Shown: in pieces, positions 1 through 64,000 of the stretch
How the letters are laid out: each line of letters begins with the position of its first letter
Numbering within the stretch: the first letter of the stretch is position 1
Source of the DNA: an uncultured Pleurocapsa sp.
GTDB taxonomy: Bacteria; Chloroflexota; Anaerolineae; Aggregatilineales; Phototrophicaceae
DNA: 64,000 nucleotides
Assembly: GCA_964614405.1 (NCBI GenBank)
Contig: CAZTLS010000012.1
Span: forward strand, 1,678-65,677
Direction: 5' to 3'
Made by a program: the position numbers and the translations under genes
The notes under the pieces: generated by a model
Database searches by the model: none
Told to the model about the DNA's origin: nothing
What the model saw: the letters and a program-made list of their open reading frames with translations, nothing else

Positions 1-717
1 GTGCTGGCAGGGCGCGAGCGCGTGCCGCTGGTCACCGCCGCGACCAGCATCGTCGTCGAGCGACTCATCGACGTGGTGGTGTGCGTGCTGCTGCTGGCGA
101 TCGGCATTGCGCGCGTGCCGGATGCTCCGCCGATCATCGCCCAGATTGCGCTGGGATTCGGGGCAGCAGCGGTCATCGCGTTCGCTGTGCTGGTGGGGCT
201 GTCGCGCGCGCCGGCGCTGGCACATCGGCTGCTGGGGTGGGTGGAGGCGCGCCTGCCCTTCACCGCCAGGTTCAACCTGACGCGCCGCGCCGATGAGGTG
301 TTCGACGGGTTGCGCCCGTTCAGCCAGCCGCGTCGCGCCGCAATCGCCCTGTTCTGGACAGCGGTCGGCTGGGGCGTCTCGATCGTCTCATTCTGGTCGC
401 TGGAGCGGGCGATCGACGTGCAGGGCGTCGATCTGCTCACCGGGTCGATGCTGGCGGTGGCAATGGCGTCGTTCAGCATCGCTATCCCGATCAGCGTGGC
501 GGCGATCGGACCGTTTCAGGGCGCGGTGCGCGTGGCGGGGGATGCGGTCGGCATGGCGGCGGCGGACTCGACCGCACTGGGCTTCATCTTTCACGGCGTG
601 TCGATCGTGGGCTATGCCCTCTTCGGCGTGATCGGGCTGATCCGCGTCGGCGTCAGCCTGCGCGATGTGGTGCGCCGCCCGGCTGACGAGACGATCAAAA
701 CTGCGCAGCCATCGTGA
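1..717 (+). CDS. Lysylphosphatidylglycerol synthase-like / UPF0104 flippase-like membrane protein (5'-truncated by window edge)
   Basis: Multi-TM hydrophobic ORF with ERLIDVVV and IPISVAAIGPFQ (P-x-x-G-x-G-x-F/Y-like) motifs typical of this family. Confidence 0.7.
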   Translation: MLAGRERVPLVTAATSIVVERLIDVVVCVLLLAIGIARVPDAPPIIAQIALGFGAAAVIAFAVLVGLSRAPALAHRLLGWVEARLPFTARFNLTRRADEVFDGLRPFSQPRRAAIALFWTAVGWGVSIVSFWSLERAIDVQGVDLLTGSMLAVAMASFSIAIPISVAAIGPFQGAVRVAGDAVGMAAADSTALGFIFHGVSIVGYALFGVIGLIRVGVSLRDVVRRPADETIKTAQPS

Positions 718-804
718 AGATTTTTCACGGCACATGGGTGTATAATGAACTGAAAATCAATTCTACATCGAGATCGGCAAGACAGATCAAGGTTCTCCTC
801 ACCT

Positions 805-1905
805 ATGAACAGCGTTTTCCCGCCTGTTGACGAAATCCGGTTCCTCGAAGGCTTGTTCGACCGCACGCACGATGCGGTGTTCATCGTCGGGCTGGATATG
901 TACATCATCATGGTCAATCAGGCGGCGGTGGACATGATGGGATACACCCGTGAAGAGCTAATCGGGATGACGACCAGCGAGATAATCCCGCCGGAATATA
1001 TCGACGCTTCCAACGAGAACATCCGCCGCCTGCTGAATGGTGAGCGCCTCGATCCGTTCGAGCGGGTGCTGATGCGAAAAGATGGCTCGCGCTTTCCGGC
1101 GGAGGTCAGCACGCAGTTGGTGTATAACCATCAGGGCGCGCCGCACTACTTTCAAAACATCGTGCGCGACATCACCGCCCGCAAAGCTGCCGAACATCAG
1201 TCGCTTGAGCTGGCGCTGGAGACAGAGCGTAGCCGCATCCTGACCGAGTTCATCATGGCGGCATCGCACGAATTTCGCACGCCCCTCAGCCAGATCAACA
1301 CCAGCCTGCACATCCTCAAGCGCATGAATGATAACCCGGCACTGCTGAGCCGCGTCGGGCAGATTCAGCAGAGCGTGGATCGGGTGAGCGATCTGGTCAG
1401 CCGGATGCTGCTGCTGGTGCAGTTGGAGAGCGGCGTCGAGCGGCATGTCGTTCCGCTGGACGTGCCGGACATGCTGTACGATGTGGAAGTGAGCCACACG
1501 CTCAACCTGAGCAGTCATCAGGTGCAGATCGTGCGCTGCATCGAACCCGATCTGCCGCGCATCCGGGGTGATGCGCGTGGGCTGCACGTCGCCCTGCGCG
1601 AACTGCTCGACAACGCGATCAAGGCGTCGCCGCCGGGCGGTCTGATCGAGATCGGCGCGCGCCTTCAGGGGGAATTTGTCGTCATCACCCTGCGCGATGA
1701 GGGGGCGGGGATTGCCGAGGATCACCTGGAACACATCTTCGCCCGCTTCTACCGTGCCGACAAAAGCCGCAACCGCCCAGGTTTCGGCTTGGGTTTGTCG
1801 ATCGCCAAACTGGTCGTCGATCAGCACAACGGCATCATCGATGTGCAAAGCGCCCCAGGTGAAGGTTCGACATTCCGCGTGCTGCTGCCCCGCCTGCACG
1901 AATAA
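805..1905 (+). CDS. PAS-domain sensor histidine kinase
   Basis: PAS (DAVFIVG..MVNQAA..MGY), H-box ASHEFRTPL, N-box ELLDNAIK, G1 DEGAGI, F-box FARFYR, G2 GFGLGL. Confidence 0.93.
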   Translation: MNSVFPPVDEIRFLEGLFDRTHDAVFIVGLDMYIIMVNQAAVDMMGYTREELIGMTTSEIIPPEYIDASNENIRRLLNGERLDPFERVLMRKDGSRFPAEVSTQLVYNHQGAPHYFQNIVRDITARKAAEHQSLELALETERSRILTEFIMAASHEFRTPLSQINTSLHILKRMNDNPALLSRVGQIQQSVDRVSDLVSRMLLLVQLESGVERHVVPLDVPDMLYDVEVSHTLNLSSHQVQIVRCIEPDLPRIRGDARGLHVALRELLDNAIKASPPGGLIEIGARLQGEFVVITLRDEGAGIAEDHLEHIFARFYRADKSRNRPGFGLGLSIAKLVVDQHNGIIDVQSAPGEGSTFRVLLPRLHE

Positions 1906-1988
1906 AGCGGGACGGGCGTTCCAGCCCGCCTCAGGATGCGGTACACTCGTGCCTGTGTCCCGTCCATCGTGCATCGAACTGCTGACCT

Positions 1989-2936
1989 GTGACTGAACCG
2001 ATCCGCCCTGCACGCCACAGCGCGCCCAAACGCTTCATCCTGCTGCATTTCACCTGTGTGGCGCTGGTCAATCTGGTGCTGTTCGCGGGGGGGGCGTTCC
2101 AGCCGCTCGCCAGCGCGACGGGCGGCTTGATCACCGGTTCGCTGGTGGCGAATGTCATCTTCCTGATCGTGCTGGTCACGTGGGTGATGCTGGTGGATGG
2201 CGATCTGCGCCTGACGGACATCGGCATCCGCTTTGCCGGGCTGCCGTTCGCGCTGGCGGCGTCGGTCGCTCTGTGGCTGGTGGCGCAGATCATCCACGCC
2301 ATCGCCGGGCTGCTGGCGCACGGCGTCATCCAGCCCGCCTGGGTGTGGAACAGCGCCGGGGCATACATCCTGATCGGCGGGCTGCTGGCACAGGTATTCG
2401 GCAATGCGCTCTTCGAGGAGATCGCCTATCGCGGGTTCCTCTTCCCGCAGGTGTATCTGCGCCTGACGGGGCTGGAAGAGCTGAACTGGATTCGGCTGAT
2501 CGCCGCTGTGCTGATCTCGCAGAGCGTGTTCGCCCTGTCGCACATCCCCAATCGACTCTATCTGGGCATGACGCCCGAAGCCATCGTCGTCGATCTGGGG
2601 GTGCTGCTGGGGATCGGCGTCTTCTTCACCGTGCTGTACCTGTATACCGACAATCTGTTCCTGCTCGTCGGTATCCACGCGCTCGGCAATGCGCCGACGA
2701 CCTGGTTTCGCACCGCCCCTTTTCTGGAAGGGGCGGGCGAGTCGCTGCTCATCTACGCGCTGGTCATCGCGGCGTGCTGGGCTGCCTGGTGGGGCGGGCG
2801 GCGGCTGCGCGCGCTGCATGACGAATGGTCTGTTCACACCGGGATGGACGATCTGATATATCATGAGGGTGATTTTCAGGATCAGCCCGGCGCGGCGGAT
2901 GGCACGGGCATCCTGCACCCGCCAGCAAAGGACTAA
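1989..2936 (+). CDS. CPBP (Abi/CAAX) family intramembrane glutamic endopeptidase
   Basis: FEEIAYRGFL, FALSH and HALGN motifs in a multi-TM protein; GTG start. Confidence 0.85.
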   Translation: MTEPIRPARHSAPKRFILLHFTCVALVNLVLFAGGAFQPLASATGGLITGSLVANVIFLIVLVTWVMLVDGDLRLTDIGIRFAGLPFALAASVALWLVAQIIHAIAGLLAHGVIQPAWVWNSAGAYILIGGLLAQVFGNALFEEIAYRGFLFPQVYLRLTGLEELNWIRLIAAVLISQSVFALSHIPNRLYLGMTPEAIVVDLGVLLGIGVFFTVLYLYTDNLFLLVGIHALGNAPTTWFRTAPFLEGAGESLLIYALVIAACWAAWWGGRRLRALHDEWSVHTGMDDLIYHEGDFQDQPGAADGTGILHPPAKD

Positions 2937-2939
2937 CGG

Positions 2940-4343
2940 ATGAACGATCGCAATTCGCTTCCCGATGATTTCGACCCGTTTGATGAGGTGCTGGGCGAAG
3001 CGCTGGATACCTCCGATCGGCTGGCTGCCAGCCCCGCCGCCGTCGATCGCGGGCGTACCGAACGCGGTGAACTGGAACCGCGCCCGGATCGCGCCCGCTT
3101 TCAGCGCAAGCCGAAAGCGCCGAAGCAGCCGAAAGCGCCCAGAGCGCACAAGCCGAAGCCGCCCAAACCCGCGCGCCGCAAACCGGACGACGACGACGAC
3201 ATCGATCTGGCGCTGTTCGCCGATACCCAGGATGATGACCTGCTGGACGACGACGCGCCCCGCGCCCCGCGCCGCCCGCGCATCGGCGGGGTGGACATGG
3301 GCGCGGTCATTGGCGGCTTCGTCGAGGTGGCATTCACCGCCGTGCTGATCGCGCTGGTGATGCTGGTGATCGGTGCGGTGCTGGTCATCGCCGGGCGCGC
3401 GCTGGGCGTGCTGCCAGGCGGCGCGATCGATTTTGCAGCGCTGACGAGCGGTGCATCCGCCGTCGTCGCGCCGCAGCCTGTGCGCCCCGCTGCGACCAGC
3501 GCGCCCGGTGCGGCTGCTGTCCAGCCGACCGCACCGCCCGCCGTCGTCGGCGATGCGGTCATCCAGCTTCTGCTGGCAACTGCCACGCCTGTTCAGGCTG
3601 CCGTCGTCTGCCGCGACCAGGATCGGGCGGCGTGGTGGGCGAGCATCGCCGCTGCCTACCGCCCGTTCACCCGCCTGACGCCCGCATCGGTGCAGGAAGA
3701 GCGCAACCCAGGCGCGCTGATCGAGCGGCTGAACATCTACCGCGCAGTGGTGGCGGATGCTCAGGTTCCCGGCATGGATGCGAGCTGCGTGAGCGCGGCG
3801 CGCGCCGCCGTGCTGGAATACATGGACGCCAGCATCGAACGGGTGCGCGCGCTGACCACACCCGGCGGCGTGCCGTCCGACGTGCTGCGCGCCGCTGAAG
3901 CCCGCCTGACGCGCACTGACGCCGCCATCACCGCTGCGCTGTGGGAAGTGGGCGCGCTTCAGGAAGCCGACTCGCCCGTCGCGCTGGGGATCACGCGCGG
4001 CAGCGGAGTGGCGTGCGGCGCGGTCGGCTGGTACACCGCCGTCGAGTCGCTGCGCCAGCAGTTCGACACCTTTGCCGCCCAGATCGACGTGGCGACGCAG
4101 CCCGCCACGACCGTGCGCGGACTGATCAGCGACATGCAGGCGGTGGCGGGCAATGCTGACGCGCTCGATGTGCCCGCCTGTGCCGCCACGCCGAACGCCC
4201 TGCGCGCGGCGATCATGAACGAGACGATCGCGGCGTATCAGGCGCTGCTGGTGGGGCAGCGCGCCAATGCCGATGCCGCCCTCGCGCGCGCCGGGGCAGC
4301 CGAGGCGCGCTACCGCGCATGGCAGGTGTGGCTGGTCGGCTAG
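2940..4343 (+). CDS. Hypothetical single-pass membrane protein with low-complexity N-terminus
   Basis: Long ORF in operon-like spacing; acidic and Lys/Pro-rich N-terminus, one TM helix, Cys-containing helical C-terminal region. Confidence 0.7.
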   Translation: MNDRNSLPDDFDPFDEVLGEALDTSDRLAASPAAVDRGRTERGELEPRPDRARFQRKPKAPKQPKAPRAHKPKPPKPARRKPDDDDDIDLALFADTQDDDLLDDDAPRAPRRPRIGGVDMGAVIGGFVEVAFTAVLIALVMLVIGAVLVIAGRALGVLPGGAIDFAALTSGASAVVAPQPVRPAATSAPGAAAVQPTAPPAVVGDAVIQLLLATATPVQAAVVCRDQDRAAWWASIAAAYRPFTRLTPASVQEERNPGALIERLNIYRAVVADAQVPGMDASCVSAARAAVLEYMDASIERVRALTTPGGVPSDVLRAAEARLTRTDAAITAALWEVGALQEADSPVALGITRGSGVACGAVGWYTAVESLRQQFDTFAAQIDVATQPATTVRGLISDMQAVAGNADALDVPACAATPNALRAAIMNETIAAYQALLVGQRANADAALARAGAAEARYRAWQVWLVG

Positions 4344-4352
4344 AAGGCGCGT

Positions 4353-5006
4353 TCAGCCTTCGACCCCGGCGCGCTCTGCCCAGACGATGAAGAGCGGGTC
4401 GCCGCCCTGCCCCCACAGGGCGGCACGGCGCTCGCTCGCCCAGGCGGTGATGTTCGCCCAGCCGCCCGCCGCCTCGAAATAGCGCGTGACCAGCGCCATG
4501 TGCCCGGCATCGTTGAGCGACAGCCAGACGTTGACCGCCTTGCTGGGGAAACAGCGGTTGCTGAACGCCACGATGAAGCGACCGCCAGGCTTCAGCACGC
4601 GCCGCACTTCCTCGAACACCGCGATCGGCTGGGTGAGGTACTGCACGCTGACGGTACACACCGCTGCGTCGAATTCGGCTTCGGCGAAGGGCAGGCGCGG
4701 ATTGCGGTTGAGGTTCTGCACGATGTGCCCGGTGAGCTGCGGGTTGTCCGCCATCTCGTCGGCGTTCATCCCCAAGCCGACGACGCGCGCCGGGGCGACC
4801 TCGTCCGGCAGGTGCGAGCGCCAGCTCGACATCAGGTCGAGGATCGCTGCGCCGCGCGGCAGCAGCAGCGCGAACTGATCGCGCAGCGCGGCGATGGCGC
4901 GGTCATCGATATGCACCACTTTGCGCGGTTGTGCGTAAAAGAGGTCATCATCCCGTTCATCCTGTTTGCGAAAGAATTCCGGCGGAAAGGCGGGGTGCGC
5001 TTTCAT
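4353..5006 (-). CDS. Class I SAM-dependent methyltransferase (type 11)
   Basis: ILDLMSSWRSH, VVGLGMNADEM, YLTQP, FSNRCFPSKA motifs of a conserved bacterial/plant methyltransferase family; start chosen at MKAHPAF. Confidence 0.85.
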   Translation of the reverse strand: MKAHPAFPPEFFRKQDERDDDLFYAQPRKVVHIDDRAIAALRDQFALLLPRGAAILDLMSSWRSHLPDEVAPARVVGLGMNADEMADNPQLTGHIVQNLNRNPRLPFAEAEFDAAVCTVSVQYLTQPIAVFEEVRRVLKPGGRFIVAFSNRCFPSKAVNVWLSLNDAGHMALVTRYFEAAGGWANITAWASERRAALWGQGGDPLFIVWAERAGVEG

Positions 5007-5186
5007 GGGTGTGCGCGTTTCCTGATTTATGAGGTCGATGCGCATCAGCATAGGGCATCTGCATGAGCGTTGGATTGGGGATCGGCTGGAAAAGTGGGAA
5101 CCTGTCGTGCAGACCAGATACAATCATCGTGGACAAAATCCCCCATGTCCTGTAATGGCGTCCCTATCTGATGAGGTGCAGTGTTC

Positions 5187-5573
5187 ATGATCCCCAAATC
5201 GCATATCGACCTGCTGGAAAACCCGGTGACGGTGGCGCTCGTCACCCTGATGCCGGACGGCGCGCCCCAGGTGACCCCCGTCTGGTGCGACTACGCCGAC
5301 GGTTTCATCCGCGTCAACACCGCGCGTGGGCGGCAGAAGGATGAGAACCTCACGCGCGATCCGCGCGTGGCGGTGCTGGCGATCGACCCGACCAATCCCT
5401 ACCGCTGGATGGAAGTGCGCGGCGAAGTGGTGGACTCGACGGAAGAGGGCGCGGAAGACCACATCGACGCCCTGTCACATCAGTACTACGGGCGCGGCTT
5501 CAGCTTTCAGCCGGGCGAGGTGCGGGTGATGTACCGCATCCGCCCGCTGAAGGTCAACCACAGCCGGACGTGA
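5187..5573 (+). CDS. PPOX class F420-dependent oxidoreductase
   Basis: LVTLMPDGAPQVTPVW, NTARGRQK..NL.RDPRV, EVRG motifs. Confidence 0.88.
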   Translation: MIPKSHIDLLENPVTVALVTLMPDGAPQVTPVWCDYADGFIRVNTARGRQKDENLTRDPRVAVLAIDPTNPYRWMEVRGEVVDSTEEGAEDHIDALSHQYYGRGFSFQPGEVRVMYRIRPLKVNHSRT

Positions 5574-5657
5574 CCTCCGCTGCGCGCCGGGTTGCCCGAT
5601 CCGGCGCGCAGCATACCGGACAGGCAGCAGGCATGTTTTACAGGGAGGGGTGAGGCG

Positions 5658-7124
5658 ATGAGCGAGGTGATCTGTGCGCGCTGCGGCGCACCCATGACGT
5701 TGAACGTCCGCGATGGCGTATTCATCTGCCCGGCGGGTCACCGCCGTTTTGAGACGCTCGATGAAGCGAAAGCCAGGCTCGCCGGGCAGGAAGCGCGCTC
5801 CGCTCGCCCGCTGGCGTATGGCGGTGTGCTGCATGTGCGCGCCCGCTCGCTCTACGAGACGGCGCTCGACCATCTGTGGCGCAAAGAGACGGAGCAGGCG
5901 CTCGACGCCCTGCGCGATGCGCTCGACGTGCAGCCCGATTTCACCGACGCGCATCTGATCATCGCCGAAACCGTCACCGATCCCGCCGTCAAACGCCACC
6001 ACCTCGAACTGCTGCTGGCGCACGACCCAGGCAATGCTGAAGGCATCCGCCAGATGCTGCTGCTCGAAGGCAGGCTCACCCACGAAGAGGCGGAGCGCAG
6101 CCGGGCAAACGGCGTACCCGTGCTGCGCCGCGCCGAAGCGGTCAAAGCGACCACGCGCGTCCTCGAATGCCCGGTGTGCGGCGGCGCGCTGACGCTCGAC
6201 GAGGACAACCGCCGTGTCTTCTGCCGCTTCTGCGGGCACACCGCGCCGCTGCCTGCCGTCGTCGATGACGGGTCTCAGACGATCGGCGTGGCGCAGATTC
6301 AGCGGGCGGCGCGCGGCGTCGTCTGGGAGATCGGCGGTCATGTCCAGCACTGCAACAACTGCGGAGCCGACCGCACCGTCCCGCCTGGGCGCATCAGCGG
6401 GACGTGCCCGTTCTGCGGATCGACCGCTGTCATCGTCGCCGACGCGACCGGGTCGCTGGAGCAGCCGGACGCGCTGCTGCCCTTCGCCCATGACGCTGAA
6501 CACGCCAAAGACGCCATCCGCGAACGGCTGCGCGGCGTTGATGAGCGGCTGTACACGCTGAACGCGGGCAACAAAGTGGCAGAGGCGCAGATCGAGGGCA
6601 TCTACCTGCCGTTCTGGGTGTACGACGCCGTGCTCGACGTCACCCGCCGCGTCACGATCACCCATCCTGGGCGCACGGGCAGCGCCCGCCCCGTCACACT
6701 CATGGACGACGCCAGCCGATTTCAGGATGGGGTGATCGGGGTCGCTGTGCCCGCCTTCACTACCCCGCCCGCTGTGCTGATCGACGCCATCCTGCCGTTC
6801 ACCCCTGCCGACGCCATACCGTATGATCCCCGCCTGCTGGCGCGCCACCCCGCCGCGCTCTACACCGTCGATTTTGAGCGCGCGGCGCTGACCGCGCGGA
6901 GTCGCGCTGCCGAGATCACGCGCGGTCGTTTCAGCACGAGTGACAGCCCGCACAAGCGGGTGAGCGTCTCCGCCTTCGTGCAGCAGATGACGTTTCGCCT
7001 GATGCTCTTTCCCGTCTGGATCGCCGTACTGACCGAGCGCGATGGCGACCGCCGCCTGGCGCTGGTCAATGGACAGACCGGGCGCGCTGCCATCGGCGCA
7101 CCCTCACGCCCCGAAAAAGGATGA
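5658..7124 (+). CDS. Multi zinc-ribbon / TPR-like hypothetical protein
   Basis: CARC..CPAGH, CPVC..CRFC and CNNC..CPFC ribbons, a TPR-like helical segment, and C-terminal YLPFWVYD and VNGQTG motifs. Confidence 0.7.
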   Translation: MSEVICARCGAPMTLNVRDGVFICPAGHRRFETLDEAKARLAGQEARSARPLAYGGVLHVRARSLYETALDHLWRKETEQALDALRDALDVQPDFTDAHLIIAETVTDPAVKRHHLELLLAHDPGNAEGIRQMLLLEGRLTHEEAERSRANGVPVLRRAEAVKATTRVLECPVCGGALTLDEDNRRVFCRFCGHTAPLPAVVDDGSQTIGVAQIQRAARGVVWEIGGHVQHCNNCGADRTVPPGRISGTCPFCGSTAVIVADATGSLEQPDALLPFAHDAEHAKDAIRERLRGVDERLYTLNAGNKVAEAQIEGIYLPFWVYDAVLDVTRRVTITHPGRTGSARPVTLMDDASRFQDGVIGVAVPAFTTPPAVLIDAILPFTPADAIPYDPRLLARHPAALYTVDFERAALTARSRAAEITRGRFSTSDSPHKRVSVSAFVQQMTFRLMLFPVWIAVLTERDGDRRLALVNGQTGRAAIGAPSRPEKG

Positions 7125-7128
7125 CTCA

Positions 7129-8742
7129 ATGGATTTTCGACCGATGCGTTTCGACTTTCTCTCCCGCCGCTCGCCCGTCCACGCCAGGCGCGGCATGGTC
7201 GCCAGCAGCAACCCACTGGCGTCGCAGGCGGGGCTTGCCGTGCTGCGCGCCGGGGGCAATGCCGCCGACGCCGCCGTCGCTGCCGGGGCAGTGCTGAACG
7301 TCACTGAACCGGCTTCGACCGGGATCGGCGGCGACATGTACGCCCTCTTCTACGATGCGCGGACGCGCCAGGTGAGCGCGCTCAACGGCAGCGGGCGCGC
7401 CCCGGCAGCGCTGACCATCGAGGTGGTGCGGCGGGCGGGGCATGACGCCATCCCCACGCGCGGCGCGCACGCCGTCACCGTCCCTGGCGCGGTGGCGGGC
7501 TGGGTCGATCTGCTGGCGCGTCACGGCACGATGCCGCTGTCCGCCGTGCTTGCCGACGCCATCCACTACGCCGAAGACGGCTATCCGGTGCATCCGGTGT
7601 TCGCCACCGGGTGGGAGCGGGCCGCGCCCATCCTGAGCGCGGGCGATTACCTCCCCGGCGGGCGCGCCCCACGCGCGGGCGAGATCGTCCGCCTGCCCGA
7701 CCTGGCGCGGACGCTGCGCGCCATCGCCGAGGGCGGCACGGCGGCGTTCTACACGGGCGCGATCGCCCAAGCCATCGCTGAGACGGTACAGGCGATGGGT
7801 GGCGTGCTGACCGTCGATGACCTGGCGGCGCACCGCTCGACGTGGGACGCGCCGATCAGCACGACCTATCGCGGGGTGCGCGTGTGGGAATGCCCGCCCA
7901 ACGGTCAGGGCATCGCCGCGCTTCAGGTGCTGAACATGCTCGCCGGGGACGACCTGGCGTCGATGCCCTGGGATTCGCCGGAGCGTCTGCATCTGCTCGT
8001 CGAGGCGATGCGCCTGGCGTTCGCCGATGCGCGCCAGTATGTGGCGGACATGGCGACCGACCCCGCGCCGATCGCGGGGCTGCTCTCGCGCGAGTACGCC
8101 GCCGCCCGCCGCGCGCGCATCACGCCGGACCGCGCCATGCAGCCGCCGTCTTACGGGATGCCGCCCGCCGGCTCGGACACGGTGTATCTGAGCGTCGTCG
8201 ATGGCGCGGGCAACGCCTGCTCGTTCATCAACAGCCTGTACATGGGCTTCGGGACGGGCGTGGTGGCGCGCGGCACAGGCATCATGCTGCACAATCGCGG
8301 GGCGCTCTTCTCGCTCGACCCGGCACACCCGAACGCGCTCGCGCCTGGCAAGCGCCCGTATCACACCATCATCCCGGCGCTGGCGACGCGCGACGACGCG
8401 CTCTACGCCTGCTTCGGCGTCATGGGCGGGTTCATGCAGCCGCAGGGGCATGTGCAGGTGGTGACGGCGCTCATCGACGACCTGCTCGACCCGCAGGCAG
8501 TGCTCGACCGACCGCGCTGGTGTCTCGACTCTGGCAGCGGGGAGAGCGACCTGTGCCTGGAAGAGGGCATCCCGGTCTCGACGATGGCGCGGCTGGCGGA
8601 ACTCGGTCATCGGGTGCGCCCGGTGAGCGGGCACGGGCGCGGGGTGTTCGGCGATGGTCAGGTCATCGTGCGCGATGGCGAGACGGGCGCGCTGGTCGGC
8701 GGCAGCGACCCGCGCAAGGACGGGCTGACGGCGGGGTATTGA
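7129..8742 (+). CDS. ggt: Gamma-glutamyltransferase
   Basis: GGNAADAA, EPASTGIGGD, nucleophile segment DTVYLSVVD, PGKRPYHTIIP, GVMGGFMQPQG, GGSDPRKDG. Confidence 0.95.
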   Translation: MDFRPMRFDFLSRRSPVHARRGMVASSNPLASQAGLAVLRAGGNAADAAVAAGAVLNVTEPASTGIGGDMYALFYDARTRQVSALNGSGRAPAALTIEVVRRAGHDAIPTRGAHAVTVPGAVAGWVDLLARHGTMPLSAVLADAIHYAEDGYPVHPVFATGWERAAPILSAGDYLPGGRAPRAGEIVRLPDLARTLRAIAEGGTAAFYTGAIAQAIAETVQAMGGVLTVDDLAAHRSTWDAPISTTYRGVRVWECPPNGQGIAALQVLNMLAGDDLASMPWDSPERLHLLVEAMRLAFADARQYVADMATDPAPIAGLLSREYAAARRARITPDRAMQPPSYGMPPAGSDTVYLSVVDGAGNACSFINSLYMGFGTGVVARGTGIMLHNRGALFSLDPAHPNALAPGKRPYHTIIPALATRDDALYACFGVMGGFMQPQGHVQVVTALIDDLLDPQAVLDRPRWCLDSGSGESDLCLEEGIPVSTMARLAELGHRVRPVSGHGRGVFGDGQVIVRDGETGALVGGSDPRKDGLTAGY

Positions 8743-8915
8743 TCGCAGGGTGAATGCCGCTCATTCCTGCGTCGGAGCAGTCAGGCGGTCTGGCGTCACG
8801 CTGCGCCGGGTCAGGGTCGGCTGACCTGGCTGCGTCGTGGTAAGCATTCACCCACCAGCCGCGTCTGTGGAGACGTATGATGACGGTCACTCCGATTATG
8901 AAAAAAGGGAAGTTG

Positions 8916-9692
8916 ATGTCCGACCCATTCCTGACCCTGACCGATGACACGCTGGACGAAGTGCTGATGAGCGATCGCCCGGTGATGATCCTGCTCACCA
9001 ACGGCGATGGCTTGCGCGGCGATTTCAGGACCGCCTTCAACAAAGCCGCTGCTGAGCGATCGGGCGGGGCGGTCTACGCCTACCTCGACCCGACGAAGAA
9101 CCCCCGCGCTGCTCAGCGCTTCGGGGTGGGCGACAAGCCGCTGCTGATCGGCTGGTACTGCGGCGAGGAAGTGCTGCGCCGTCCCCGACCCTGGGGCAGC
9201 GACCTGCCGCTGGCGCTGGAGCAGTTGCAGACGAGTGTGAAGGCGCGCACGCCCGATGGCGGCGCGATGAGCGATGATGACGCAAAGGATACGAACATGA
9301 CTGACACGGCGAACAAGCCGAGTGTGGTGTACGATGCGCCCGTCAATGTGACGGACGCCACGTTTGAAGCGGAAGTGCTGGACAGCGACCTGCCCGTGCT
9401 GGTCGATTTCTGGGCGGCGTGGTGCGGTCCGTGCCGGCAGGTCGCCCCGGTGCTGGACAAGCTGGCGAAGGAATTCGCCGGGCGGATCAAGATCGCCAAA
9501 GTGGACGTCGATGCCAACCCAGGCTTGTCGCAGGTCTTCCGCATTCAGAGCATCCCCAACCTGATGGTCGTCAAGAACCGCACGATCATCTTCAACCAGC
9601 CAGGCGCGCTGCCCGAACCGTACATGCGCGATCTGGTGCAGCAGGCGATCGATGTGGTCGTGCCGCCGCCCAAACCGCAGGTGGTCAAGTAA
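8916..9692 (+). CDS. Thioredoxin with an additional N-terminal CxxC-less thioredoxin-like domain
   Basis: C-terminal domain VDFWAAWCGPC..SIP; N-terminal domain has thioredoxin-like spacing (LTLTDDTLDEVLMSDRPVMILL) without the CxxC motif. Confidence 0.88.
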   Translation: MSDPFLTLTDDTLDEVLMSDRPVMILLTNGDGLRGDFRTAFNKAAAERSGGAVYAYLDPTKNPRAAQRFGVGDKPLLIGWYCGEEVLRRPRPWGSDLPLALEQLQTSVKARTPDGGAMSDDDAKDTNMTDTANKPSVVYDAPVNVTDATFEAEVLDSDLPVLVDFWAAWCGPCRQVAPVLDKLAKEFAGRIKIAKVDVDANPGLSQVFRIQSIPNLMVVKNRTIIFNQPGALPEPYMRDLVQQAIDVVVPPPKPQVVK

Positions 9693-9718
9693 GGGCATCA
9701 CGCCTGTATCAAAAACCG

Positions 9719-9757
9719 ATCCCCCTCAAGCCGCATGGCATGAGGGGGATTTTTTTT
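9719..9757. terminator. Intrinsic terminator between convergent genes
   Basis: ATCCCCCTCA...TGAGGGGGAT hairpin followed by a T-run, with an A-run upstream. Confidence 0.8.
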
Positions 9758-9762
9758 CTCCG

Positions 9763-10917
9763 TCAGAAGCGCCCGTTGAGCGAGTCGGCATAGCCGGTCA
9801 GCTCGGCATAGCCGAACCCGGTCACATCCCCGCTGAGGCGCACCGCGCCCTCCCAGTAGGCGATCCCGCTGCTGTGCAGTTCCTGATCCGCCATCATCGG
9901 GTCGGCGCGGAAGGTGAACGCCTCGCTGCCAGGCGGCGTCACGGTGACCGTCCACCCCGCCGGGTAGACCGCGCCCGTGTACGGACTCGCCCATGACCCG
10001 GTGGCGGTGATGGTGAAGCTGTCCGAAGGCAGGTAGGTCGTGCCACCGTCGGCGTCGATGAGCAAGCCGCCGAAATACGGGTCGCGCCCGCCGTCTCTGA
10101 GGCGAATCTGCCCGATCATCAGTTCGCGCCCGTCGTCGAACTGCAAACCGAACCAGTCCCAGCCGTAAGCGTCCCCGCCGAGCGCGCTGGTGCTGAATTC
10201 GTGATCCTTCCAGGTATTGCCGCGCACGGTGAACGTCTCGCCGCCGATGCGGATCGTGCCTTCGGTGGGCATCCGCGACAGGGTGTAGTAGTGGCTGGCA
10301 TTGCCTGGTTCGGCGCTTTTGGCGCTCAACCCGCGATCGCCCTGCAAGGCGGGCGGCTTGATCTGTTGCATCGTCAGGTCGATGGCGAAATCGCCTGCGT
10401 CGGCGGTGATGCGCCGCGCCGTCACCGCCGGGTCAAGCCCGGCGATCTGCCAGCCCTCCAGCCACACGCGCAGCGTCGGCTCCGTCTCCGCCCCGGCAAG
10501 CCCTGCCCCGCCGCGCACCAGACGCGACTCGTGCAGGTAGCGCCCCCCGGCGATGTCTGACACGCCGAAATGCGCCATGTAGACCTGATTGGTGCGCCAC
10601 TCCGACGCGCTGTCGGCGTTCTGCGCGCTGATGGCACGGCGGAAGATGGTGAACTGATAGCCGAAATGCCGCCCGTCGTCGGTTTGCAGGTTGCCCGTGT
10701 AATACCACCATTCGGTCTGATACTCCGGGTGCGCGCCAAAATCGCGCGGGAAGTCCCACTGGCGCGGGGCGAAGGCGCGGGCGAAGCCGGAAATGTCGCT
10801 TTCGCCGCGCAGCAGCACCGCCCCGCTCTCCACCGGGGCATCCCCGCCGCCGATCGCGCTGAACCCGGCGATCACCACCGCCAGCACCACCAAACCCGCC
10901 AGCACCAGCCGAATCAT
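9763..10917 (-). CDS. AttH/CrtC-like lipocalin-domain (carotenoid 1,2-hydratase family) secreted protein
   Basis: FPRDFGAHPEYQTEWWYYTGNL, WKDHEFS, GWDWFGLQ, YWEGAV, GYAELTGY; N-terminal signal or anchor. Confidence 0.88.
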   Translation of the reverse strand: MIRLVLAGLVVLAVVIAGFSAIGGGDAPVESGAVLLRGESDISGFARAFAPRQWDFPRDFGAHPEYQTEWWYYTGNLQTDDGRHFGYQFTIFRRAISAQNADSASEWRTNQVYMAHFGVSDIAGGRYLHESRLVRGGAGLAGAETEPTLRVWLEGWQIAGLDPAVTARRITADAGDFAIDLTMQQIKPPALQGDRGLSAKSAEPGNASHYYTLSRMPTEGTIRIGGETFTVRGNTWKDHEFSTSALGGDAYGWDWFGLQFDDGRELMIGQIRLRDGGRDPYFGGLLIDADGGTTYLPSDSFTITATGSWASPYTGAVYPAGWTVTVTPPGSEAFTFRADPMMADQELHSSGIAYWEGAVRLSGDVTGFGYAELTGYADSLNGRF

Positions 10918-11087
10918 ATCCGCCTCGCAGTTCGTTCACATCACCGTGTCGATCGTGAAAGATGGTACAAGGCGTGCATGAGCGCGGGCTGAGATTTGGC
11001 TGTGGGGATGAATGGGGATGGGGAAAAAGGGTACGGGCGGAGACATTGCCCCGCCCGTACCTGCTGCCTGAGGGTGCTGAAGGGGTT

Positions 11088-13229
11088 TTACCCTGCGCGA
11101 CCGACCAGTTCCACCGCGTCGATCTCGTTCCAGTTGCCGCCGATGCGCTGATCCAGCACGATCGTCACGGTATCGATCGGGGTGTTGACGCCGGTGATGT
11201 CTACCGTGAACACGCCTGGGCACGGGGTATTGCCTGGCGCGTCGGTGCTGTTCGGCAGGACGAACGTCTGCCCGGTGCGCGAATTGCCCACTTCCACGCG
11301 GATGATCGAGCCTGGGTTGTAGGTCTGGTAGATGTTCACCTGTGCCGGGATGACGGGGGTGGTGTAAGTCAGCGTCAGGCTGTCCTGACCGCGGCTGCTC
11401 GACGATGCCCACGCGCTGCTGATGTCACCGCAGGCGTTGGTGTTCGGTGCGCCGGTCGCCTGGGTGAAGCTCCAGCCGCTCGACCCGTACTGGCTGGTCC
11501 CTGTGGCGCTGGCTGCCCACTGGCGGATGGCTGCGCCCGCCGGGGAGGATGTCGCCGGGGCGTCGCTGAGCGAAACCAGGCTGTATGCGCCGCGACCGCC
11601 GATGCCGAGCTGGAACGCACCCGTCCCGGTGCGGCTGAAGCTGGTCGCCTCGATGATGTAGTTGCCACTGGTGGCGACAGCGAAATCACGAATGCGCGAA
11701 TTGAGCGAACCGAACTGCGCATCGCCGGAGTCGTCGTTGGTCACGAGAGGCTGCCCGTTGGGGTAGTTGGCTTCAGCGAACAGCGACAGGAAGGGGTCGA
11801 AGACGAAATTGACCGCTGCCAGTTCGAGGGTGATCACGTCGCCCGCCGCCAGATTGACGCGGTACGCCTGACGCGGGGCGTTCGTGGTCAGTTCGCCCTC
11901 GACGATGGCGCTGCCCGACACCAGTTCGGTCGGCACTTCGACGACGATCGGGGTCAGGGTGTATGCGCCGCGCCCGCCGATGCCCAGCTGGAACGCACCC
12001 GTCCCCAGTCGGCTCAGGCTGGTCGCTTCGATGATGTAGTCCCCGCTGGTGGGGATGGTCAGGGCGGCAATGCGCGAGTTGAGCGTGCCGAATGCCATAT
12101 CGCCGGAGTCGTCGTTGCTCGCCAGCGCTGCGCCGCTCGGATAATCGGCTTGGGCATAGATCGACAGGAAGGCATCGAATTCACGATTGACCGATGCCAG
12201 TTCGAGGGTGATCACGTCGCCCGCCGCCAGATTGACGCGGTACGCCTGACGCAGGGCGTTCGTGGTCAGTTCGCCCTCGACGATGGCGCTGCCCGACACC
12301 AGATTGGCGCGCGAGGTGATGGTGACCGGGATCAGGACATACGAGTTGTCTCCGCCGATGCCCAGTTGGAACGCGCCCGTGCCGATGCGGCTCAGGCTGG
12401 TGGCTTCGATGATGTAGCTGCCGCTGGTGGGGATGGTCAGGGCGGCAATGCGCGAGTTGAGCGTGCCGAACGCCATATCTCCGGAGTCGTCGTTGCTCGC
12501 CAGAGCTGCGCCGCCGGGATAATCGGCTTCGGCGTAGATCGACAGGAAGGCGTCGAAGGCGCGATCGACGGCTGCCAGTTCGATGGTGACGCGATCGCCC
12601 GCCGTCAGCTCGACGCGGTAGGTCTGCACCGGGGCAGTATTGGTCAGCTCCCCGTCCACGATGGACTTGCCAGACACCAGGTTGGTGGGGGTGGCGGGCG
12701 CTTCATAGCGGATGGTGGGCAGCAGCGTCTGCGAGAGGGTCGCGCCGGGGCTGTTCTGCACCACCTGCACCAGCACGAGGATGATCGCGCCGTCGATGTC
12801 CAGCGCGTACAGTTCAGCATAGCCGGACGGCACAGCCAGCGAACGCACCTTCGCCGTCACGCCGTTCAGACCATCCTGCGTGTAGGGGGTGATCGGCGCG
12901 CTGACGCGCAGTAAGCCCATGATCTCGCTGAGTGTCTGCTCCGGGTCGATCGGCGTCATGCCGATTTGGGCGAAAAAGCTGGGCGGGACGATCGACATGG
13001 CGACATCGGTCGGTGCGAGGGTCCCCTGCGAGTCGCGCAGCAGGGTCATGGCGGCGTCGCTGCTGCCCAGAATGATGCCGCCCTCCGGCGAGTTTTCTGC
13101 CTGCCAGCCGCTCGGCACGTTGACCGTCAGCCCGCCGTTCGAGTAGGTGCTGCCCTGTGCGGCAGCCATCGACGCCATGCCCAGCGCGCACACCAGCATC
13201 ACTGCCAGTGCAAAAAGAGACCGTTTCAT
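11088..13229 (-). CDS. Secreted protein with three tandem PPC (pre-peptidase C-terminal)-like repeats and a C-terminal discoidin-like domain
   Basis: Signal peptide MKRSLFALAV; three 126-aa repeats with FD(A/P)FLS..NDDSG..NSRI..SG.YIIEATS; C-terminal QWAASATGTSQYG..NEIDAVELVG. Confidence 0.8.
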   Translation of the reverse strand: MKRSLFALAVMLVCALGMASMAAAQGSTYSNGGLTVNVPSGWQAENSPEGGIILGSSDAAMTLLRDSQGTLAPTDVAMSIVPPSFFAQIGMTPIDPEQTLSEIMGLLRVSAPITPYTQDGLNGVTAKVRSLAVPSGYAELYALDIDGAIILVLVQVVQNSPGATLSQTLLPTIRYEAPATPTNLVSGKSIVDGELTNTAPVQTYRVELTAGDRVTIELAAVDRAFDAFLSIYAEADYPGGAALASNDDSGDMAFGTLNSRIAALTIPTSGSYIIEATSLSRIGTGAFQLGIGGDNSYVLIPVTITSRANLVSGSAIVEGELTTNALRQAYRVNLAAGDVITLELASVNREFDAFLSIYAQADYPSGAALASNDDSGDMAFGTLNSRIAALTIPTSGDYIIEATSLSRLGTGAFQLGIGGRGAYTLTPIVVEVPTELVSGSAIVEGELTTNAPRQAYRVNLAAGDVITLELAAVNFVFDPFLSLFAEANYPNGQPLVTNDDSGDAQFGSLNSRIRDFAVATSGNYIIEATSFSRTGTGAFQLGIGGRGAYSLVSLSDAPATSSPAGAAIRQWAASATGTSQYGSSGWSFTQATGAPNTNACGDISSAWASSSSRGQDSLTLTYTTPVIPAQVNIYQTYNPGSIIRVEVGNSRTGQTFVLPNSTDAPGNTPCPGVFTVDITGVNTPIDTVTIVLDQRIGGNWNEIDAVELVGRAG
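11547..12680 (-). repeat. Three intragenic tandem repeats, 378-bp period
   Basis: Equivalent Leu codons of LVSG at 12680, 12302 and 11924, each 378 bp apart; long identical DNA tracts. Confidence 0.9.
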
Positions 13230-13334
13230 CAAAACACCCTCCAGTCGTATGTGAGACGATGCCGTCACCATAGCACAGAGGGCGTTTCAAAAACGTTTCA
13301 TCCGTCGCGCAAAACGGGCTGCCGGGTGAAACGA

Positions 13335-13784
13335 TCAGGTGTTCTCTTCAGCGATGACTGCATCAACCCATTTTTCGATGAACACCTGCGGTTCGGTGAA
13401 GGCGCGGTGGACCGGGCAGCGCGTGGCGATGTCGAGCAGGCGGTCTTTCTGCTCATCGGTCAGGTCGCCCAGAAAAACGATGTTCTGGGTGAACTGGCGC
13501 ACATGCTGCGACTCGCCTGTATACTGGGGAACCTCTTCGCGCTTCAGGCGTTCGGTCGAAAGATCGATCTCCACGCCGCGCAAATCCCAGCCCTTACGCC
13601 CGGCGTACAGTTTGGCGGTGATCGCGGCGCAGCTCCCCAGCGCAGCGAGCATCAGCTCGGTCGGCTTTGGACCGAGATCAAGCCCGCCGTCGGCGATCGG
13701 CTCATCGGCGGTCAGGGTGAACTGGCGGATTTTGATCGTGGTGGTCAGGTTATCGGACAGGGCGACTCTGGCTTGCGTGGTCAT
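13335..13784 (-). CDS. OsmC/Ohr family protein
   Basis: ADEPIADGGLDLGPKPTELMLAALGSC and RCPVH (two conserved Cys). Confidence 0.92.
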   Translation of the reverse strand: MTTQARVALSDNLTTTIKIRQFTLTADEPIADGGLDLGPKPTELMLAALGSCAAITAKLYAGRKGWDLRGVEIDLSTERLKREEVPQYTGESQHVRQFTQNIVFLGDLTDEQKDRLLDIATRCPVHRAFTEPQVFIEKWVDAVIAEENT

Positions 13785-13876
13785 AGCATGTGAACTCCAG
13801 CATTCAGCGAACCGTTATGTTGGATTCGACGCGCGGCTGAGGGATGATCTTACAGCGCAAAAGGCGGCGCACGCAC

Positions 13877-16231
13877 TCATGCCATGCGCTCAAAATCGAT
13901 GAACTGGCGCACTTCTTCGCTATCCAGCGGGCGACCCGGCGTGACGATCAGGTAGCTGTCCGCCCAGAGGGCGTCGGGCGTGACCTCCGGGTGCAGCGCG
14001 CCGATGAGCGCCGCCGATCGCGCTTTGAGATCGCGCACGACGCGCAGCGGCGACTCGCCGCCAGGCACATCGGCGAACACATACACCGCCTCCTCACTGA
14101 CCTCGATGTGGTGCAGCGTCCAGCCCGCCTCCCGAAGCTGAACATCCAGCCCGGCGCGCACCGCCCTCACCGCCGCGCTGCTCAGGCGGGAGTCGGCATC
14201 GCGCAGCAGCCAGACGCACGCCAGCGGATCGCGCGCGATTTCAGCATCGACGCGGGCGACGGGGAGCGGGGCGGGTGGTGCAGGTTCGACGACTTCCGGC
14301 ACAGCGCGCAGCGCCTCGATCAGGCGTGCCCCCTGACGGCGGATGTCGCCCATCGGCGTCGTGCCTTTGAAGATCAGGGTGAGCGTGCCGCCTTCGGTGC
14401 GGCAGGTGTAGAGCAGGTAGTCGCGTCCGGTATCCGGCTGGGTGACGAACTGCACGCGCGCATCGCGGCGGTCGGTCTCATGGGCGGAGAGGATGGCGGG
14501 CTGCAAGGCGATCAGCTCATCGGTGGGCATCCGCCCCGCCTGAGCGATGATCTCCCCGGCGCGCAGCAGCAGCGCGGCTTCGGCGGTCGTCTCCAGCGCG
14601 GCATGGGTGAGCGTGAGCGCCATCTGTGCGGTGGCTTCGCCGTGCGCGGGGGGCGGGGCGACGGGTTCGGGTAGGGCGGTCGGCGCAGGCGGGCGCGGGT
14701 CGAACGCCGCCATGCGCTCGAACTGGGTATTGAAGTCTTCGGTATACCATTCCCCCCATTCGTCATCGACCCCGGTCTCCAGCGAGAACGCGGGGACAGC
14801 GGGTTCGGGCAGGCTGGGGGGCGGCGGCGCAGGCGGGGGAGAAATGAACTGCTGGGTCAGGTCGCCGGCGCGCGGCTGTGCTTCCAGGCGCTCCGTCTCC
14901 ATGAGATCGGGGCGCGGCTCGAAGCGCTGCGCCTGCGATGCGCGGGTCGTCTGGTCGGGCAGGGCGGCATCCTGTGCTGCCAGCGCCATCGTCGCTTCTC
15001 TGGCGGCGCGCCACCGGGCGATCGCCTGATCGCGCACGTGGGCAGGCATGGGGCGAAAACGCGGGACGAACCCTGGAAACTGGGCTTCGAGGTCGTCGAG
15101 CAGTTCGTCGATCGAGAAATCGCCGCGCACGGCGGTCTGCTGGAGGGTGCGCTCCAGAATGGCTTTGGCGGGTGACTGTTCGGGCAGCGGATCGAACTCG
15201 AAGGTGGGCGTGATGCTGGGCAGCGGCGGCGCGATGACCGGGATGGGAGGCGGTGCGGCATCGCTGGCGGGGACCTCCACCGCGTCGCGGCGGCGGGCAG
15301 GTTTGAACAGGTCGGACGACTCTTCGTTCACCTGCTCGCCGCGCAGCAGTTTCAGCACGCGGTCGAAGCCGCGATCGCCCGCCCCGCTGAACAGCTCGCT
15401 GATCGTGCCGCCTTCCTGAAAGGTGGGCAGGGGCGGTTCATCGCGCAGAAGCTGCTGATAGCGCCCCATCGCATCATCGGCGGGCGACGGCTGAGCAGGG
15501 ACACGATCGGTCTCTTCCTGCGCGCCAAAACTCATCTCTGCCCCGCCGCGTATGATGAACTCCGCCATGCGCGATCCTGGGGTAGGGGCATCCTGGCGCA
15601 GCGCGTTGACCAGCGCGTCAAAGTCGGCACGGTGCTGGCGCAGCGGCGCGGCGACGGACTGCGGGTCGCTGGGCGTCGCGCCGTCGTCAGGGGCGGGATC
15701 GTCGTCAGGGACGGCATGGCGCGCCATGTCGCTGCCCATCTCGCGCAGCACCGCCGCGATGCTGTCGGTTGGTTCGGGCAGGGTATCGGGCGGCGGCGGG
15801 ATGGGGTCGTCCATGAAAAAATCGGGTTGCAGCAGCCCGTTGTGCCTGGCGGCATGAGGGATGCTGCGCGCGGGCTGTTCGCCACGCCACGCCTCGATCA
15901 GGCGCAGCAGGTCTGCCGGGCGATAATCGACGGGCAGCCCGGCGTCTGCACCGAGCTTCGCCAGCAGCTCTTCGCCTGGCGGAGGCACGACGATGATCAG
16001 CATCTCCGGCTGCACCATCCGCAGCCCGGCGATCGCCCCGGCAGCCGCCGCCGCGCCGAGGCTGGCGAGGTCGATCACGGCGGCATCCTGAGGATGCTCC
16101 TGGGCATACTCGATGGCGGCGTCCGGCGTGGTGAAGGGATGCACCTCACAGCGCGCCGCGCGTTCGATCGCCTGCTTGCTGGCGATCGCCGCGCTCAGCC
16201 TGCCGTGCAGGATCAGGATCGGCGTGATCAT
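13877..16231 (-). CDS. Multidomain protein: receiver-like N-terminus, disordered linker, Roadblock/LC7-like domain, degenerate IS200/Y1 transposase-like C-terminus
   Basis: N-terminal ILIL..DAAVID; C-terminal WTLHHIEVSEEAVYVFADVP..SP..VVRDLKARSA..LWADSYLIVT..EEVRQFI follows the IS200 TnpA pattern by eye. Confidence 0.7.
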   Translation of the reverse strand: MITPILILHGRLSAAIASKQAIERAARCEVHPFTTPDAAIEYAQEHPQDAAVIDLASLGAAAAAGAIAGLRMVQPEMLIIVVPPPGEELLAKLGADAGLPVDYRPADLLRLIEAWRGEQPARSIPHAARHNGLLQPDFFMDDPIPPPPDTLPEPTDSIAAVLREMGSDMARHAVPDDDPAPDDGATPSDPQSVAAPLRQHRADFDALVNALRQDAPTPGSRMAEFIIRGGAEMSFGAQEETDRVPAQPSPADDAMGRYQQLLRDEPPLPTFQEGGTISELFSGAGDRGFDRVLKLLRGEQVNEESSDLFKPARRRDAVEVPASDAAPPPIPVIAPPLPSITPTFEFDPLPEQSPAKAILERTLQQTAVRGDFSIDELLDDLEAQFPGFVPRFRPMPAHVRDQAIARWRAAREATMALAAQDAALPDQTTRASQAQRFEPRPDLMETERLEAQPRAGDLTQQFISPPPAPPPPSLPEPAVPAFSLETGVDDEWGEWYTEDFNTQFERMAAFDPRPPAPTALPEPVAPPPAHGEATAQMALTLTHAALETTAEAALLLRAGEIIAQAGRMPTDELIALQPAILSAHETDRRDARVQFVTQPDTGRDYLLYTCRTEGGTLTLIFKGTTPMGDIRRQGARLIEALRAVPEVVEPAPPAPLPVARVDAEIARDPLACVWLLRDADSRLSSAAVRAVRAGLDVQLREAGWTLHHIEVSEEAVYVFADVPGGESPLRVVRDLKARSAALIGALHPEVTPDALWADSYLIVTPGRPLDSEEVRQFIDFERMA

Positions 16232-16302
16232 GGTCGTTTGCCTTGCGTGCTATGGCGTGGGTGAGCGGGCTGACCGTTCACCCACGCGGCGTGCCGGATG
16301 GA

Positions 16303-17460
16303 TCAGGGCGACGGGTTGACGGTGATGCTGATGAAGCCGATGTTGTTCACCTCGCTGATCTCTGTCACCTGCGAGTCGGAGTCGGCACGCGCCTGAAGGG
16401 TGAACGTGCCCGGCGTGGTGAAGGTGATGTCCGCCGTCAGCGCGATCGTCTCGCCTGGGCGCAGCCCCGCCACCACGCCGAGCGCCATCGTGCCGCCAGC
16501 GGGCAGGCTGATCGTGTTGTTGAACTGCCCGGCGATGCCGCCCCCGGTGTTGGTGATCGTGACAGTGTAACGCCGTGTGACGGGCGTGTTGCCCGCGCCC
16601 AGCGCCACAACCGTTTCGCCCGTGATCGTCGGCACGACCAGATCGGGCAAGCCCGTCGTGGGCGTGGCGGTGGGCGGCTGGATGACGGTCGGCGTCAGGG
16701 TCAGGGTAGGCGTCCATGACGGGATGACCTGGCTGGTTGGCGTTGGGGGCAGCGGCGGGATGATCACCGACGAGCAGTTGCCGAACAGCGTGACGAACTG
16801 GTTGCTCACCCAGCCGGTCGTCGTGCCGACGCGCACCTGCCACCAGCCGTTATCCGGGGTGCGCCCGGTGATCGGGGCGACCGTGCCTGTGTTCAGCACC
16901 AGGATGCGCGGGAAGACGACATCCGGTCCGGTGCGGAGGTTGAGCGGCGCGTTGACCTGAAGGCGGCAGGTCAGGTCGATCGGGTTGGGCGGTGAGGTGA
17001 TGATGATCGGCGGCGCGGACGTGGCGGGCGCACGAGTGACGGTGGGCGGCGTGCCGACGTTCAGACGAATTTCAGCGGCAGTGCTGCTCACCGAGCCGCG
17101 AAAGGCGATCGCCTGAAGCAGCAGCGTCCCCATCTGCGTTGGGGTGTATTCAAACACGACGGTGAACACACGATCGCCGCCGGAATTGGCGGAGGTTTCC
17201 GAGCGTACCGCCAGCCCATTGGCGAGAAGCTGCACGCGCGTGACGCCAACGTTGTCGGTGGCGGTCACGCTGACCAGCACCACCTGATTGACGGCGACCT
17301 GTTCGCCATCGCGCGGGGAAGTGATGCTGACGGACGGCGGCACGGCGCTGTTGGCAGTGGGCGTGGCAGCGTTCTGGCTGGTCAGGTTGCAGGCTGCCAG
17401 CAGGAACAGCAGGGGGATAAGCGCCAGGGCGCGGCGCGAAAAAGACATGCGGGTCGTCAT
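16303..17460 (-). CDS. Lipoprotein with Ig-like, SH3b and CARDB domains
   Basis: Lipobox LLAAC; VSITSPRDG Ig-like domain; LNLRTGP..WWQV..GWVS SH3b; PDLVV..VTITNTG..DSDSQVTEISEVNN CARDB; Thr/Pro linkers. Confidence 0.85.
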   Translation of the reverse strand: MTTRMSFSRRALALIPLLFLLAACNLTSQNAATPTANSAVPPSVSITSPRDGEQVAVNQVVLVSVTATDNVGVTRVQLLANGLAVRSETSANSGGDRVFTVVFEYTPTQMGTLLLQAIAFRGSVSSTAAEIRLNVGTPPTVTRAPATSAPPIIITSPPNPIDLTCRLQVNAPLNLRTGPDVVFPRILVLNTGTVAPITGRTPDNGWWQVRVGTTTGWVSNQFVTLFGNCSSVIIPPLPPTPTSQVIPSWTPTLTLTPTVIQPPTATPTTGLPDLVVPTITGETVVALGAGNTPVTRRYTVTITNTGGGIAGQFNNTISLPAGGTMALGVVAGLRPGETIALTADITFTTPGTFTLQARADSDSQVTEISEVNNIGFISITVNPSP

Positions 17461-17554
17461 GAGCCCTTCCTTGACTTGGCAGGGACGCCAGTTCGATTCT
17501 CAATTCCCCATTATATAGGCGAATTGCGCGTGCGCATCACACCGGGGCTGCAAC

Positions 17555-19240
17555 TCACCGGATGCGGCGGTCAGCGGGCTTGATCGGCGCGGGCGTGGCG
17601 TATCCCCCGGTCAGGCGCTGCATGGCGGCGTAGAAGGCGTCGTCATAGGCGCGCGTGCGGACGACGACGGGCATCGGCACGGCGTGCCCCATGATGATCA
17701 CCTGCTGTTTGGTGTCGAGGCGGCTGAGGACTTCGCGCAAGCCCGCCGCGCCGCTGACGCCCATCAGCACGGCGGTGATGTCACGCTCGTTATCCAGCAG
17801 CGCCGTCACGCGCGTCCCGATCTGGCTCATCACTTCCTCGTCGATGCCGCTCGGTCGCTGATCGACCACCAGCAGCGTCACCTTGTACTTGCGCAGTTCA
17901 CGGGCGATGATGCCGAAGGTCGTCTGGTTGGCGATCTTCGGGTCGAGGAATTTGTGCGCCTCTTCGATGACGATCAGCAGCTGCGGCGGTTCGTGCGCCT
18001 TGTCACCCAGCGCTTTCTCCACCCGTTCGATGTACAACTCGTGAATGCGGCGCGTCAGGTAGTTGGCGACCAGCATGTACGCCTCCAGCGAGTTGCCCCA
18101 GCGCCCGAACTCCAGCACCACACTGCGCCCGTTCTCGATGGCGTGCATGATCTGCGCCACGCTGTCGTTCGCTCCATCGCGCGCGAGGAAATGCCATTTC
18201 TCGAAACGCTGAAGCCGCCGCTGAAGCGCCGCCAGCGTGCCGGCGCGGTGCGGCGAGTCCGCTTTGATGGCATCGAACTCGGCTGCCCCGGCGTCGATCA
18301 GCTTCGCCACCCAGCGCGCGCCCCATTCCTTGCGGAGCATCCGCGCCGCGTCGAGCATCGCGTCGGACAGGTTCATGGTCACGCGCAGGCTTTCGAGGTC
18401 TTCCGGTTCGATCTCGTCATAGCCGATCTGCACGTCAAAATCGCTCTTGCCGCCGCGCCTGGCAGTCGATTCCGGGTCGAGCGAATACACGACCACCTGA
18501 TCCGCGCCGAGGAGCTGGCGCAAGCCCTTCGCCTGCACGCCGCGTTCATCACTCGCCGCCCAGCCGTAGTCGTTGTGCATGTCGAAGATGAGCGCCACCG
18601 CCTGCTTCTTGGCGATCACGCCCGCCAGCAGCAGCCGTGTCAGGAAGCTCTTGCCCGTGCCGCTCTTGCCGAACACGCCGATCGAGCGCTGCACGAGCGC
18701 TTTCAGGTCGAGATTGATCTGCGTGGCGTCCAGTTCGAGCGGCGAGCCGACGTGGAAATGCGTGGCGTCTTCAGGACCGAACACGGCGTTGACGTCGCCC
18801 GCCGTCGCATCGTAGACCTCCATGAAATGCCCAGGGATGGTCTTGACGGGCTTCGGCTTGCCCGCGTCTTCGCCTTCGCTGTCGATCGAGAGCAGCGGCT
18901 GCACGCTGATCTTGCCGTATGCCGCTGTGCCGCCGTAGACCGCCGCCATGAACGGATCGCTGAAATCGGGCGGGGCAGACTGGATGTCCGGGTTGGTATT
19001 GTCCAGCACTACATCGGTGATCATGCAGAAGAAGCGCTTCTTCTGCCCGCGCACCACCACATAGCGCCCGACGGCGAGCGTTTCGATCGGCACGCCGATG
19101 TCCAGCTTGACCGTCAACCCCTTGCTCAGCGAGCCGCCGACGATCACCCCCAGCCGGAAATCATCCGGGTTGGCGAGGAAGGAATCCCGCCCGCGCGCGA
19201 AAATCTGATCCAGGTCGTATGGCTGATCGCTGTACCCCAT
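17555..19240 (-). CDS. HerA/DUF87-family ATPase (HAS barrel plus P-loop)
   Basis: N-terminal beta-barrel, Walker A GKSGTGKS, FDMHNDYG, Walker B IVIEEAH, ARELRKY, DQRPS. Confidence 0.88.
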   Translation of the reverse strand: MGYSDQPYDLDQIFARGRDSFLANPDDFRLGVIVGGSLSKGLTVKLDIGVPIETLAVGRYVVVRGQKKRFFCMITDVVLDNTNPDIQSAPPDFSDPFMAAVYGGTAAYGKISVQPLLSIDSEGEDAGKPKPVKTIPGHFMEVYDATAGDVNAVFGPEDATHFHVGSPLELDATQINLDLKALVQRSIGVFGKSGTGKSFLTRLLLAGVIAKKQAVALIFDMHNDYGWAASDERGVQAKGLRQLLGADQVVVYSLDPESTARRGGKSDFDVQIGYDEIEPEDLESLRVTMNLSDAMLDAARMLRKEWGARWVAKLIDAGAAEFDAIKADSPHRAGTLAALQRRLQRFEKWHFLARDGANDSVAQIMHAIENGRSVVLEFGRWGNSLEAYMLVANYLTRRIHELYIERVEKALGDKAHEPPQLLIVIEEAHKFLDPKIANQTTFGIIARELRKYKVTLLVVDQRPSGIDEEVMSQIGTRVTALLDNERDITAVLMGVSGAAGLREVLSRLDTKQQVIIMGHAVPMPVVVRTRAYDDAFYAAMQRLTGGYATPAPIKPADRRIR

Positions 19241-19308
19241 GCGCGCGCCCTTTCTATCGATTGCAGACGGTGTGTGAGAACTTCTATTTTAGCACAAAAT
19301 TGTCGTTT

Positions 19309-19336
19309 TTGCAGCGCCCGATTTGTGCGTTATACT
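19309..19336 (+). promoter_or_regulatory. Putative sigma70-type promoter for the small lasso-like ORF
   Basis: TTGCAG-16 nt-TATACT about 30 nt upstream of the ATG at 19366. Confidence 0.55.
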
Positions 19337-19365
19337 GTTCGCAATATTCTGTGCCACCGAAAGCG

Positions 19366-19551
19366 ATGATGATGAATGATGTATCTTCTGCACCCAGGCA
19401 GGACGAAGTACGACGCATGTGGCACAGCCCGGAACTGGTTGACCTGAGTACACGCGAGACGCAGGGCGGCAGGGTGCTGGGCGCGGTGGAAGGCTCTCCC
19501 ACGCCGGGGCTGGACTTTTCCTATAATCCCAGCCCACCAACGGGAAGCTGA
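19366..19551 (+). CDS. Putative lasso peptide (paeninodin-type) precursor, 61 aa
   Basis: Leader W(-15)xxP(-12)xL(-10)xxL(-7)xxxxT(-2); core starts with G, has Glu9 and ends in Ser; flanked by a promoter and terminator. Confidence 0.7.
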   Translation: MMMNDVSSAPRQDEVRRMWHSPELVDLSTRETQGGRVLGAVEGSPTPGLDFSYNPSPPTGS

Positions 19552-19564
19552 GCAGCGCGCAATG

Positions 19565-19594
19565 AAAAAACGCCCGGCAAACTGCCGGGCGTTT
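19565..19594. terminator. Intrinsic terminator between the peptide ORF and the cold-shock gene
   Basis: AAACGCCCGGCA-AAC-TGCCGGGCGTTT perfect hairpin with an A6 tract. Confidence 0.85.
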
Positions 19595-19621
19595 CAGAAT
19601 GCGTTGTGTGGGAAGGGGAAT

Positions 19622-19834
19622 TTACTGGTTGACCAGCGTGACCGCCGAAGCCTGCTTGCCCTTCTTGCCATCGGTGATCTCGAATTCCACCTTGTCGCCC
19701 TCATTCAGCGAACGGAAACCCTTCGCCTGAATTTCGGAGTAGTGGACGAACAGATCGGGACCGTTTTCCTGGGTGATGAAGCCGTAGCCCTTCTCACTGT
19801 TGAACCACTTGACCGTACCGCGAGTGCGTGCCAT
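19622..19834 (-). CDS. Cold-shock protein (CspA family)
   Basis: [39 protein letters not shown]. Confidence 0.97.
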
Positions 19835-20215
19835 GCTGTGTATCTCCTGAAAAGTGAAGATTTGCTGCTGGTTTTGCTTCTAGCCGGGGCACCACACCTT
19901 CCAACTTTCAGGAGGGTATTGCGGTCTTGCTATCCACCATGGCTAAATCGACATCCAACCACTATGTCGATGTGGTGAAGACACCATGTCTTGCGTATCC
20001 CACATTGCACTTCTATGGTAGGACATATCATGAAAAATGTCCAGATGCTTTGAGCAGAGATCATCGATCCTTAAAATATCGGCGCAGCGCTGAAAAAGCG
20101 GGGATGCAGCCACCCGCCGGGTATTCATTTTCCGCCCGGCGCGGTGGTGATTTTTTGGTACACTTGCGCGCATGATGATCATCAACTCTTTCAACCCATG
20201 AAACGGCAGGCAACC

Positions 20216-21232
20216 ATGACGAAAAAAGGACGCATCCTCACCGGGGATCGCCCTACGGGGCGGATGCACCTGGGGCATTACGTGGGCACGCTGGCGAACC
20301 GCGTGCGGCTTCAGGATGATTACGACTGCTTCTTCATTGTGGCGGACGTGCATACCCTGACCACCCGCCCCGAACGCGAGTCGATCCTTCAGGTGGGCGA
20401 CAACATCCGCCAGATGGTGCTGGATTACCTCAGCGTCGGTATCGACCCGGACAGAAGCACCATCTTCGTGCAGTCCGCCGTCACCGAGACGTATGAACTC
20501 AACCTGATCTTTGAGATGCTGATTAGCGTGGCGCGGCTGGAGCGCGTGCCGAGCCTGAAAGAGATGGCGAACGCCGCCAATATGGAGTCGATGCCGTTCG
20601 GTCTGCTCGGCTACCCCGTCCTGCAGGCGGCGGACATCCTGCTGCCGCGCGCCAACCTCGTCCCGGTGGGCAAGGACAACGAGTCGCACATCGAGGTCTC
20701 GCGCGAGATCGCCAGGCGCTTCAACGGGCTGTACGGCGACGTGTTCCCGATCCCGGATGTGCTGATCGGCGATGTGCCGACGCTGGTGGGCACAGACGGG
20801 CAGGCGAAGATGAGCAAATCGCTGAACAACGGCATCTTCCTGAGCGACGACGCCAGAACGGTGACCGAGAAGGTGCGCGGTATGTATACCGACCCGAACC
20901 GCATCCGCGCCGACATTCCTGGGCGCGTCGAGGGCAACCCGGTCTTCATCTACCACGATGCCTTCAACCCGAACGTCGATGAAGTGAACGACCTGAAAGA
21001 CCGCTACCAGCGCGGCGCGGTCGGCGATGTCGAGGTCAAGAAGAAGCTGGCAGCAGCGATCAACGCCTTCCTCGAACCGATGCGCGAGCGGCGCGCCCGC
21101 TATGAGGCACAGCCGGGGATCGTCGAGGATATTCTGGTCGCCGGGACGGAGCGCGCACAGGCGATCGCCCGTGAGACGATGGCGATGGTGCGCGATGCGA
21201 TGGGGTTGTATCGCCTGCCCACGCGCGGGTAA
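20216..21232 (+). CDS. trpS: Tryptophanyl-tRNA synthetase
   Basis: [14 protein letters not shown] (HIGH-like), [22 protein letters not shown]. Confidence 0.97.
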
Positions 21233-21471
21233 CCCGATCATTCCCGGATGTGGACGCGGGGGCGTGACGGTTTGCGTCCCCGCCCTGACCGCGCCGCCAT
21301 TCCCCCCACGCGCCACCCTCTTTACAGACTGTGTTATAATGACAAAAGCAGAAGCCGGCTTTGCGCTGTGCTTGAAAATTGCCCCCAAAATTCTTCTTTT
21401 CGACCGTTTAACGTATTCACGAGAAAGGATAACGGCTGGCACGGCGGCTTTGCCGTTCCAGAAAAAAACAT

Positions 21472-23139
21472 ATGGCAAAGAAATCAGCGACCAAACTCCG
21501 CATCATCCCGCTGGGCGGGTGTGGAGAGATCGGCAAGAACATGACGGTGATCGAATATGGCGGCGACGCCGTGATCATCGACACCGGAATTATGTTCCCC
21601 TCTAACGACATGCTCGGCGTCGATTACATCATCCCCGACTTCCGCTACCTCCTCGAACGACGCGACCTGAAAATTCACGGCATCCTCTACACACACGGGC
21701 ACGAAGACCACACCGGCGCGGTGGCACACGTCATCGAGTCGCTGCACGGCATCCCGATCCACGCCACGCCGATGACCGCTGCCCTGCTGGAGGTCAAGCT
21801 GCGCGATGCGCGGCTGCTGGGCGAAACACAGCTCAATATCTTCAAGCCGGGTGCGGATTTTCAGGTCGGTCCGTTCCGCGTCGAGAGCTTCCACGTCACG
21901 CACAGCATCCCGGACTGCGTCGGCTTTGGCATCACCACGCCGCACGGCTTGATCGTGCATACCGGCGATTACAAGTTCGACCACACGCCGATCGACGGCA
22001 AGCGCACCGACTATGCCAAACTCGCCGAATTTTCGCGGCGGGGCGTGCTGCTGATGATGGGCGACAGCACCAATTCCGAACGCGCAGGCTGGACGCAGTC
22101 TGAGCAGGTGGTGGCGAAAGCGTTCGATGATATCTTCCGCAAGGCGACCGGGCGCATCATCGTCGCCACCTTCGCCTCGCACATCGCCCGCGTGCAGCAG
22201 GTGGCGCTGCTGGCCAAGCGCTATGGGCGCAGGCTGGCGATCGCCGGGCACAGCATGACGGAGAACGTCAAGACGGCGCGGCGGCTGGGCGTGCTGGAGA
22301 TTGATGAAGACACTCTGGTTGACCTGACGCGCATCAACAGCGTGCCCCCGCACGAGCTGACGATCATGGCGACCGGGTCGCAGGGGGAACCGTCGGCGGT
22401 GCTGGGTCGGCTGGCGCGTGGGCAGCATCGCAGTCTCGATGTCATTCCTGGCGACACGATCGTCGTCTCGGCGCACACCATCCCCGGTAACGAGGAAGAG
22501 GTCAGTCACACGATCAACAAGCTCTTCCAGCGCGGTGCCGAAGTGATCTACGACTCGATCGCCCCGGTGCATGTCTCCGGGCACGCCTGCCAGGATGAGA
22601 TGAAGCTGATGATGAGCCTGGTGCAGCCGAAATTCTTCATCCCTGTGCATGGCGAACTGCGCCATCTGAAGACGAACGCCTCACTCGCCACGCAGATGGG
22701 CATCCCCGCCGCCAACATCGCGGTGGTCGAGAACGGCACGATCGTCGAGGTAGACAAGACGAGCATCCGCGTGGGCGAACGCATCCCAGGCGGCTATGTC
22801 TTCGTCGATGGCAGCGGTGTGGGCGACATCGGGCGCACCGTCATCCGCGACCGGGAGATTCTGGCGCGCGACGGCTTCATCATGGTGGTCGTCAATGTCG
22901 ATTCCGGCACGGGCAGGATCATCGGCGAACCGGAGATCATCTCGCGCGGGTTCGTCTATCTGAAAGATGCCGATCGGCTGATCGCCAGCATCCGCCAGAC
23001 GATCGCCGAGACGCTGATGAACGCCCGCGCCTCGCGCAATGGCAAGCGCCGCGAGATGGTGCAGGAAGCGCTGGGCAAGCTGCTCTTCAACGAGACGAAG
23101 CGCCGCCCGATGGTCTTCACCGTCATCAACGAGCGCTGA
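21472..23139 (+). CDS. rnj: Ribonuclease J
   Basis: PLGGCGEIGKNM, THGHEDH, HSIPD, HTGDYKFD, GSQGEP, HVSGHA, PVHGELRH. Confidence 0.97.
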   Translation: MAKKSATKLRIIPLGGCGEIGKNMTVIEYGGDAVIIDTGIMFPSNDMLGVDYIIPDFRYLLERRDLKIHGILYTHGHEDHTGAVAHVIESLHGIPIHATPMTAALLEVKLRDARLLGETQLNIFKPGADFQVGPFRVESFHVTHSIPDCVGFGITTPHGLIVHTGDYKFDHTPIDGKRTDYAKLAEFSRRGVLLMMGDSTNSERAGWTQSEQVVAKAFDDIFRKATGRIIVATFASHIARVQQVALLAKRYGRRLAIAGHSMTENVKTARRLGVLEIDEDTLVDLTRINSVPPHELTIMATGSQGEPSAVLGRLARGQHRSLDVIPGDTIVVSAHTIPGNEEEVSHTINKLFQRGAEVIYDSIAPVHVSGHACQDEMKLMMSLVQPKFFIPVHGELRHLKTNASLATQMGIPAANIAVVENGTIVEVDKTSIRVGERIPGGYVFVDGSGVGDIGRTVIRDREILARDGFIMVVVNVDSGTGRIIGEPEIISRGFVYLKDADRLIASIRQTIAETLMNARASRNGKRREMVQEALGKLLFNETKRRPMVFTVINER

Positions 23140-23152
23140 TCAGCGCCATCCC

Positions 23153-24316
23153 ATGACTGACCGCCCCATCCGCGTGCTGCGGATCATCGCCCGGCTGAAC
23201 GTCGGCGGTCCGGCGCTGCACGTCGCCCTGCTCACCCAGCACCTCAATCCGCCGCTCTCCCCCGCCTACCAGTCGATGCTGGTGGCGGGGCAGGTGGGGG
23301 CAGACGAGGGCGACATGACCTGGTACGCCGAGTCGCTGGGCGTCACGCCGACCATCCTGCCCGATCTGGGGCGCGCGCTGCACCCGCTGCGCGATCTGCG
23401 CGTCATCGCCGCACTCGTCCGCCTGATGCGCCGGTTCAAGCCGGATGTGGTGCATACGCACACCGCCAAAGCGGGGTTCGTCGGGCGGGTAGCGGCGCGC
23501 CTTGCCGGGGTTCCGGCGGTGGTGCATACCTATCACGGGCATGTCTTTCGCGGCTACTTCTCCCCGCTCATGACGCGCGTCTTCCTGACGCTCGAACGGC
23601 TGACCGGGCGCATGACCGACGCCGTGATCACCCTGACGGACGGGCTGGCGCGGGAGATCGCCGACGATTTTCGCGTCGTGCCGCGCAGCCGCATCACCGT
23701 CGTCAGCCTGGGTTTAGACCTGGCGCGTTTCACGCAGACGCCGCGCCACGCCGGGGCATTCCGCGCTGCGCACGGCATTCCGCCGGGCGTCCCGCTCGTC
23801 GGCATCGTCGGGCGGCTCGTGCCGGTCAAAAATCACACCCTTTTTCTGGAAGCGGCAGCACGCCTGCGCCAGAGCGGGGGGGATTACCGTTTCGTGATCG
23901 TCGGCGACGGCGAGATGCGCCAGGCGATCGAGGCGCAGATCGCCGCGCTCGGTCTGGCGGGCTGCACGGTCATCACCGGATGGACGCGCGACCTCGCCCC
24001 GGTCTACAGCGACCTCGATGTCATGGCGCTCACCAGCGTCAACGAAGGGACGCCCGTCACGATCATCGAGGCGCTGGCGGCGGGCTGCCCGGTGGCATCC
24101 ACTGCGGTCGGCGGTGTGCCTGACCTGCTGGAGGGCGGGGCGCTGGGCGCGCTCGCCCCTTCCGGTGACCCGGACGCGGTGGCAGCGGCGATCGCCCGCG
24201 CGCTGACTACCCCGCCCGACCCGGAGCCGATCCGCGCGCGCATTGCCGCGCAGTACAGCATTGAACGGCTGGCGCGCGATCTCGACGAGGTGTATCGGCG
24301 GGCGCTGGGGCGCTGA
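23153..24316 (+). CDS. Glycosyltransferase family 4
   Basis: IIARLNVGGPA, HTHTAKAG, GRLVPVKNH, NEGTPVTIIEALAAG. Confidence 0.92.
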   Translation: MTDRPIRVLRIIARLNVGGPALHVALLTQHLNPPLSPAYQSMLVAGQVGADEGDMTWYAESLGVTPTILPDLGRALHPLRDLRVIAALVRLMRRFKPDVVHTHTAKAGFVGRVAARLAGVPAVVHTYHGHVFRGYFSPLMTRVFLTLERLTGRMTDAVITLTDGLAREIADDFRVVPRSRITVVSLGLDLARFTQTPRHAGAFRAAHGIPPGVPLVGIVGRLVPVKNHTLFLEAAARLRQSGGDYRFVIVGDGEMRQAIEAQIAALGLAGCTVITGWTRDLAPVYSDLDVMALTSVNEGTPVTIIEALAAGCPVASTAVGGVPDLLEGGALGALAPSGDPDAVAAAIARALTTPPDPEPIRARIAAQYSIERLARDLDEVYRRALGR

Positions 24317-24361
24317 CCAGAGTGTGTCTGCAAACTCGTTTCTGACATATGTTTGCCACCA

Positions 24362-24441
24362 ACCTCACCCCGGAAACCTGGCGGTTTCCTGCCCCTCTCC
24401 ATCGGTGAGGGGCGGTTGAGCGCAGCGAAACGGGGTGAGGT
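24362..24441. repeat. 80-bp palindromic intergenic repeat (REP/MITE-like), copy 1
   Basis: ACCTCACCCC...GGGGTGAGGT terminal inverted repeats and internal hairpins; reverse complement of the copies at 35757 and 45127. Confidence 0.9.
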
Positions 24442-24462
24442 CGGAGCATTTGCAGACGGACC

Positions 24463-26337
24463 TTAGCGCACGCGCACCGCCTCGATGATCTGCGCCGCCA
24501 GGTCATAGCGCCCGAACGCCGGGATGATGTACGCCCCGCGCACATGCTGGCGGATGGCGAGCAGCATCTCGGTGGCGATCCGCACGCCCTCGGCGGGTGC
24601 GTCATCGCCCGCGTCTTCGATGCGCTTCAGCACCGCCTGCGGGATGCTGATGCCAGGCACTTCGTTGTTCAGGAACGTGGCATGGCGCAGGCTGTAGAGT
24701 GGCATGACGCCGAGCAGGACGGGCAGGCGCAGCGCTTCCCCGGTGATCGCCTGATAGCGCGCCAGAAATGCCTCGACCCTGCCAGGCTCGAACACCGGCT
24801 GCCCCAGTGCGAAGTCCGCCCCGGCGTCGATCTTCTTCCGCAGCACGTCGATCTCCTTGTCCGGGTCGTCCGCGCCCATGTTGAGCGCACAGCCGATCGT
24901 GAAGCTGGTCGGCTGCCCGATCGAGTTGCCCGCCTGATCGACGCCCTGATTGAGGCGGTGCTTGATCAGCCGGATCAAACCGGACGGCACGATGTCGTAC
25001 TGATCCATCGCTTCGGGGTAATCGCCGATGCGCGTCGGATCGCCCATGACCACGAACACGTTGCGGATGCTCAGCGCGTGCGCGCCCAGCAGGTCGCCCT
25101 GCACGCGCAGCATGTTGCGCCCGCGCACCGGGAAGTGCAGGATCGTCTCCAGCCCCAGCCGATTTTGCAGCACGCTGCACGCCGCCCAGGGGCTGACGCG
25201 CATCCGCGCCGTCGGGCTGTCGGCGATGTTCAGCACGTCCGCCCCGGCATCGCGCAGCAGCGACGCCGAGTCGATCATGCGGTCGAGATTGTGCGAGCGG
25301 GGCGGGTTCATCTCGACGCTGAACAGGAAGCCGCTTTCGGCGCTCAGCCTGTTCGCCAGTTCAGACGGGCGTTCCGGCGCGGCGTCTTCGCCGCTGACCA
25401 CGCGGATGCTCACCTGAGGCAGCGGGGGCAGCGGGCGCGCCGGGTCATCGATGGCGGCGCGCATGGCGGCGATGTGATCGGGCGTCGTGCCGCAGCACCC
25501 GCCGACCACGCACGCGCCGATCGCCCGGAAGAGCAGGGCGTTGTCGGCAAAATAGTCGGTCGTCGCCGGATACATGGTGCGTCCGCCGACGGTGTAGGGG
25601 AAGCCGGCATTGGGCATGGCGGAGAAGCGTGCGCCCGGCGCGGCTTCGCGCATTTGCAGCAGCACGCGCGCGATCTGCGCCGGACCGCCCGAACAGTTGA
25701 CGCCGACCACGTCCGCGCCCGCCTCCAGCAGCCGCCGTGCCACCGCGCCCGGCAGGTGACCGGAGACGGTGCGGTCGTCGCGGGTGAAGGTCATGTGGGC
25801 GATGATCGGCGTGCCTGGTGCAGCGGCGCGCGCCGCTTCGACGCCGGCGACGATCTCGTCCAGCGAGGTGAACGTCTCGAAGAGCAGCACATCCACCCCA
25901 CTGCCGACGAGCGCGCGAATCTGTTCGTCGAAGATGGCGTGCGCGTCTTCCGGCTTCAGCCGACCATACGGCTGGATGCCCGCACCGAGCGGACCGATCG
26001 CTCCGGCGATGTACACCCGGTCGGCGGCGCGGGCAGCGGCGATGGCAGCACGGGCGCGCGCCACGCCCGCCGCGTTGATCGCCGCGACCTGATCCTCCAG
26101 ACCGTGTTCTTCCAGGCGCAGGCGGTTCGCGCCGAAGGTGTTGGTCTCGATCAGTTCCGCCCCGGCGTCGATGTAGTCGCGGTGCAGCGACTCGATCAGT
26201 TCCGGTTTGGTCAGGTTCTGGGCGTCGAAGCAGGAATCGAGCGCCGCGCCGTGCGCGTGCAGCAGCGTGCCCATCGCGCCATCGGCAAGCAGGGGCGAGT
26301 CATCCTTCAGCCTGGTGAGGAAGGGGATTGCGGGCAT
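24463..26337 (-). CDS. yitJ: Bifunctional homocysteine S-methyltransferase / methylenetetrahydrofolate reductase (YitJ-like)
   Basis: DGAMGT, ETNTFGAN, GVNC, PNAG, GGCCGTTP, followed by MTHFR domain (NIADSP, RGRN, GDP). Confidence 0.92.
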   Translation of the reverse strand: MPAIPFLTRLKDDSPLLADGAMGTLLHAHGAALDSCFDAQNLTKPELIESLHRDYIDAGAELIETNTFGANRLRLEEHGLEDQVAAINAAGVARARAAIAAARAADRVYIAGAIGPLGAGIQPYGRLKPEDAHAIFDEQIRALVGSGVDVLLFETFTSLDEIVAGVEAARAAAPGTPIIAHMTFTRDDRTVSGHLPGAVARRLLEAGADVVGVNCSGGPAQIARVLLQMREAAPGARFSAMPNAGFPYTVGGRTMYPATTDYFADNALLFRAIGACVVGGCCGTTPDHIAAMRAAIDDPARPLPPLPQVSIRVVSGEDAAPERPSELANRLSAESGFLFSVEMNPPRSHNLDRMIDSASLLRDAGADVLNIADSPTARMRVSPWAACSVLQNRLGLETILHFPVRGRNMLRVQGDLLGAHALSIRNVFVVMGDPTRIGDYPEAMDQYDIVPSGLIRLIKHRLNQGVDQAGNSIGQPTSFTIGCALNMGADDPDKEIDVLRKKIDAGADFALGQPVFEPGRVEAFLARYQAITGEALRLPVLLGVMPLYSLRHATFLNNEVPGISIPQAVLKRIEDAGDDAPAEGVRIATEMLLAIRQHVRGAYIIPAFGRYDLAAQIIEAVRVR

Positions 26338-26465
26338 GGAACGTTCAGCCTTTGTCAGTGATGGTCAGGACGAGATGCGAAAAAGGGGTGATGCAGAGGG
26401 GGGAAGGCGGCGCGGGTGCTGCCTGCTTCCCCGCGCCGCCCGATGTACCGCATGTGTACCGCAGA

Positions 26466-27110
26466 TCAGGTGACGGGTTCCTTGTAGATGATGAAGCGCG
26501 CCATATCATCGCCTTTGGCGATGCAGGTGGACATATCGACGCGGAATTCACGCCCGCCCGATACCCACTTCAAGCCTTCCATCAGCAGCCCCTGCCCCAT
26601 ATAGCAGACGGGCTTGTCGGTGGTGCGCCCAAAGCACAGCACGCACTTGCGCTCCATGGTGTAGATGATGCGGTCGTCGCCTTCTTCATGCACGTTGCTG
26701 ATCTGGTCGGAGAAGTTGTTGAAGATGTTCGCCAGCGCCGGCAGCCCGACGCGCAGCTTGGCATTGAGGGGGAGGATGCGGCACGCCAGGTCGCCTGCGC
26801 CCGCCAGCGCGCCGAACGAGCGCAGCCCGCCCGCGAACAGCTTGCGCCCGGCGCGCAGCGCCATCGCGCGCCCACCGCGCGGACCGAACATGTCTTCCAG
26901 GGCGATATTCAGGGCGGTGAACTCGGCAAAGTCGAACTTTTTCTCCAGGTCATCGGGCGGCAGCGCATCGATGTACTGCGGCAGCTTCGCCATGTTCAGC
27001 AGGGTGTTCAGCCCGTTGCGCCCCATGATCTCTTCCATCGCTTCCATGGTGATGCGGGCGAACTTGTTGGGATAGTACAAACCGCTCAGCACGCGCTCTG
27101 TGTCTGCCAT
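26466..27110 (-). CDS. V4R (4-vinyl reductase) domain protein
   Basis: YYPNKFAR, GRNGLNTLL, GPRGGR..ALRAGR, CVLC..PVC..W.SGG..TCIAKG. Confidence 0.85.
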   Translation of the reverse strand: MADTERVLSGLYYPNKFARITMEAMEEIMGRNGLNTLLNMAKLPQYIDALPPDDLEKKFDFAEFTALNIALEDMFGPRGGRAMALRAGRKLFAGGLRSFGALAGAGDLACRILPLNAKLRVGLPALANIFNNFSDQISNVHEEGDDRIIYTMERKCVLCFGRTTDKPVCYMGQGLLMEGLKWVSGGREFRVDMSTCIAKGDDMARFIIYKEPVT

Positions 27111-27153
27111 CGAGTGTCCTTTCAAGAATCTGGGCGCTTTTCAGATATCCGTC

Positions 27154-28530
27154 TCAGCCCGCCATCACAATCAGCGGCGCGTCGGCATGTTCGGCGCGCG
27201 GAAGCCGCCCCTGCAAACTCCAGGGACCCGTCCAGGCGATCTCCACCTCGACCAGCTCACCGCGCCGATCCTGCACATCCTCAAAAAAGACCAGCTTGTT
27301 CTGAGGGGTGCGCCCGCGCCATTTTCCCTTGTGTTCATCCTCGACCAATACCTGAACCCGCTTCCCCAGGTACTGCCGGTTCTTCTCCGCCAGCACCCGT
27401 TCCTGAAGGGCGTTGAGGCGGTCGAAGCGTTCCTTTTTCACTTCTTCCGGCACATCATCGGGCATACGGCGCGCGCTGACGGTGTTGGGGCGCGGGCTGT
27501 AGCGTGCCAGATGCACCTTGTCCAGCTTCAGTTCTTCCAGCAGGTCATATGTCCCCTGAAACTGCGCGTCCGTCTCTCCACAGAAGCCGACGATGATGTC
27601 GGTATGGATCGCCACATCCGGGATGCGCGCCCGGATGTTGGCGACGAGCGCCCGATACTGCTCTACAGTATACCCGCGTTTCATGCGTTCCAACACCACA
27701 TCATCGCCCGCCTGCACCGGGACCTCGATCTGCGGCATGATGCGCGGCAGCTCCGCCACCGTGTCGAGCAGCTTGTCGCTCATCCAGTTGGGGTGGCTGG
27801 TCAGGAAGCGGATGCGTTCCAGCCCGGTTTCCTCAGCAGTGCGATGCAGCACCCGCAGCAGGTCTGCCAGGTCGGGTCCGTCGGGGATGTCCATGCCATA
27901 GCGATCGACGATCTGCCCCAGCAGGGTGACTTCCTTCACCCCCTGTGCCGCCAGGCTGCGGACGTGGTTGACGATCTCGCCGACGCTGCGGCTGCGTTCG
28001 ACGCCGCGCCGGAAGGGGATGATGCAGAACGAGCAGGCGTGCGAGCAGCCGTACACGACCGGCACATGCGCGCTGATCAGGCTGCCCTGCTCGTGGGCGG
28101 GCAGCAGCAGTTCGCCGTCCTGAAGCCGATCGCGCCGTTCACGGGCTGTCTCTTCCAGCGCCATCACCTCGGCTTCACTGAGGCGGGTTTTGAGAAAATC
28201 GACCATCGCTGCCGGGTCGGAAGGGGGCATGAACACATCGACATACGGCAGGCGCTGGCGCAGCGCCAGCGGGTCGCGCACGCCGACCAGACACCCCATC
28301 ACGCCGATCACCTTGTCCGGCTGCTGGCGCTTGATGTCGTTGAGCATCGCCAGCCGCCCGAACGCCTTGTCTTCCGCCTGCTGGCGCACCACACAGGTGT
28401 TGACGACGTAGATGTCGGCATCTTCCGGCACAGCCGCCGCCTGATAGCCCATGCGCTCCAGTTCGGAGGCGAGAAGCTGCGAGTCGGCGGTATTCATTTG
28501 ACAACCGAGAGTCCAGATATGGTACTGCAT
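27154..28530 (-). CDS. miaB: tRNA-2-methylthio-N6-dimethylallyladenosine synthase
   Basis: TLGCQMN, NTCVVR, radical SAM GCSHACSFC, RIRFLTSHP, TDIIVGF, YSPRPNT, TRAM domain. Confidence 0.95.
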   Translation of the reverse strand: MQYHIWTLGCQMNTADSQLLASELERMGYQAAAVPEDADIYVVNTCVVRQQAEDKAFGRLAMLNDIKRQQPDKVIGVMGCLVGVRDPLALRQRLPYVDVFMPPSDPAAMVDFLKTRLSEAEVMALEETARERRDRLQDGELLLPAHEQGSLISAHVPVVYGCSHACSFCIIPFRRGVERSRSVGEIVNHVRSLAAQGVKEVTLLGQIVDRYGMDIPDGPDLADLLRVLHRTAEETGLERIRFLTSHPNWMSDKLLDTVAELPRIMPQIEVPVQAGDDVVLERMKRGYTVEQYRALVANIRARIPDVAIHTDIIVGFCGETDAQFQGTYDLLEELKLDKVHLARYSPRPNTVSARRMPDDVPEEVKKERFDRLNALQERVLAEKNRQYLGKRVQVLVEDEHKGKWRGRTPQNKLVFFEDVQDRRGELVEVEIAWTGPWSLQGRLPRAEHADAPLIVMAG

Positions 28531-28666
28531 GATGTGCGTTATGCCGTCTGAGTCGATCACCTGTCACTAGTATGGTATTGTAGCGATCAGCAGGGCAAGC
28601 GTCAATCACGCAACGGCGTGCGTGAACGTGACAGGACGACCTGCCGGATCGTCCTGTCGCCGGGCG

Positions 28667-30214
<1,548 letters not shown>

Positions 30215-30216
30215 GA

Positions 30217-30696
30217 TCAGGCGATCGCCTTGATCTTGAAGCGAATCTCACCTGAGGGGGCGTGAACCGTCACCTCTTCACCGACCTTTGCGCCCAGCAG
30301 CGCCTTGCCCAGCGGGCTTTCCACACTGATCTTGCCGAGGTCAGGGTTGGCTTCAGCGGAACCGACGAGGTGATACATCTCTTTCTCTTTCCTACCATGT
30401 TCGACGACGGTCACTTTCGAGCCGAGGATGACCGTCTCTTTCTTGCCCTTGCCAGCGGGTTCGATGATCTGGGCGGAACGCAGGATCGTCTCCAGGCGGA
30501 TGATCTCGCCTTCGACGAAAGCCTGTTCATTTTTGGCATCTTCGTATTCAGCATTTTCGCTGAGATCACCGCCTTCTTCCATCGCGGCGCGCAGACGCTC
30601 CGCGATCAGCGGACGGCGCACCTCGGTCAGTTCTTTCAGGCGGGCTTCAATATCCTTCATGCCTTCCGGGGTGAGATACTGCGGCTGTTGTGCCAT
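30217..30696 (-). CDS. greA: Transcription elongation factor GreA
   Basis: GDLSENAEYEDAKNEQ, GKISVESPLGKALLG. Confidence 0.96.
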   Translation of the reverse strand: MAQQPQYLTPEGMKDIEARLKELTEVRRPLIAERLRAAMEEGGDLSENAEYEDAKNEQAFVEGEIIRLETILRSAQIIEPAGKGKKETVILGSKVTVVEHGRKEKEMYHLVGSAEANPDLGKISVESPLGKALLGAKVGEEVTVHAPSGEIRFKIKAIA

Positions 30697-30940
30697 ACCG
30701 ACCTTCTGCTCCTCACGACAAAACCTGTTCTGAAAAAATGCGCGCCGCCCACGCACGCCCTGTTCTGCATTCCCGTCACAAAATCAGAAAGACACAGCGA
30801 TAAGCCTCGGCTGTGTCTGAGTGGGGCGCGCTTCACGCGGTGACATTTTATACCTCTGAATTATAGCGCTTTCAGGGTGGGCTGTAAAGAAACCGGGGTT
30901 GATCGTCCCTGTTGTGTCTGCTACACTCATCCAGCATTCA

Positions 30941-31014
30941 CGGGGCGTAGCGCAGCTTGGTAGCGCGCAGTGTTCGGGTCACTGAGGTCGTGGGTTCAAA
31001 TCCCGCCGCCCCGA
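30941..31014 (+). tRNA. tRNA-Pro(CGG)
   Basis: Cloverleaf with CGGGGCG acceptor, anticodon stem CAGTG/CACTG and loop TTCGGGT, T-loop TTCAAAT; CCA not encoded. Confidence 0.96.
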
Positions 31015-31036
31015 CAACCAGTCAGCTTTAATCTGC

Positions 31037-31070
31037 AAAACCCCTCAAACCATCCGGCTGAGGGGTTTTT
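31037..31070 (+). terminator. Intrinsic terminator after tRNA-Pro
   Basis: AAAACCCCTCA...TGAGGGGTTTTT. Confidence 0.8.
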
Positions 31071-31106
31071 CAATATTCCCAGAATGGAGAACGGGAGCGG
31101 CTGCGC

Positions 31107-31940
31107 TCAGCGACCGAGTCCCTGCTCCGCCAGCCAGCGCATCGACGGGCGAATGTCCTGCACGTCGTTCATCTCCAGGATCAGGCGCGGATTGGCGCTG
31201 CTGTGCGCCAGAGCGCGGAAGAACGGACGCCAGGCGATCGTCCCCTCACCGATCGCCCAGTGGCGATCGTCGTGCCCGTCGGTATCCTGCAGATGCACGT
31301 GCGCCAGCAGGTCGCCCGCTTCCTCGACCCACTGCTGAGGCGGCGCGCCACCCATCGCTTCCATGATTTTGACATGCCCCACGTCGATGCTGAGGCGGAC
31401 GTGCGGCGAACTGTACGCACGGATGAAGTCGAGCAGCGGGCGCGGGTTGGCGTCGGCGATCGTCTCGATGACCAGCGTGCAGCCCATCGCCTCCGCCTGC
31501 GGCAGCAGTGCATCCAGCACCGGGCGCAGCCCGTTGGCGACCCACGCGCGCGCCTTCTCGGTCGAATAGCACACCATCGGCGAACCGAACCAGGTGAACG
31601 GGCTGTGCAGCACGGCGTGCGTCGCACCGATCGCCTTGCCGAAATCGAGACTCTGGCGCAGCCGTTCGATGACCACCGCGCGAATCTTCTCGTCACCCGT
31701 ACTCAAATCCAGCCCCCAGAAGGCAGCGTGAATGCCCAGACGCCCGGTATAGCCTGCCGAGTCCAGCAGCGCGCGGCACTGCGCCGCTTCAGCCGACCAG
31801 TCGGCGTCGAGATAGCCCAGATACGCCGGGTCCTGAATTTCCAGATCGCGCGCATCGGCGGCGAGCCAGTCGATGAATTCCGGCAGTTCGGCGGCGCGCA
31901 TCGCCCCACCGATGACGGGCACGGTATGCTGCTGAGACAT
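31107..31940 (-). CDS. Sugar phosphate isomerase/epimerase (AP endonuclease 2 TIM barrel) family protein
   Basis: GIHAAF, VIET, SIDVGH, HVHLQDTDG..D.HWAIGEG, ILE metal-binding motifs. Confidence 0.88.
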   Translation of the reverse strand: MSQQHTVPVIGGAMRAAELPEFIDWLAADARDLEIQDPAYLGYLDADWSAEAAQCRALLDSAGYTGRLGIHAAFWGLDLSTGDEKIRAVVIERLRQSLDFGKAIGATHAVLHSPFTWFGSPMVCYSTEKARAWVANGLRPVLDALLPQAEAMGCTLVIETIADANPRPLLDFIRAYSSPHVRLSIDVGHVKIMEAMGGAPPQQWVEEAGDLLAHVHLQDTDGHDDRHWAIGEGTIAWRPFFRALAHSSANPRLILEMNDVQDIRPSMRWLAEQGLGR

Positions 31941-32045
31941 GGCGGTGAACCCTTTCGCTGAGTCAGAAGTGACTCGTTCAGTGTAGCGCAGGTGTGCTAA
32001 CGGGGGGTTAAGCCTGTGTCAGGGGATGTCCGGTCTGTGCGCCAG

Positions 32046-32075
32046 TTGACGCCGCCCGTCGCTTGTGGATACAAT
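32046..32075 (+). promoter_or_regulatory. Putative sigma70 promoter of the gcv operon
   Basis: TTGACG-18 nt-TACAAT just upstream of the riboswitch. Confidence 0.6.
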
Positions 32076-32084
32076 ACATCTATT

Positions 32085-32257
32085 CACACCGAGAGCGCAG
32101 CGCACACGCTGCCGCCGAAGGGGCAAGCCGATCCGCACAGGCTGGGGCGGGCGGGCGAAACTCTCAGGCTTCCGGGAGGTGTGAAGCGCGGTATGTTCTG
32201 AAACCGGGCGCACCGCCGCCCGTGACAGAGCGCACAGCAGCCTGCTGTGCGCTTTTT
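32085..32257 (+). promoter_or_regulatory. Glycine riboswitch (singlet) with overlapping intrinsic terminator
   Basis: GAGAG..GCCGAAGG.GCAA..AAACTCTCAGG..GACAGAG consensus upstream of gcvH; GCGCACAGCAG/CTGCTGTGCGC-T6 terminator overlaps the 3' end. Confidence 0.85.
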
Positions 32258-32301
32258 TGTTTCTGATCCGCCCTGACCGACCTGCAAGGAGTGTTCGAGC
32301 G

Positions 32302-32691
32302 ATGGCGCAACTGAAAACCCCGACCGACCTGAAATACCAGAAGTCTGACGAATGGATTCGCATCGAAGGCGATACCGCCACCATCGGCATCACCGATTAC
32401 GCCCAGGACGCCCTGAATGACGTGGTGTTCGTCGAACTGCCTGAAGTGGGCAAAACGTTTGCGGCGGGCGACGTGTTCGGCACGGTCGAGTCGGTCAAAG
32501 CCGCCTCCGACCTGATGATGCCGCTGGGTGGCACAGTCACCGAGGTCAATACCACCCTCAAGCAGCGCCCGGACAATATCAATGCCGACCCGTATGGCGA
32601 CGGCTGGATCATCCGCATCAAACTGGACGGCGGGGACAACCCCAACCTGCTCGACGCCGACGCCTACATCGCCTGGAACGCCACCCGCTGA
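32302..32691 (+). CDS. gcvH: Glycine cleavage system H protein
   Basis: IGITDYAQ..L.DVVFVELP, lipoyl-Lys motif VESVKAASD, NADPYGDGWI. Confidence 0.96.
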   Translation: MAQLKTPTDLKYQKSDEWIRIEGDTATIGITDYAQDALNDVVFVELPEVGKTFAAGDVFGTVESVKAASDLMMPLGGTVTEVNTTLKQRPDNINADPYGDGWIIRIKLDGGDNPNLLDADAYIAWNATR

Positions 32692-32748
32692 GACCCGCCT
32701 CCATCCCCCGCCCCATCGGGTCAAACGGGCGCGGGATGGGCGATGTCC

Positions 32749-32820
32749 TGTAGGGACGCCCCCTGAGGCGTCCGTATGGGCAACCGCAGCGCACGGGCGA
32801 CCCACCGGGTCGCCCCGACA
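32749..32820. repeat. Inverted GTAG-type REP doublet
   Basis: GTAG-GGACGCC-6 nt-GGCGTCC and inverted GGGCGACCC-ACC-GGGTCGCCC-CGAC (degenerate GTCG foot). Confidence 0.7.
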
Positions 32821-32891
32821 TGTCATGACCTGTTTTCCTGATTGACCATTATCTCGTGATTGTGTGATTGCCAGTTACTGAGGACAACACC

Positions 32892-34229
32892 GTGAGTTAC
32901 ATCCCGCACACCGATCTCGAACGCCAGCAGATGCTGGCGGCGATCGGCGTCACCACCATCGAAGACCTGTTCACCGCCGTGCCCGCGCGCCACCGCTTTC
33001 CGTCGCTCGACCTGCCCGCCCCTGCCGCCGAAATGGATGTGGCGGCGGAGGTGCAGGCGCTCGCCGAAGCCAACGATCACGCGGGCGAGTTCAGCCTGTT
33101 TCGCGGGGCGGGCGCGTACCATCACTACACCCCTGCCGCCGTCAACCACATCCTGCTGCGCGGCGAATTCTACACCGCCTACACCCCGTATCAGCCGGAG
33201 ATGAGCCAGGGCACGCTCCAGGCGATCTTTGAATACCAAACGATGATCGCCCAGCTCACGGGCATGGACGGGGCGAACGCCAGCCATTACGACGGCGCGA
33301 CCAGCCTCGCTGAAGCGGTCACCGTTGCGCTGGAGGCGACGCGCCGCGCCCGCAAAAAGATCGTCCTCAGCCGGGGCATCCACCCGCAGTACCGCGCCGT
33401 GCTGCGGACGTATCACCAGTGGGCGGGGCTGAACATCACGGGCGATGACGCCGATCACGACTTCGAGGCACTGGCGAACCTGATTGACGGCGATACCGCG
33501 ATGGTGGCGATCGCCTACCCGGACTATTTCGGGCGCGTGCGCGATTTTCGCGCGCTGGCGGCGAAAGTGCGTGCGGCAGGCGCGCTGCTGTGCGTAGTCG
33601 CCAACCCGATGGCGCTGGCGCTGTTCAAAAGCCCTGGCGAACTGGGCGCGGACATCGTGGTCGGGGAGGGGCAGCCGCTCGGCATCCCGCTCAGCTACGG
33701 CGGACCGTATGTCGGCTTTTTCGCCACCAAAATGGCGAACATGCGCCGCATCGCCGGGCGCATCGTCGGCGAGACGGTCGATAAAACGGGTCAGAAGGCC
33801 TACGTGATGACGCTGCGCCCGCGCGAACAGGACATTCGCCGGGAGCGCGCCACGAGCAACATCTGCACCAATCAGGGGTTGATGGCGCTGGCGGCGACAG
33901 TGTACATGGCGCTGATGGGCAAAACGGGGCTGAAGCAGGCGGCGGCGCTGTGCTACCACCGCGCGCATTACGCCGCTGCGCGCATCGCCGCGCTGCCCGG
34001 CTACAGCGTCGATACCCGCGAGCCGTTCTTCCACGAGTTCGTGGTGCGCTGCCCCGTCCCGGTCGCGCAGATCAACGCCGCGCTGTACGAACACGGCATC
34101 ATCGGCGGGGTGGACCTGGGTGCAGACGATCCGGCGCTGGCGGATCACATGCTGCTGTGCGTCACTGAGATGAATCGCAAAGAAGAGATCGACACGCTGG
34201 TCGGCGTGCTGAGCGAGGTGAACCAATGA
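32892..34229 (+). CDS. gcvPA: Glycine dehydrogenase (decarboxylating) subunit 1
   Basis: YIPHT, FRGAGAYHH, TAYTPYQPEMSQG, NASHYDGA, REQDIRRERATSNICTNQ; GTG start. Confidence 0.96.
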   Translation: MSYIPHTDLERQQMLAAIGVTTIEDLFTAVPARHRFPSLDLPAPAAEMDVAAEVQALAEANDHAGEFSLFRGAGAYHHYTPAAVNHILLRGEFYTAYTPYQPEMSQGTLQAIFEYQTMIAQLTGMDGANASHYDGATSLAEAVTVALEATRRARKKIVLSRGIHPQYRAVLRTYHQWAGLNITGDDADHDFEALANLIDGDTAMVAIAYPDYFGRVRDFRALAAKVRAAGALLCVVANPMALALFKSPGELGADIVVGEGQPLGIPLSYGGPYVGFFATKMANMRRIAGRIVGETVDKTGQKAYVMTLRPREQDIRRERATSNICTNQGLMALAATVYMALMGKTGLKQAAALCYHRAHYAAARIAALPGYSVDTREPFFHEFVVRCPVPVAQINAALYEHGIIGGVDLGADDPALADHMLLCVTEMNRKEEIDTLVGVLSEVNQ

Positions 34230-35722
34230 CACAGACCATGCTGCACATACAGATTTCAGACACCATCTACGACAAGAGTGTGCCTGGGCGCGTGGGCGTG
34301 GTCATGCCTGCTCTCGACGTGCCCGTCGCCGACCTGCCCGCCGACCTGCTGCGCGACGACCTCGATCTGCCGGAGGTGAGCGAGCTTCAGGTCATCCGCC
34401 ATTTCGTCAACCTCAGCCAGAAGAATTACGCCATCGACAAAGGCTTCTATCCCCTCGGTTCATGTACCATGAAGTACAACCCGAAGGTCAACGAAGACCT
34501 GGCACGGCTGCCCGGTTTTGCCCACCTGCACCCGCTGACCGACGACGCTTCGGCGCAGGGCGCGCTGGCGCTCATGCACACGCTTCAGGGCTGGCTGGCG
34601 GAGATTTCCGGCTTCGCGGGCGTCAGCCTCGCTCCGGCGGCGGGCGCACAGGGCGAACTGGCGGGCATCCTGATGATCCGCGCCTATCACCACGCGCGCG
34701 GCGATCACGCCCGCACCAAAATCCTCGTCCCGAACAGCGCGCACGGCACGAACCCGGCGACGGTGAGCATGGCGGGCTTGCAGGTGGTCGAGCTGCCCTC
34801 GGACGAAAACGGCGATGTCGATCTGGCGGCGCTGCGCGCGGCGTGCGACGAGACGGTCGCCGGGATGATGATCACCGTGCCCAGCACGCTCGGCGTGTTC
34901 GACTCGCACATTGTTGAGGTCATCGAGGTGGTTCACGCCTGCGGCGGGCTGATGTACATGGACGGCGCGAACATGAATGCGCTGCTCGGCATCGTCAAGC
35001 CCGGCGAACTGGGCTTCGACGTGATGCACTACAACCTGCACAAGACCTTCTCCACCCCGCACGGCGGCGGCGGACCTGGCTGCGGCGCGGTCGGCGTCAA
35101 CGAGCGGCTGCTGCCGTACCTGCCCGGACCGATCTCGACCATTGCCGGGGAAGAGGACGGCACGCCGATCTACGCCCTGACGATGCCGCCGCAGTCGATC
35201 GGGCAGCTGAAGGCGTTTCAGGGCAATTTCGGCATGTTCGTGCGCGCCTATGCCTACATCCGCACCTACGGCGGATCGGGCTTGCGCGAGGTCTCGCGCC
35301 ATGCCGTGCTGAACGCCAACTACATCCGCGCGCGACTGCGCGGCACATACACCACCCCGGTCGATCGCATCTGCGCGCACGAGTTCGTCATCGAGGGGCA
35401 TTTCGACGGCGTGGAGAGCGTCCATGCGCTGGACATCAGCAAGCGCCTGATGGACTACGGCTTCCACCCGCCGACCAACTATTTCCCGCTGATCGTGCGC
35501 GAAGCGCTGCTGATCGAGCCGACCGAGACGGAGGACAAGGATACGCTCGATGCTTTCATCGACGCCATGCTGAACATCGCGCGTGAGGCGCATGAGCAGC
35601 CTAACCTGCTGACCGACGCACCGCACGTCACCCCGGTCGGTCGGCTGGACGAGGTGCGCGCCGCCAAGCAGTTGGTGCTGTGCTGCCGTCCGCTGCCCGC
35701 GTGGGAACTGGCGGGCGACTGA
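34226..35722 (+). CDS. gcvPB: Glycine dehydrogenase (decarboxylating) subunit 2
   Basis: YPLGSCTMKYNP, AGAQGE, SAHGTNPA, PLP-Lys motif NLHKTFSTPHGGGGPG, EPTETE; 4-bp overlap with gcvPA. Confidence 0.96.
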   Translation: MTQTMLHIQISDTIYDKSVPGRVGVVMPALDVPVADLPADLLRDDLDLPEVSELQVIRHFVNLSQKNYAIDKGFYPLGSCTMKYNPKVNEDLARLPGFAHLHPLTDDASAQGALALMHTLQGWLAEISGFAGVSLAPAAGAQGELAGILMIRAYHHARGDHARTKILVPNSAHGTNPATVSMAGLQVVELPSDENGDVDLAALRAACDETVAGMMITVPSTLGVFDSHIVEVIEVVHACGGLMYMDGANMNALLGIVKPGELGFDVMHYNLHKTFSTPHGGGGPGCGAVGVNERLLPYLPGPISTIAGEEDGTPIYALTMPPQSIGQLKAFQGNFGMFVRAYAYIRTYGGSGLREVSRHAVLNANYIRARLRGTYTTPVDRICAHEFVIEGHFDGVESVHALDISKRLMDYGFHPPTNYFPLIVREALLIEPTETEDKDTLDAFIDAMLNIAREAHEQPNLLTDAPHVTPVGRLDEVRAAKQLVLCCRPLPAWELAGD

Positions 35723-35756
35723 GCGCAACGCTTCCCCTCATGCGTCTGCACAGGCA

Positions 35757-35836
35757 ACCTCACCCCGTTTCGCTGCGCTCAACCGCCCCTCTCCGATGGA
35801 GAGGGGCAGGAAACCGCCAGGTTTCCGGGGTGAGGT
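35757..35836. repeat. 80-bp palindromic intergenic repeat, copy 2
   Basis: Reverse complement of 24362-24441 with one substitution. Confidence 0.9.
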
Positions 35837-35838
35837 CT

Positions 35839-36363
35839 TTATCCTGCCGCTGCACGGCTGCTGAGCGCGCCGTGCAGCGCACGGGCGATCGCCTGTGCCT
35901 GCGCCTCATTGTTCAGGTCGCCGACCACGCGCGCCGATTTGCCGTCGCTGAACAGCGCCACGACCGCGTAGCTGTTGCGCCGCTGCCCGGATGAGCCGGA
36001 CTGGTAGCGGCGCGCTTCTGCCCCTGTGATCGGCGCGCGCGGAAACGTCCGCCCCAGCCAGGGCAGCGGGGCGTGCGTCACCGTCAGACGGTCGGCGTCG
36101 AGGGTGATCTGCGAACGGTTGAAGAGCGTCGCCAGCGCCAGATAGAGCGCGAACGCCGCGACGCCCAGCACCGGGATGAGCAGCAGCCGTTCCGCCGGGT
36201 CGCTTTCCGGCGCGGCGGGCATGAGCGCAAAGCCGATCGTCATCCCCGACCACACCACCGCGAAGATGACCACCCCCAGCGAACGAAATCCGCGCCAGCG
36301 GTGCGTGACCACCAGCCTGCCGCTCTCCTGTGACACCTGCACATTGTCCGCGCTGCCAAACAT
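35839..36363 (-). CDS. Hypothetical membrane protein (two TM helices plus PH-like C-terminus)
   Basis: Two hydrophobic helices followed by NRSQITLD..LTVTHAPLPW; the family assignment is uncertain. Confidence 0.65.
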   Translation of the reverse strand: MFGSADNVQVSQESGRLVVTHRWRGFRSLGVVIFAVVWSGMTIGFALMPAAPESDPAERLLLIPVLGVAAFALYLALATLFNRSQITLDADRLTVTHAPLPWLGRTFPRAPITGAEARRYQSGSSGQRRNSYAVVALFSDGKSARVVGDLNNEAQAQAIARALHGALSSRAAAG

Positions 36364-36538
36364 GTCCGATCCCTCCCGTCGCTGTGAGGATAGAACGAAA
36401 TTCTTCTATCATACAGCGTTCGGACAAAAATCGCGCTGAATGGTTCAGCGTGCGCAGCAGTTGCATCGGCGGTCAAGCTCTGTTACGCTGTGCGCATCAG
36501 ACCTTCAGAATTTTAATGATGACAGAGATCAAAAGCTC

Positions 36539-37897
36539 ATGCCTACCATCCAACTGCACACCGAAGTACCCGGACCGAACAGCATCGCCTTAGCGAAGCG
36601 CCGTGAAGCTGCCACCTCGCGCGGGGCGGCGAAAGCCTCGCAGCTTGCCGTCGTGCGCGCACAGGGCGCTGCCGTCACCGATGCCGACGGCAACACGCTG
36701 CTCGATTTCGCGGGCGGCATCGGCACGCTGGCGGTCGGTCACTGCCCGCCGAACGTGGTCAGCGCGATTCAGGCGCAGGCGGCGGAGATGCTGCACTTCT
36801 GCGCCATCGTCGGCACGTATGAGCCGTATGTGCGCGTGGCGGAACTGATGAATGAGATCACGCCCGGCGATTTCGCCAAAAAGACGATCCTGCTCAACAG
36901 CGGGTCGGAGGCGAACGAGACGGCGATCAAGGTGGCGCGCAGCCACACCGGGCGTCCGGCGGTGATCGTGTTCGAGGGCGCGTATCACGGGCGCACCAAC
37001 CTGACGCTGGCGATGACCAGCAAGTATGGCTTGTTCAAGAAGGGTTTCGGACCCTATGCGCCGGAAATCTACCGCCTGCCCTTCCCGAACCTGTACCGCC
37101 GCCCGGCGGGGATGGACGCCGAGGCGTACATCGATGACTGCATCGCCAGGCTGGACAACGCGCTGATCGCTCAGGTCGATCCGAGCGCTGTCGCCGCCAT
37201 CGTCATCGAGACGGTGCAGGGTGAGGGCGGCTTCATCCCCGTGCCGCCGCGCTTCCTGAAGCGCATCCGCGAAATCTGTGACCAGCACGGCATCGTGATG
37301 ATCGCCGACGAGGTGCAGTGTGGGTTCGGGCGCACGGGCAGGTTGTTCGCCATCGAGCATTACGGCATCGTGCCCGACCTGATCGTGACCGCCAAATCGA
37401 TCGCCGCTGGGATGCCGCTGGCAGCCGTGACCGGGCGCGCCGAGATGATGGACTCGCCGCACCCTGGCGGTTTGGGCGGCACATACAGCGGCAACCCGGT
37501 GGCGTGCGCCGCTGCCATCGAGACGATCGAGATGATCCGCCAGCCGGAATTTCTCGATCGCGTCAACGCCATCGGCGCGCGGATGCGCCAGCATCTTGAC
37601 GCGCTCAACGCCGAGTCGGTGCTGGTGGACGATGTGCGCGGCTTGGGGGCGATGCTGCTGATCGAGATGGTGCAGAACCCGCTGACCAAACAGCCCGCGC
37701 CTGAACACACCCTTCAGGTGATTCAGGAAGCGCTGCGGCGCGGGGTGATCGCCCTGCGCGCGGGCTTGTACAGCAACTGTCTGCGCTTCCTGCCGCCGCT
37801 GATCATCACCGACGAGCAGATCGACGAGGGGATGGGCGTCATCGCCGATGCGGTGCGCGCCGTCGAAGACCGGATGCGCGTCCCCGCCCCGATGTGA
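36539..37897 (+). CDS. gabT: 4-aminobutyrate--2-oxoglutarate transaminase (class III PLP)
   Basis: DFAGGIG, NSGSEANETAIK, YHGRT, ETVQGEGG, DEVQCGFGRTG, AKSIAAGMPL, GGTYSGNP. Confidence 0.92.
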   Translation: MPTIQLHTEVPGPNSIALAKRREAATSRGAAKASQLAVVRAQGAAVTDADGNTLLDFAGGIGTLAVGHCPPNVVSAIQAQAAEMLHFCAIVGTYEPYVRVAELMNEITPGDFAKKTILLNSGSEANETAIKVARSHTGRPAVIVFEGAYHGRTNLTLAMTSKYGLFKKGFGPYAPEIYRLPFPNLYRRPAGMDAEAYIDDCIARLDNALIAQVDPSAVAAIVIETVQGEGGFIPVPPRFLKRIREICDQHGIVMIADEVQCGFGRTGRLFAIEHYGIVPDLIVTAKSIAAGMPLAAVTGRAEMMDSPHPGGLGGTYSGNPVACAAAIETIEMIRQPEFLDRVNAIGARMRQHLDALNAESVLVDDVRGLGAMLLIEMVQNPLTKQPAPEHTLQVIQEALRRGVIALRAGLYSNCLRFLPPLIITDEQIDEGMGVIADAVRAVEDRMRVPAPM

Positions 37898-37932
37898 CAG
37901 GCAGGGCGGGCGAGACCATCGCCCGCCCTGTT

Positions 37933-39741
37933 CTACCCCTCCAGATGGCGGATGACCATTGCGTCGTGGATGCGGTTGACGACCTTCAGCACCGCATCCG
38001 GGCAGTGATCGCCCACCGTGCCGCCCGCTTCGATGTATGCATCGCGCAGGATCGCGCCCCAGTTGCCGGTACTGCGCATTTTGGGATCGTAGATGAACTG
38101 TTCGATGTTGCGGGCGATGTGCCCGCTGGGCGGTTCGAGCATCCGGGTGAAGCTGGTGTACACCTCGTCGATGTCGCGCGGCATGATCTCCGGCAGTTCG
38201 TCGAGCGCCTTGTGCATGTAGCGGCGCTTCATCTCGTAAAACTCGACCATCGTCACCTGCCGCCCGCTGTTGAGCGTCAGCACCAGATCGCTGCACACGC
38301 GATCGCTGCGATCCTGTTCGGCGCGGAAGGCGTCGAGCGACATCGGACCGAACAGGTCCCACATGACCGGATCGTCGTGCATCGGTTCGAGATTGCAGCC
38401 GTGTTTGCGGAAATAGAGTTCGATGACGGCGTGGCTGAACTCGAAATCGGTCAGCACGGCAGCCATGCGCGACGGGCTGAGGTTGGTGGGCATTCCGGTC
38501 GATTCGACGGTGCAGACGCGCTTCGACGTGCCGAGGTCTGGGCGCAGCCGCCCGATCGGGTTGTGCATGAGCGAGATCGGGATGCCGAGATCGTCGTTGT
38601 ACATGATGGCGCGCCCGGTCGAGTTGGCGCGCTCCAGGCGCAGCAGTTCGCCGTACTTGTCCATGCCGCCTGGCATCAGGTGCGGGCTGAGCGGCAGGTC
38701 GAGATAGCGCCCGGTCACTGTCGCGCCGCGCACATACTCGCGCGTACACAGCAGTTCCGGGTCGCATGTGCCGTTGATGAACGGGCTGCCCTTCAGGAAG
38801 GCGGAATTGGCGATCGCCGTGCTGCTCTTCAGCACGGTGTGGAACGCCAGCAGCCCCAGCGCCTCGCTGCGCCCGGCGATGTCGATGTGGATGTGGCAGC
38901 CCTGATTGCGGAACATGTTGACGTAATGCGATCCGGCGGGATCGACATGGTAGCGCGCCTGTGCCGCTGCCAGCCGCCCGGCGTATTCAGGGAACAGCCC
39001 GTTGACCTCCAGCATGAGATCGACGGCGGTGTCTACCTTCGGATGATCGGTCATTTTGAAGTCGGACAGGGTGGGGTACGACGCCAGGATGAGCGTCCGC
39101 AGCCCGGTGTCGCGGCTGGACGCCATGAGCGCGCCGATCATGCCGTTGAGCGCCATGCGCGTCTTGTGATAGCCCAGGCTGGGCGCGACATGCGCCTCGA
39201 CCTGATAGGCGCACGCCTCACGGTCGAGGTTCGGGTAGATGCCGATCCGCAGCGCGTGCTGGTAGTATGCCGCCATGAAGCCGCGCACTTCCTCTTCCGT
39301 CGGCGATGACCCGTCGGCATGAACCAAGCCCAGCTCCAGCTCCGCGCCCAGCACGCGCAGGCGTGTGGTGGCGTCGTCGGTCTGGGCGATATTGGTGTGA
39401 TTGACCGACGGGTTGAGGTTGTAGGGGACAAGGCTTTCGAGAAAGGTGTGCCCGGCGCGGTAGCGGCTGCTGACGGCGCTCGCCAGCACGACCGGATGCC
39501 CGTTGATCGGGGTGACCAGCACGTTGCCGCCGCTGAGGTCATTCAGGTCGCCGTCATACAGCGGCACAACCGGCGCGCCAACCGCCTCGGAAAACGCCGC
39601 CAGCGGCAGGCGATCGCCCGCGCCGCCATCTGCGCGCAGGGCTTCGAGGGTGCGGTTGAAGTGACGCCGGGCGCGCTCCACGTCTTCCCAGGGGACTTCC
39701 TGACTGTAACTGGCTAATTCTGCGTTCGTCGGCAGCCTCAT
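37933..39741 (-). CDS. Divergent glutamate--cysteine ligase family 2 (GCS2/YbdK-like) carboxylate-amine ligase
   Basis: LGAELELGLV, QVEAH, GCHIHID, GSPFING and RLRP segments match the GCS2 metal/ATP motifs; long extra C-terminus. Confidence 0.6.
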   Translation of the reverse strand: MRLPTNAELASYSQEVPWEDVERARRHFNRTLEALRADGGAGDRLPLAAFSEAVGAPVVPLYDGDLNDLSGGNVLVTPINGHPVVLASAVSSRYRAGHTFLESLVPYNLNPSVNHTNIAQTDDATTRLRVLGAELELGLVHADGSSPTEEEVRGFMAAYYQHALRIGIYPNLDREACAYQVEAHVAPSLGYHKTRMALNGMIGALMASSRDTGLRTLILASYPTLSDFKMTDHPKVDTAVDLMLEVNGLFPEYAGRLAAAQARYHVDPAGSHYVNMFRNQGCHIHIDIAGRSEALGLLAFHTVLKSSTAIANSAFLKGSPFINGTCDPELLCTREYVRGATVTGRYLDLPLSPHLMPGGMDKYGELLRLERANSTGRAIMYNDDLGIPISLMHNPIGRLRPDLGTSKRVCTVESTGMPTNLSPSRMAAVLTDFEFSHAVIELYFRKHGCNLEPMHDDPVMWDLFGPMSLDAFRAEQDRSDRVCSDLVLTLNSGRQVTMVEFYEMKRRYMHKALDELPEIMPRDIDEVYTSFTRMLEPPSGHIARNIEQFIYDPKMRSTGNWGAILRDAYIEAGGTVGDHCPDAVLKVVNRIHDAMVIRHLEG

Positions 39742-39951
39742 CGCTGCGCTCCCTGTCTGTGATAAGAGGATGGCGGATCGACTTTTGTGTAAAGATTGTA
39801 CACAATCATCCCCGATTCTTGCCGATCGCGCCATACGCGAATCGCCGCCGGGCAGCCGGACGTACTCCCCTCAAGCTTGTGACTTTTTCACCCTGACCTT
39901 ATAATGTGGGATAATTCAGGAGGATTTTGGGATAATAAAAGGAATCCCACG

Positions 39952-40785
39952 ATGGGTTACTGGGGCTGGCGTCCGCTCGTCTGCGGCGTGTTCATGAGTA
40001 CATGGATCACGGGATGCACTATCGTCGCCAGCACGGATGCGCCGATGGGCACAGCGACCCCCTACCCGCCGATCACGCTGATTTCCGGGCGATTGCCCGA
40101 TCCCACCGCGCCCCCGTCTGGCGGCGCGCGCCCGCTCAGCCTGTCGCCCGTGCCGCCCGTCGCTGCGGGCGATCTCCGCGTCAGCCCGCCGGTCTGTTAT
40201 GAGACGGGGGAACGGCTCGTCTGCCTGGGCATGGTCAGCAACGCGGGCGAGACGACCAGCGGACGGGTGATCGTCGATCTGCTGCTGGAGGGGACGGACG
40301 ATGCCGGGGAAGCGGTGGCGCTGCGCGGCGCGGCAGCGATCGACCAGACGATCCTGCCCGCCGGGGCGGATGCGCCCTACAGCATTAGCCTGATCAGCCG
40401 CATTCGCCCGGAATCGCTGACGCGCGCGCAGGTGTCGCTGCGCGCCGGCGCGGAGAGCGTCCCGCCGCTGCTGACGACGCTGCGGGTCGATGAGGTGATG
40501 TGGCATGTATATGACGACGGGCTGCGCTGGCAGGTGGCGGGGCAGGCGGTCAACACCGGGAATGATGCGGTGCGCCCGGTGCGGCTGGTCTCGGTGCTGC
40601 TGGACGCGACCGATCGCGTACTGGGCTACCGGGTGATCGCGCTGAACGACATGGAGGCGCTGCCGCCTGGCGCGGCGCGGGCGATCACGGCGGATGTGTT
40701 CAGCGTGGCGCGCCCGCCTGCTGAAGGGGTGCGCGCCACACTGCATGTGGAGGGCGAGGTGATCGGGCTTACCCGGCGTCGATGA
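39952..40785 (+). CDS. Exported protein with two FxLYD-like domains
   Basis: Signal/lipobox ITGC; GMVSNAG..VIVDLL and GQAVNTG..LVSVLLDATDRVLG repeats. Confidence 0.65.
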   Translation: MGYWGWRPLVCGVFMSTWITGCTIVASTDAPMGTATPYPPITLISGRLPDPTAPPSGGARPLSLSPVPPVAAGDLRVSPPVCYETGERLVCLGMVSNAGETTSGRVIVDLLLEGTDDAGEAVALRGAAAIDQTILPAGADAPYSISLISRIRPESLTRAQVSLRAGAESVPPLLTTLRVDEVMWHVYDDGLRWQVAGQAVNTGNDAVRPVRLVSVLLDATDRVLGYRVIALNDMEALPPGAARAITADVFSVARPPAEGVRATLHVEGEVIGLTRRR

Positions 40786-41497
40786 GCGTGCCGACGCTCA
40801 TATCGCCGAAGACCGCATCGATCAGGTCGGTCTTCGACCAGAAATTCAGCACCAGGATGGGCATGTTGTTTTCACGGCACATGGTGAAGGCGGTCATGTC
40901 CATGACGCCGAGGTTGGCGGCGATGACGTCATCGTAGCTCAGGTGGGCGTGGCGCACCGCGTCGGCGAACTTCTTCGGGTCTTTGTCGTATACGCCATCG
41001 ACTTTGGTGGCTTTGATGACGATCTCCGCGCCGACCTCCATCGCGCGCAGGGCGGCGGCGGTGTCGGTGGTGAAGTAGGGGTTGCCCGTTCCGCCGGCGA
41101 TGATCACCACGCGCCCCTTTTCCATGTGGCGGATGGCGCGTCCGCGAATGTACGGCTCGGCGACGGCATTCATGGCGATAGCGGTCTGCACGCGCGTCTC
41201 GACGTTGAGATGGCGCAGGGCGTCCTGAAGCGCCAGCCCGTTCATGACGGTGGCGATCATGCCGATCTGGTCGGCGGTGCTTTGATCCATGCCCTTGCTC
41301 GCGCCCTGCTTGCCGCGCCACAGATTGCCCCCGCCGATGACGAGGGTGATCTGGATGCCCAGGTCATGCACCGCTTTGACGCGCGCGGCGATCTCGGCGG
41401 CGGCTGCCGGGTCGATGCCGCTGCCGCTTTCGCCGCCCATCACTTCACCGCTCATCTTCAGCACGATCCGCTTGTAACGCGGCACACGGTCGGTCAT
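40769..41497 (-). CDS. pyrH: UMP kinase
   Basis: KMSGE, VIGGGNLWRG, ADQIGMIAT, GTGNPYFTTDTAA, KATKVDGVYDKDP. Confidence 0.97.
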   Translation of the reverse strand: MTDRVPRYKRIVLKMSGEVMGGESGSGIDPAAAAEIAARVKAVHDLGIQITLVIGGGNLWRGKQGASKGMDQSTADQIGMIATVMNGLALQDALRHLNVETRVQTAIAMNAVAEPYIRGRAIRHMEKGRVVIIAGGTGNPYFTTDTAAALRAMEVGAEIVIKATKVDGVYDKDPKKFADAVRHAHLSYDDVIAANLGVMDMTAFTMCRENNMPILVLNFWSKTDLIDAVFGDMSVGTLIDAG

Positions 41498-41617
41498 CGC
41501 CTCATCTCTCCTTGTTCAGAAAAAACTGCGCCACAGGCGCCGGGCAAAAAAAGAGGGACTAGCCGAATGGCTAATCCCCCGAAAGGGCAGCGAAGTCTGA
41601 ACGGCGCGGGGCGCAGG

Positions 41618-42262
<645 letters not shown>

Positions 42263-42270
42263 GCTGCTGT

Positions 42271-43116
42271 TTACTCCTCAGTATCGGTATCGTCGAACAA
42301 CCGCGCGTTATTGACCCTGGCGAGCGTGGACGTGCCCATCAGGTTTGCATCATCTTCCTCGTCCGCATACTTGTCGAAGAATTCGGCATCGGCGGCACTG
42401 GTGGCGCTGGTGTCAGCAGCGGCGGCATTGCGAAGCTGCGCGCCCTCGATGGCGGCATCTGCCAGCGCGCCCAGCAGCAGCTTGACAGCGCGCACGGCGT
42501 CGTCATTGGCGGGGATGATGTAGTCGATCGTATCGGGGTCACTGTTGGTGTCCGCCAGCGCCATGACCGGGATTTTGAGGGTATTGGCTTCCTTGACGGC
42601 GGTCGCTTCACGGCGGGTATCGACCACGATCAGCAGGTCGGGCAGCTTCTTCATGTTGCGGATGCCGCCAAGACGCTCCTGCATCTTCTCGATCTTACGA
42701 CCGAGGATCAGCCCTTCCTTCTTGCTCAGCATCTCGAATTCGCCCGCTTCGCGGCGCTTTTCGAGCTTCTTGAACGTCTCCAGACGGTCACGGATGGTGC
42801 GCCAGTTGGTCAGCGTGCCGCCCAGCCAGCGGGTGTTCACGTAGGGCATCCCGCAGCGGTCGGCTTCGCTGGCGACGGCTTCCTGCGCCTGGCGCTTCGT
42901 GCCGACGAACAGGATCGTGCCGCCTGCCTGCACCATATCGCGGATCATGTCGTAAAACTGGTTGAGGTTGACGATCGTCTGCTGAAGGTCGATGATGTGG
43001 ATGCCGTTGCGTTCGGTATAGATGTACGGCTTCATCTTGGGGTTCCATTTGGTCGTGCGATGACCGAAATGGACGCCCGTCTCCAGCAGCGCCTTCACTG
43101 TCACGGAAGATGGCAT
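42271..43116 (-). CDS. rpsB: 30S ribosomal protein S2
   Basis: LLETGVHFGH..KWNPKM, FVGTKRQA, RWLGGTLTN, DTNSDP, PANDDA. Confidence 0.98.
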   Translation of the reverse strand: MPSSVTVKALLETGVHFGHRTTKWNPKMKPYIYTERNGIHIIDLQQTIVNLNQFYDMIRDMVQAGGTILFVGTKRQAQEAVASEADRCGMPYVNTRWLGGTLTNWRTIRDRLETFKKLEKRREAGEFEMLSKKEGLILGRKIEKMQERLGGIRNMKKLPDLLIVVDTRREATAVKEANTLKIPVMALADTNSDPDTIDYIIPANDDAVRAVKLLLGALADAAIEGAQLRNAAAADTSATSAADAEFFDKYADEEDDANLMGTSTLARVNNARLFDDTDTEE

Positions 43117-43129
43117 GGGTACAGCTCCT

Positions 43130-43230
43130 TGAAATGGTGTGTTTGATCGTTCACGCCCTTCAACCCCGGTGGTTCACGCCGCAGGGCGCAACACGCCGCC
43201 GGGTCCAGACGTGTGAGGATAAAAACGGTC
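43130..43230 (-). promoter_or_regulatory. Putative rpsB leader (S2 autoregulatory RNA)
   Basis: On the minus strand: CACACG, then CCCGG...CCGGGG stem, upstream of the AAGGAG RBS of rpsB; boundaries approximate. Confidence 0.45.
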
Positions 43231-43302
43231 TGCATTTCAGACCGCGCGGTATCATATCATTTCCCCCCCAGCCGCATCAATCCGCAAATGTGTCGTGCGC
43301 GA

Positions 43303-44229
43303 TCACAGCGTCAGTGGGCGCAGGTGATCGCGGGCATAGACGAGGCGTTCGTCAAAGTCGGCGCGCGCGGGCAGGTGATCGGGAATGCCGAACTGTTCGA
43401 GCATGAAGCTGGCAGCTGCCGCCCCTGCTGCTGCGGCATCTGCCATGCCGTCATCGAGGCGCGCCAGGAATGCGCCGCAGAAGGCGTTGCCCGCCCCGGT
43501 GGGATCGATCAGTTTCAACGGAGGCAGGGCGGGTACGCTGAAGCCCTGTACTCCGCCGCGAAAATCCCACACTTCCGCGCCGATCTCCCCTTTACGCAGC
43601 GCCAGCATCCGGCAGCCCACGTCGGCAAAGGCGCGAATGATGCGGTCGTGATCGTCGCTGCCCACCAAACCCGCTGCTTCGCTGACCGAAGGGGAGAAGA
43701 CGGTCGCTGCGCCCACCAGCGCGCTCAGCGCATCGGGGGTGAGCGGCGCATCGGGCGGGCGAAAGGTCTCCAGGCTGATGTGCGCCCCGCTCGCCGCAAA
43801 TGCCGCAGCCTGTTCGAGCGGCGGATTTTCCGGGTGCAGCCCCCAGTGAAAGCCGCGCGCGCCCCGGTAGGCGGCGGGCAGGGCATCGAGCGCCGCCTCG
43901 TACACGGTCGTCCCGCTGGGCGGCGGCACGCGCCAGATGTGGCGGCGATTGCCCGCTTCGTCGAAATGCTGCCAGGCGCGCGGGGTGGCGTCGAGCGTCG
44001 TCTGCACGCCGCTCAAGTCGATGCCGGCGTTGATCAGCGGGGCGAGCAGCGCCGGCGTGCAGTCCGCACCGACGACCGCGCACAGCCCGACCGACTCGCC
44101 GCCCCCAAGCGCCGCTGCCATGCCCCATGCGGTCTGCACCCCGCCCCCGCCCAGCATCCCCTGCATGATCATCGCGCCGGGCAGCACGATGTCGTCCAGC
44201 ACAATGCCAAAACTCACATACGCGATCAT
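43303..44229 (-). CDS. PfkB family carbohydrate kinase
   Basis: GGGGVQTA, FSPSVSEA, LRKGEIGA, DPTGAGNAFCGAF. Confidence 0.88.
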   Translation of the reverse strand: MIAYVSFGIVLDDIVLPGAMIMQGMLGGGGVQTAWGMAAALGGGESVGLCAVVGADCTPALLAPLINAGIDLSGVQTTLDATPRAWQHFDEAGNRRHIWRVPPPSGTTVYEAALDALPAAYRGARGFHWGLHPENPPLEQAAAFAASGAHISLETFRPPDAPLTPDALSALVGAATVFSPSVSEAAGLVGSDDHDRIIRAFADVGCRMLALRKGEIGAEVWDFRGGVQGFSVPALPPLKLIDPTGAGNAFCGAFLARLDDGMADAAAAGAAAASFMLEQFGIPDHLPARADFDERLVYARDHLRPLTL

Positions 44230-44421
44230 GGGTTCATAGTCCGATCTGTTGCCAGCCCACCTGTGCTCATTATGCCAGCCCAGCGGCGCATCAGGAAGGC
44301 GAACGATACGACCTGCAAGCCCGGAATGCGCGCACATCAGTCTGTCATTTGATCCCCCCACAGGCGCGCGCTATACTTGTTTGTAAGCAGTTTCACAAAT
44401 ACATCCCGGAGAACCGCGCTT

Positions 44422-45093
44422 ATGACCCTGCGTCTCGTTCGTTCGTTCAGCCTGTCCCTGCTCGTCGCCGCTGGCGCGCTGCTGATCAGCGCGTGTGGCA
44501 CAGTTGCCACGCCGGAGTGGGCTGCCGATGCCCAGGCGACCCGTGTCGCTCAGGTCTCCACCAGCGAGTACCTGACCTCGATCGCCCCGACCAACACGCC
44601 GACCAACACGCCGATCCCGACGGCGACCCGCATCCCGCCGACCAATACCCCGCTCCCGCCGACGGCGACCCCTGTCCCGCCGACCGCCACGCCGATCCCG
44701 CCGACCAATACGCCCGAGCCGACGATGCCCCCCGCCGCCGCACAGGGCGGTCAGCCGAGCGGCAACCCGGAGGCAGGGCGCGTGGTGTTCAATCAGACGT
44801 ATGTCACCTCATCGGGTGGCTGGGCATGTTCGCTGTGCCATTCCGTGTCGCCGGACGGTCTGCGGCTGATCGGACCTGGCTTGTGGAACATCGCCATCAC
44901 CGGGGAGACGCGCGTCGCCGGGCAGAATGCCTATGACTACATCCACACCTCGATCGTCGCGCCCAACGAGTACATCGTCCCGGCGGATGCGGGCGGTCCC
45001 TACCCGCCTGGGCTGATGCCGCAGAACTACGCCGAAGTGCTGAGCGAGCAGGAACTGGAAGACGTCATCGCCTACCTGTTCACGCTGCGCTGA
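44422..45093 (+). CDS. Monoheme c-type cytochrome lipoprotein with Thr/Pro linker
   Basis: Lipobox ISAC, PTNTP/PTATP repeats, heme motif CSLCH, distal Met in LMPQNY, DVIAYLFTL. Confidence 0.9.
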   Translation: MTLRLVRSFSLSLLVAAGALLISACGTVATPEWAADAQATRVAQVSTSEYLTSIAPTNTPTNTPIPTATRIPPTNTPLPPTATPVPPTATPIPPTNTPEPTMPPAAAQGGQPSGNPEAGRVVFNQTYVTSSGGWACSLCHSVSPDGLRLIGPGLWNIAITGETRVAGQNAYDYIHTSIVAPNEYIVPADAGGPYPPGLMPQNYAEVLSEQELEDVIAYLFTLR

Positions 45094-45227
45094 CCTCACC
45101 CCGGACCTCACCCCGTTAACCGCCCGACCTCACCCCGTTTCGCTGCGCTCAACCGCCCCTCTCCATCGGAGAGGGGCAGGAAACCGCCAGGTTTCCGGGG
45201 TGAGGTCGGGGTGAGGTCGGGGTGAGG
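45093..45227. repeat. 80-bp palindromic repeat copy 3 (core 45127-45206) with two extra terminal-repeat copies on each side
   Basis: ACCTCACCCC at 45093, 45105 and 45127; GGGGTGAGG at 45197, 45208 and 45219. Confidence 0.9.
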
Positions 45228-45266
45228 CTGAAGCGACGTCAGAGTGGTCTGGCAGATTCGTCCCGG

Positions 45267-47762
45267 TCAATCCCGCCGCCAGAAGAAGAGCAGGCGGCGC
45301 AGGAAGCGGGAGAGGATCGTCCCGCGTGCCGACTCCCAGGCGTCATCCGCCGTGCGCTGCGTCTGAGCGCGGGACACGCGCCGTCCGCCGTAGCGTTCGC
45401 GCGTGTACAGGCGGGTGATGGCGGTGATCGGGGCTTCGGCAGCGGGCAGTGCGCGCACGATGCGGACGCGCCGTTCCTCCGGCGTGCTGGTCGGCTCTGG
45501 CTTGAAGCCCACGAGCGCGGCATAGCGCATCAGGCGGGCGTAGGCGCGCGAGATCGGGCTTAAGCCGCGCATCCCGCGCCATTCCCACCACCAGTAGAGG
45601 ATCGCCAGCAGCAGCACGATCAGCAGGATGAGCAGCAGCAGCGCTGCCAGCGCGATGATGGCGGGCAGCAGCGCGCCGAACGGGTTGTCGAGATCGGGAT
45701 TGGGCGGCGTTGGCGGCAGCGGAGGCGGCACGGTGGGCTGCACGAACGGCGTCGGCGTGGGCGTCGGTTCGGGCGTGGCGGTCAGCGACGAGAACGGGTC
45801 AGGCGTTGCGCCTGGCGGCGGGGGGAGGGTGGGCGTGCTGGTCGGCGTGGGCGTCGGCGTGCTGGTCGGCATGGAAGTCGGCGTGATGACGACCTCGCCC
45901 TGACGGTTGGCGTCGCTTTGCGGGGTGAGCGGCGGCTGGGCGGCGGTCGGCTCGAACTCGACCCAGCCATAGCCTGGGAAGTAGACCTCGACCCAGGTGT
46001 GCGCGTCGCGTTCGCGCACGACGAACACCCCGCGCACCGGGTCGTACTGCCCCTGAGCGAAGCCGGCAGCCATGCGCGCCGGGATGCCCAGGCTGCGAAG
46101 CATGACGACCATCGCCGAGGCATAGTAGTTGCAGTAGCCCTCACGATGGGTGAAGAGGAACCAATCGACGGCATCCTGACCGATCGGCGGCTGGGGGATG
46201 GTCTCGTTGTAGCGCATGTTCTGGCGCAGCCACGTCTCGATTGCGACGGCGCGATCGTAAGGCGTGGTGGCGTTGGCAGCGCGCACGATGTCGTTGGCGA
46301 GCTGGATGGTGCGCGCGCTGACGGAGGGCAGGTAACTGTTGTAGAGTTCGCGCACCCACGCGGGGTAGCGATCGCCCGCCGCGCGCAGTTGATCCGGCTG
46401 GGCGGTGCTGACGAGGCTGGTGGCGCGGTAGGACTCGCCGCGCGTCAGCACGCGCAGCGGGCGGATGACCGAGATGTGCATGTTGGTATCGACGAGGTTG
46501 TCATCCGGCGTGAAGCGCAGATCGGTGCGGGTGGGCAGGTCGATGCTGAGCGGCTGCGGCGCGGTGTAGAGGATTTGCGTGCCGCTCATCGCCAGGGTGA
46601 AAATCTGGTTGACGGCGGTGCGCGCGCCGGGCAGGTACGTCTCGTGTTCGATGAGCAGCGGCGGCTGGGTATCGGTCAGACGGGTATCGGGCAGCGACGA
46701 CCAGCGCCCGTTGTCGTACACGTCGAAGCTGCGCGATTTCCAGTAGTAGCGGCGGTCGGGCGGAGCGGAGACGAGCAGCACCGGCTGATCGCCCAGGCGC
46801 ACCGCGCCGCCGAGCGTCATGTTGTCGCTGCCGTAGTACTCGGAGGTGGCGGGACCGGTCACATCAGCGCTGGCGAACAGGCGGTTCCACAGTTCGGCGA
46901 GCTGCACCAGCGCGTCGCCCTGCATCGCTTCCTGAAACTGCTGCAGGCGCGTCTCGATGTCGCGCTGGGGGATCGACCAGGCGAATGTGCCGACCAGCAG
47001 GGCGAAGAGCGCGCCCAGCGCGAGGAACTGCCAGCGCAGGCGGCGCGGCGCGCGCACCTGATGGATGTACCACTCCCATTCGCGCGCTTCCAGCGTCGAG
47101 CGCACCAGCAGCAGCAGCACCAGAAAGAAGAAGACGATCAGGAAAATATCCAGGCTGCGCGTGCCGACGTAATAGATGTGGTTGGTGAGCAGCACGATCG
47201 CCAGCGGCAGCACCCCGCGCCACACGCGGTCGATGCGGAAGATGTGCCAGACCGCGTTGAAGCCCAGAAACCAGAACAGGCTGGACATGATCAGGGTGAA
47301 GACCAGCGGATCCTGATTGATCCCCCCGGCGAGCGCGTCGTACACCCATTCGCCCAGCCGGACGAAGGTGTCGAGCAGCGCCGCGCCCAGCGGACGCGGT
47401 TCGTACAGCGCGGTGATGACCAGGGTGAACACCCCGCCGTAGACCACGCTGATCAGCAGGCAGAGGATTTCTCCGTACTGGCTGCGCGCCAGCAGGAAGC
47501 TGAAGAGCGTACTCAGCACGATGACCGGGAACGCCACGCGCAGATCGACCATCCAGCCGGCGGCGTTGAGCGCCAGCAGCGGCGTCAGCGTCAGCCCGGC
47601 GGCGACCAGCAGCATGATCACATCGCTGAGGGAAAAGGTATGCCGCAGCCCGTCACTCAGGCGGGTGAAGAAGCGCCCCAGGCGCGCCTGCGGGGAAAAA
47701 GCGTGAGTTGTCATCCGTTGCGTTTGTATTCCTGCATATGAACGGTGGCTGCCCGATGACAT
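45267..47762 (-). CDS. Membrane transglutaminase-like protein (TgpA family; DUF3488 + transglutaminase + DUF4129)
   Basis: TM N-terminus, YYWKSRSFDVY, GYCNYYASAMVVMLRSLGIPAR, AHTWVEVYFPGYGWVEFEPT, ITRLYTRERYG. Confidence 0.92.
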   Translation of the reverse strand: MSSGSHRSYAGIQTQRMTTHAFSPQARLGRFFTRLSDGLRHTFSLSDVIMLLVAAGLTLTPLLALNAAGWMVDLRVAFPVIVLSTLFSFLLARSQYGEILCLLISVVYGGVFTLVITALYEPRPLGAALLDTFVRLGEWVYDALAGGINQDPLVFTLIMSSLFWFLGFNAVWHIFRIDRVWRGVLPLAIVLLTNHIYYVGTRSLDIFLIVFFFLVLLLLVRSTLEAREWEWYIHQVRAPRRLRWQFLALGALFALLVGTFAWSIPQRDIETRLQQFQEAMQGDALVQLAELWNRLFASADVTGPATSEYYGSDNMTLGGAVRLGDQPVLLVSAPPDRRYYWKSRSFDVYDNGRWSSLPDTRLTDTQPPLLIEHETYLPGARTAVNQIFTLAMSGTQILYTAPQPLSIDLPTRTDLRFTPDDNLVDTNMHISVIRPLRVLTRGESYRATSLVSTAQPDQLRAAGDRYPAWVRELYNSYLPSVSARTIQLANDIVRAANATTPYDRAVAIETWLRQNMRYNETIPQPPIGQDAVDWFLFTHREGYCNYYASAMVVMLRSLGIPARMAAGFAQGQYDPVRGVFVVRERDAHTWVEVYFPGYGWVEFEPTAAQPPLTPQSDANRQGEVVITPTSMPTSTPTPTPTSTPTLPPPPGATPDPFSSLTATPEPTPTPTPFVQPTVPPPLPPTPPNPDLDNPFGALLPAIIALAALLLLILLIVLLLAILYWWWEWRGMRGLSPISRAYARLMRYAALVGFKPEPTSTPEERRVRIVRALPAAEAPITAITRLYTRERYGGRRVSRAQTQRTADDAWESARGTILSRFLRRLLFFWRRD

Positions 47763-47847
47763 CTGAACAGCATTTCGATTGTAATGGCGCGCGCGGTGCA
47801 GGACAACCGCCGCATTGCTGACGTTCGCCCGATCACAGGAACAGGTA

Positions 47848-47856
47848 TGCTATACT
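47848..47856 (+). promoter_or_regulatory. Extended -10 promoter of rnpB
   Basis: TG-C-TATACT 8 nt before the RNase P RNA 5' end. Confidence 0.65.
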
Positions 47857-47864
47857 AAACAGGT

Positions 47865-48241
47865 GTTCAAGCGCGCCAGGTGATCGCGGTTCGGCATTGC
47901 CGGGCTGAGGAAAGTCCGCACTCCACAGGGCACGGTGCTGGCTAACCGCCAGGCGGAGCGATCCGACGGCAGAGTGCAACAGAGAACAGAGTGCCGACGC
48001 GGCGGGGGCGCACCCCGCTGCGGGCGAGGGTGAAAAGGTGGTGTAAGAGACCACCAGCGCGATCAGCGATGGTCGCGGCTGGGCAAACCCCACCGGGAGC
48101 AAGGTCAAGCAGGCGCAATGGGGCTGCCCGTCCCGCGCCGGGTAGACTGCACGATGCGCGCAGCAATGCGCGTACCAGAGAGATGATCACCCCGTCCGCT
48201 TCGGCGGGCGGACAGAATGCGGCTTATCGGCGGGCTTGAAC
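47865..48241 (+). ncRNA. rnpB: RNase P RNA (bacterial type A)
   Basis: GAGGAAAGTCC, AGTGCAACAGA, GGGTGAAA.GGTGGTGTAAGAGACCACC, GGGCAAACCCC, ACAGAATGCGGCTTAT; termini GTTCAAGC/GCTTGAAC pair (P1). Confidence 0.96.
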
Positions 48242-48349
48242 ACGCTTTTGCGCGCCGCGATCAGATAGCGATGTGACCGTTGCCATACCTGCAACACCTG
48301 CGCTGTACAGTGACAGCATCGTTCACTGTCAGACCGGGAAGCGGATACA

Positions 48350-49372
48350 ATGGCGGTCATCGAGCATCTGTACATCGATCAGTTCGGGGCGTTCGTGGGC
48401 AAGACGAGCGAACGCATCATCGTCACGGTCAAAGGCGAGCGCCTGGCGCAGGCTCCCCTGATCTACCTGCAAACGATCACCATCGCTTCGGACGGGGTGA
48501 GCCTCTCCAGCGACGTGGTGAGCGCGTGCAGTGAACGCGGCATCCCCCTCTTTTTCACAGACAGCATCGGGTTTCCGGTCGCCAGCTTGTATGCCGACGG
48601 GCTGAACGCCACGATCGTCACGCGGCGTGAGCAGCTCCGGGCGTATGACGATGCGCGCGGCGTGCATGTGGGCTGCGCCATCGCCGCTGGCAAGATCGAC
48701 AATCAGGCGATCACCCTGAAATATTTCGCCAAACATCGACAGCATACCCCGCACGGTGCGGCGCTGCTGAGCGCCAGCGATGCGGTGCGCGAGGCGCTGG
48801 GGCTGATCGATGCAGCGCGGTCGGCAGCGCACATCGATCAGGCGCGCCAGACGATCCTGACCGCCGAAGGCATGGCAGGGCGGGCGTACTGGGCGGCGGT
48901 GCGCCCGCTCGTCCCAGACGACTATGCCTGGGAGAGCCGGGAGACGCGCGGCGCGACCGACCCGATCAACAGCCTGCTCAACTACGGCTATGGCGTGCTG
49001 CGCAGCCACATCGAACGCGCGCTGATGTATGCCGGGCTTGACCCGTTCGGCGGCTTCATCCATGCCGATCGCCCCGGCAAGCCCAGCCTGACCCTCGACC
49101 TGATCGAGGAGTTCCGGCAAGTATGCGTCGATCGGGTGGTGATCGGGCTGGTCAACCGGCAGTTCCGCGTCGAACAGGTTGAGCAGGGCTTGCTCGCATC
49201 CGAGACGCGCCGGGCGCTCGCCGAACACCTGCTCAGCCACCTGAAAAGCACGGCACGCCACAACGGGCAGAAGCATCCGCTGGGACACATCATCCAGATG
49301 CAGGCGCGCGAACTGGCGGCGTACCTGCGCGGCAGCCGCCCGGCATATATCCCGTTCCGGGCGAGCTGGTGA
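48350..49372 (+). CDS. cas1: CRISPR-associated endonuclease Cas1
   Basis: EG..GRAYW, DPINSLLNYGY, GLDPFGGFIHADRPGKPSLTLDLIEEFR; catalytic E/H/D-E residues present. Confidence 0.96.
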   Translation: MAVIEHLYIDQFGAFVGKTSERIIVTVKGERLAQAPLIYLQTITIASDGVSLSSDVVSACSERGIPLFFTDSIGFPVASLYADGLNATIVTRREQLRAYDDARGVHVGCAIAAGKIDNQAITLKYFAKHRQHTPHGAALLSASDAVREALGLIDAARSAAHIDQARQTILTAEGMAGRAYWAAVRPLVPDDYAWESRETRGATDPINSLLNYGYGVLRSHIERALMYAGLDPFGGFIHADRPGKPSLTLDLIEEFRQVCVDRVVIGLVNRQFRVEQVEQGLLASETRRALAEHLLSHLKSTARHNGQKHPLGHIIQMQARELAAYLRGSRPAYIPFRASW

Positions 49373-49378
49373 GCGGCG

Positions 49379-49666
49379 ATGCGCGTGCTGGTGCTGTATG
49401 ACATCACCCACGACGGAGCGCGCGGCAAGGTGGTGCAGGCGTGCGAAGATTTTGGGCTGGAGCGGGTGCAGTATTCGGCATTTGCCGGGCTGCTCTCGCG
49501 TCCGCACCAGCGTGAACTGATGGCGCGCGTGCGGCATGTGATGCGTCAGAAAGTGGGCATCATCACGCTCTACCCGATCGGCAAAGACGCCTGGGAAGCG
49601 CAGATCGAGGTGCGGTGTGAGGCACAGCTGGCGGAGTCAGAGGAGGACGAAGATGGAGATGGATGA
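49379..49666 (+). CDS. cas2: CRISPR-associated endonuclease Cas2
   Basis: VLYDI..R.KV..C.DFGLERVQYSAF. Confidence 0.94.
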   Translation: MRVLVLYDITHDGARGKVVQACEDFGLERVQYSAFAGLLSRPHQRELMARVRHVMRQKVGIITLYPIGKDAWEAQIEVRCEAQLAESEEDEDGDG

Positions 49667-50243
49667 CCTCGAACGCCTGGTGACGGTGGAAGACCTGAAG
49701 CAGCACGTGTACTGTGCGCGCATCACGTGGTTCGCGCGCTGCCTGCATCGGCTGCGCCCGCGCACGCACAGCATGGAAGCGGGCAGAGACGATCACGAGG
49801 AGGCGCGCTTCAACGCCAGACGGCGATCGCTGACCGCGCTGGGTGTGGAAGACGGGGAGCGCGCGTTCGACGTGCAGGTGATCGACCGCGAACTGCGGCT
49901 GCGTGGCAAACTGGACGAGGTAGTGACGAGCGCCGCTGGCGAGATCATCCCGGTCGAATACAAAGGCGCGCGCAAACTGGCGGATCATCATCGCGTTCAG
50001 GTGGCGGCGTATGCGCTGCTGCTGGAGCGGCGATACGGCATCGCGGTGACGCGCGCGTATGTCTACCTGATCCCGCTGCGTAAGATGCGCGCCCTGACGA
50101 TCACACCGGGAGACAAGGCGCGCGTGCTGGCGATACTGGAGGTGGTGAAGGCGACGAACACGGCGGAGATGCTGCCCGCCCCGACGCCGGAACGCGAACG
50201 GTGTGCGGCGTGTGAATTCCGACGCTTCTGCAACGACGTGTAA
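49653..50243 (+). CDS. cas4: CRISPR-associated protein Cas4
   Basis: DLKQHVYCAR, RecB-like GKLD..VEYK, QVAAYALLL, C-terminal CAACEFRRFC (four Fe-S Cys in total). Confidence 0.94.
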   Translation: MEMDDLERLVTVEDLKQHVYCARITWFARCLHRLRPRTHSMEAGRDDHEEARFNARRRSLTALGVEDGERAFDVQVIDRELRLRGKLDEVVTSAAGEIIPVEYKGARKLADHHRVQVAAYALLLERRYGIAVTRAYVYLIPLRKMRALTITPGDKARVLAILEVVKATNTAEMLPAPTPERERCAACEFRRFCNDV

Positions 50244-50264
50244 GGGGTGGCAATGCCTGCCGCG

Positions 50265-50313
50265 ACCTCACCCCGGAAACCTGGCGGTTGAGCGCAGCGA
50301 AACGGGGTGAGGT
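50265..50313. repeat. Internally deleted (49-bp) copy 4 of the 80-bp repeat
   Basis: Same ends as copy 1 but lacking 31 bp between two GCGGTT microhomologies. Confidence 0.88.
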
Positions 50314-50338
50314 TGCGATAGGGGCAAGGAGACGCCTT

Positions 50339-52189
50339 CTACGCCTGCGGCGCGATCACCAGTCGATTGAACACCTCTGGCTGGCGCGCCAGGATCGCGG
50401 ATGGGTCTGCCTGAATCGTCTCATAGTCGTAGGCGGGCACGCCGTAGGTGGTCATCGTCAGCACACCGTCGGCGGCGATGTCGAACTCCGTCCAGCCGAA
50501 GCTGTGCCCCAGCAGCATCTCCCCCTCGCTGCTCAGCAGGTTGATCCGCCCGTTGTCCAAGCCGAGCGTCGGATAGCCCTGCGCCTCGTTGACGAAGCGG
50601 TCGAACAGCGCGCGGGTGAGCGCGTCTTTGACGTGAATGTCGCCCGCCTCGTATGCCGCCGCAGTCTCGGCATCGACCAGGTTGAAGCGGCGCGCGCCGT
50701 CGAAGATCGCCTGCCCCGTCGGCGGGTAGAAGCCGAGCGAGCCGGTGCTGATCTCGAACGCTCCGGTGGGGATCATCGCGCCGCCTGGCTCATCCTGATA
50801 GACCAGCGTGTTGATGAACGTGGTATGCACGTCCGCCGAGACGAACACCACATTGCGGATGGCATTCTCTTCGATGAAGCGCAGCAGTTCGGCGCGTTCG
50901 TATGCCACGCCTTCGATGCGGTCGTTGCCGCCCAGCCAGCCCATGTTCTGGATCGGCTCCGGGATCAGCACGAATTTCCACAGCACGCCCGCGTCATGCG
51001 CCGCCAGCAGGTCTCGCTTGAGGTCGTCCATCTGCGTGCGACCGAGGAACGTCCGCCCAGGCGTGAAGAAGCTCTCCAGATAGGCGCGCAGGCGCGTCTG
51101 GTTAAACACGCTGATCGTCGGGATGTCGGGCAGGTTGGCATCGCGGAACGAGCGCGTATCCAGCACGAACACAGCGGCGTCTGTGCCATACGTCTGGGCG
51201 CGGTAGAGCTTCGGGCGTCCGTCCATGCGCGCATCGCCCGTGCCCGCGTAGTCCTCAGCGAGGGTGGGGTTGTACTCGCGGAAGACCTGCAACCCGTTGA
51301 CGTACAGCGGCGTCTGGTTGAGCAGCGTCCCGGCTTCGCCCGTGAAGCGCGCATCGGACTCGACAGGCGCACCGCCCGCGAAATCGTTGGTCACCTCATG
51401 ATCGTCGATGGTGACGAACACCGACGTGACGGCGCGCAGGGCTGCCCAGAAATTGACCCCGTATGCCGCGCTGTACACCTCAGCGTGCTTGCGGCGGAAC
51501 TCGGTCAGCGTGGTCGCCTGTTCAGCGGGCACATCCGGGGTGGGGATGTCGGCGTAGATCGTGTCGCCGTGCTGCACGAAGAACGCCAGATCGCGGTCCG
51601 GCGCGTTGGCGATGCCGACATACGGGCGCAGTTCACCGCGCCAGTCGCCCGTGACGCCGAAGCGCAGCCCGGCGCGCGGTGCGCTCGCCTCCGCTGCCGT
51701 CACGAACCGCCCGACCAGCGACTCGCCCGCCGCGTTGGTGACGCGCCAGATGTAGCGTGTGCCCGGCTGCAAGCCGTCGATGACCACTTTGACCGGGATG
51801 AGCGGGTCGTCCGCCGAGGCGGTGGCGCGGGCGATCACCGTACCGAACGTCTCGTCCGCCGCCACCTCGAACACGACTTCGCCTGGCGCGGTGCTGCGCG
51901 TCCACAGCACGGTGCGGGTGGCGGTGGTGTCGCCGCTGGCGATGCCATTCGGCAGGGTGGCGGTGCTGGCGTCGGCGGCGGGGCGCAGCCTGGCGTCCAG
52001 CGTGACGGGGTGGGCGTGGGCATAGGCGGCTGCCCCGGCGCGCAGCAGGGCAGCGGCGGCTGCGCCTGCGCCCATCAGCCGCAGAAAGTCGCGCCGCGTG
52101 ACGGTGGTGGCGAACTGGCGAAACGCCTCGCTCTCGATGCGCGTCCAAAGCGTGGTGTAGTTGAACCCGATCTGCGTGTGGTCATCCAT
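50339..52189 (-). CDS. Alkaline phosphatase D (PhoD) family, Tat-exported
   Basis: TRRDFLRL twin-arginine signal, GIASGD..VLWTR, GDTIYAD, DDHEVTND, LDTRSFRD, ADVH. Confidence 0.9.
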   Translation of the reverse strand: MDDHTQIGFNYTTLWTRIESEAFRQFATTVTRRDFLRLMGAGAAAAALLRAGAAAYAHAHPVTLDARLRPAADASTATLPNGIASGDTTATRTVLWTRSTAPGEVVFEVAADETFGTVIARATASADDPLIPVKVVIDGLQPGTRYIWRVTNAAGESLVGRFVTAAEASAPRAGLRFGVTGDWRGELRPYVGIANAPDRDLAFFVQHGDTIYADIPTPDVPAEQATTLTEFRRKHAEVYSAAYGVNFWAALRAVTSVFVTIDDHEVTNDFAGGAPVESDARFTGEAGTLLNQTPLYVNGLQVFREYNPTLAEDYAGTGDARMDGRPKLYRAQTYGTDAAVFVLDTRSFRDANLPDIPTISVFNQTRLRAYLESFFTPGRTFLGRTQMDDLKRDLLAAHDAGVLWKFVLIPEPIQNMGWLGGNDRIEGVAYERAELLRFIEENAIRNVVFVSADVHTTFINTLVYQDEPGGAMIPTGAFEISTGSLGFYPPTGQAIFDGARRFNLVDAETAAAYEAGDIHVKDALTRALFDRFVNEAQGYPTLGLDNGRINLLSSEGEMLLGHSFGWTEFDIAADGVLTMTTYGVPAYDYETIQADPSAILARQPEVFNRLVIAPQA

Positions 52190-52256
52190 CGGCTGTGCCG
52201 CTCCCTGACTGTGTGGACAAGCCCCTCGACTGTACCGCGCGGGCGTTAAATCGCGG

Positions 52257-53975
52257 TTAAGCGGCGGGCGGGCGCAGCCGATCGCGCAGCAGGCGCGCCA
52301 GCCACACCAGCACATCCAGCCGCAGCAGCAGCGCCGCCCCACCGTACAGCCCGACGCTGACCACGCCGATCGCGCCCACAAGCACGATCTCGCCGACGAT
52401 GCGCCGTGTGTCCAGCAGTTCCGGCACGACCGCCATCACCGCCAGCGCCCCGCCCGCCATGACCAGCGCCGCCGCACTCGCCTTTGCCAGCGTCAGCAGC
52501 ACGCGCTGATCGCCGAAGCCGCCCAGCCGCCGCGCCAGCACGAGCGCGCTCAGCACGGCATGGACGATGTGCTTCACGCTGTCGGCGACCATCAGGCTGA
52601 AGATGCCCAGCGTCGGCACGAGCAGCAGCGCCGTGACCATGTACACGATCAGGCTGATCAAGCCGATCAGCGCCGGGGTGAGCGTATCCTGACGGGCGTA
52701 GAAGGCGTACACCAGCAGCAGATCGACGGCGGCGAACGGCAAGCCGAACAGGTACAGCCGCAGCGCCAGCGCCGTCACCTGGGTGTCCGCCTGGGTGAAC
52801 GCCCCATGCTCGAACAGCAGGTCGATGATCGGCACGGCAGCGGTGAACAAGCCGATCGCCGCCGGGATCATCAGCGCGATCGCCAGTCGCAAGCCCAGAC
52901 CGAGGGTATCGCGGAAGGCGCGTTCGCCCTCGCCGTCGGTCTGTGCTGCCTGGCGCGCCAGCGTGGGCAGGATGGCGATGCTGATCGCTGTCGCTACCAG
53001 CCCCTGCGGGAACTGGATGAGGGTGGTCGCCCAGTTCATGTAGCTCAGGCTGCTCTCCCCGGTCTGGCTGGCGAGGTTGTAGCTGAAGACGCGCACCAGC
53101 GCATCGAGGATGAGCGACGCCATGACGGGCAGGTAGAGCAGAGCGATGCGCCGCACAGCGGGGTGACGCCAGCGCAGGGTGAAGCGCAGCGATCCGGCGC
53201 GCAAGCCTGGCAGTTGCAGCGCCATCTGCACGGCTGCCCCGAACAGCCAGCCGATCGCCGCCGCCTGAATGCCCCATGCCGGGCGGTCGATCAGCCAGGT
53301 GGCGCGCGTCGGTGCGACGGCGACGAACACCTCCAGCGGCGGGGTGAGCGCCAGAGTCGCCACCACCACACAGGCATTGAACACCGCCCCTGCCAGCGCC
53401 GGGAAGGTGAACGACCGCAGCGCGTACAGTGTGCCGCTCAGCACGGCGAACAGGCTGAGGAAGAGCATCGCCGGAGCGGTGATCCGCAGCAGATCGACCG
53501 CCAGCCCCTGTGTGCGCGCGTCATAGCCGCTGCCGACCAGATTGACGACCGCCGGGGCGAACAGCACCAGCAGCAGCACGATTGCCGCCATGACCACCGT
53601 GACCAGGCTGACCAGCACCGACACCAGCCGCCACAGCGCCGCCTGCCCCTCGCGCGTGACCACCTCGCTCAGCACCGGGATGATCGCCCCGTTGACATGC
53701 CCACCGATGAGCAGGTCATACAGCGTGCGCGGCACGAGCGTGGCGACGAAGAAGGCGTCGGTGGCGGCGGATGCGCCGAACAGATTGGTCAGCACCACAT
53801 CGCGCGCCATGCCCAGCACGCGGCTGGCGATGTTGCCCAGCGCCAGCACCCCGGTCGCGCGGGCGACCTGGGCATTGGTCTGTGCCTGAGTTTCGACGGC
53901 TTCGTGCGGGGTGATCTCGTCCAACGGTAGCAAACCCTGTGCATTGGCGGCGCGCAAACCGGACAAGCATAGCAC
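52257..53975 (-). CDS. murJ: Lipid II flippase MurJ (MviN)
   Basis: SRVLGMARD, DAFFVA..VP, GAIIPV, YMNWATTLIQFPQG, FEHGAF, FYARQDTLTP; true start probably downstream (e.g. TTG at 53924). Confidence 0.93.
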   Translation of the reverse strand: MLCLSGLRAANAQGLLPLDEITPHEAVETQAQTNAQVARATGVLALGNIASRVLGMARDVVLTNLFGASAATDAFFVATLVPRTLYDLLIGGHVNGAIIPVLSEVVTREGQAALWRLVSVLVSLVTVVMAAIVLLLVLFAPAVVNLVGSGYDARTQGLAVDLLRITAPAMLFLSLFAVLSGTLYALRSFTFPALAGAVFNACVVVATLALTPPLEVFVAVAPTRATWLIDRPAWGIQAAAIGWLFGAAVQMALQLPGLRAGSLRFTLRWRHPAVRRIALLYLPVMASLILDALVRVFSYNLASQTGESSLSYMNWATTLIQFPQGLVATAISIAILPTLARQAAQTDGEGERAFRDTLGLGLRLAIALMIPAAIGLFTAAVPIIDLLFEHGAFTQADTQVTALALRLYLFGLPFAAVDLLLVYAFYARQDTLTPALIGLISLIVYMVTALLLVPTLGIFSLMVADSVKHIVHAVLSALVLARRLGGFGDQRVLLTLAKASAAALVMAGGALAVMAVVPELLDTRRIVGEIVLVGAIGVVSVGLYGGAALLLRLDVLVWLARLLRDRLRPPAA

Positions 53976-54008
53976 ACCCCGCGTCAGACGCCAGACGCAC
54001 GCCCGCCG

Positions 54009-54905
54009 CTACTCCGCCCTGCCGACGGTGACGCCGGAGAGCGCCTCCAGCGCCTTGATGAGCGCGTGATTGCCCTCATGCCCCAGCCCACCCGCCTGAA
54101 GCACGCGGTACAGGTTGTCGATCAGGCTGGTGGCGACCAGCGGAATGCCCATCTCGCGCGCTGCCTCCAGCACCAGCCGCACGTCCTTCTGCTGAAGGTC
54201 GATGGTGAAGCCAGGTCGCCAGTCACGGCGGATCGCCTGCGTGCCGCGATTGCTCAGCATCCAGCTTCCGCCCGCCCCACCCGCGACGGCGGCGATCGTC
54301 TTCTCCAGGTCAAGCCCGCCCGCCTGCGCGAAGATGAGCGCCTCGCTGACCGCCAGCATGTTGACCACCACCAGAATCTGGTTGACCAGCTTGACCGTCT
54401 GCCCTGCGCCGATCGCCCCGACGTGGGTGATCGTCTTGCCCATCGCCTGAAAGACGGGCAGCGCCCGTTCGTAATCAGCAGCAGCACCGCCCACCATGAT
54501 CGACAGCGTGCCGCGCGCCGCTCCCTCGCTGCCCCCGCTGACCGGGGCGTCCAGCATGGCGACTCCCCGCTCACCCAGCCGTGCGGCGATGGCGCGCGTG
54601 GCAGCCGGGCTGATCGTGGACATATCGATGACCAGCGACCCAGGGCGCACGCCGTGAATGACTCCGTTTTCGCCCAGCAGCACCGCCTCGACATCCGGCG
54701 TATCGCTGACGCAGCACAGGATGAGGTCGCATTCCGCCGCCAGCGCAGCCGGCGACCCGGCGGCGCGCGCGCCCAGCGCGATCAGCCCTTCCGCCTTGTG
54801 CGGGCTGCGATTCCAGACGGTGAGGGGAAAGCCAGCGGCGATCAGGTTGCGGGTCATGCCGCCGCCCATGATGCCCAAGCCGATGAAGCCGATGCGTTCG
54901 GTCAT
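54009..54905 (-). CDS. NAD(P)-dependent oxidoreductase, 3-hydroxyisobutyrate/2-hydroxy-3-oxopropionate reductase family
   Basis: IGFIGLGIMG, DMSTISP, DAPVSGG, VKLVNQ, FTIDLQQKD. Confidence 0.92.
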   Translation of the reverse strand: MTERIGFIGLGIMGGGMTRNLIAAGFPLTVWNRSPHKAEGLIALGARAAGSPAALAAECDLILCCVSDTPDVEAVLLGENGVIHGVRPGSLVIDMSTISPAATRAIAARLGERGVAMLDAPVSGGSEGAARGTLSIMVGGAAADYERALPVFQAMGKTITHVGAIGAGQTVKLVNQILVVVNMLAVSEALIFAQAGGLDLEKTIAAVAGGAGGSWMLSNRGTQAIRRDWRPGFTIDLQQKDVRLVLEAAREMGIPLVATSLIDNLYRVLQAGGLGHEGNHALIKALEALSGVTVGRAE

Positions 54906-54966
54906 GATGTGTGTGTCCTCATGCGGAAAAAAAAGCGTGTCGTGATGCCGTCATGCTATACTGAGG

Positions 54967-56180
54967 ATGACCGCACGGCAAGGATTGAGGGTTGGGCGAT
55001 GGGTGTGCAAAAAGTGCTGCTGACGGCGGACGCCTTCTGGAACCTGCTGGCGCTGCCCGAATTTGCCGATCGGCGGCTGGAGCTGATCGATGGGGAGATG
55101 TTCGAGAAGATGTCACCGACGTTGCAGCATGGCAGAACCGCCAGGCGCATCTACATCGCGCTGTCCACATGGCTCGTGCAGAATCCGATCGGCGAAGTGG
55201 TCTTCGAGGTCGATCACTACACGCCGGACGACCCGCACAACACCCGCCGCCCGGACATCTCGTTCATCGCTTCCGGGCGGGGCGATGCGCTCGGCGACGA
55301 ACCCGTGCCCTTCATGCCTGACCTCGCCGTCGAGATTCGTTCGCCCTCCAACCGCATGGGCGGAGCGAGCGGCTTGCGCGAAAAAGCGGCGTACTACCTG
55401 GCGCATGGGACGCGCATGGTCTGGCTGGTCGATGCCGGCGCGAAGCAGATCGAGGTCTTCACCCCGTCGGAGACGCGCACCCTGAACGAAACCGATATGC
55501 TCGACGGCGGCGCGGTGCTGCCAGGTTTCGCCCTGCCCGTGCGCGTCGTGTTCGCTGACCCGTAAGTTTGGAAACAGCGCTGAAAATGACCGCACGGCAA
55601 GGATTGAGGGTTGGGCGATGGGTGTGCAAAAAGTGCTGCTGACGGCGGACGCCTTCTGGAACCTGCTGGCGCTGCCCGAATTTGCCGATCGGCGGCTGGA
55701 GCTGATCGATGGGGAGATGTTCGAGAAGATGTCACCGACGTTGCAGCATGGCAGAACCGCCAGGCGCATCTACATCGCGCTGTCCACATGGCTCGTGCAG
55801 AATCCGATCGGCGAAGTGGTCTTCGAGGTCGATCACTACACGCCGGACGACCCGCACAACACCCGCCGCCCGGACATCTCGTTCATCGCTTCCGGGCGGG
55901 GCGATGCGCTCGGCGACGAACCCGTGCCCTTCATGCCTGACCTCGCCGTCGAGATTCGTTCGCCCTCCAACCGCATGGGCGGAGCGAGCGGCTTGCGCGA
56001 AAAAGCGGCGTACTACCTGGCGCATGGGACGCGCATGGTCTGGCTGGTCGATGCCGGCGCGAAGCAGATCGAGGTCTTCACCCCGTCGGAGACGCGCACC
56101 CTGAACGAAACCGATATGCTCGACGGCGGCGCGGTGCTGCCAGGTTTCGCCCTGCCCGTGCGCGTCGTGTTCGCTGACCC
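54967..56180 (+). repeat. Direct tandem duplication of 595 bp (54967-55561 and 55586-56180) with a 24-bp unique spacer
   Basis: Constant 619-bp offset; identical translations in all listed frames; spacer GTAAGTTTGGAAACAGCGCTGAAA. Confidence 0.93.
54999..55565 (+). CDS. Uma2 family (PD-(D/E)XK) endonuclease, copy 1
   Basis: ELIDGEM, RRPDISF, PDLAVEIRSPSN, EKAAYYLAHG..VWLVD, LDGGAVLPGF. Confidence 0.92.
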   Translation: MGVQKVLLTADAFWNLLALPEFADRRLELIDGEMFEKMSPTLQHGRTARRIYIALSTWLVQNPIGEVVFEVDHYTPDDPHNTRRPDISFIASGRGDALGDEPVPFMPDLAVEIRSPSNRMGGASGLREKAAYYLAHGTRMVWLVDAGAKQIEVFTPSETRTLNETDMLDGGAVLPGFALPVRVVFADP

Positions 56181-56187
56181 ATCCTGA
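55618..56187 (+). CDS. Uma2 family endonuclease, copy 2
   Basis: Identical to copy 1 apart from one extra C-terminal Ser. Confidence 0.92.
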   Translation: MGVQKVLLTADAFWNLLALPEFADRRLELIDGEMFEKMSPTLQHGRTARRIYIALSTWLVQNPIGEVVFEVDHYTPDDPHNTRRPDISFIASGRGDALGDEPVPFMPDLAVEIRSPSNRMGGASGLREKAAYYLAHGTRMVWLVDAGAKQIEVFTPSETRTLNETDMLDGGAVLPGFALPVRVVFADPS

Positions 56188-56219
56188 TCCGTCTGCTGAT
56201 TGAGGAAAAATCTCCCCCC

Positions 56220-57050
56220 ATGCCTGCACTCATTCGCCTGCTCACCCCGCACGGACTGACCGATCCGGGTCTCACCGCCGACTCGCTGGCAGACGCCGCC
56301 AGGCACGACCCGCCCGACGGCGTGTACACCATCGCCAACACATTTGAGGGCACGAAGACGCTGCGCCTCGACGCCCACCTCGACCGCCTGCAGGACTCGG
56401 CACGGCGGGCGGGCATCGCGCTGTGGCTGGATCGTCCGGTGCTGCGCGCGGCGCTGCGCACCATGATCGCCGAGTCCGGTTTTGGCGATGTGCGCTACAA
56501 GATCACCGCCGGAAGCGCGCTGGGTGAGGCGCTGCTGCTGGCGATCGAGCCGTTCAAGCCGCTGCCCGCTTCGGTGTACGAGCAGGGCGTGCGGGTGATC
56601 ACCGCGCCGGGCGCAGCGCGGCACGACCCGGCGGCGAAGACCACCGACTGGATACACGATCGCCGGGCGATCGAAGAGTCGCTGCCCGCCGGGGTGTTCA
56701 CCGCGCTGCTGGTCAGCGAAGACGGCGCGCTGCTGGAAGGGCTGAGCAGCAATTTCTATGCCGTGCTGGATGGTGAACTGCGGACCGCTGGCGAGGGGGT
56801 GCTGGCGGGCATCGCGCAGCAGATCGTGTTCGCCGTCGCGCCGGAGGTCATCCCGGTGCGGCGCGATGCACCCCGCATGGACGATGTGCCGCGCTTCGAT
56901 GAGGCGTTCATCACCAGTGCCAGCCGGGGCATCGTGCCCGTCGTCGCCATCGACGGCACGCCGATCGGCACAGGCGTGCCCGGCGCGGTGACGCGCGCGC
57001 TGATCGCCCGCTACCGGGCGCATGTGGCGGAAAATCTGGTCGAGCTGTGA
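56220..57050 (+). CDS. Aminotransferase class IV (D-amino acid aminotransferase / ADC lyase-like)
   Basis: LDAHLDRLQDSA, AKTT, LLEGLSSNFYAV, VLAGI, EAFITSASRGIVPV. Confidence 0.88.
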   Translation: MPALIRLLTPHGLTDPGLTADSLADAARHDPPDGVYTIANTFEGTKTLRLDAHLDRLQDSARRAGIALWLDRPVLRAALRTMIAESGFGDVRYKITAGSALGEALLLAIEPFKPLPASVYEQGVRVITAPGAARHDPAAKTTDWIHDRRAIEESLPAGVFTALLVSEDGALLEGLSSNFYAVLDGELRTAGEGVLAGIAQQIVFAVAPEVIPVRRDAPRMDDVPRFDEAFITSASRGIVPVVAIDGTPIGTGVPGAVTRALIARYRAHVAENLVEL

Positions 57051-57090
57051 AAAAACAGCGCGGCGGATCATGCATGATCCGCCGCGCTTT
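57051..57090. terminator. Intrinsic terminator between the aminotransferase gene and ssrA
   Basis: AGCGCGGCGGATCA-TGCA-TGATCCGCCGCGCT hairpin flanked by A- and T-runs. Confidence 0.8.
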
Positions 57091-57095
57091 GGGTG

Positions 57096-57480
57096 TGGAG
57101 GTGCAGGGAGTCGCACCCTGGTCCGCTGGACTCGAAGCCGCGCTTCTACAGGTTTAGCTGTCCGTTGAGTCTCGCGGAGTGTAGCCCCGGACAGCCCGGT
57201 ACGCACTCCGCCAGCCGATGGTTCTTTGGTGACCGTTTATCGGCGTGACGATCACCGCACTCCACCATTAGTGACGCCCGCCGATCGATCCGGGTGGAGC
57301 CGAACCGGGCGGACGGCTGGGTTACTCTGACCCAGCACCCGCGCTTAGCGCACCTTAGGCGGCGTAAGCGAGAGCAGGACGACTGCTGTTGGCAGTTGAT
57401 TGCTTGCCCATTTTTACGTGGTTGAGCGCCACGACCTGCCACACGGAGTCAGCCTCCAACGTCGAAGCTGGTTCACCCCC
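57096..57480 (-). ncRNA. ssrA: tmRNA; tag peptide ANSSRPALAYAA* (57393-57355)
   Basis: Minus strand 5' GGGGGTGAACCAGCTTCGAC, 3' CAGGG-TGCGACT-CCCTG-CACCTCCA; G3-U wobble; ATCAACT-GCC resume context and a tag ending in AA. Confidence 0.95.
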
Positions 57481-57543
57481 GAATGTGAAGAAAAGGATAA
57501 CACACCCTGTGCAATTTGTAAACAGGCAGCTTGCGCTGCCTGT

Positions 57544-58518
57544 TCAGCGCAGGGCGAAAAAGGCGATCGTCGTGCCATCGGTGGCGGCGATGTGGTCGTC
57601 GAAGGCGGCGATGGCGCTCACGGGGCGGGGCAGCGACAGGGCTGCGGGCTGTCGGGTGAGCGAGTCGGCGGTGACGGTGAACACGGTCAGCGTCCGCTCT
57701 CCGTCCACGCCCGCCACCAGCCTGGGCCCGTCGCTGACGGTGCTGAAAGTGAGCAGGCTGACGCCGGGCAGGGATGTGCTGGCGCGCGTCGCCAGCGTCA
57801 CCGGGTCGAGCAGGCGGATCGTCCCGTTTTCGAGCGCAGCGGCGACCAGCCGACCATCCTGGCTGGCGGCAAGGGCGCGCACGGGTGACCCGGCATCGAC
57901 GACGGCGGTCGGTCGGGCGGTGTTCAGCCCATCGAGCAGCAGCGTGGCGATGCCCGTGCCCTGGGCGTAGATCAGGCGGTCGGTGGTGAGCGCAGCAGCA
58001 TCGACCTGAATGTCGAACGTCCGCGCGTCGATGACGTCGGCGGCGCGCAGGCTGAGCAGGACGAAGCCCGTCTCGCCGATCGCCAGACCGAAACGGCGGT
58101 CACCGGAAAGCACCAGCGACTCGGCGACGAAAGGCAGATCGACGAAGTTGCCGCCCGCTGTCAGCACGCTGCCCGGCTGATAGCGTGCCGGGACGATGAC
58201 CTCCAGCGTGGACGGGCTGAACGATGAGCGCACCGCCGCCAGGATGAAACCCTCCCCGGAAGCGAGTGCCAGTGGGCGTCCCTCGACGGTGAGGGTGGTG
58301 ATGAGCGATGGCGCGCTGAGGCGTGCCAGGTCGTAGGCACGCACCTGTTCGCGCGCAGCATCAGCGACCAACAGATAGCGCTGGTCGTCGCTGATGGTCA
58401 GCGCGCGCAGTTCGCCCGCGTTGAGCGTGCCAATCGGAGCATCGGTCTGTGCCGATACGCCGACGGCACACAAGGTGAGCAGCGCCAGCAGCGCGAAAGA
58501 CGCCCAGCGCCTAGACAT
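57544..58518 (-). CDS. Secreted beta-propeller (WD40/YVTN-like) hypothetical protein
   Basis: Signal peptide; repeated ALTISDD, LVLSGD and LAASQDG blade-like motifs. Confidence 0.7.
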   Translation of the reverse strand: MSRRWASFALLALLTLCAVGVSAQTDAPIGTLNAGELRALTISDDQRYLLVADAAREQVRAYDLARLSAPSLITTLTVEGRPLALASGEGFILAAVRSSFSPSTLEVIVPARYQPGSVLTAGGNFVDLPFVAESLVLSGDRRFGLAIGETGFVLLSLRAADVIDARTFDIQVDAAALTTDRLIYAQGTGIATLLLDGLNTARPTAVVDAGSPVRALAASQDGRLVAAALENGTIRLLDPVTLATRASTSLPGVSLLTFSTVSDGPRLVAGVDGERTLTVFTVTADSLTRQPAALSLPRPVSAIAAFDDHIAATDGTTIAFFALR

Positions 58519-58535
58519 GGCACGAAACGACGGGA

Positions 58536-58739
58536 TTATTCCTCGTCGTCCTCGTAGTAGTCGTCATCTTCATCGTCATCATAATAGTCGTCATCCTCAT
58601 CGAAGTCTTCGTCGTCGAAGTCCTCGTCGTCATAGTCCTCGTCGTCGAGGTCGTCTTCGTATTCCTCGAAGTCGTCATCGACCAGATCGTCTTCGTCACC
58701 GTAGTTGGCACGTGCGAGAAAAAGTTCGTCCAGGATCAT
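58536..58739 (-). CDS. Small hyper-acidic protein (43 of 67 residues Asp/Glu)
   Basis: ATG with AGGTG RBS-like sequence; biased D/E/F/Y codons; TACAAT and TAGAAT boxes upstream on the minus strand. Confidence 0.7.
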   Translation of the reverse strand: MILDELFLARANYGDEDDLVDDDFEEYEDDLDDEDYDDEDFDDEDFDEDDDYYDDDEDDDYYEDDEE

Positions 58740-58874
58740 GGTTCAGGCACCTGTTGGGTTGGCAGATGAACATACAGCCATTCTAGCGCAAAGCGCGCGT
58801 ATTGTAGCACGCCTTTTGGGAATGCAAACCGCAGATTTTGCCACCGATTCAGCACCTTTTTGCATTATCGCCCA

Positions 58875-59447
58875 TCAGCGCGCGCCGATGAGTCCCAGAA
58901 AGTGGGAGTGCAGGCGGATATCGGGGGTCAGTTCCGGGTGGAAGGCGGTCGCCAGCAGATGCCCCTGCTGCACCGCCACGATACCGCCATCGGGCAGGCG
59001 GCTGAGGATTTCGACGCCTGCGCCCGCCCCGGTGACCAGCGGCGCGCGGATGAAGATGGCGTGGAAAGGCGGGTCGCCCAGCGGCGCGATTGGCAGATCG
59101 ATCTCGAAGCTGTCCACCTGCCGCCCGAAGGCGTTGCGGTTGACGGTGATGTCCATCACGCCGAGGATCGGCTGACGGTCGATGCCGATGTCTTTCGCCA
59201 GGAAGATCATCCCGGCGCATGTGCCCCACGTGGGATGGGTGCGCGCGAACTGGCGCAGCGGGTCGATCAGCCCGTAGCTGACCGCCAGCTTGCCGATGGT
59301 GGTGCTTTCGCCGCCTGGGATGATCAGCCCGTCGAGCGGTTCGAGCTGGTCAGGGGTACGAATCTCTTCGGCGTCTGCGCCCAGCGCGCGCAGCGTCTTG
59401 ATATGTTCGATGAATGCGCCTTGCAGCGCCAGCACGCCGATACGCAT
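58875..59447 (-). CDS. pdxT: Pyridoxal 5'-phosphate synthase glutaminase subunit
   Basis: IGVLALQGAF, IIPGGESTT, WGTCAGMI, RNAFGRQVDSFE, FIRAP, FHPELT. Confidence 0.96.
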   Translation of the reverse strand: MRIGVLALQGAFIEHIKTLRALGADAEEIRTPDQLEPLDGLIIPGGESTTIGKLAVSYGLIDPLRQFARTHPTWGTCAGMIFLAKDIGIDRQPILGVMDITVNRNAFGRQVDSFEIDLPIAPLGDPPFHAIFIRAPLVTGAGAGVEILSRLPDGGIVAVQQGHLLATAFHPELTPDIRLHSHFLGLIGAR

Positions 59448-59540
59448 CGGGGCGTGTCCTCTCGTGAATGCAGGATGCGGGTCATGCACTCATCTTGCCC
59501 AACGCGCCGCGCCGGGTCAAGCCCCGGCGCGATCCATCGC

Positions 59541-61034
59541 TCACAACCCAGGCATGACGCGCCGCAGCGCCCGGATGATCTGATACGATCGGCGGATGAG
59601 CGTGTTCGCCTGCACGGGTTCGGGGTTTCGCAGCGGCACGCGATCGACGATGACGCTCTGCGGCTGGGTATAGCGCATCATCCCTTCGTGTCCGCCGCGC
59701 CGACCCAGCCCGCTGGCAGGTTTCATGCCGCCCATCGCCGCGCCCGCCGTGACGTAGAACAACTGCACCCCGTTGATCGAGACATCGCCCGCCTCCAGCC
59801 GCGCGGCGCATCGCCGCGCCCGCCGTTCATCCCGGCTGAACACCGATGCCGACAGCCCATAGCGCGAGTCGTTCGCCAGCCGCACCGCCTCATCTTCATC
59901 GCGCACGCGCATGACGGGCAGCAGCGGCGCGAACGACTCATCGCGCATCACGTCCATCTCGTGCGAGACCTCGGTCAGCACGGTTGGGGCGTAGAAGAGC
60001 GCGCCATGTTCCTCCATGCGCCGTCCCCCCGTCAGCAGATGCGCGCCTTTGGCGATGGCATCCGCGACATGCGCTTCGGCGCGCGCCAGTTCGCGCGGGT
60101 GCGAGAGGCTGCCCATATGTACATCGTATCCTTCTCCTGCCCCGCACACCATGCCCTCGACGTGCGCGCGCAGCCGACTGAGGAAGCGGTCGTACACCCC
60201 GGCTTCGACGTACACCCGCTCGACGCCGACGCACGCCTGCCCTGCGTTCTCCAGCCCGCCGCGCACGGCACACAGCGCCGCCAGATCGGGGTCGGCGTCA
60301 TCCAGCACGATCATGGCGTCTTTGCCGCCCAGTTCGAGGCTGCACGGGATGAGCCGTTCGGCACAGCGCACGGCGATGGCGCGCCCGGTGGCGGTGCTGC
60401 CTGTGAAGGCGACCATATCGACCTGATCGATGAGCGCGCGCCCGGTCTCGGCGTCACCGGTGACGATCTGGATGATGTCAGCGGGCACGCCCGCCTCGAC
60501 CAGCCGCTCAGCGGCATAGAGCGCGGTCAGCGGCGTCACCTCACTCGGCTTGACGACGACGGCGCACCCGGCGATGAGTGCGGGCACGACATCGCACCAG
60601 ATGTTCATGTACGGGTAGTTCCAGGGGGTGATCGCGCCGATCACCGGGTAGGGCACGGGATGGATGTGCGCGCTGTAGAAGATGGGCAGCAGCGTTTTGC
60701 GCCGCTGAGGACGCAGCAGGCGCGGGGCAGCCCAGGCGTAATAGGCGACCAGGTTGTCCACGATGCCCAGTTCAGCGAACGCCGAAGCGCGCGTCTTGCC
60801 CGTCTCAGCGCGCAGCGAGGCGAACAGCGCTTCCTGATCCGCCCAGATCGCCGCTGCCCAGCGCCTGAGGATACGTCCGCGTTCACGGGCGGTCAGGCGC
60901 GCCCAGGCAGGTTGGGCGGCACGGGCGCGGGCGACGGCGGCACGCACCGCATCAGCATCGTGGATGGGTACATGCCCGATCAGCGCACCGCTGACCGGGT
61001 TGTGAACGGCGATGGTACGGTCGGTGGCGGGCAT
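59541..61034 (-). CDS. Aldehyde dehydrogenase family protein
   Basis: ITPWNYP, VVKPSEVTP, FTGSTATG, LELGGKD, NAGQAC, ESFAP, NDSRYGLSAS; start inferred at MPATDRT. Confidence 0.92.
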   Translation of the reverse strand: MPATDRTIAVHNPVSGALIGHVPIHDADAVRAAVARARAAQPAWARLTARERGRILRRWAAAIWADQEALFASLRAETGKTRASAFAELGIVDNLVAYYAWAAPRLLRPQRRKTLLPIFYSAHIHPVPYPVIGAITPWNYPYMNIWCDVVPALIAGCAVVVKPSEVTPLTALYAAERLVEAGVPADIIQIVTGDAETGRALIDQVDMVAFTGSTATGRAIAVRCAERLIPCSLELGGKDAMIVLDDADPDLAALCAVRGGLENAGQACVGVERVYVEAGVYDRFLSRLRAHVEGMVCGAGEGYDVHMGSLSHPRELARAEAHVADAIAKGAHLLTGGRRMEEHGALFYAPTVLTEVSHEMDVMRDESFAPLLPVMRVRDEDEAVRLANDSRYGLSASVFSRDERRARRCAARLEAGDVSINGVQLFYVTAGAAMGGMKPASGLGRRGGHEGMMRYTQPQSVIVDRVPLRNPEPVQANTLIRRSYQIIRALRRVMPGL

Positions 61035-61038
61035 CGGT

Positions 61039-62163
61039 TCATCCCTCCTGCGTGGTGGATGGTGTGGGCGCAGCGCGGCGGCGCAACCAGGCGCGGGCGC
61101 GCGGCACAGCACCCTCATAAAGTGTGTAGAGCGGCGGATAGGGCACGTAATCCCATGCGCCGATGTGCCGGGTGACCACGCCGCGAAAGCCGCGCTTGAA
61201 CTGATACACGCCCCACATGCGATCGGATGGGTCGAACACATCGGGCGCGCCCCAGAAGTCATAGCGCGCCAGCCCGCGCGCCTGCGCCCACTGAATGGCG
61301 TGCCACTGGAGCAGATAGTTGGGCATGACCTCGCGCGCTTCGTCCGCCGATGCACCGTACATGTACCAGCACGTCCCGCCGAAAGCGTACAGGATGACGT
61401 GGGCGATGGCGCGCCCGCGATATTCAGCGATGAGCGGCTGTGCCAGACCCGCCTCGATGAAGCGCTGCCATGCCTCGACGTAGTAGGCGCGCGGACGGAT
61501 GAGGAAGTCATCACGCGCGCCCGTCACCTGATACAGCGCATAGAGCAGGTCGAGGTCATCCAGCCCGCCTGAGCGGATGACCACGCCCGCCTTTTCCGCC
61601 ATGCGAATCTTGCGCCGCGTACTCTGGTTCATGCCAGCAAGCAGGGCATCGGGCGAATGCACCAGATCGAGGACGATGGTGTTGCGGAACTGCACCTGAT
61701 CGGCGCTGAAGCGCCAGCGGCGATCGCGCAGCTCTGCCATGAAGCGCGCGCCATCGGGGTGGCGGGCGCTCATGGCGGCGGGCGAGGGGGCGTCGTCGTC
61801 GTTCGGGTCGCCCGTCGCGGCGATGACATCCGGGTCGATCTTGAGCCAGACCGCCCGGTAGTGCCTGGCGATCTGCTGAAGGTGATCGAGGATGCGGTGT
61901 GTGAGCGGCAGATCGGCGGGGTCGAAGACGGGTCCCTTCGGCGCGTACAGCACGTTGACCGGACCGACATGCCGCATGCCGAGGCTGACCATGCCGACGA
62001 TCGCGCCGTCGCGCTGATAGGCGATGCGGATCGGCTGCCAGCCGGTCGTGTGCTGCTTGAAATCGCCCCATTCCCACGTTTGCAGGATGTGCGCGCCTGG
62101 CAGCTTCGCCAGCGCGCTGTTCCAGGTCGTGCGGTCGTCAATCCGAACGATGTCGATGCTCAC
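61039..62163 (-). CDS. FemABX family peptidoglycan bridge aminoacyl transferase
   Basis: HILQTWEWG.FK, YAPKGP, LKIDP, QFRNTIVLDL, RRKIRMA, WYMYGAS, YDFWG, GVYQFKRGF; GTG start. Confidence 0.92.
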   Translation of the reverse strand: MSIDIVRIDDRTTWNSALAKLPGAHILQTWEWGDFKQHTTGWQPIRIAYQRDGAIVGMVSLGMRHVGPVNVLYAPKGPVFDPADLPLTHRILDHLQQIARHYRAVWLKIDPDVIAATGDPNDDDAPSPAAMSARHPDGARFMAELRDRRWRFSADQVQFRNTIVLDLVHSPDALLAGMNQSTRRKIRMAEKAGVVIRSGGLDDLDLLYALYQVTGARDDFLIRPRAYYVEAWQRFIEAGLAQPLIAEYRGRAIAHVILYAFGGTCWYMYGASADEAREVMPNYLLQWHAIQWAQARGLARYDFWGAPDVFDPSDRMWGVYQFKRGFRGVVTRHIGAWDYVPYPPLYTLYEGAVPRARAWLRRRAAPTPSTTQEG

Positions 62164-63181
62164 GCCATTTCACCACCGTCTGATAGAGCGAATACACTAC
62201 CGGATGATACACCCGTTCCCACGCGCCCACTGAGCGGACGATCCGCCCACCCCAGCCGCGTTTGAAGCCATACACCCCCCACAGCCCGTCAGAGCGCGAC
62301 TCGAACTCCGCTTCAAGCTGATCGGGCGGCGCATCGGGGATGCCCCACATGTCGTAGACCGCACAGCCGCGCGCCCGCGCCCACTGAATGGCGACCCACT
62401 GCGCGCCGTAACTCGCCATCAGGTTGCGGTGCGCGTCGGACGAGCCGCCGTAGAGATACCACGCCGTCCGCCCGATGGCGAAGACCATGACGCCCGCCAG
62501 CGCCTCACCCCGATGTTCAGCGAGGATGAGCGCGCCGTCGTGTGGGACGAAACGGGCGAACATGCCCGCGTAATAGTCCGCCGGGTATGTGCCGAAAGCG
62601 TTGCGCGCCCCGGTGCGCGCCATCAGGTCGGTGAAGCGGGGCAGGTCTGCCGCCGTTGCCTCACGGTAGGTGACCTCTCCCTTGAGGCTCCGGCGGATTT
62701 TGCGGCGCGTCCCCTGGTTCATGCGCGCCAGCATCACGTCATCATCCGCAAGGTCGATCAGGATGGTGTTCGGCGGCTGGATCGTCTGGGTCGTTGGCTG
62801 AAAGCCGAGCGCTGCCGGGTCAGGGGCGTCCGCATCGAAGATGCCTGGCTCCCACTTCATGAAGACCGCCCCGCCTGTGCGTGCCGCGTCGTGCAGCGCA
62901 CCCCAGACGGCGTGCGTCAGCGCCGGCGAGTCATCGCGCAGCAGCGGAGCCATCGCCAGATACGCCATCGCCCCGGCGCGCAGCGGCAGCGGACGGAAGA
63001 GCAACAGCCCGCCCCCCGCCAGCGCCCCGGTGGAGTCGGCAATGCCGACGAGCGCATGACGCCAGCCGAAAGCGCTCTTGTGTGCGCCCCAGCCGGACAT
63101 CTGGAGGATGTGGGCGCGCGGATGGGCGCGGACGAAAGCGTCCCACTGGTCGGGCGTGGGAGTGAACGGGGTGAAGGTCAC
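62138..63181 (-). CDS. FemABX family peptidoglycan bridge aminoacyl transferase (second paralogue)
   Basis: HILQMSGWG.HK, FMKWEP, IQPPNTILIDL, RRKIRRS, WYLYGGS, YDMWG, GVYGFKRGWGG; overlaps the next gene by 26 nt. Confidence 0.92.
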   Translation of the reverse strand: MTFTPFTPTPDQWDAFVRAHPRAHILQMSGWGAHKSAFGWRHALVGIADSTGALAGGGLLLFRPLPLRAGAMAYLAMAPLLRDDSPALTHAVWGALHDAARTGGAVFMKWEPGIFDADAPDPAALGFQPTTQTIQPPNTILIDLADDDVMLARMNQGTRRKIRRSLKGEVTYREATAADLPRFTDLMARTGARNAFGTYPADYYAGMFARFVPHDGALILAEHRGEALAGVMVFAIGRTAWYLYGGSSDAHRNLMASYGAQWVAIQWARARGCAVYDMWGIPDAPPDQLEAEFESRSDGLWGVYGFKRGWGGRIVRSVGAWERVYHPVVYSLYQTVVKWREHRHRSD

Positions 63182-63261
63182 GCGGTGATGCCTCTGTGCA
63201 GCAGGAAAGACAGGATGAATGGTAGCAGAGTTGGCAAAGGGCGGCTATGGCGATCCGCCGC

Positions 63262-63290
63262 TTGACAGAGGGGAAGCGGGGAATTATCAT
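63262..63290 (+). promoter_or_regulatory. sigma70 promoter of tRNA-Ala
   Basis: TTGACA-17 nt-TATCAT. Confidence 0.75.
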
Positions 63291-63307
63291 TAAGCGACAT
63301 CTGAAAC

Positions 63308-63380
63308 GGGCCTGTAGCTCAGCTGGAAGAGCGCTTCAATGGCATTGAAGAGGTCAGGGGTTCGAGTCCCCTCTGGTCCA
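63308..63380 (+). tRNA. tRNA-Ala(GGC)
   Basis: Cloverleaf with anticodon loop ATGGCAT, G3:U70 Ala identity pair and T-loop TTCGAGT; U6:U67 mismatch; CCA not encoded. Confidence 0.96.
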
Positions 63381-63459
63381 CACCTCCCGTTCCCCCCATG
63401 TCATGTGTGCCACCTTTGTGATTGCCTGATCCACGTAGTCTGGTCAGAGGTCTGTCTGC

Positions 63460-64000
63460 CTATCCTCCGAGTGCGTATACCCGCAGCAGCGGACGCCCCG
63501 GCGCACCTTCAATTTCAGCCACCAGCCGACCTGGTGCTGTGTTCGGCGCGTAAGGCAGGTCTTCCAGCACAGCATAGATGTGGGGCGCGCGATTCGCGTC
63601 CAACTGGGCGGCAAGCGCCGGAATGTCCTCTCCATTCGGGTTGAGGCGTGGGCAATCCACGCGCAGATCGCCCGCGATGTAACGGAGGCTGAGGCAGTTG
63701 GCAAACACGCCGATCACGCGCTCTGCGCCTTCTGCGCGCAGCACATGCAGCGTCTCAGGCAATCCAAAGCCGCTCCCTTCTGCCGTGATGTACTCGCTGC
63801 GATCGTTGGCTGTCGGCGGCAGCGTGCGCGGATCACCTGTCAGCGATGCCATGAATGGCAGCCAAACCCCGATCGCCCACACAGCAATGAGCGCCAGCGC
63901 TGCATAGCGAAGCCATGATCCGCGTCTGACGTTGATCGTTTCTGCGGCGGCTGCACCGCACAGCAGCAGCAGACTCAGCGGCGCGATGATGTGGCGCGAA
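63460..64000 (-). CDS. 3' part of a membrane protein (possibly ArnT/PMT-like glycosyltransferase), truncated by window edge
   Basis: The frame stays open to the window end (SRHIIAPLSLLLLCG..YAALALIAVWAIGVWLPF); TM helices followed by a soluble C-terminal domain. Confidence 0.55.
   Translation of the reverse strand, partial: SRHIIAPLSLLLLCGAAAAETINVRRGSWLRYAALALIAVWAIGVWLPFMASLTGDPRTLPPTANDRSEYITAEGSGFGLPETLHVLRAEGAERVIGVFANCLSLRYIAGDLRVDCPRLNPNGEDIPALAAQLDANRAPHIYAVLEDLPYAPNTAPGRLVAEIEGAPGRPLLRVYALGG

Follow-up and report, generated by a model that had tools for sequence, protein, structure and literature searches.

A predicted catalytically dead TnpA domain fused to Roadblock and receiver-like domains in an Anaerolineae protein family

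This locus raises the question of whether a transposase-like domain at the end of a long protein is a trace of a mobile element or a working part of a host protein and, in the latter case, what it could do there. The window, a 64,000-nucleotide stretch of DNA from an uncultured member of the Anaerolineae, contains an intact open reading frame (P0001) with an ATG start, whose relatives are named "transposase", "RayT", or "response regulator" in databases or are left as hypothetical. An earlier, sequence-only reading had placed this ORF exactly (13877-16231, minus strand, 784 aa) and had proposed a dead Y1 transposase fold fused to Roadblock-like and receiver-like domains; this architecture was borne out by profile matches, AF2 models, and Foldseek searches. 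The features of the locus are as follows.

13335..13784, minus strand: OsmC-like gene, in the downstream slot held by polA in most relatives
13877..16231, minus strand: whole coding sequence P0001 (784 aa), predicted pseudo-receiver, disordered linker, Roadblock domain, and dead Y1 domain
13880..14242, minus strand: putatively dead IS200/IS605 TnpA (Y1/HUH) fold, aa 664-784 (profiles, PDB matches, AF2, Foldseek)
13889-13891, minus strand: E781, aligned with the metal-binding Gln
13901..13903, minus strand: F777, aligned with the catalytic Tyr
14081..14089, minus strand: A715-V716-Y717, aligned with the H-U-H metal-binding motif (H-I-H of 2f4f, 2ec2, and 2a6m)
14288..14641, minus strand: Roadblock/LC7 (MglB-like) domain, aa 531-648 (family profile, AF2, Foldseek)
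14642..15865, minus strand: Pro-rich, acidic low-complexity linker, aa 123-530 (composition)
15041..15175, minus strand: linker motif 3, aa 353-397, PAKAILE...FSIDELL..LE.QFP...RPMPA (family alignment)
15332..15451, minus strand: linker motif 2, aa 261-300, EPPLP..GGTISEL..FDRVLKLLRGE (family conservation)
15542..15622, minus strand: linker motif 1, aa 204-230, FDALVNALRQ...FIIRGG (S210, P216, and R218 nearly invariant)
15866..16231, minus strand: receiver-like domain, aa 1-122 (family profile against RegX3, alignment)
16303..17460, minus strand: lipoprotein gene (Big_7, SH3_3, CARDB), upstream neighbour conserved across the order
26466..27125, minus strand: V4R-domain protein gene, member of the conserved upstream cluster (72-88% identity between genera)
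27154..28560, minus strand: MiaB-like radical-SAM methylthiotransferase gene, at the start of the conserved upstream cluster

Domain Composition and the Former Active Site

Over its last ~120 aa, the protein shares both homology and fold with IS200/IS605 TnpA, in agreement with the TnpA pattern that the sequence-only reading had recognised. For the window protein itself, the Pfam model Y1_Tnp (PF01797) gave a borderline match (E 1.6e-4, 22.2 bits; cut-off 23), NCBIfam transpos_IS200 gave E 8.4e-7 (29.3 bits; cut-off 55), and PDB entry 2f4f was matched at E 1.5e-4. The family profile matched each of the eight TnpA sequences of the PDB over the full domain (E 1.6e-11 to 2.4e-5), and PF01797 is recorded in many orthologues, with one distant orthologue reaching E 1.1e-14, which places the homology at the level of the family model. 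The AF2 model of the domain (pLDDT 94) has the element order E-H-E-E-H-E-H, and a Foldseek search with it against the PDB returned only IS200/IS605 TnpA or RayT structures at ranks 1-30 (E 5.7e-7, TM ~0.7); RayT (4er8) appeared only at rank 29. The LW..SY motif of TnpA is retained, as is the K-x-R-S-A segment within the window's own family.

The active site of the domain is altered at every catalytic position. The two His residues and the Gln of TnpA are its metal ligands (PMC6006769), the roles of the catalytic Tyr and the Gln have been described (PMC6006769; PMC3479197), and the exchange of this Tyr for Phe is an engineered inactivating change in ISDra2 TnpA (PMC3479197). The replacements of HxH by A-V-Y and of the Tyr by Phe, both noticed in the sequence-only reading, held in our alignments, and they extend through the family: among 189 members, the first His position reads Tyr in 138, Phe in 35, His in 11, Cys in three, and Ala in two; the second reads Tyr in 188 and Met in one, and is never His; the nucleophile position is occupied by Phe in 153 members, by Tyr in 34, and by Leu in two; and the Gln of Y---Q is mostly Glu. 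Canonical TnpAs of the same phylum (129-166 aa, n = 20) have H-U-H in 18 of 20 cases and Y---Q in nearly all. A tolerated exchange of the first His for Tyr in an active TnpA was also considered and rejected: ISDra2 itself (2xm3) reads H-V-H, and Y-V-H was seen only in its uncharacterised paralogue DR_0177 (2fyx) and in one stand-alone TnpA of Chloroflexota. To our knowledge, there is no active Y-V-H TnpA enzyme. Judged from these residues, a Y1 domain that lacks both metal-binding His residues, the nucleophile Tyr, and the metal-binding Gln is predicted to be catalytically dead.

The remaining domains were resolved largely at the family level. The MglB-like Roadblock segment had been proposed from the letters alone; although Pfam Robl_LC7 (PF03259) gave no match to the window protein at E≤10 and NCBIfam MglB reached only E 0.24, MglB structures were the best PDB matches of the family profile over this segment (E 3e-4 to 1e-2). 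The AF2 model (pLDDT 84) shows an alpha-beta-beta-alpha-beta-beta-beta-alpha fold, for which Foldseek placed the MglB structures 6hjm and 1j3w on top (E 1.6e-5, TM 0.67), with LAMTOR and the C-terminal domains of Rag proteins ranking next. At the N-terminus, the receiver-like fold with its DAAVID motif was correct as to homology, with the family profile matching the RegX3 receiver at E 1.6e-9 together with ~160 receiver chains, and D54 of the motif (nt 16070-16072) being present and nearly invariant in the family; the degeneracy of the domain had been missed. In the window protein, the acidic pair is replaced by H9-G10, the Thr/Ser by Val, and the conserved Lys is absent; all 55 aligned members have His-Gly or Arg-Gln in place of the acidic pair and lack the Lys. 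PF00072 (Response_reg) is recorded for many orthologues, and a Pfam search of the window protein itself returned no receiver match. The domain is homologous to the PF00072 family but degenerate in its phosphorylation-site residues, making it a putative pseudo-receiver. The long acidic, Pro-rich linker was found as proposed (15% Pro, 17% Asp+Glu, net charge -33). Within it, E265, P266, P269, G275, T276, L280, F289, V292, and G298 of motif 2 are nearly invariant; motif 3 ends in QPLPSW in most relatives, and no covariation of this motif with the former active site was seen.

Distribution and Gene Neighbourhood

The genome contains a single match to the family gene, and the gene was found in 158 of the 201 genomes of the order, nearly always in one copy and in ORFs of 600-1400 aa, as well as in several other Anaerolineae orders. 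At E≤1e-30, the family comprised 186 clusters (50% identity) with the Y1 domain always at the extreme C-terminus, and the domain order was unchanged across relatives. Conservation was compared domain by domain in place of dN/dS, which is uninformative here because synonymous sites are saturated between same-genus orthologues (~41-62% identical in the best-conserved part); the Y1 domain proved to be the most conserved part of the protein, with 62% mean column identity versus 24% overall. In a tree of Y1 domains, the dead and the canonical forms were separated by one branch (SH-aLRT 96), and the tree is compatible with one origin, apparently a single capture of a TnpA domain. The absence of tnpB from the locus, already recorded in the sequence-only reading, was confirmed, the flanks being the host OsmC and lipoprotein genes. 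These results show an old, vertically inherited, single-copy Anaerolineae host protein family rather than an insertion sequence.

The sequence-only reading had missed both the linkage of the family to polA and its interruption in the window. A co-directional polA gene lies downstream of the family gene at 17 of 27 and at 26 of 37 loci in two samplings (~70% of the loci sampled), mostly 30-150 bp past the stop codon, and the linkage is also present in members from other orders (L013-L015, L076). Because the gene and polA, in that order, form a two-gene unit in most relatives, the family probably works in connection with DNA polymerase I, in replication or repair. In the window and in close relatives, the polA link is broken and the family gene is intact; in the window, the upstream lipoprotein link is kept, and a ~9-kb block parts the V4R gene from the family gene. 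In this genome, where the Pol I gene lies at C13:19608-22436, the polA link was lost by rearrangement, and the family context may not hold for this copy. Two loci of the subclade to which the window belongs have a gene for a PAS-HisKA-HATPase kinase 15-21 bp past the family gene; this kinase gene is absent here. A scan for promoters and terminators around the gene found nothing above chance.

Potential partners of the Roadblock domain were also surveyed. No small GTPase gene adjoins the family gene in any full-length locus examined, and a linked MglA partner was rejected: the genome does encode an MglA-like GTPase, which the sequence-only reading had suggested looking for, but its sole gene is unlinked, lying on another contig (C46) beside a gene for a DUF4388 protein. 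Three stand-alone Roadblock proteins are encoded in the genome, two with unrelated neighbours and the third adjoining a V4R paralogue. Possible partners are these three proteins, the MglA-like GTPase, and the V4R paralogue beside the Roadblock gene.

Proposed Function and Alternative Explanations

The sequence-only reading had viewed the Y1 domain as an exapted hairpin-binding module with hairpin repeats of the window as potential ligands. The repeats are real: an 81-nt multi-hairpin element, present at 24362 and elsewhere, occurs in this genome in at least 66 full copies. The other two parts of the proposal went unsupported. Across 189 members, the Y1 domain has a mean net charge of -7 and a pI of 4.8, whereas the charges of three crystallised TnpAs range from +6 to +8, and class-wide conservation is limited to P60, W93, W41, A94, Y97, and F114, a hydrophobic and aromatic core with no basic patch. 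Elsewhere in the order and class, other families have Met/Glu in place of the K/R residues of the K-x-R-S-A segment. A net negative charge leaves room for a local DNA- or RNA-binding surface, and DR_0177, a crystallised TnpA homologue, has a net charge of -2. As to the ligands, no 81-nt copy occurs within ~8 kb of the gene, and an Rfam search with the repeat returned no family. High-identity copies are confined to this genome and diverged copies were found in 14 of 61 family genomes, whereas the gene occurs in ~80% of the order; the repeats were rejected as conserved ligands, since most of the relatives with the gene lack them.

We consider it reasonably probable that the captured TnpA domain now serves as a non-catalytic C-terminal module of a dimeric protein scaffold in this old Anaerolineae family. 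Since the Y1 domain is acidic and only core residues are conserved class-wide, a protein scaffold appears more likely than a DNA or hairpin binder. Obligate dimerisation is common to Roadblock domains and TnpA, and we therefore propose that the protein would be a homodimeric scaffold whose C-terminal half could form a double dimer platform for protein partners, with the pseudo-receiver and the linker motifs as putative docking sites. The former cleft (Tyr/Phe-Val-Tyr and Phe) would probably pack the C-terminal helix or bind a peptide instead of metal and DNA, and the cutting and joining of DNA would be beyond the ability of such a protein. Some observations count against the scaffold: the polA neighbourhood is no less suited to a nucleic-acid role than to GTPase signalling, no small GTPase gene is linked at the loci examined, and the near-invariant D54 allows a phosphorylation or phospho-mimicking switch.

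Several alternatives were weighed against the scaffold. It is unlikely that the dead Y1 domain keeps a TnpA-like recognition of single-stranded DNA (hairpin or flap) or RNA, working with Pol I at the lagging strand or on hairpin repeats under regulation by the Roadblock and receiver domains. The directly downstream polA gene, recurring across orders, agrees with this idea, as do the intact, confidently modelled Y1 fold, the K-x-R-S-A segment of the window's own family, the abundance of the 81-nt repeat, and the action of IS608 and ISDra2 TnpA on the lagging-strand template (PMC6006769). It is opposed by the acidity of the domain in nearly all members, by the loss of the segment's basic residues elsewhere and the lack of any class-wide conserved basic residue, by a repeat that neither flanks the gene nor shares its distribution, and by the gene remaining intact where the polA link is broken. 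A narrower version, in which the dead domain would sense single-stranded DNA structures on the lagging-strand template and recruit or gate Pol I through the Roadblock and pseudo-receiver scaffold, seems quite unlikely; if true, a domesticated transposase would have become a DNA-structure sensor coupled to replication or repair and conserved across Anaerolineae.

That the protein is a conventional response regulator, with Roadblock and Y1 output switched by histidine-kinase phosphorylation of D54, is in our judgement very unlikely. The near-invariance of D54, the Response_reg matches of many relatives, and the closely spaced kinase gene at two loci fit such a switch, but the acidic pair and the Lys are missing from all 55 aligned members, the Thr is Val in the window protein, and the kinase gene adjoins the family gene only in a small subclade that includes the window, though not in the window itself. 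Finally, a recent IS200-insertion fusion, a decaying transposase pseudogene, or an active transposase with an odd active site would fit the database names "transposase" and "RayT" and is extremely improbable. We rejected an insertion or pseudogene because of the single copy, the orthologues spread through the order and at class level, their unvarying domain architecture, and a tree that fits one origin; the missing tnpB, the conserved flanking genes, the strong conservation of the Y1 domain relative to the whole protein, and the near-constant substitutions at catalytic positions (second His position Tyr in 188/189) point the same way.

Relation to Known Systems and Implications

The family shares with IS200/IS605 TnpA (2f4f/2ec2; IS608, 2a6m/2vjv; ISDra2, 2xm3) a homologous beta-alpha-beta-beta-alpha-beta core plus C-terminal helix. 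It differs in lacking His-U-His, the nucleophile Tyr, and the Gln, in being acidic where TnpA is basic, and in its existence as a vertically inherited, single-copy C-terminal fusion within a 600-1400-aa protein, without tnpB or apparent IS ends. TnpA-REP/RayT of E. coli (4er8) is likewise a low-copy Y1 transposase derivative kept by its host. RayT, an active nuclease with a Y---NP signature, has retained HUH and Tyr, and REP substrates flank its gene; the present family, in contrast, is predicted to be dead, belongs to class 1 (IS200-like) and not to class 2 as RayT does, and has no flanking repeats. TldR is a nuclease-dead, TnpB-derived repressor that binds DNA under RNA guidance; both are dead derivatives of IS200/IS605-encoded proteins recruited by a host, but TldR arose from tnpB and our family from tnpA, with no known guide RNA. 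With the MglB/MglC Roadblock proteins of the Myxococcus polarity module, which also includes RomR, the family shares a Roadblock fold, for which MglB gave the best structural match. RomR combines a receiver, a Pro-rich linker, and an acidic region, and its C-terminus docks the Roadblock protein MglC (PMC12719032); the layout of our family resembles RomR linked to a Roadblock domain of the MglC/MglB type, in architecture only. Unlike the MglB/MglC/RomR system, the family unites its domains in one polypeptide, has no adjacent mglA, and carries an additional dead transposase domain.

No paper on a receiver-Roadblock-dead TnpA fusion was found among those searched, and within that literature the family is the only TnpA that, having lost catalysis, became fixed throughout a bacterial class, in a structural or regulatory capacity, within a multi-domain cellular protein. 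Known host-kept TnpA derivatives (RayT) are active nucleases, and this putatively dead family parallels TldR from the same transposon family. Hundreds of database entries named "transposase" or "RayT" need renaming. The recurrent pairing with polA raises the question of what role a Roadblock and pseudo-receiver scaffold plays beside DNA polymerase I in filamentous Chloroflexota, for which the window copy, otherwise intact after losing its polA link, provides a natural control.

Domain architecture and the lost active site

The gene under study is an intact ORF with an ATG start, and its N-terminus, MITPILILHG, aligns with the start of the closest relatives.

13877-16231, minus strand, dead-Y1 fusion gene, 784 aa

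A sequence-only reading had divided this protein into a receiver-like domain, a linker, a Roadblock domain, and a Y1 domain, and all four were found. Searched alone, the protein gave borderline matches to Pfam Y1_Tnp (E 1.6e-4 over residues 689-778, its 22.2 bits falling below the cut-off of 23) and to NCBIfam transpos_IS200 (E 8.4e-7), and the Sulfolobus IS200 transposase 2f4f matched it at E 1.5e-4. We collected 58 full-length relatives from 5.8 billion proteins (35-62% identity across the last 245 aa) and built a profile, A3, from the C-terminal ~120 aa of 36 members of this set. In the PDB, A3 matched all eight distinct IS200/IS605 TnpA sequences end to end (E 1.6e-11 to 2.4e-5) and, apart from TnpA sequences, nothing under E 0.1. 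The AlphaFold2 model from A3 (pLDDT 94) has its elements in the order strand-helix-strand-strand-helix-strand-helix, and the best 30 Foldseek matches in the PDB were all TnpA (Sulfolobus, ISDra2, IS608) or RayT, the best at E 5.7e-7 with a TM of about 0.7. The Y1 fold had been named beforehand as the point on which the reading could fail; because profile, AlphaFold2, and Foldseek all give TnpA, it holds.

In all alignments to 2f4f, 2ec2, and 2a6m, A715-V716-Y717 lie opposite His-Ile-His, and F777 lies opposite the catalytic Tyr. The metal ligands of TnpA are two His and a Gln (PMC6006769), and Tyr to Phe is an engineered inactivating mutation in ISDra2 TnpA (PMC3479197). Across 189 family members, the first His position holds Tyr in 138, Phe in 35, His in 11, Cys in 3, and Ala in 2, the Ala of the window protein being a rare variant; the second holds Tyr in 188 and Met in 1. 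The catalytic Tyr position holds Phe (153), Tyr (34), or Leu (2), and the Gln position four residues further on is Glu in most. More distant members read Y-V-A, W-V-N, S-V-V, Y-V-Q, or Y-L-L at this motif, with no His at either position among them. Stand-alone TnpAs of 129-166 aa from Chloroflexota genomes keep H-U-H in 18 of 20 cases, and nearly all keep the Tyr and Gln. These alignments and counts agree with the proposal of a catalytically dead site (AVY for HxH, Phe for Tyr); as judged from them, the active site is gone, and its loss follows a fixed pattern in the family. Two stand-alone homologues of TnpA read Tyr-Val-His in place of His-Val-His: DR_0177 (PDB 2fyx), which is closely paralogous to ISDra2 TnpA, and one TnpA from Chloroflexota (L086, G836:C20); therefore, a first-position Tyr is not confined to the dead fusion family.

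The Roadblock assignment, as MglB-like, was likewise supported. A profile of residues 531-648 (A2) matched MglB structures best in the PDB (E 3e-4), and an AF2 model of this part (pLDDT 84) has its elements in Roadblock order; Foldseek placed MglB of Myxococcus and Thermus first (E 1.6e-5, TM 0.67), with LAMTOR and the C-terminal domains of Rag next. Pfam Robl_LC7 gave no match to the window protein. At the N-terminus, the whole-family profile matched receiver domains, RegX3 among them at E 1.6e-9. The phospho-acceptor Asp of the DAAVID motif noted earlier, D54, is the sole phosphorylation-site residue left: the acidic pair is replaced by His-Gly or Arg-Gln in all members, the Lys preceding the conserved Pro is absent, and the Thr position is Val in the window protein. 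By its residues, this domain is a pseudo-receiver. The linker (aa 123-530) comprises 15% Pro and 17% Asp+Glu, with a net charge of -33 and three conserved islands in the family alignment (aa 204-230, 261-300, and 353-397).

Distribution and conservation of the family

The window's own genome (4.15 Mb, 98% complete) contains a single match to the family, which is present in 158 of 201 sampled genomes of Aggregatilineales, nearly always as one copy in ORFs of 600-1400 aa. It is missing from complete small genomes of two genera; therefore, the gene can be lost. A search of 1.84 billion cluster representatives returned 186 at E<=1e-30, and among the matches listed the dead Y1 domain occupied the extreme C-terminus in 150 of 150. 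With HMMs of the three domains, the order receiver-Roadblock-dead Y1 was observed in 22 of 23 loci of Aggregatilineales, the remaining one having no detectable receiver. A shorter protein (422-502 aa) is encoded at three loci that belong to other Anaerolineae orders; two have Roadblock and dead Y1, and the third has a receiver-like N-terminus, recognized by eye only, ahead of Roadblock. With a broader profile, forms of this kind in long ORFs turned up in several Anaerolineae families, and elsewhere there were short canonical TnpAs only. In a maximum-likelihood tree, one branch (SH-aLRT 96) split 24 dead domains from 24 canonical TnpAs, a topology compatible with a single capture of the TnpA domain. 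The Y1 and Roadblock domains are best conserved, with mean column identities of 62% and 64% (24% for the whole protein). Orthologue conservation, copy number, and constant architecture bear out domestication: the family is a host gene rather than an insertion.

Database names of the relatives are "transposase", "response regulator", and "RayT". The TnpA-Y1 classification (PMC6006769) covers HuH/Y-core members only, and its text as searched names neither a receiver fusion nor an inactive member; in a review on the recruitment of mobile-element genes, IS200/IS605 comes up for TnpB and IscB only, and we found no paper joining Y1_Tnp and Roadblock. We concluded that the family is a domesticated transposase, catalytically dead and fused.

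Genomic neighbourhood

Across the order, the upstream genes encode a MiaB-like radical-SAM enzyme, a V4R protein of 210 aa, and a lipoprotein carrying Big_7, SH3_3, and CARDB domains. In the window, a ~9-kb block (a HerA-like ATPase and others) lies between the lipoprotein and V4R genes.

26466-27125, minus strand, V4R-domain protein (~210 aa) of the conserved upstream cluster, 72-88% identical between genera
17555-19240, minus strand, HerA-like ATPase (DUF87 and HAS barrel), first of the ~9-kb block that breaks the cluster in the own genome only

The sole own-genome paralogue of the V4R protein, on another contig (C6:89516-90115, minus strand), has as neighbours a receiver-GGDEF gene and, directly adjoining, a Roadblock gene that stands alone (C6:90140-90610). 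The V4R-Roadblock pairing is recurring.

Downstream, 17 of 27 full loci have polA, the gene for DNA polymerase I, next and in the same orientation. In a second sample of 37 loci, it was the next gene in 26, usually 30-150 bp past the stop, and one gene preceded it in two further loci. The pairing is kept in other orders (L013-L015, L076) despite different upstream genes. In the window it is broken: an OsmC gene follows instead, and polA lies on a different contig behind unrelated genes. In the closest subclade, a histidine kinase gene starts 15-21 bp after the fusion gene, between it and polA, an odd neighbour for a receiver without Mg-binding residues, or else the downstream side is rearranged.

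L004:10650-12302 and L097:5675-7339, PAS-HisKA-HATPase kinase gene

The copy in the window is derived and has lost its polA link. Other features of the window are as follows.

11556-12746, three tandem 378-nt repeats (66-79% identical) encoding repeated PPC (pre-peptidase C-terminal) modules inside ORF 11088-13271 (minus strand), a secreted protein of 727 aa
54961-55260 and 55580-55879, two direct repeats of 300 nt, 99% identical, 619 nt apart
47868-48242, RNase P RNA (Rfam)
57093-57480, tmRNA (Rfam)
32078-32190, glycine riboswitch (Rfam)
30941-31014 and 63308-63380, two tRNAs (Rfam)

Hairpin binding or protein scaffold

The domestication proposed in the sequence-only reading stands, but its other part, a hairpin-binding module with the window repeats as ligands, is not supported. 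The dead Y1 domain is acidic (mean net charge -7, pI 4.8 over 189 members), and three crystallised TnpAs carry +6 to +8. Class-wide, no basic position is conserved: the positions kept are a core of Pro, Trp, Ala, Tyr, and Phe only, and a K-x-R-S-A segment that the window's own family retains is Met/Glu elsewhere. The candidate ligand is an 81-nt repeat with at least 66 full copies spread over the 4.1-Mb genome, 92-100% identical. Its ends are 11-nt inverted repeats, two hairpins lie between them, and the predicted fold is a three-way junction (-52.5 kcal/mol).

24362-24442, 35757-35837, and 45127-45207, 81-nt repeat copies
near 50265-50313, partial copy

None flanks the fusion gene, and the repeat, for which Rfam returned no family, occurs at high identity in the own genome only; of 61 Phototrophicaceae genomes, 14 contain diverged relatives of it.

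Because hairpin binding is without support, we favoured a protein scaffold that would act as a dimer. Obligate dimerization is established for Roadblock domains, from MglB, and for TnpA, from that of IS608 (PMC3597680). The aromatic residues that have come in, Tyr/Phe-Val-Tyr in the strand and Phe in the helix, resemble packing residues or a pocket for a peptide, and the receiver, Pro-rich linker, acidic region, and Roadblock together recall the docking of MglC and MglB by RomR in Myxococcus (PMC12719032). Candidate partners encoded in the own genome are three Roadblock proteins, V4R proteins, and one MglA-like GTPase, whose gene directly follows that of a DUF4388 protein and adjoins no Roadblock gene.

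C46:9605-10147 (L008:1366-1908), sole MglA-like small GTPase, with ATP_bind_1, Ras, and Arf matches

The pairing with polA keeps alive the alternative that some DNA-structure recognition survives in the dead Y1 domain. The dimeric scaffold remains the favoured reading, and the same pairing suggests that the role of the family touches replication or repair.

Follow-up and report, generated by a model that had tools for sequence, protein, structure and literature searches.

A stand-alone paeninodin-like lasso precursor gene, probably matured in trans by an enzyme cluster on another contig, in an Anaerolineae genome

The precursor gene and its neighbourhood

The window (i.e., the whole stretch of 64,000 nucleotides that was analysed) lies on contig C12, and the short ORF under study is placed between a divergent herA gene and a convergent cold-shock gene. 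The features of the locus are:

17555-19240, minus strand: herA (HerA-like ATPase), divergent neighbour; Pfam DUF87 (1.9e-28) and HAS-barrel; unrelated to RiPP maturation
19309-19336, plus strand: sigma-70-like promoter match, TTGCAG (19309-19314), 16-nt spacer, TATACT (19331-19336); consensus match only
19366-19551, plus strand: precursor ORF, 61 aa plus stop, with the translation MMMNDVSSAPRQDEVRRMWHSPELVDLSTRETQGGRVLGAVEGSPTPGLDFSYNPSPPTGS
19366-19464, plus strand: predicted leader peptide, 33 aa counted from the first ATG, with W-15, P-12, L-10 and L-7 (RRE-binding motif) and Thr-2
19465-19548, plus strand: predicted core, 28 aa, GGRVLGAVEGSPTPGLDFSYNPSPPTGS; Gly1 and Glu9 are ring candidates, F18 and Y20 plug candidates, and Ser28 a candidate phosphorylation site
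19567-19595: GC-rich hairpin on which the precursor and csp genes converge, with U6 after it on the minus strand and only UUU on the plus strand
19622-19834, minus strand: csp (cold-shock protein), convergent neighbour; Pfam CSD (4.7e-30); owns the U-tract side of the hairpin

The initial annotation had quoted a 61-aa ORF with no entry of its own in the ORF track. Translation of 19366-19551 gave exactly that sequence, and the ORF is not listed separately because it was absorbed as the tail of a 110-aa frame that starts at ATG 19219 and overlaps the start of the divergent herA. An SD-like GAAAG ends only 2 nt 5′ of the first ATG of the ORF, which is a poor spacing, and because of this the true start may be the second or the third ATG (19369 or 19372). 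The promoter that had been proposed, TTGCAG-16-TATACT, is present in the letters, and our consensus scan of a 900-bp region returned it with a one-base shift, as TTTGCA-17-TATACT (19308-19336); the scan gave 1 site versus 0.3 expected in shuffles, which is weak evidence. The hairpin, which had been described as a perfect terminator belonging to the precursor, is indeed strong, with fold energies of -33.6 kcal/mol on the plus strand (z -5.97 versus shuffles) and -28.8 kcal/mol on the minus strand (z -5.01). Because its U6 tract lies on the minus strand, the hairpin belongs mainly to the convergent csp gene as its terminator; it is common to both genes, but better suited to csp.

The Pfam matches of the flanking genes agree with their earlier naming as herA and a cold-shock gene, and a TrpRS gene is a further neighbour. 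As had been stated for the 64 kb, no lasso cyclase, B1/B2 or kinase is at hand: the whole-genome family searches (kinase, PqqD, Transglut_core3 and Asn_synthase) placed none on contig C12, and the ORF lies neither within nor beside a B/C cluster, where a lasso precursor gene is expected. An insertion between conserved neighbours was considered, and the comparison gives no basis for such a scenario; in all 29 genus relatives examined the region upstream of herA differs and contains neither csp nor a precursor, so that, in this comparison, it is a synteny breakpoint in 29/29. The herA upstream regions of the window and of genome G186 have a short stretch in common (19280-19305, TTCTATTTTAGCACAAAA) and differ completely beyond it; this stretch, probably the herA promoter region, marks the edge of the precursor unit.

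When the precursor peptide was searched on its own, no model of Pfam or NCBIfam matched at E<=10, and a word-based homolog search returned zero candidates. The window copy was absent from a collection of gene calls comprising 15 billion proteins (exact look-up, five alternative start forms), and searches of 52 genus genomes, of metagenome contigs and of viral contigs gave no ortholog of it.

Register of the leader and the core

Counting from a cut after T-Q, the leader residues W-15, P-12, L-10, L-7 and T-2 and the core residues G1, E9, F18, Y20 and S28 fall exactly where the initial annotation had placed them. The leader carries WHSPEL at -15 to -10, in agreement with the RRE-binding motif (Y/W)xxPx(L/V/I) (PMC13381572, PMC10368454). 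The predicted cut, T-Q/G-G, leaves a penultimate Thr and a small residue at core position 1, and Glu9 of the window copy is within positions 7-9, where the Asp or Glu of the macrolactam is expected. In the precursor family described in the next section T and G2 are invariant, and core position 1 is G, S or A.

In the canonical lasso register the motif is found at Y-17/P-14/L-12 (PMC10368454), whereas in the window precursor W is at -15, with P-12 and L-10, i.e., two residues nearer the cut. This is the paeninodin-like position: according to Popov et al. 2026 (PMC13381572), nearly all paeninodin-like leaders have W at -15, a residue that their RRE prefers, and PbaA has W-15. The paeninodin precursor PadeA (MKKQYSKPSLEVLDVHQTM, followed after the cut by AGPGTSTPD...YDS; PMC11594732), counted in the same way, has Y-15/P-12/L-10/L-7/T-2, its ring acid at position 9 and Ser as the last residue, and so agrees in register with the window precursor. 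The canonical Y-17 register was also tried on the window peptide and rejected; it would cut after G-G, so that the core would begin with Arg and Gly would be at -2. In the paeninodin type, the linear precursor receives a phosphate on its C-terminal Ser from a HprK-like kinase before it folds, and some of the clusters contain sulfotransferase genes (PMC8498205). The window peptide ends in Ser28 and a HprK-like kinase is encoded in the genome (see below), and phosphorylation of this residue is predicted. Homology to characterised members or to curated precursor models was not detectable for the window ORF, and PadeA scored 1.7 bits against the HMM of the family, which is not significant; because of this, the paeninodin-like assignment rests on the motif register and on the enzymes. 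Read in this way, the sequence supports the window peptide as a new member of the paeninodin-like lasso precursors.

A small family of unannotated precursors

The search for paralogous precursors that had been suggested was productive: two were found in the same genome (C80:7386-7577 and C60:713-898), and genome G001, of the same genus, carries three tandem family copies. A profile of these six sequences (the three of the window's genome and the three of G001) was run against 1.8 billion representative proteins, and about 22 further short peptides (43-92 aa) of the same build were recovered. The named members are all "hypothetical", and one comes from a Chloroflexota MAG. Some long repetitive proteins (P0009, P0010 and P0021) also scored in this search and were considered as multi-leader precursors; they were rejected, as they are unrelated repeats. 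As an independent test, an HMM was built from 22 members of other genomes only, and the window's genome was searched with it in six frames (82,935 segments). The window ORF was retrieved with E=1.6e-11 and the two paralogs with 8e-14 and 6e-11, and the next match, a non-family one, had E=0.46. On this profile evidence the window ORF is more than a chance frame, and is a genuine member of a small unannotated precursor family.

The columns with W, P, L, L, S, T, G2, the Glu and the C-terminal Ser show no variation in the six-sequence alignment, and the C-terminal Ser was also present in 19 of the 22 short database relatives. The core starts with (G/S/A)1-G2. The lack of conservation that the initial annotation had named as an argument against its reading was thus not observed, and the W-P-L-T leader, (G/S)1, the ring Glu and the C-terminal Ser are all conserved in the relatives. 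The ring Glu is located at core position 8 or 9: it is Glu9 in the window and C80 copies and Glu8 in most relatives, which suggests either that the cyclase makes both ring sizes or that the cut in the two Glu9 copies falls one residue further on, which would give G1-E8 and put Thr at -3. The core of the window copy is the most divergent in the family, and YNP replaces the common YGP. The leader residues that the window and C80 copies have in common use different synonymous codons, as expected for selection on the peptide.

A lasso cluster without a precursor on contig C16

With the proteins that adjoin the G001 precursors as tblastn queries, and with family searches of the window's genome, the following cluster was located on contig C16:

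18801-19700: HprK-like kinase; Hpr_kinase_C/HprK_rel_A, P-loop GASGAGKS
19697-20572: sulfotransferase; Sulfotransfer_1
20566-20850: B1 (stand-alone RRE); lasso_PqqD_Bac NF033536, 92 bits (cutoff 80), and Pfam PqqD above cutoff
about 20859-21302: B2 (cysteine protease); lasso_biosyn_B2 NF033537, 72 bits (cutoff 33), and Pfam Transglut_core3 above cutoff
21313-23214: cyclase (Asn-synthetase-like); NF033535 as best match, 309 bits, below the cutoff of 525; SGGIDS motif
23211-25070: MsbA-like ABC exporter

The cyclase passes the Pfam Asn_synthase cutoff and, used as a query against genome contigs, gave only distant proteobacterial and cyanobacterial matches. The cyclase and exporter genes overlap by 4 bp, and the kinase gene is only 90 bp from an upstream gene for a PMT_2-family (mannosyltransferase-like) membrane protein. 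No precursor was detected on C16 with the family HMM or with a loose lasso-precursor pattern, and by its gene content this is a complete, apparently intact lasso cluster without a precursor gene of its own. The initial annotation had proposed a genome-wide search for the cyclase, B1, B2 and the kinase, and had regarded a genome devoid of B/C enzymes as fatal to its reading; all four were found here, in a single cluster. Judging from the distances to the contig ends, at least about 40 kb lie between the window precursor and the C16 cluster. By its RNase J homologs the genome belongs to the Chloroflexota/Anaerolineae. It consists of 147 binned contigs, with 3.5% contamination, and the statement that both loci come from the same cell rests on binning; the tetranucleotide distance from the bin centroid is at the 46th percentile for C12 and at the 2nd for C16, i.e., the composition of both is typical of the bin.

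Further lasso-like enzyme fragments were observed at C72:12-2107 (B2 and cyclase), C82:3415-6201 (cyclase and kinase), C53:24064-25576 (PqqD, kinase and two glycosyltransferases), C101:270-1280 (a lone kinase) and C29:13793-14326 (a lone B2-like gene). Contig ends truncate some of these loci, and orthologous pairs are present in G001, G179 and G186 as well; no precursor was found near any of them with a loose lasso-precursor regex.

Two other unlinked copies

The two paralogs of the window precursor lie on contigs other than C12 and C16:

C80:7386-7577 (L025), minus strand: MQPVIQQPDETRKHWHAPRLINLSTRETESGTIPYYVE...PTVS, with the Cys-containing tail TTTCGCPTVS; divergent from an OsmC gene
C60:713-898 (L033), minus strand: MSDQ...RAWEAPRLIALSGTRTESGDLAPSE...SPTS; antisense inside a prophage tail module

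JGI metagenome contigs, the longest of 446 kb, carry an ortholog of the C80 copy. In the one place examined (a 217-kb contig; L034:10001-10267) the neighbour was again OsmC, and no lasso genes were present within 10 kb on either side. At least this orphan arrangement is therefore stable, and not an accident of assembly. The C60 copy has a tail-completion/HK97-gp10-like gene on one side and other tail genes (major tail, Dit) on the other, and a 95%-identical 1.7-kb stretch of this locus is filed as a viral contig in IMG/VR. The core of the precursor in the IMG/VR copy (L077:805-989) appears frameshifted. A comparison of the sequences that precede the C16 kinase and the three precursors gave no common regulatory motif other than generic -10-like boxes.

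Arrangement of precursors and enzymes across the genus

The precursor family was found in 6 of the 52 genus genomes; a sample of 150 further genomes from the order gave a weak match in 2. The five family-bearing genus members other than the window's genome have their precursors next to orthologous enzymes, with the gene orders given below (A, precursor; K, kinase; ST, sulfotransferase; C, cyclase; D, exporter):

G189: A-A-K-ST-B1-B2-C-D
G186 (closest relative, HerA 88%): K-ST-B1-B2-C-A-A(pseudo)-D
G194: K-B1-B2-C-A
G001 and G179: A(2-3)-K-ST-B1-B2

The tandem precursors of G001, G179 and G189 immediately precede the orthologous kinase (55-59% identity), those of G186 are between the cyclase and the exporter, and the precursor of G194 follows the cyclase. 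C and D, which flank the precursors in G186, are the genes that overlap by 4 bp in the window's genome. The second tandem precursor of G186 (C28:60417-60590, L070) contains an in-frame TAG in its leader and is probably a decaying copy. The clusters of G001 and G179 are split at a different point than that of the window's genome: their cyclases (C194:10125-11996, L075, and C331:20172-22058, L076, about 60% identity) stand alone among unrelated genes on another contig. Among the genomes compared, the window's genome alone combines a cluster that has no precursor in cis with three precursors, each on a different contig away from the cluster. As far as gene order on these contigs tells, the lasso pathway is repeatedly broken up in this genus, which makes an action in trans credible.

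Maturation in trans and its alternatives

We consider it probable that the window ORF is the precursor of a paeninodin-like class II lasso peptide, expressed from its own small unit and matured in trans by the C16 enzymes. The genomic basis of this reading is the membership in the family, the apparently intact cognate cluster that has no precursor, and the adjacency of family and cluster in the relatives, and from these we infer the expression, every enzymatic step and the lasso topology. The proposal of the initial annotation, an orphan precursor served by a distant cluster, thus gains genomic support, as C16 holds a cluster that lacks a precursor and the precursors of sister species are directly beside the orthologous cluster. 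It seems that a single cluster of this genome is supplied in trans by precursor genes at scattered sites. In such a scheme the window precursor would be made from its own small transcription unit, and its leader, through W-15xxP-12xL-10xxL-7, would bind the stand-alone RRE protein B1 of C16. The HprK-like kinase would then phosphorylate the C-terminal Ser28 of the still-linear precursor, and the adjacent sulfotransferase may add a further group. Cleavage after Thr-2/Gln-1 would be carried out by the B2 cysteine protease, the cyclase would close the ring around the threaded tail by linking the amine of Gly1 with the side chain of Glu9, and the ABC exporter would secrete the product. One point against maturation in trans is that a single cyclase would have to accept 8- and 9-residue rings, because the window copy has Glu9 and the usual residue is Glu8.

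The same Glu9 spacing, together with the most divergent core, would also fit a stranded duplicate, silent or decaying, that belongs to the family by descent and is not expressed or not accepted by the enzymes. The window copy is unique to its genome, the SD spacing is weak, and G186 has the sister copy with a TAG in its leader, probably a decaying one. However, the frame is intact and every residue that is invariant in the family is retained, Thr-2, the ring Glu and the terminal Ser among them; the conserved residues differ from those of the C80 paralog at synonymous sites, a promoter-like site is present upstream, and the three unlinked copies are the only candidate substrates of the C16 cluster. 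We therefore regard this possibility as rather unlikely. It is improbable, too, that the peptide is a substrate of one of the partial lasso-like loci (C72, C82, C53, C101 or C29) and not of C16. These loci exist and are likewise devoid of recognisable adjacent precursors, but they are incomplete or cut by contig ends and, wherever the family is enzyme-linked in the relatives, it adjoins the C16-type kinase, B1 and B2 (34-61% identity), and not the paralogs (27-41%).

The arrangement in G001 and G179, in which precursors, kinase, sulfotransferase, B1 and B2 have no adjacent cyclase, could be taken to mean that the peptide is matured without ring closure, by the kinase, the RRE protein and the peptidase only, to a linear phosphorylated or sulfated product of the LPP kind; the kinase and the [Y/W]xxP leader are indeed common to LPPs (PMC13381572). 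Yet LPP leaders have YxxPxVLxHQ and go with a SpI-type peptidase, and the Y/W identity discriminates the two RREs; here W-15 and B2 are found, the orthologous cyclase is kept in 6 of 6 genomes and the ring Glu is invariant in the six-sequence alignment, so that a linear fate seems very improbable. Hardly any weight is left for a chance ORF, or for a binning artefact with C12 and C16 derived from different organisms. The bin is fragmented, with the 3.5% contamination noted above, and its high GC yields many spurious ORFs, but against this stand the E value of 1.6e-11 with the independent family profile, the position of C12 and C16 (46th and 2nd percentile) relative to the bin centroid, and the presence of both family and cluster in the closest relatives by HerA (G186, 88%; G001, 85%).

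Maturation of the window precursor in trans could be part of a wider, hub-and-spoke lasso system, a reading that we put forward tentatively and consider doubtful. Here the precursor-less cluster would serve dispersed, diversifying stand-alone precursors, one of them on a prophage, so that the pathway in the genus would be a trans-acting network and not an operon; as the cyclase itself is unlinked in sister species, the network would embrace the whole pathway in this Anaerolineae genus. If this were true, a phage would supply a substrate to the lasso machinery of its host. RODEO, antiSMASH and even "precursor-centric" lasso mining assume proximity of precursor and enzymes. In neighbourhood-based mining C16 would score as precursor-less, and three real precursors, to none of which any source gives a name, would be invisible. 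Were maturation in trans confirmed, lasso peptides tailored by a kinase and a sulfotransferase would have a further source in the Chloroflexota/Anaerolineae, and it would have to be asked why a substrate gene is carried on a prophage.

Comparison with known systems

The LPP system (lppA-K-B-S-D-N; Popov et al. 2026, PMC13381572) has in common with the present one a HprK-like kinase, a discrete RRE, a MsbA-like exporter and the [Y/W]xxP motif. It differs in its Y motif with the HQxIxFET extension, in the SpI-type peptidase and in the lack of a cyclase, where W, B2 and a cyclase are found here; the full LPP precursor pattern (YxxPxVLxHQxIxFETxxS, with a SpI-type leader peptidase and no cyclase) is not that of the window precursor and C16. 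The Bsf system of Bradymonas sediminis (PMC10368454) also has a kinase-tailored lasso precursor whose processing depends on B1, but with Y-17/P-14/L-12, Ile-2, phosphorylation at Ser3 and the precursor inside the cluster.

The paeninodin system of Paenibacillus dendritiformis (PadeA-K-B1-B2-C-D; also PbaA/PbaB1) shares the aromatic residue at -15 with P-12, L-10, L-7 and T-2, the 9-residue ring position and the C-terminal Ser (PMC11594732). Also shared with the paeninodin-like systems are the HprK-like kinase, the split B1/B2, the cyclase and the ABC exporter, W-15 being typical of them (PMC13381572), and the C16 B1 passes the NCBIfam model lasso_PqqD_Bac. In contrast to them, the precursors lie here outside the cluster, the host phylum is Chloroflexota and not Bacillota or Proteobacteria, the ring acid is Glu and not Asp, and there is no nucleotidyltransferase, a sulfotransferase being placed between the kinase and B1.

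No described case of fully unlinked lasso precursors was found in the searchable literature, whose coverage is incomplete. In another RiPP class, the prochlorosins, which are class II lanthipeptides, many precursors are scattered over the genome and one enzyme set (ProcM) acts on them in trans. The chemistry is different and, in the present genome, there are only three precursors, with recognition by a separate B1; the two systems coincide in a conserved leader, hypervariable cores and dispersed single-unit precursors. If maturation in trans is confirmed, the dispersed-substrate logic of the prochlorosins would be documented for lasso peptides. What appears to be new here is the unusual, fully unlinked organisation within a known RiPP class.

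Follow-up and report, generated by a model that had tools for sequence, protein, structure and literature searches.

We consider it very probable that an ancestral, contiguous type I-B CRISPR-Cas locus was split in this Anaerolineae (Chloroflexota) genome, and that its adaptation genes cas1, cas2 and cas4, displaced to a position directly behind the RNase P RNA gene rnpB, serve effectors and arrays in trans. The genome is a MAG of 147 contigs and 4.15 Mb, with a completeness of 98% and an estimated contamination of 3.5%. The stretch of 64 kb that was analysed (the window) belongs to a 73-kb contig, C12, on which the adaptation module lies at least 21 kb from either contig end.

The adaptation module and its site

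Features of the window are listed by position and strand.

45267..47762, minus strand: gene for a transglutaminase-like membrane protein (TGase; PF01841, DUF4129), divergent from rnpB
47868-48242, plus strand: rnpB, complete class A bacterial RNase P RNA (RF00010, 253 bits, model positions 1-367)
48246..48249, plus strand: T4 tract just past the 3' strand of helix P1, the sole terminator-like feature between rnpB and cas1
48270..48311, plus strand: candidate promoter/operator segment of the module, from the ancestral cas6-cas1 spacer, carried along with the module
48279-48295, plus strand: 17-bp imperfect palindrome GTTGCCA-TAC-CTGCAAC, followed by 10 nt and then the -10-like hexamer
48306-48311, plus strand: -10-like TACAGT, 10 nt 3' of the palindrome
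48350-49372, plus strand: cas1, type I-B-like, 340 aa, intact (PF01867 E 9e-68; TIGR00287 E 9e-72)
49379-49666, plus strand: cas2, intact (PF09827 E 6e-15; TIGR01573; best PADLOC model Cas2b)
49653..50243, plus strand: cas4, RecB-like nuclease with a 4-Cys cluster, intact (TIGR00372 E 3e-31; PF01930)
50266..50312, no strand assigned: REP element, palindromic, 47-nt short form of a repeat dispersed genome-wide with a usual length of 78 nt
50339..52381, minus strand: phoD-like phosphatase gene, convergent, an unrelated neighbour (PF09423, PF16655, TAT signal)

Profile matches, motifs and a hairpin search bear out what had been read from the sequence alone, namely that intact cas1, cas2 and cas4 genes begin 108 nt after rnpB on the same strand, with no obvious terminator between them. 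Cas1 scores 242 bits against TIGR00287 (cut-off 72) and its best PADLOC model is Cas1b (E 2e-83). Residues E173, H238, D250 and E253 are kept together with all other columns that are invariant among 17 homologues, and there is one singleton deviation, compared with 0-4 in the other 16. The longest open reading frame of cas4 spans 49617-50243; the true start is likely the ATG at 49653, because this fits both the alignment of homologues and the 196-aa product recorded for the assembly GCA_034436095.1. An N-terminal Cys, a C-terminal CxxCx5C and the D, ExK and QxxxY motifs of Cas4 are visible in the sequence. The gene cas2 begins 6 nt past cas1 and overlaps cas4 by 14 nt, and the three genes lie in one operon. 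The module has the characters of a type I-B adaptation module, a Cas1 integrase fold with its catalytic residues and co-encoded Cas2 and Cas4, and not those of a degenerate cas remnant, as the reading frames are full length and there is no excess of deviations at conserved sites.

Both junctions of the module are genuine. A Logan contig from SRR12977061 is 100% identical to window positions 48026-49502 and spans the rnpB-cas1 junction, and a contig of GCA_034436095.1 matches positions 49173-52026 with one mismatch, spanning cas2, cas4, the REP element and phoD. The concern that the contig might be misassembled at these points is thereby met by two independent assemblies. GCA_034436095.1 also contains the effector operon and the type III-D module described below.

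The rnpB gene is present in a single copy, and the divergent TGase-rnpB pair is kept in essentially all same-genus relatives; the TGase gene is a conserved core landmark outside the CRISPR system. Only this side of the locus is conserved, and the regions 3' of rnpB do not align among relatives. The genes of the window between 50.3 and 64 kb were not found within 1.5 kb downstream of rnpB in any of 30 relatives, phoD lies beside rnpB in no relative compared, and no empty, pre-insertion site downstream of rnpB could be reconstructed from the relatives. No integrase, transposase, tRNA or significant flanking repeat was found at the site of the module. A 7-nt direct repeat, GCCGCGA, occurs on both sides of the segment and was judged not significant because the genome has 65% GC. 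The shortened palindromic repeat and convergent phoD previously noticed 3' of cas4 proved to be the 47-nt REP form followed by phoD. This element has 55 exact-core copies over 33 contigs, among them 32 of the 78-nt and 5 of the 47-nt form, and more than 100 BLAST matches in the genome. Its short form closes the relocated segment on the right, at a place taken by a CRISPR leader and array in relatives.

Effector genes, arrays and common ancestry

In the sequence-only reading the module had neither array, cas6 nor effector gene. This holds for the 64-kb window, and the rest of the 73-kb contig is likewise free of arrays and other cas genes, but it does not hold for the genome, where compatible arrays and both I-B and III-D effectors lie on contigs C37, C75, C13, C113 and C73. 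Positions 1.3-9.2 kb of C37 contain a complete type I-B effector operon, consisting of a WYL regulator, cas8b, cas7b, cas5b, cas3 and cas6, with profile matches to Cas8b (E 2e-99), to Cas3b with HD and helicase domains (E 3e-176) and to Cas6 (E 1e-64). The second assembly has this operon too. Behind cas6 the operon closes with a truncated cas6-cas1 spacer copy, and a MITE/REP element comes next; the portion of C37 past the MITE has the support of one assembly only. A type III-D module (Cas10, three Cas7, Csx10, Csx19 and two CARF proteins) is found on C75, where it has neither its own adaptation genes nor its own cas6 or array. Based on tblastn and a PF01867 scan of this 98% complete genome, the window copies are its sole cas1, cas2 and cas4, and this one module would have to supply both the I-B and the III-D effector modules.

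At C13:1-3580 there are 49 repeats of GCTTCAATCTACTCGACCCGCTTGAGGGTACTGAAAC with spacers of 32-38 nt, C113 ends in a leader and first repeat, and C73 starts with a degenerate repeat. One repeat family is common to all three, and it is identical to the repeat of the relative locus L084 at 30 of 37 positions. The leader-repeat junction (GCAGGCG followed by GCTTCA) is conserved with respect to the relative; the likeness of the C113 leader is confined to the last 7 nt and the repeat, and no cas4 remnant was found upstream of this leader. The leader-proximal repeat of C113 is a CTAATC variant that is found in none of the 49 repeats of C13 and is shared by the C73 remnant. If C113 and C13 form one array, then no spacer has been added since the CTAATC mutation; the presence of the variant in C73 rather suggests that there is a second array, largely missing from the assembly. 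Several spacers fall on the same targets, an indirect indication of repeated acquisition at some time. When compared with the organism's own genome, the spacers gave no matches past chance 17-19-mers. A k-mer scan also flagged C22, C91 and some smaller candidates, all of which consist of coding sequence repeated in tandem and are not CRISPRs. A search of the JGI metagenomes with the leader junction gave no matches, and one with the repeat returned one phage-like contig.

We compared the module with 80 related Chloroflexota loci collected with an alignment-based search. Their usual order is WYL-cas8b-cas7b-cas5b-cas3-cas6-cas1-cas2-cas4-array, with cas6 directly upstream of cas1 in 57 of the 80 (median gap 69 nt), and the closest relative loci read cas3-cas6-cas1-cas2-cas4-leader-array with a near-identical repeat. 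For each of the nine proteins, six from C37 and three from the window, the best match (56-76% identity) comes from L085, a single contiguous locus, which points to the split of one ancestral locus. In the tree, the window's Cas1 groups with those of L084 and L085 in a clade nested among the Cas1 proteins of contiguous I-B loci (SH-aLRT 100). The 14-mer CCATACCTGCAACA has only two copies in the genome, after cas6 and before cas1, and its L084 counterpart sits between these two genes. The GC content of the module (65.3%) is close to that of the C37 operon (65.2%). About half of the same-genus genomes are without this Cas1, so loss is common. The linkage of rnpB and cas1 is found in none of 40 relatives, and rnpB lies within 10 kb of the cas1 locus in none of the 80 loci.

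These comparisons bear on how the module was originally viewed. It had been called stand-alone, with a possible place in a solo Cas1 clade; its cognate I-B effector operon is on C37, and its Cas1 falls inside the contiguous I-B clade and in no solo clade. A solo Cas1 or casposon-like identity was rejected on these grounds and on the presence of effectors and arrays in the genome, and the proposal that the module was repurposed for another function finds no support. It had also been foreseen that relatives might carry the module attached to a full cas operon and array, reducing the present copy to a simple remnant. The relatives do carry it so, yet every part of the system is still intact elsewhere in the genome, so that the module is no decaying remnant. 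The notion of an adaptation hub serving remote arrays agrees with the compatible arrays on other contigs and with the sole cas1-cas2-cas4; the activity in trans itself we infer.

We propose an ancestral locus with all parts adjoining, arranged as WYL regulator-cas8b-cas7b-cas5b-cas3-cas6-cas1-cas2-cas4-leader-array. A segment of ~2 kb, from just past the cas6 stop to just past the cas4 stop, would have moved directly 3' of the TGase-rnpB landmark, with the effector operon staying on what is now C37 and the leader and arrays coming to lie elsewhere again (C113, C13 and C73). Spacer integration by Cas1-Cas2 would take place at the repeat next to the leader of the remote array or arrays, with Cas4 acting in PAM selection and trimming. 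The single Cas6, encoded on C37, would process the array transcripts, and the crRNAs may arm both the I-B Cascade/Cas3 and the type III-D complex of C75.

Expression and fate of the displaced module

The candidate promoter/operator lies 38-71 nt upstream of the cas1 ATG. The pattern GT[TC]GC-N3-ACCTGCAAC has only three matches in 4.15 Mb, before the WYL gene (C37:1289), after cas6 (C37:9211) and before cas1, and all three are sense-oriented and upstream of or inside cas intergenic regions. The copy after cas6 is a truncated remnant, whereas that before cas1 is whole. The closest relatives L084, L085 and L087 have the element, again with 10 nt between palindrome and hexamer, in their cas6-cas1 spacers, and L085 carries it before the WYL gene too. 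Neither the C113 leader nor the region 5' of the III-D operon yielded a match to the operator motif. Since the palindrome and -10-like hexamer are limited to three cas sites, the module probably kept its own regulated promoter. A sigma-70-like match at 48322-48351 was set aside as the cas1 promoter because it overlaps the start codon. The 17-bp palindrome is common to the putative promoters of the module and of the WYL-regulator/effector operon, so that joint control of the two parts in trans may have outlasted their separation.

Judged from the sequence, read-through from rnpB into the module is possible. We regard it as unlikely, however, that the module depends on rnpB, with most cas1-cas2-cas4 transcripts arising by extension of the abundant RNase P RNA precursor at its 3' end, constitutively and uncoupled from the effector operon. 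The genes are on the same strand, the gap of 107-108 nt contains no detectable hairpin-plus-T terminator and its folding is not unusually stable (z -1.2), and an independent assembly upholds the arrangement. Against this, the conserved promoter/operator-like element directly upstream of cas1, which moved with the module, makes read-through unnecessary, and the T-run after helix P1, found by alignment at the matching place in several same-genus relatives, may mark the 3' end of rnpB. Nothing suggests that the rnpB-cas1 linkage was selected, because it is absent from all relatives. The module would most likely be expressed from its own promoter, to which rnpB read-through may add.

A distinctly unlikely extension is that the split is itself a working arrangement, in which basal read-through from rnpB, a gene among the cell's most strongly and constitutively transcribed, would provide a constitutive floor of acquisition independent of interference, and the WYL-type operator held in common with the effector operon would allow one regulator to coordinate the unlinked modules. 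If true, this would be a natural, trans-regulated and dispersed bacterial CRISPR-Cas system serving I-B and III-D effectors.

It is quite improbable that the split disabled adaptation and that the module is a non-functional leftover in the course of being lost. The Cas1 branch in the window is 2-3 times longer (0.31) than those of the two nearest relatives (0.10 and 0.17), which could reflect somewhat relaxed constraint, and the unmatched first repeat of C113 and the common loss of this Cas1 in the genus would also fit such decay. Yet none of the three reading frames is truncated, Cas1 deviates at no invariant column, the number of singleton deviations is equal to or below that of 13 of the 16 homologues, and the motifs of Cas2 and Cas4 are retained. 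The regulatory element is whole before cas1 and truncated after cas6; the effector genes, too, are intact, and the array runs to at least 49 repeats.

Very improbable is an independent origin, by which the module arrived alone behind rnpB by horizontal transfer and the C37 operon separately lost its own adaptation genes. The two copies of the cas6-cas1 spacer have diverged and could reflect two related ancestral loci, and the synteny breakpoint 3' of rnpB is a place where foreign DNA could land. However, the nine proteins share their best relative locus at similar identity, the GC content of the module equals that of its flanks and of the C37 operon, and the site has none of the mobility-associated features searched for. 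An assembly or binning artefact (a chimeric rnpB-cas1 or cas4-phoD junction, or cas contigs from different organisms), to which the 147 contigs, the 3.5% contamination estimate and the dispersed repeat directly 3' of both cas4 and cas6 might point, is extremely improbable and already largely refuted by the two other assemblies and by the genome-specific REP element present on C12, C13 and C37.

Relation to known systems

The split I-B locus is ordinary in kind and unusual in layout only, and it leaves the understanding of CRISPR-Cas unchanged. Cognate effector genes (C37) and a compatible leader-bearing array are present in the genome, as in type I-B systems; linkage to them, which is typical but not obligatory, is absent here and present in the relatives. 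A review of Sulfolobales describes one cas1-cas2-cas4 cassette and one Cas6 that supply a type I interference module together with several of type III, the latter located far from the arrays, and modules that are exchanged as units in evolution (Garrett et al. 2015, PMC4390879). Here, in contrast, the module adjoins neither array nor effector, and the host is a bacterium with I-B and III-D rather than I-A and III-B.

The system fits the definition of 'distant' cas and CRISPR elements, which lie >20 kb from their cognate partner and have repeats compatible with cas genes in trans (Bernheim et al., NAR 2020, PMC7145637). In that survey, which also describes a single adaptation module common to several interference types, 88% of cas clusters were inside CRISPR-Cas loci, and splitting of a cas locus was argued to be unlikely, as it tends to inactivate a gene (PMC7145637). 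In the present genome the cas locus itself is split, cleanly at module boundaries. As with solo Cas1, casposons and effector-less cas1-cas2, Cas1 is encoded apart from effector genes; unlike casposons and solo Cas1, there are no PolB or terminal inverted repeats, and cognate effectors and arrays are in the genome.

In practical terms, the whole genome should be consulted before an adaptation module that looks orphaned in a 64-kb window is interpreted. The case also shows, in nature, a bacterial cas locus that came apart cleanly and exactly between its interference, adaptation and array parts, every one of them intact. We compared it with canonical Chloroflexota type I-B loci such as those of Anaerolineae bacterium H113_104, CFX9, Anaerolinea thermophila and Thermanaerothrix daxensis. 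The same nine proteins (56-76% identity), the cas1-cas2-cas4 order and a repeat family ending ACTGAAAC are shared. In the canonical loci the parts are contiguous and the array lies ~250-900 nt past cas4, whereas here they are on separate contigs and the module is behind rnpB. Both cas1 and the WYL gene are preceded by the palindromic element in those loci too, and its position before both the WYL/effector operon and cas1 gives a testable hypothesis of WYL-type control of Chloroflexota I-B systems and of coordination between separated modules.

The adaptation module behind rnpB

A complete RNase P RNA gene in the window is followed on the same strand, after a gap of 108 nt, by intact cas1, cas2 and cas4 genes, all three assigned above curated profile thresholds.

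Features of the rnpB-cas1-cas2-cas4 segment, and related repeats in the window
47868-48242 (+): rnpB, complete bacterial RNase P RNA (RF00010, 253 bits)
48279-48295: 17-bp imperfect palindrome GTTGCCA-TAC-CTGCAAC, inside the duplicated cas6-cas1 spacer
48306-48311: -10-like hexamer TACAGT, exactly 10 nt past the palindrome and 38 nt before the cas1 ATG
48350-49372 (+): cas1, 340 aa (PF01867, E 9e-68; TIGR00287, E 9e-72)
49379-49666 (+): cas2, 95 aa (PF09827, TIGR01573)
49617-50243 (+): cas4, longest open reading frame (PF01930, TIGR00372)
50266-50312: REP (a dispersed palindromic element of this genome), 47-nt short form, directly beyond cas4
24363-24440, 35758-35835 and 45094-45205: further REP/MITE-like copies (>50 sites genome-wide)

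The true start of cas4 is likely the ATG at 49653, because the N-terminus then fits the closest homologue and a 196-aa product is recorded for another assembly. In an alignment of 17 homologues, Cas1 keeps every invariant column, including E173, H238, D250 and E253. It stands alone against the rest at one column that is otherwise invariant, compared with 0–4 such deviations in the others. No terminator-like hairpin was found between rnpB and cas1, nor does the intervening sequence fold unusually (z −1.2). The profile matches and the hairpin search thus agree with the sequence-only reading, which was also accurate in reporting no CRISPR array within the 64-kb window and a palindromic repeat followed by a convergent phoD after cas4. 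Elsewhere, the window contains a tmRNA (57093-57480, −), a glycine riboswitch aptamer (32078-32190, +) and two tRNA genes (30941-31014 and 63308-63380, both +), all of them unremarkable Rfam hits that exceed the gathering score. A 378-nt tandem repeat at 11589-12686 (2.9 copies, 82% identity) is probably a repeated domain inside a large coding region.

Misassembly at these junctions, raised earlier as a possible refutation, is contradicted by other assemblies. Run SRR12977061 yields a Logan contig that matches 48026-49502 at 100% identity, from the 3' half of rnpB across the gap into cas1, and a contig of GCA_034436095.1 matches 49173-52026 with one mismatch, covering the end of cas1, cas2, cas4, the REP and phoD. 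GCA_034436095.1 also contains the effector operon described below, ending in the same motif-plus-MITE junction, and the FHA-leader region; its type III-D module lies beside ribosomal protein L33 on a 38-kb contig. Because independent assemblies agree, the junctions and the co-occurrence of the pieces in one organism are not artefacts of a single assembly or bin. The C37 stretch past the MITE is supported by only one assembly.

A divided type I-B locus

We searched the 4.15-Mb, 147-contig assembly (98% complete), in which the window corresponds to C12:1678-65677, for other CRISPR-Cas components. Neither tblastn with the three proteins nor a Pfam Cas1 scan found a second cas1, cas2 or cas4 in the genome.

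CRISPR-Cas features on other contigs of the genome
C37: type I-B effector operon (WYL-HTH regulator, Cas8b, Cas7b, Cas5b, Cas3, Cas6)
C13:1-3580: CRISPR array, 49 repeats of GCTTCAATCTACTCGACCCGCTTGAGGGTACTGAAAC, spacers of 32-38 nt (k-mer scan)
C113, end: leader (~295 nt) and first repeat
C73, start: REP element and degenerate repeat
C75:1833-11980 (−): complete type III-D effector module (RAMP scan)

Queries with effector proteins from relatives led to the C37 operon, which PADLOC models type as I-B (Cas8b, E 2e-99; Cas3 with HD and helicase domains, E 3e-176; Cas6, E 1e-64). The C13 array runs off the contig start on one side and ends in a degenerate repeat on the other; upstream of the C113 leader there are no cas genes but vWA and FHA genes. 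Remaining array candidates of the k-mer scan were rejected as tandem coding repeats. The C75 module encodes Cas10, three Cas7-type RAMP proteins (one of 836 aa), Csx10, Csx19 and two CARF proteins. No cas1, cas2, cas6 or array occurs on C75, and this module presumably borrows the crRNAs of the I-B arrays and the I-B Cas6.

All nine proteins (six from C37, three from the window) have their best match in one contiguous locus, L085 of Anaerolineae bacterium H113_104, at 56–76% identity, with the next relatives clearly lower for most of them. In a maximum-likelihood tree the window Cas1 forms a clade with those of L084 and L085 (SH-aLRT 100), both of which have cas6 upstream. In 80 Chloroflexota loci the genes recur in the order WYL-cas8b-cas7b-cas5b-cas3-cas6-cas1-cas2-cas4-array, and cas6 lies directly 5' of cas1 in 57 (gap 3–940 nt, median 69 nt). 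Anaerolineae bacterium CFX9 (G028), the closest relative in the same genus (Cas1 67% identical), carries on one contig cas3-cas6-cas1-cas2-cas4, a leader of ~250 nt and an array whose repeat is GCTTCACTTGTATCGACCCGACTGAGGGTACTGAAAC; another relative (G016) has the order regulator-cas3-cas8-cas7-cas5-cas6-cas1-cas2-cas4-array.

The 14-mer CCATACCTGCAACA has two copies in the genome, one 20 nt past the cas6 stop on C37 and one 67 nt before the cas1 start, and its counterpart in L084 lies between cas6 and cas1. Homology of the two spacer copies extends from GATGTGAC, which overlaps the cas6 stop codon, to 10 nt past the palindrome. Beyond this point the C37 copy is replaced by a ~140-nt MITE/REP element, and the window copy continues into cas1. 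The right end of the relocated segment is within ~20 nt of the cas4 stop, where relatives have the leader and this genome the 47-nt REP. At 65.3% GC the module matches both the C37 operon (65.2%) and the flanking DNA. The protein matches, the Cas1 tree, the GC content and the junctions together indicate that a single ancestral, contiguous I-B locus was split, with the breakpoint still readable.

The REP/MITE-like family (CCTCACCCCG...CGGGGTGAGG) has a common 78-nt form and a short one of 47 nt; a third, of ~140 nt, carries additional terminal inverted repeats (C37:9240-9380). In all, 55 exact-core copies are dispersed over 33 contigs. Members sit at several module boundaries, namely at the ends of cas6 and cas4, beyond the trailer of C13 and ahead of the C73 remnant, a distribution compatible with a repeat-mediated rearrangement behind the split.

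The linkage to rnpB was not found in relatives. With nhmmer, rnpB lay within 10 kb of the cas1 locus in 0/80 loci, and in 40 relatives the two genes are on separate contigs or far apart. A full-text literature search found no paper describing them as neighbours. The divergent pair of rnpB and a transglutaminase-like membrane protein gene is kept throughout the genus and the sequence 3' of rnpB differs genome by genome, and the module is therefore placed at a synteny breakpoint beside a core landmark. At most three of the 80 loci have an adaptation unit but show no I-B effector in the flanking sequence retrieved (L103 with long flanks; L105 and L144 on short contigs). L103 (Chloroflexota bacterium AMR_MDS_5888) has a divergent WYL regulator gene and cas1-cas2-cas4 at 8231-11500, with no I-B effector gene or array detectable within 8–9 kb on either side, and may represent a second lineage whose adaptation module was displaced.

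Expression of the displaced module

The palindrome and hexamer upstream of cas1 recur in the same architecture between cas6 and cas1 in L084, L085 and L087. The same arrangement (GTTGCAG-CAC-CTGCAAC, 10 nt, TATGAT) lies upstream of the WYL gene at C37:1289-1305, ~62 nt before the homologue-supported start codon, and L085 likewise has it ahead of its WYL gene. The pattern GT[TC]GC-N3-ACCTGCAAC has three copies in 4.15 Mb, all cas-associated and in sense orientation. Its conservation and position point to a promoter whose operator would be bound by a dimeric protein; the WYL-HTH regulator is most plausibly the binder, and would control both the effector operon and cas1-cas2-cas4. With such an operator-promoter the displaced module would have brought its own regulated promoter, and rnpB would not be needed. 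The adaptation units that, in a few lineages (L086, L089, L121, L128), are permuted or divergent from the effector operon also fit an autonomous adaptation transcription unit.

Transcription from rnpB into cas1 is possible, given the shared strand, the 108-nt distance and the lack of a canonical terminator; the only candidate for a stop signal is a T4 run immediately past the 3' strand of helix P1, which recurs in several relatives. That such read-through is the main source of cas1-cas2-cas4 expression seems unlikely to us.

Proposed working of the dispersed system, and its arrays

With the I-B effector operon on C37 and arrays on C13, C113 and C73 of the same genome, a stand-alone reading of the module is not supported. 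Repurposing for another function is not supported either. The other earlier proposal, service to remote arrays in trans, fits. The module itself is an ordinary type I-B adaptation unit at an unusual place. In the proposed working, Cas1-Cas2 with Cas4 would capture protospacers and insert them into the remote array or arrays where leader and first repeat meet. The Cas6 encoded on C37 would cut the array repeats, probably leaving what we take to be the 8-nt handle (predicted as ACTGAAAC), and the crRNAs would load onto both the I-B Cascade/Cas3 and the III-D complex.

Dispersed, modular CRISPR-Cas systems in general are already well described. In Sulfolobales, type I and type III modules that lie elsewhere share one cas1-cas2-cas4 cassette and one Cas6 (PMC4390879). 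A survey of bacterial genomes defined 'distant' arrays and cas clusters that work in trans, as well as complex loci in which there is only one adaptation module; 88% of its cas clusters lay within CRISPR-Cas loci, and its authors argued that a cas locus is unlikely to be split (PMC7145637). This genome gives a bacterial example of a cas locus cleanly split at module boundaries. This split and the testable shared operator are the main points of note.

The leader-repeat junction GCAGGCG|GCTTCA is conserved between this genome and a relative. The first, leader-proximal repeat (C113:3063-3099) has the CTAATC variant, in common with the C73:45-69 remnant, whereas 49/49 repeats in C13:13-3580 have CTACTC and none CTAATC. 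This suggests either two arrays, one largely unassembled, or one array without growth since the mutation. Several C13 spacers overlap on the same target regions, as repeated acquisition would leave them, whether before or after the split.

A single exact copy of the organism's CRISPR repeat, in the CTAATC variant, also occurs at 2042-2078 of a metagenome contig (L174, JACCDR011726485.1). The contig is 2.2 kb long and phage-like, with small terminase-like, membrane, coiled-coil and LamG-like ORFs; the repeat interrupts an ORF, and the contig has no second repeat. Either the contig is a chimera that the assembly joined through spacer-repeat-spacer reads, or a virus carries the copy as a solitary repeat unit, possibly an RNA anti-CRISPR.
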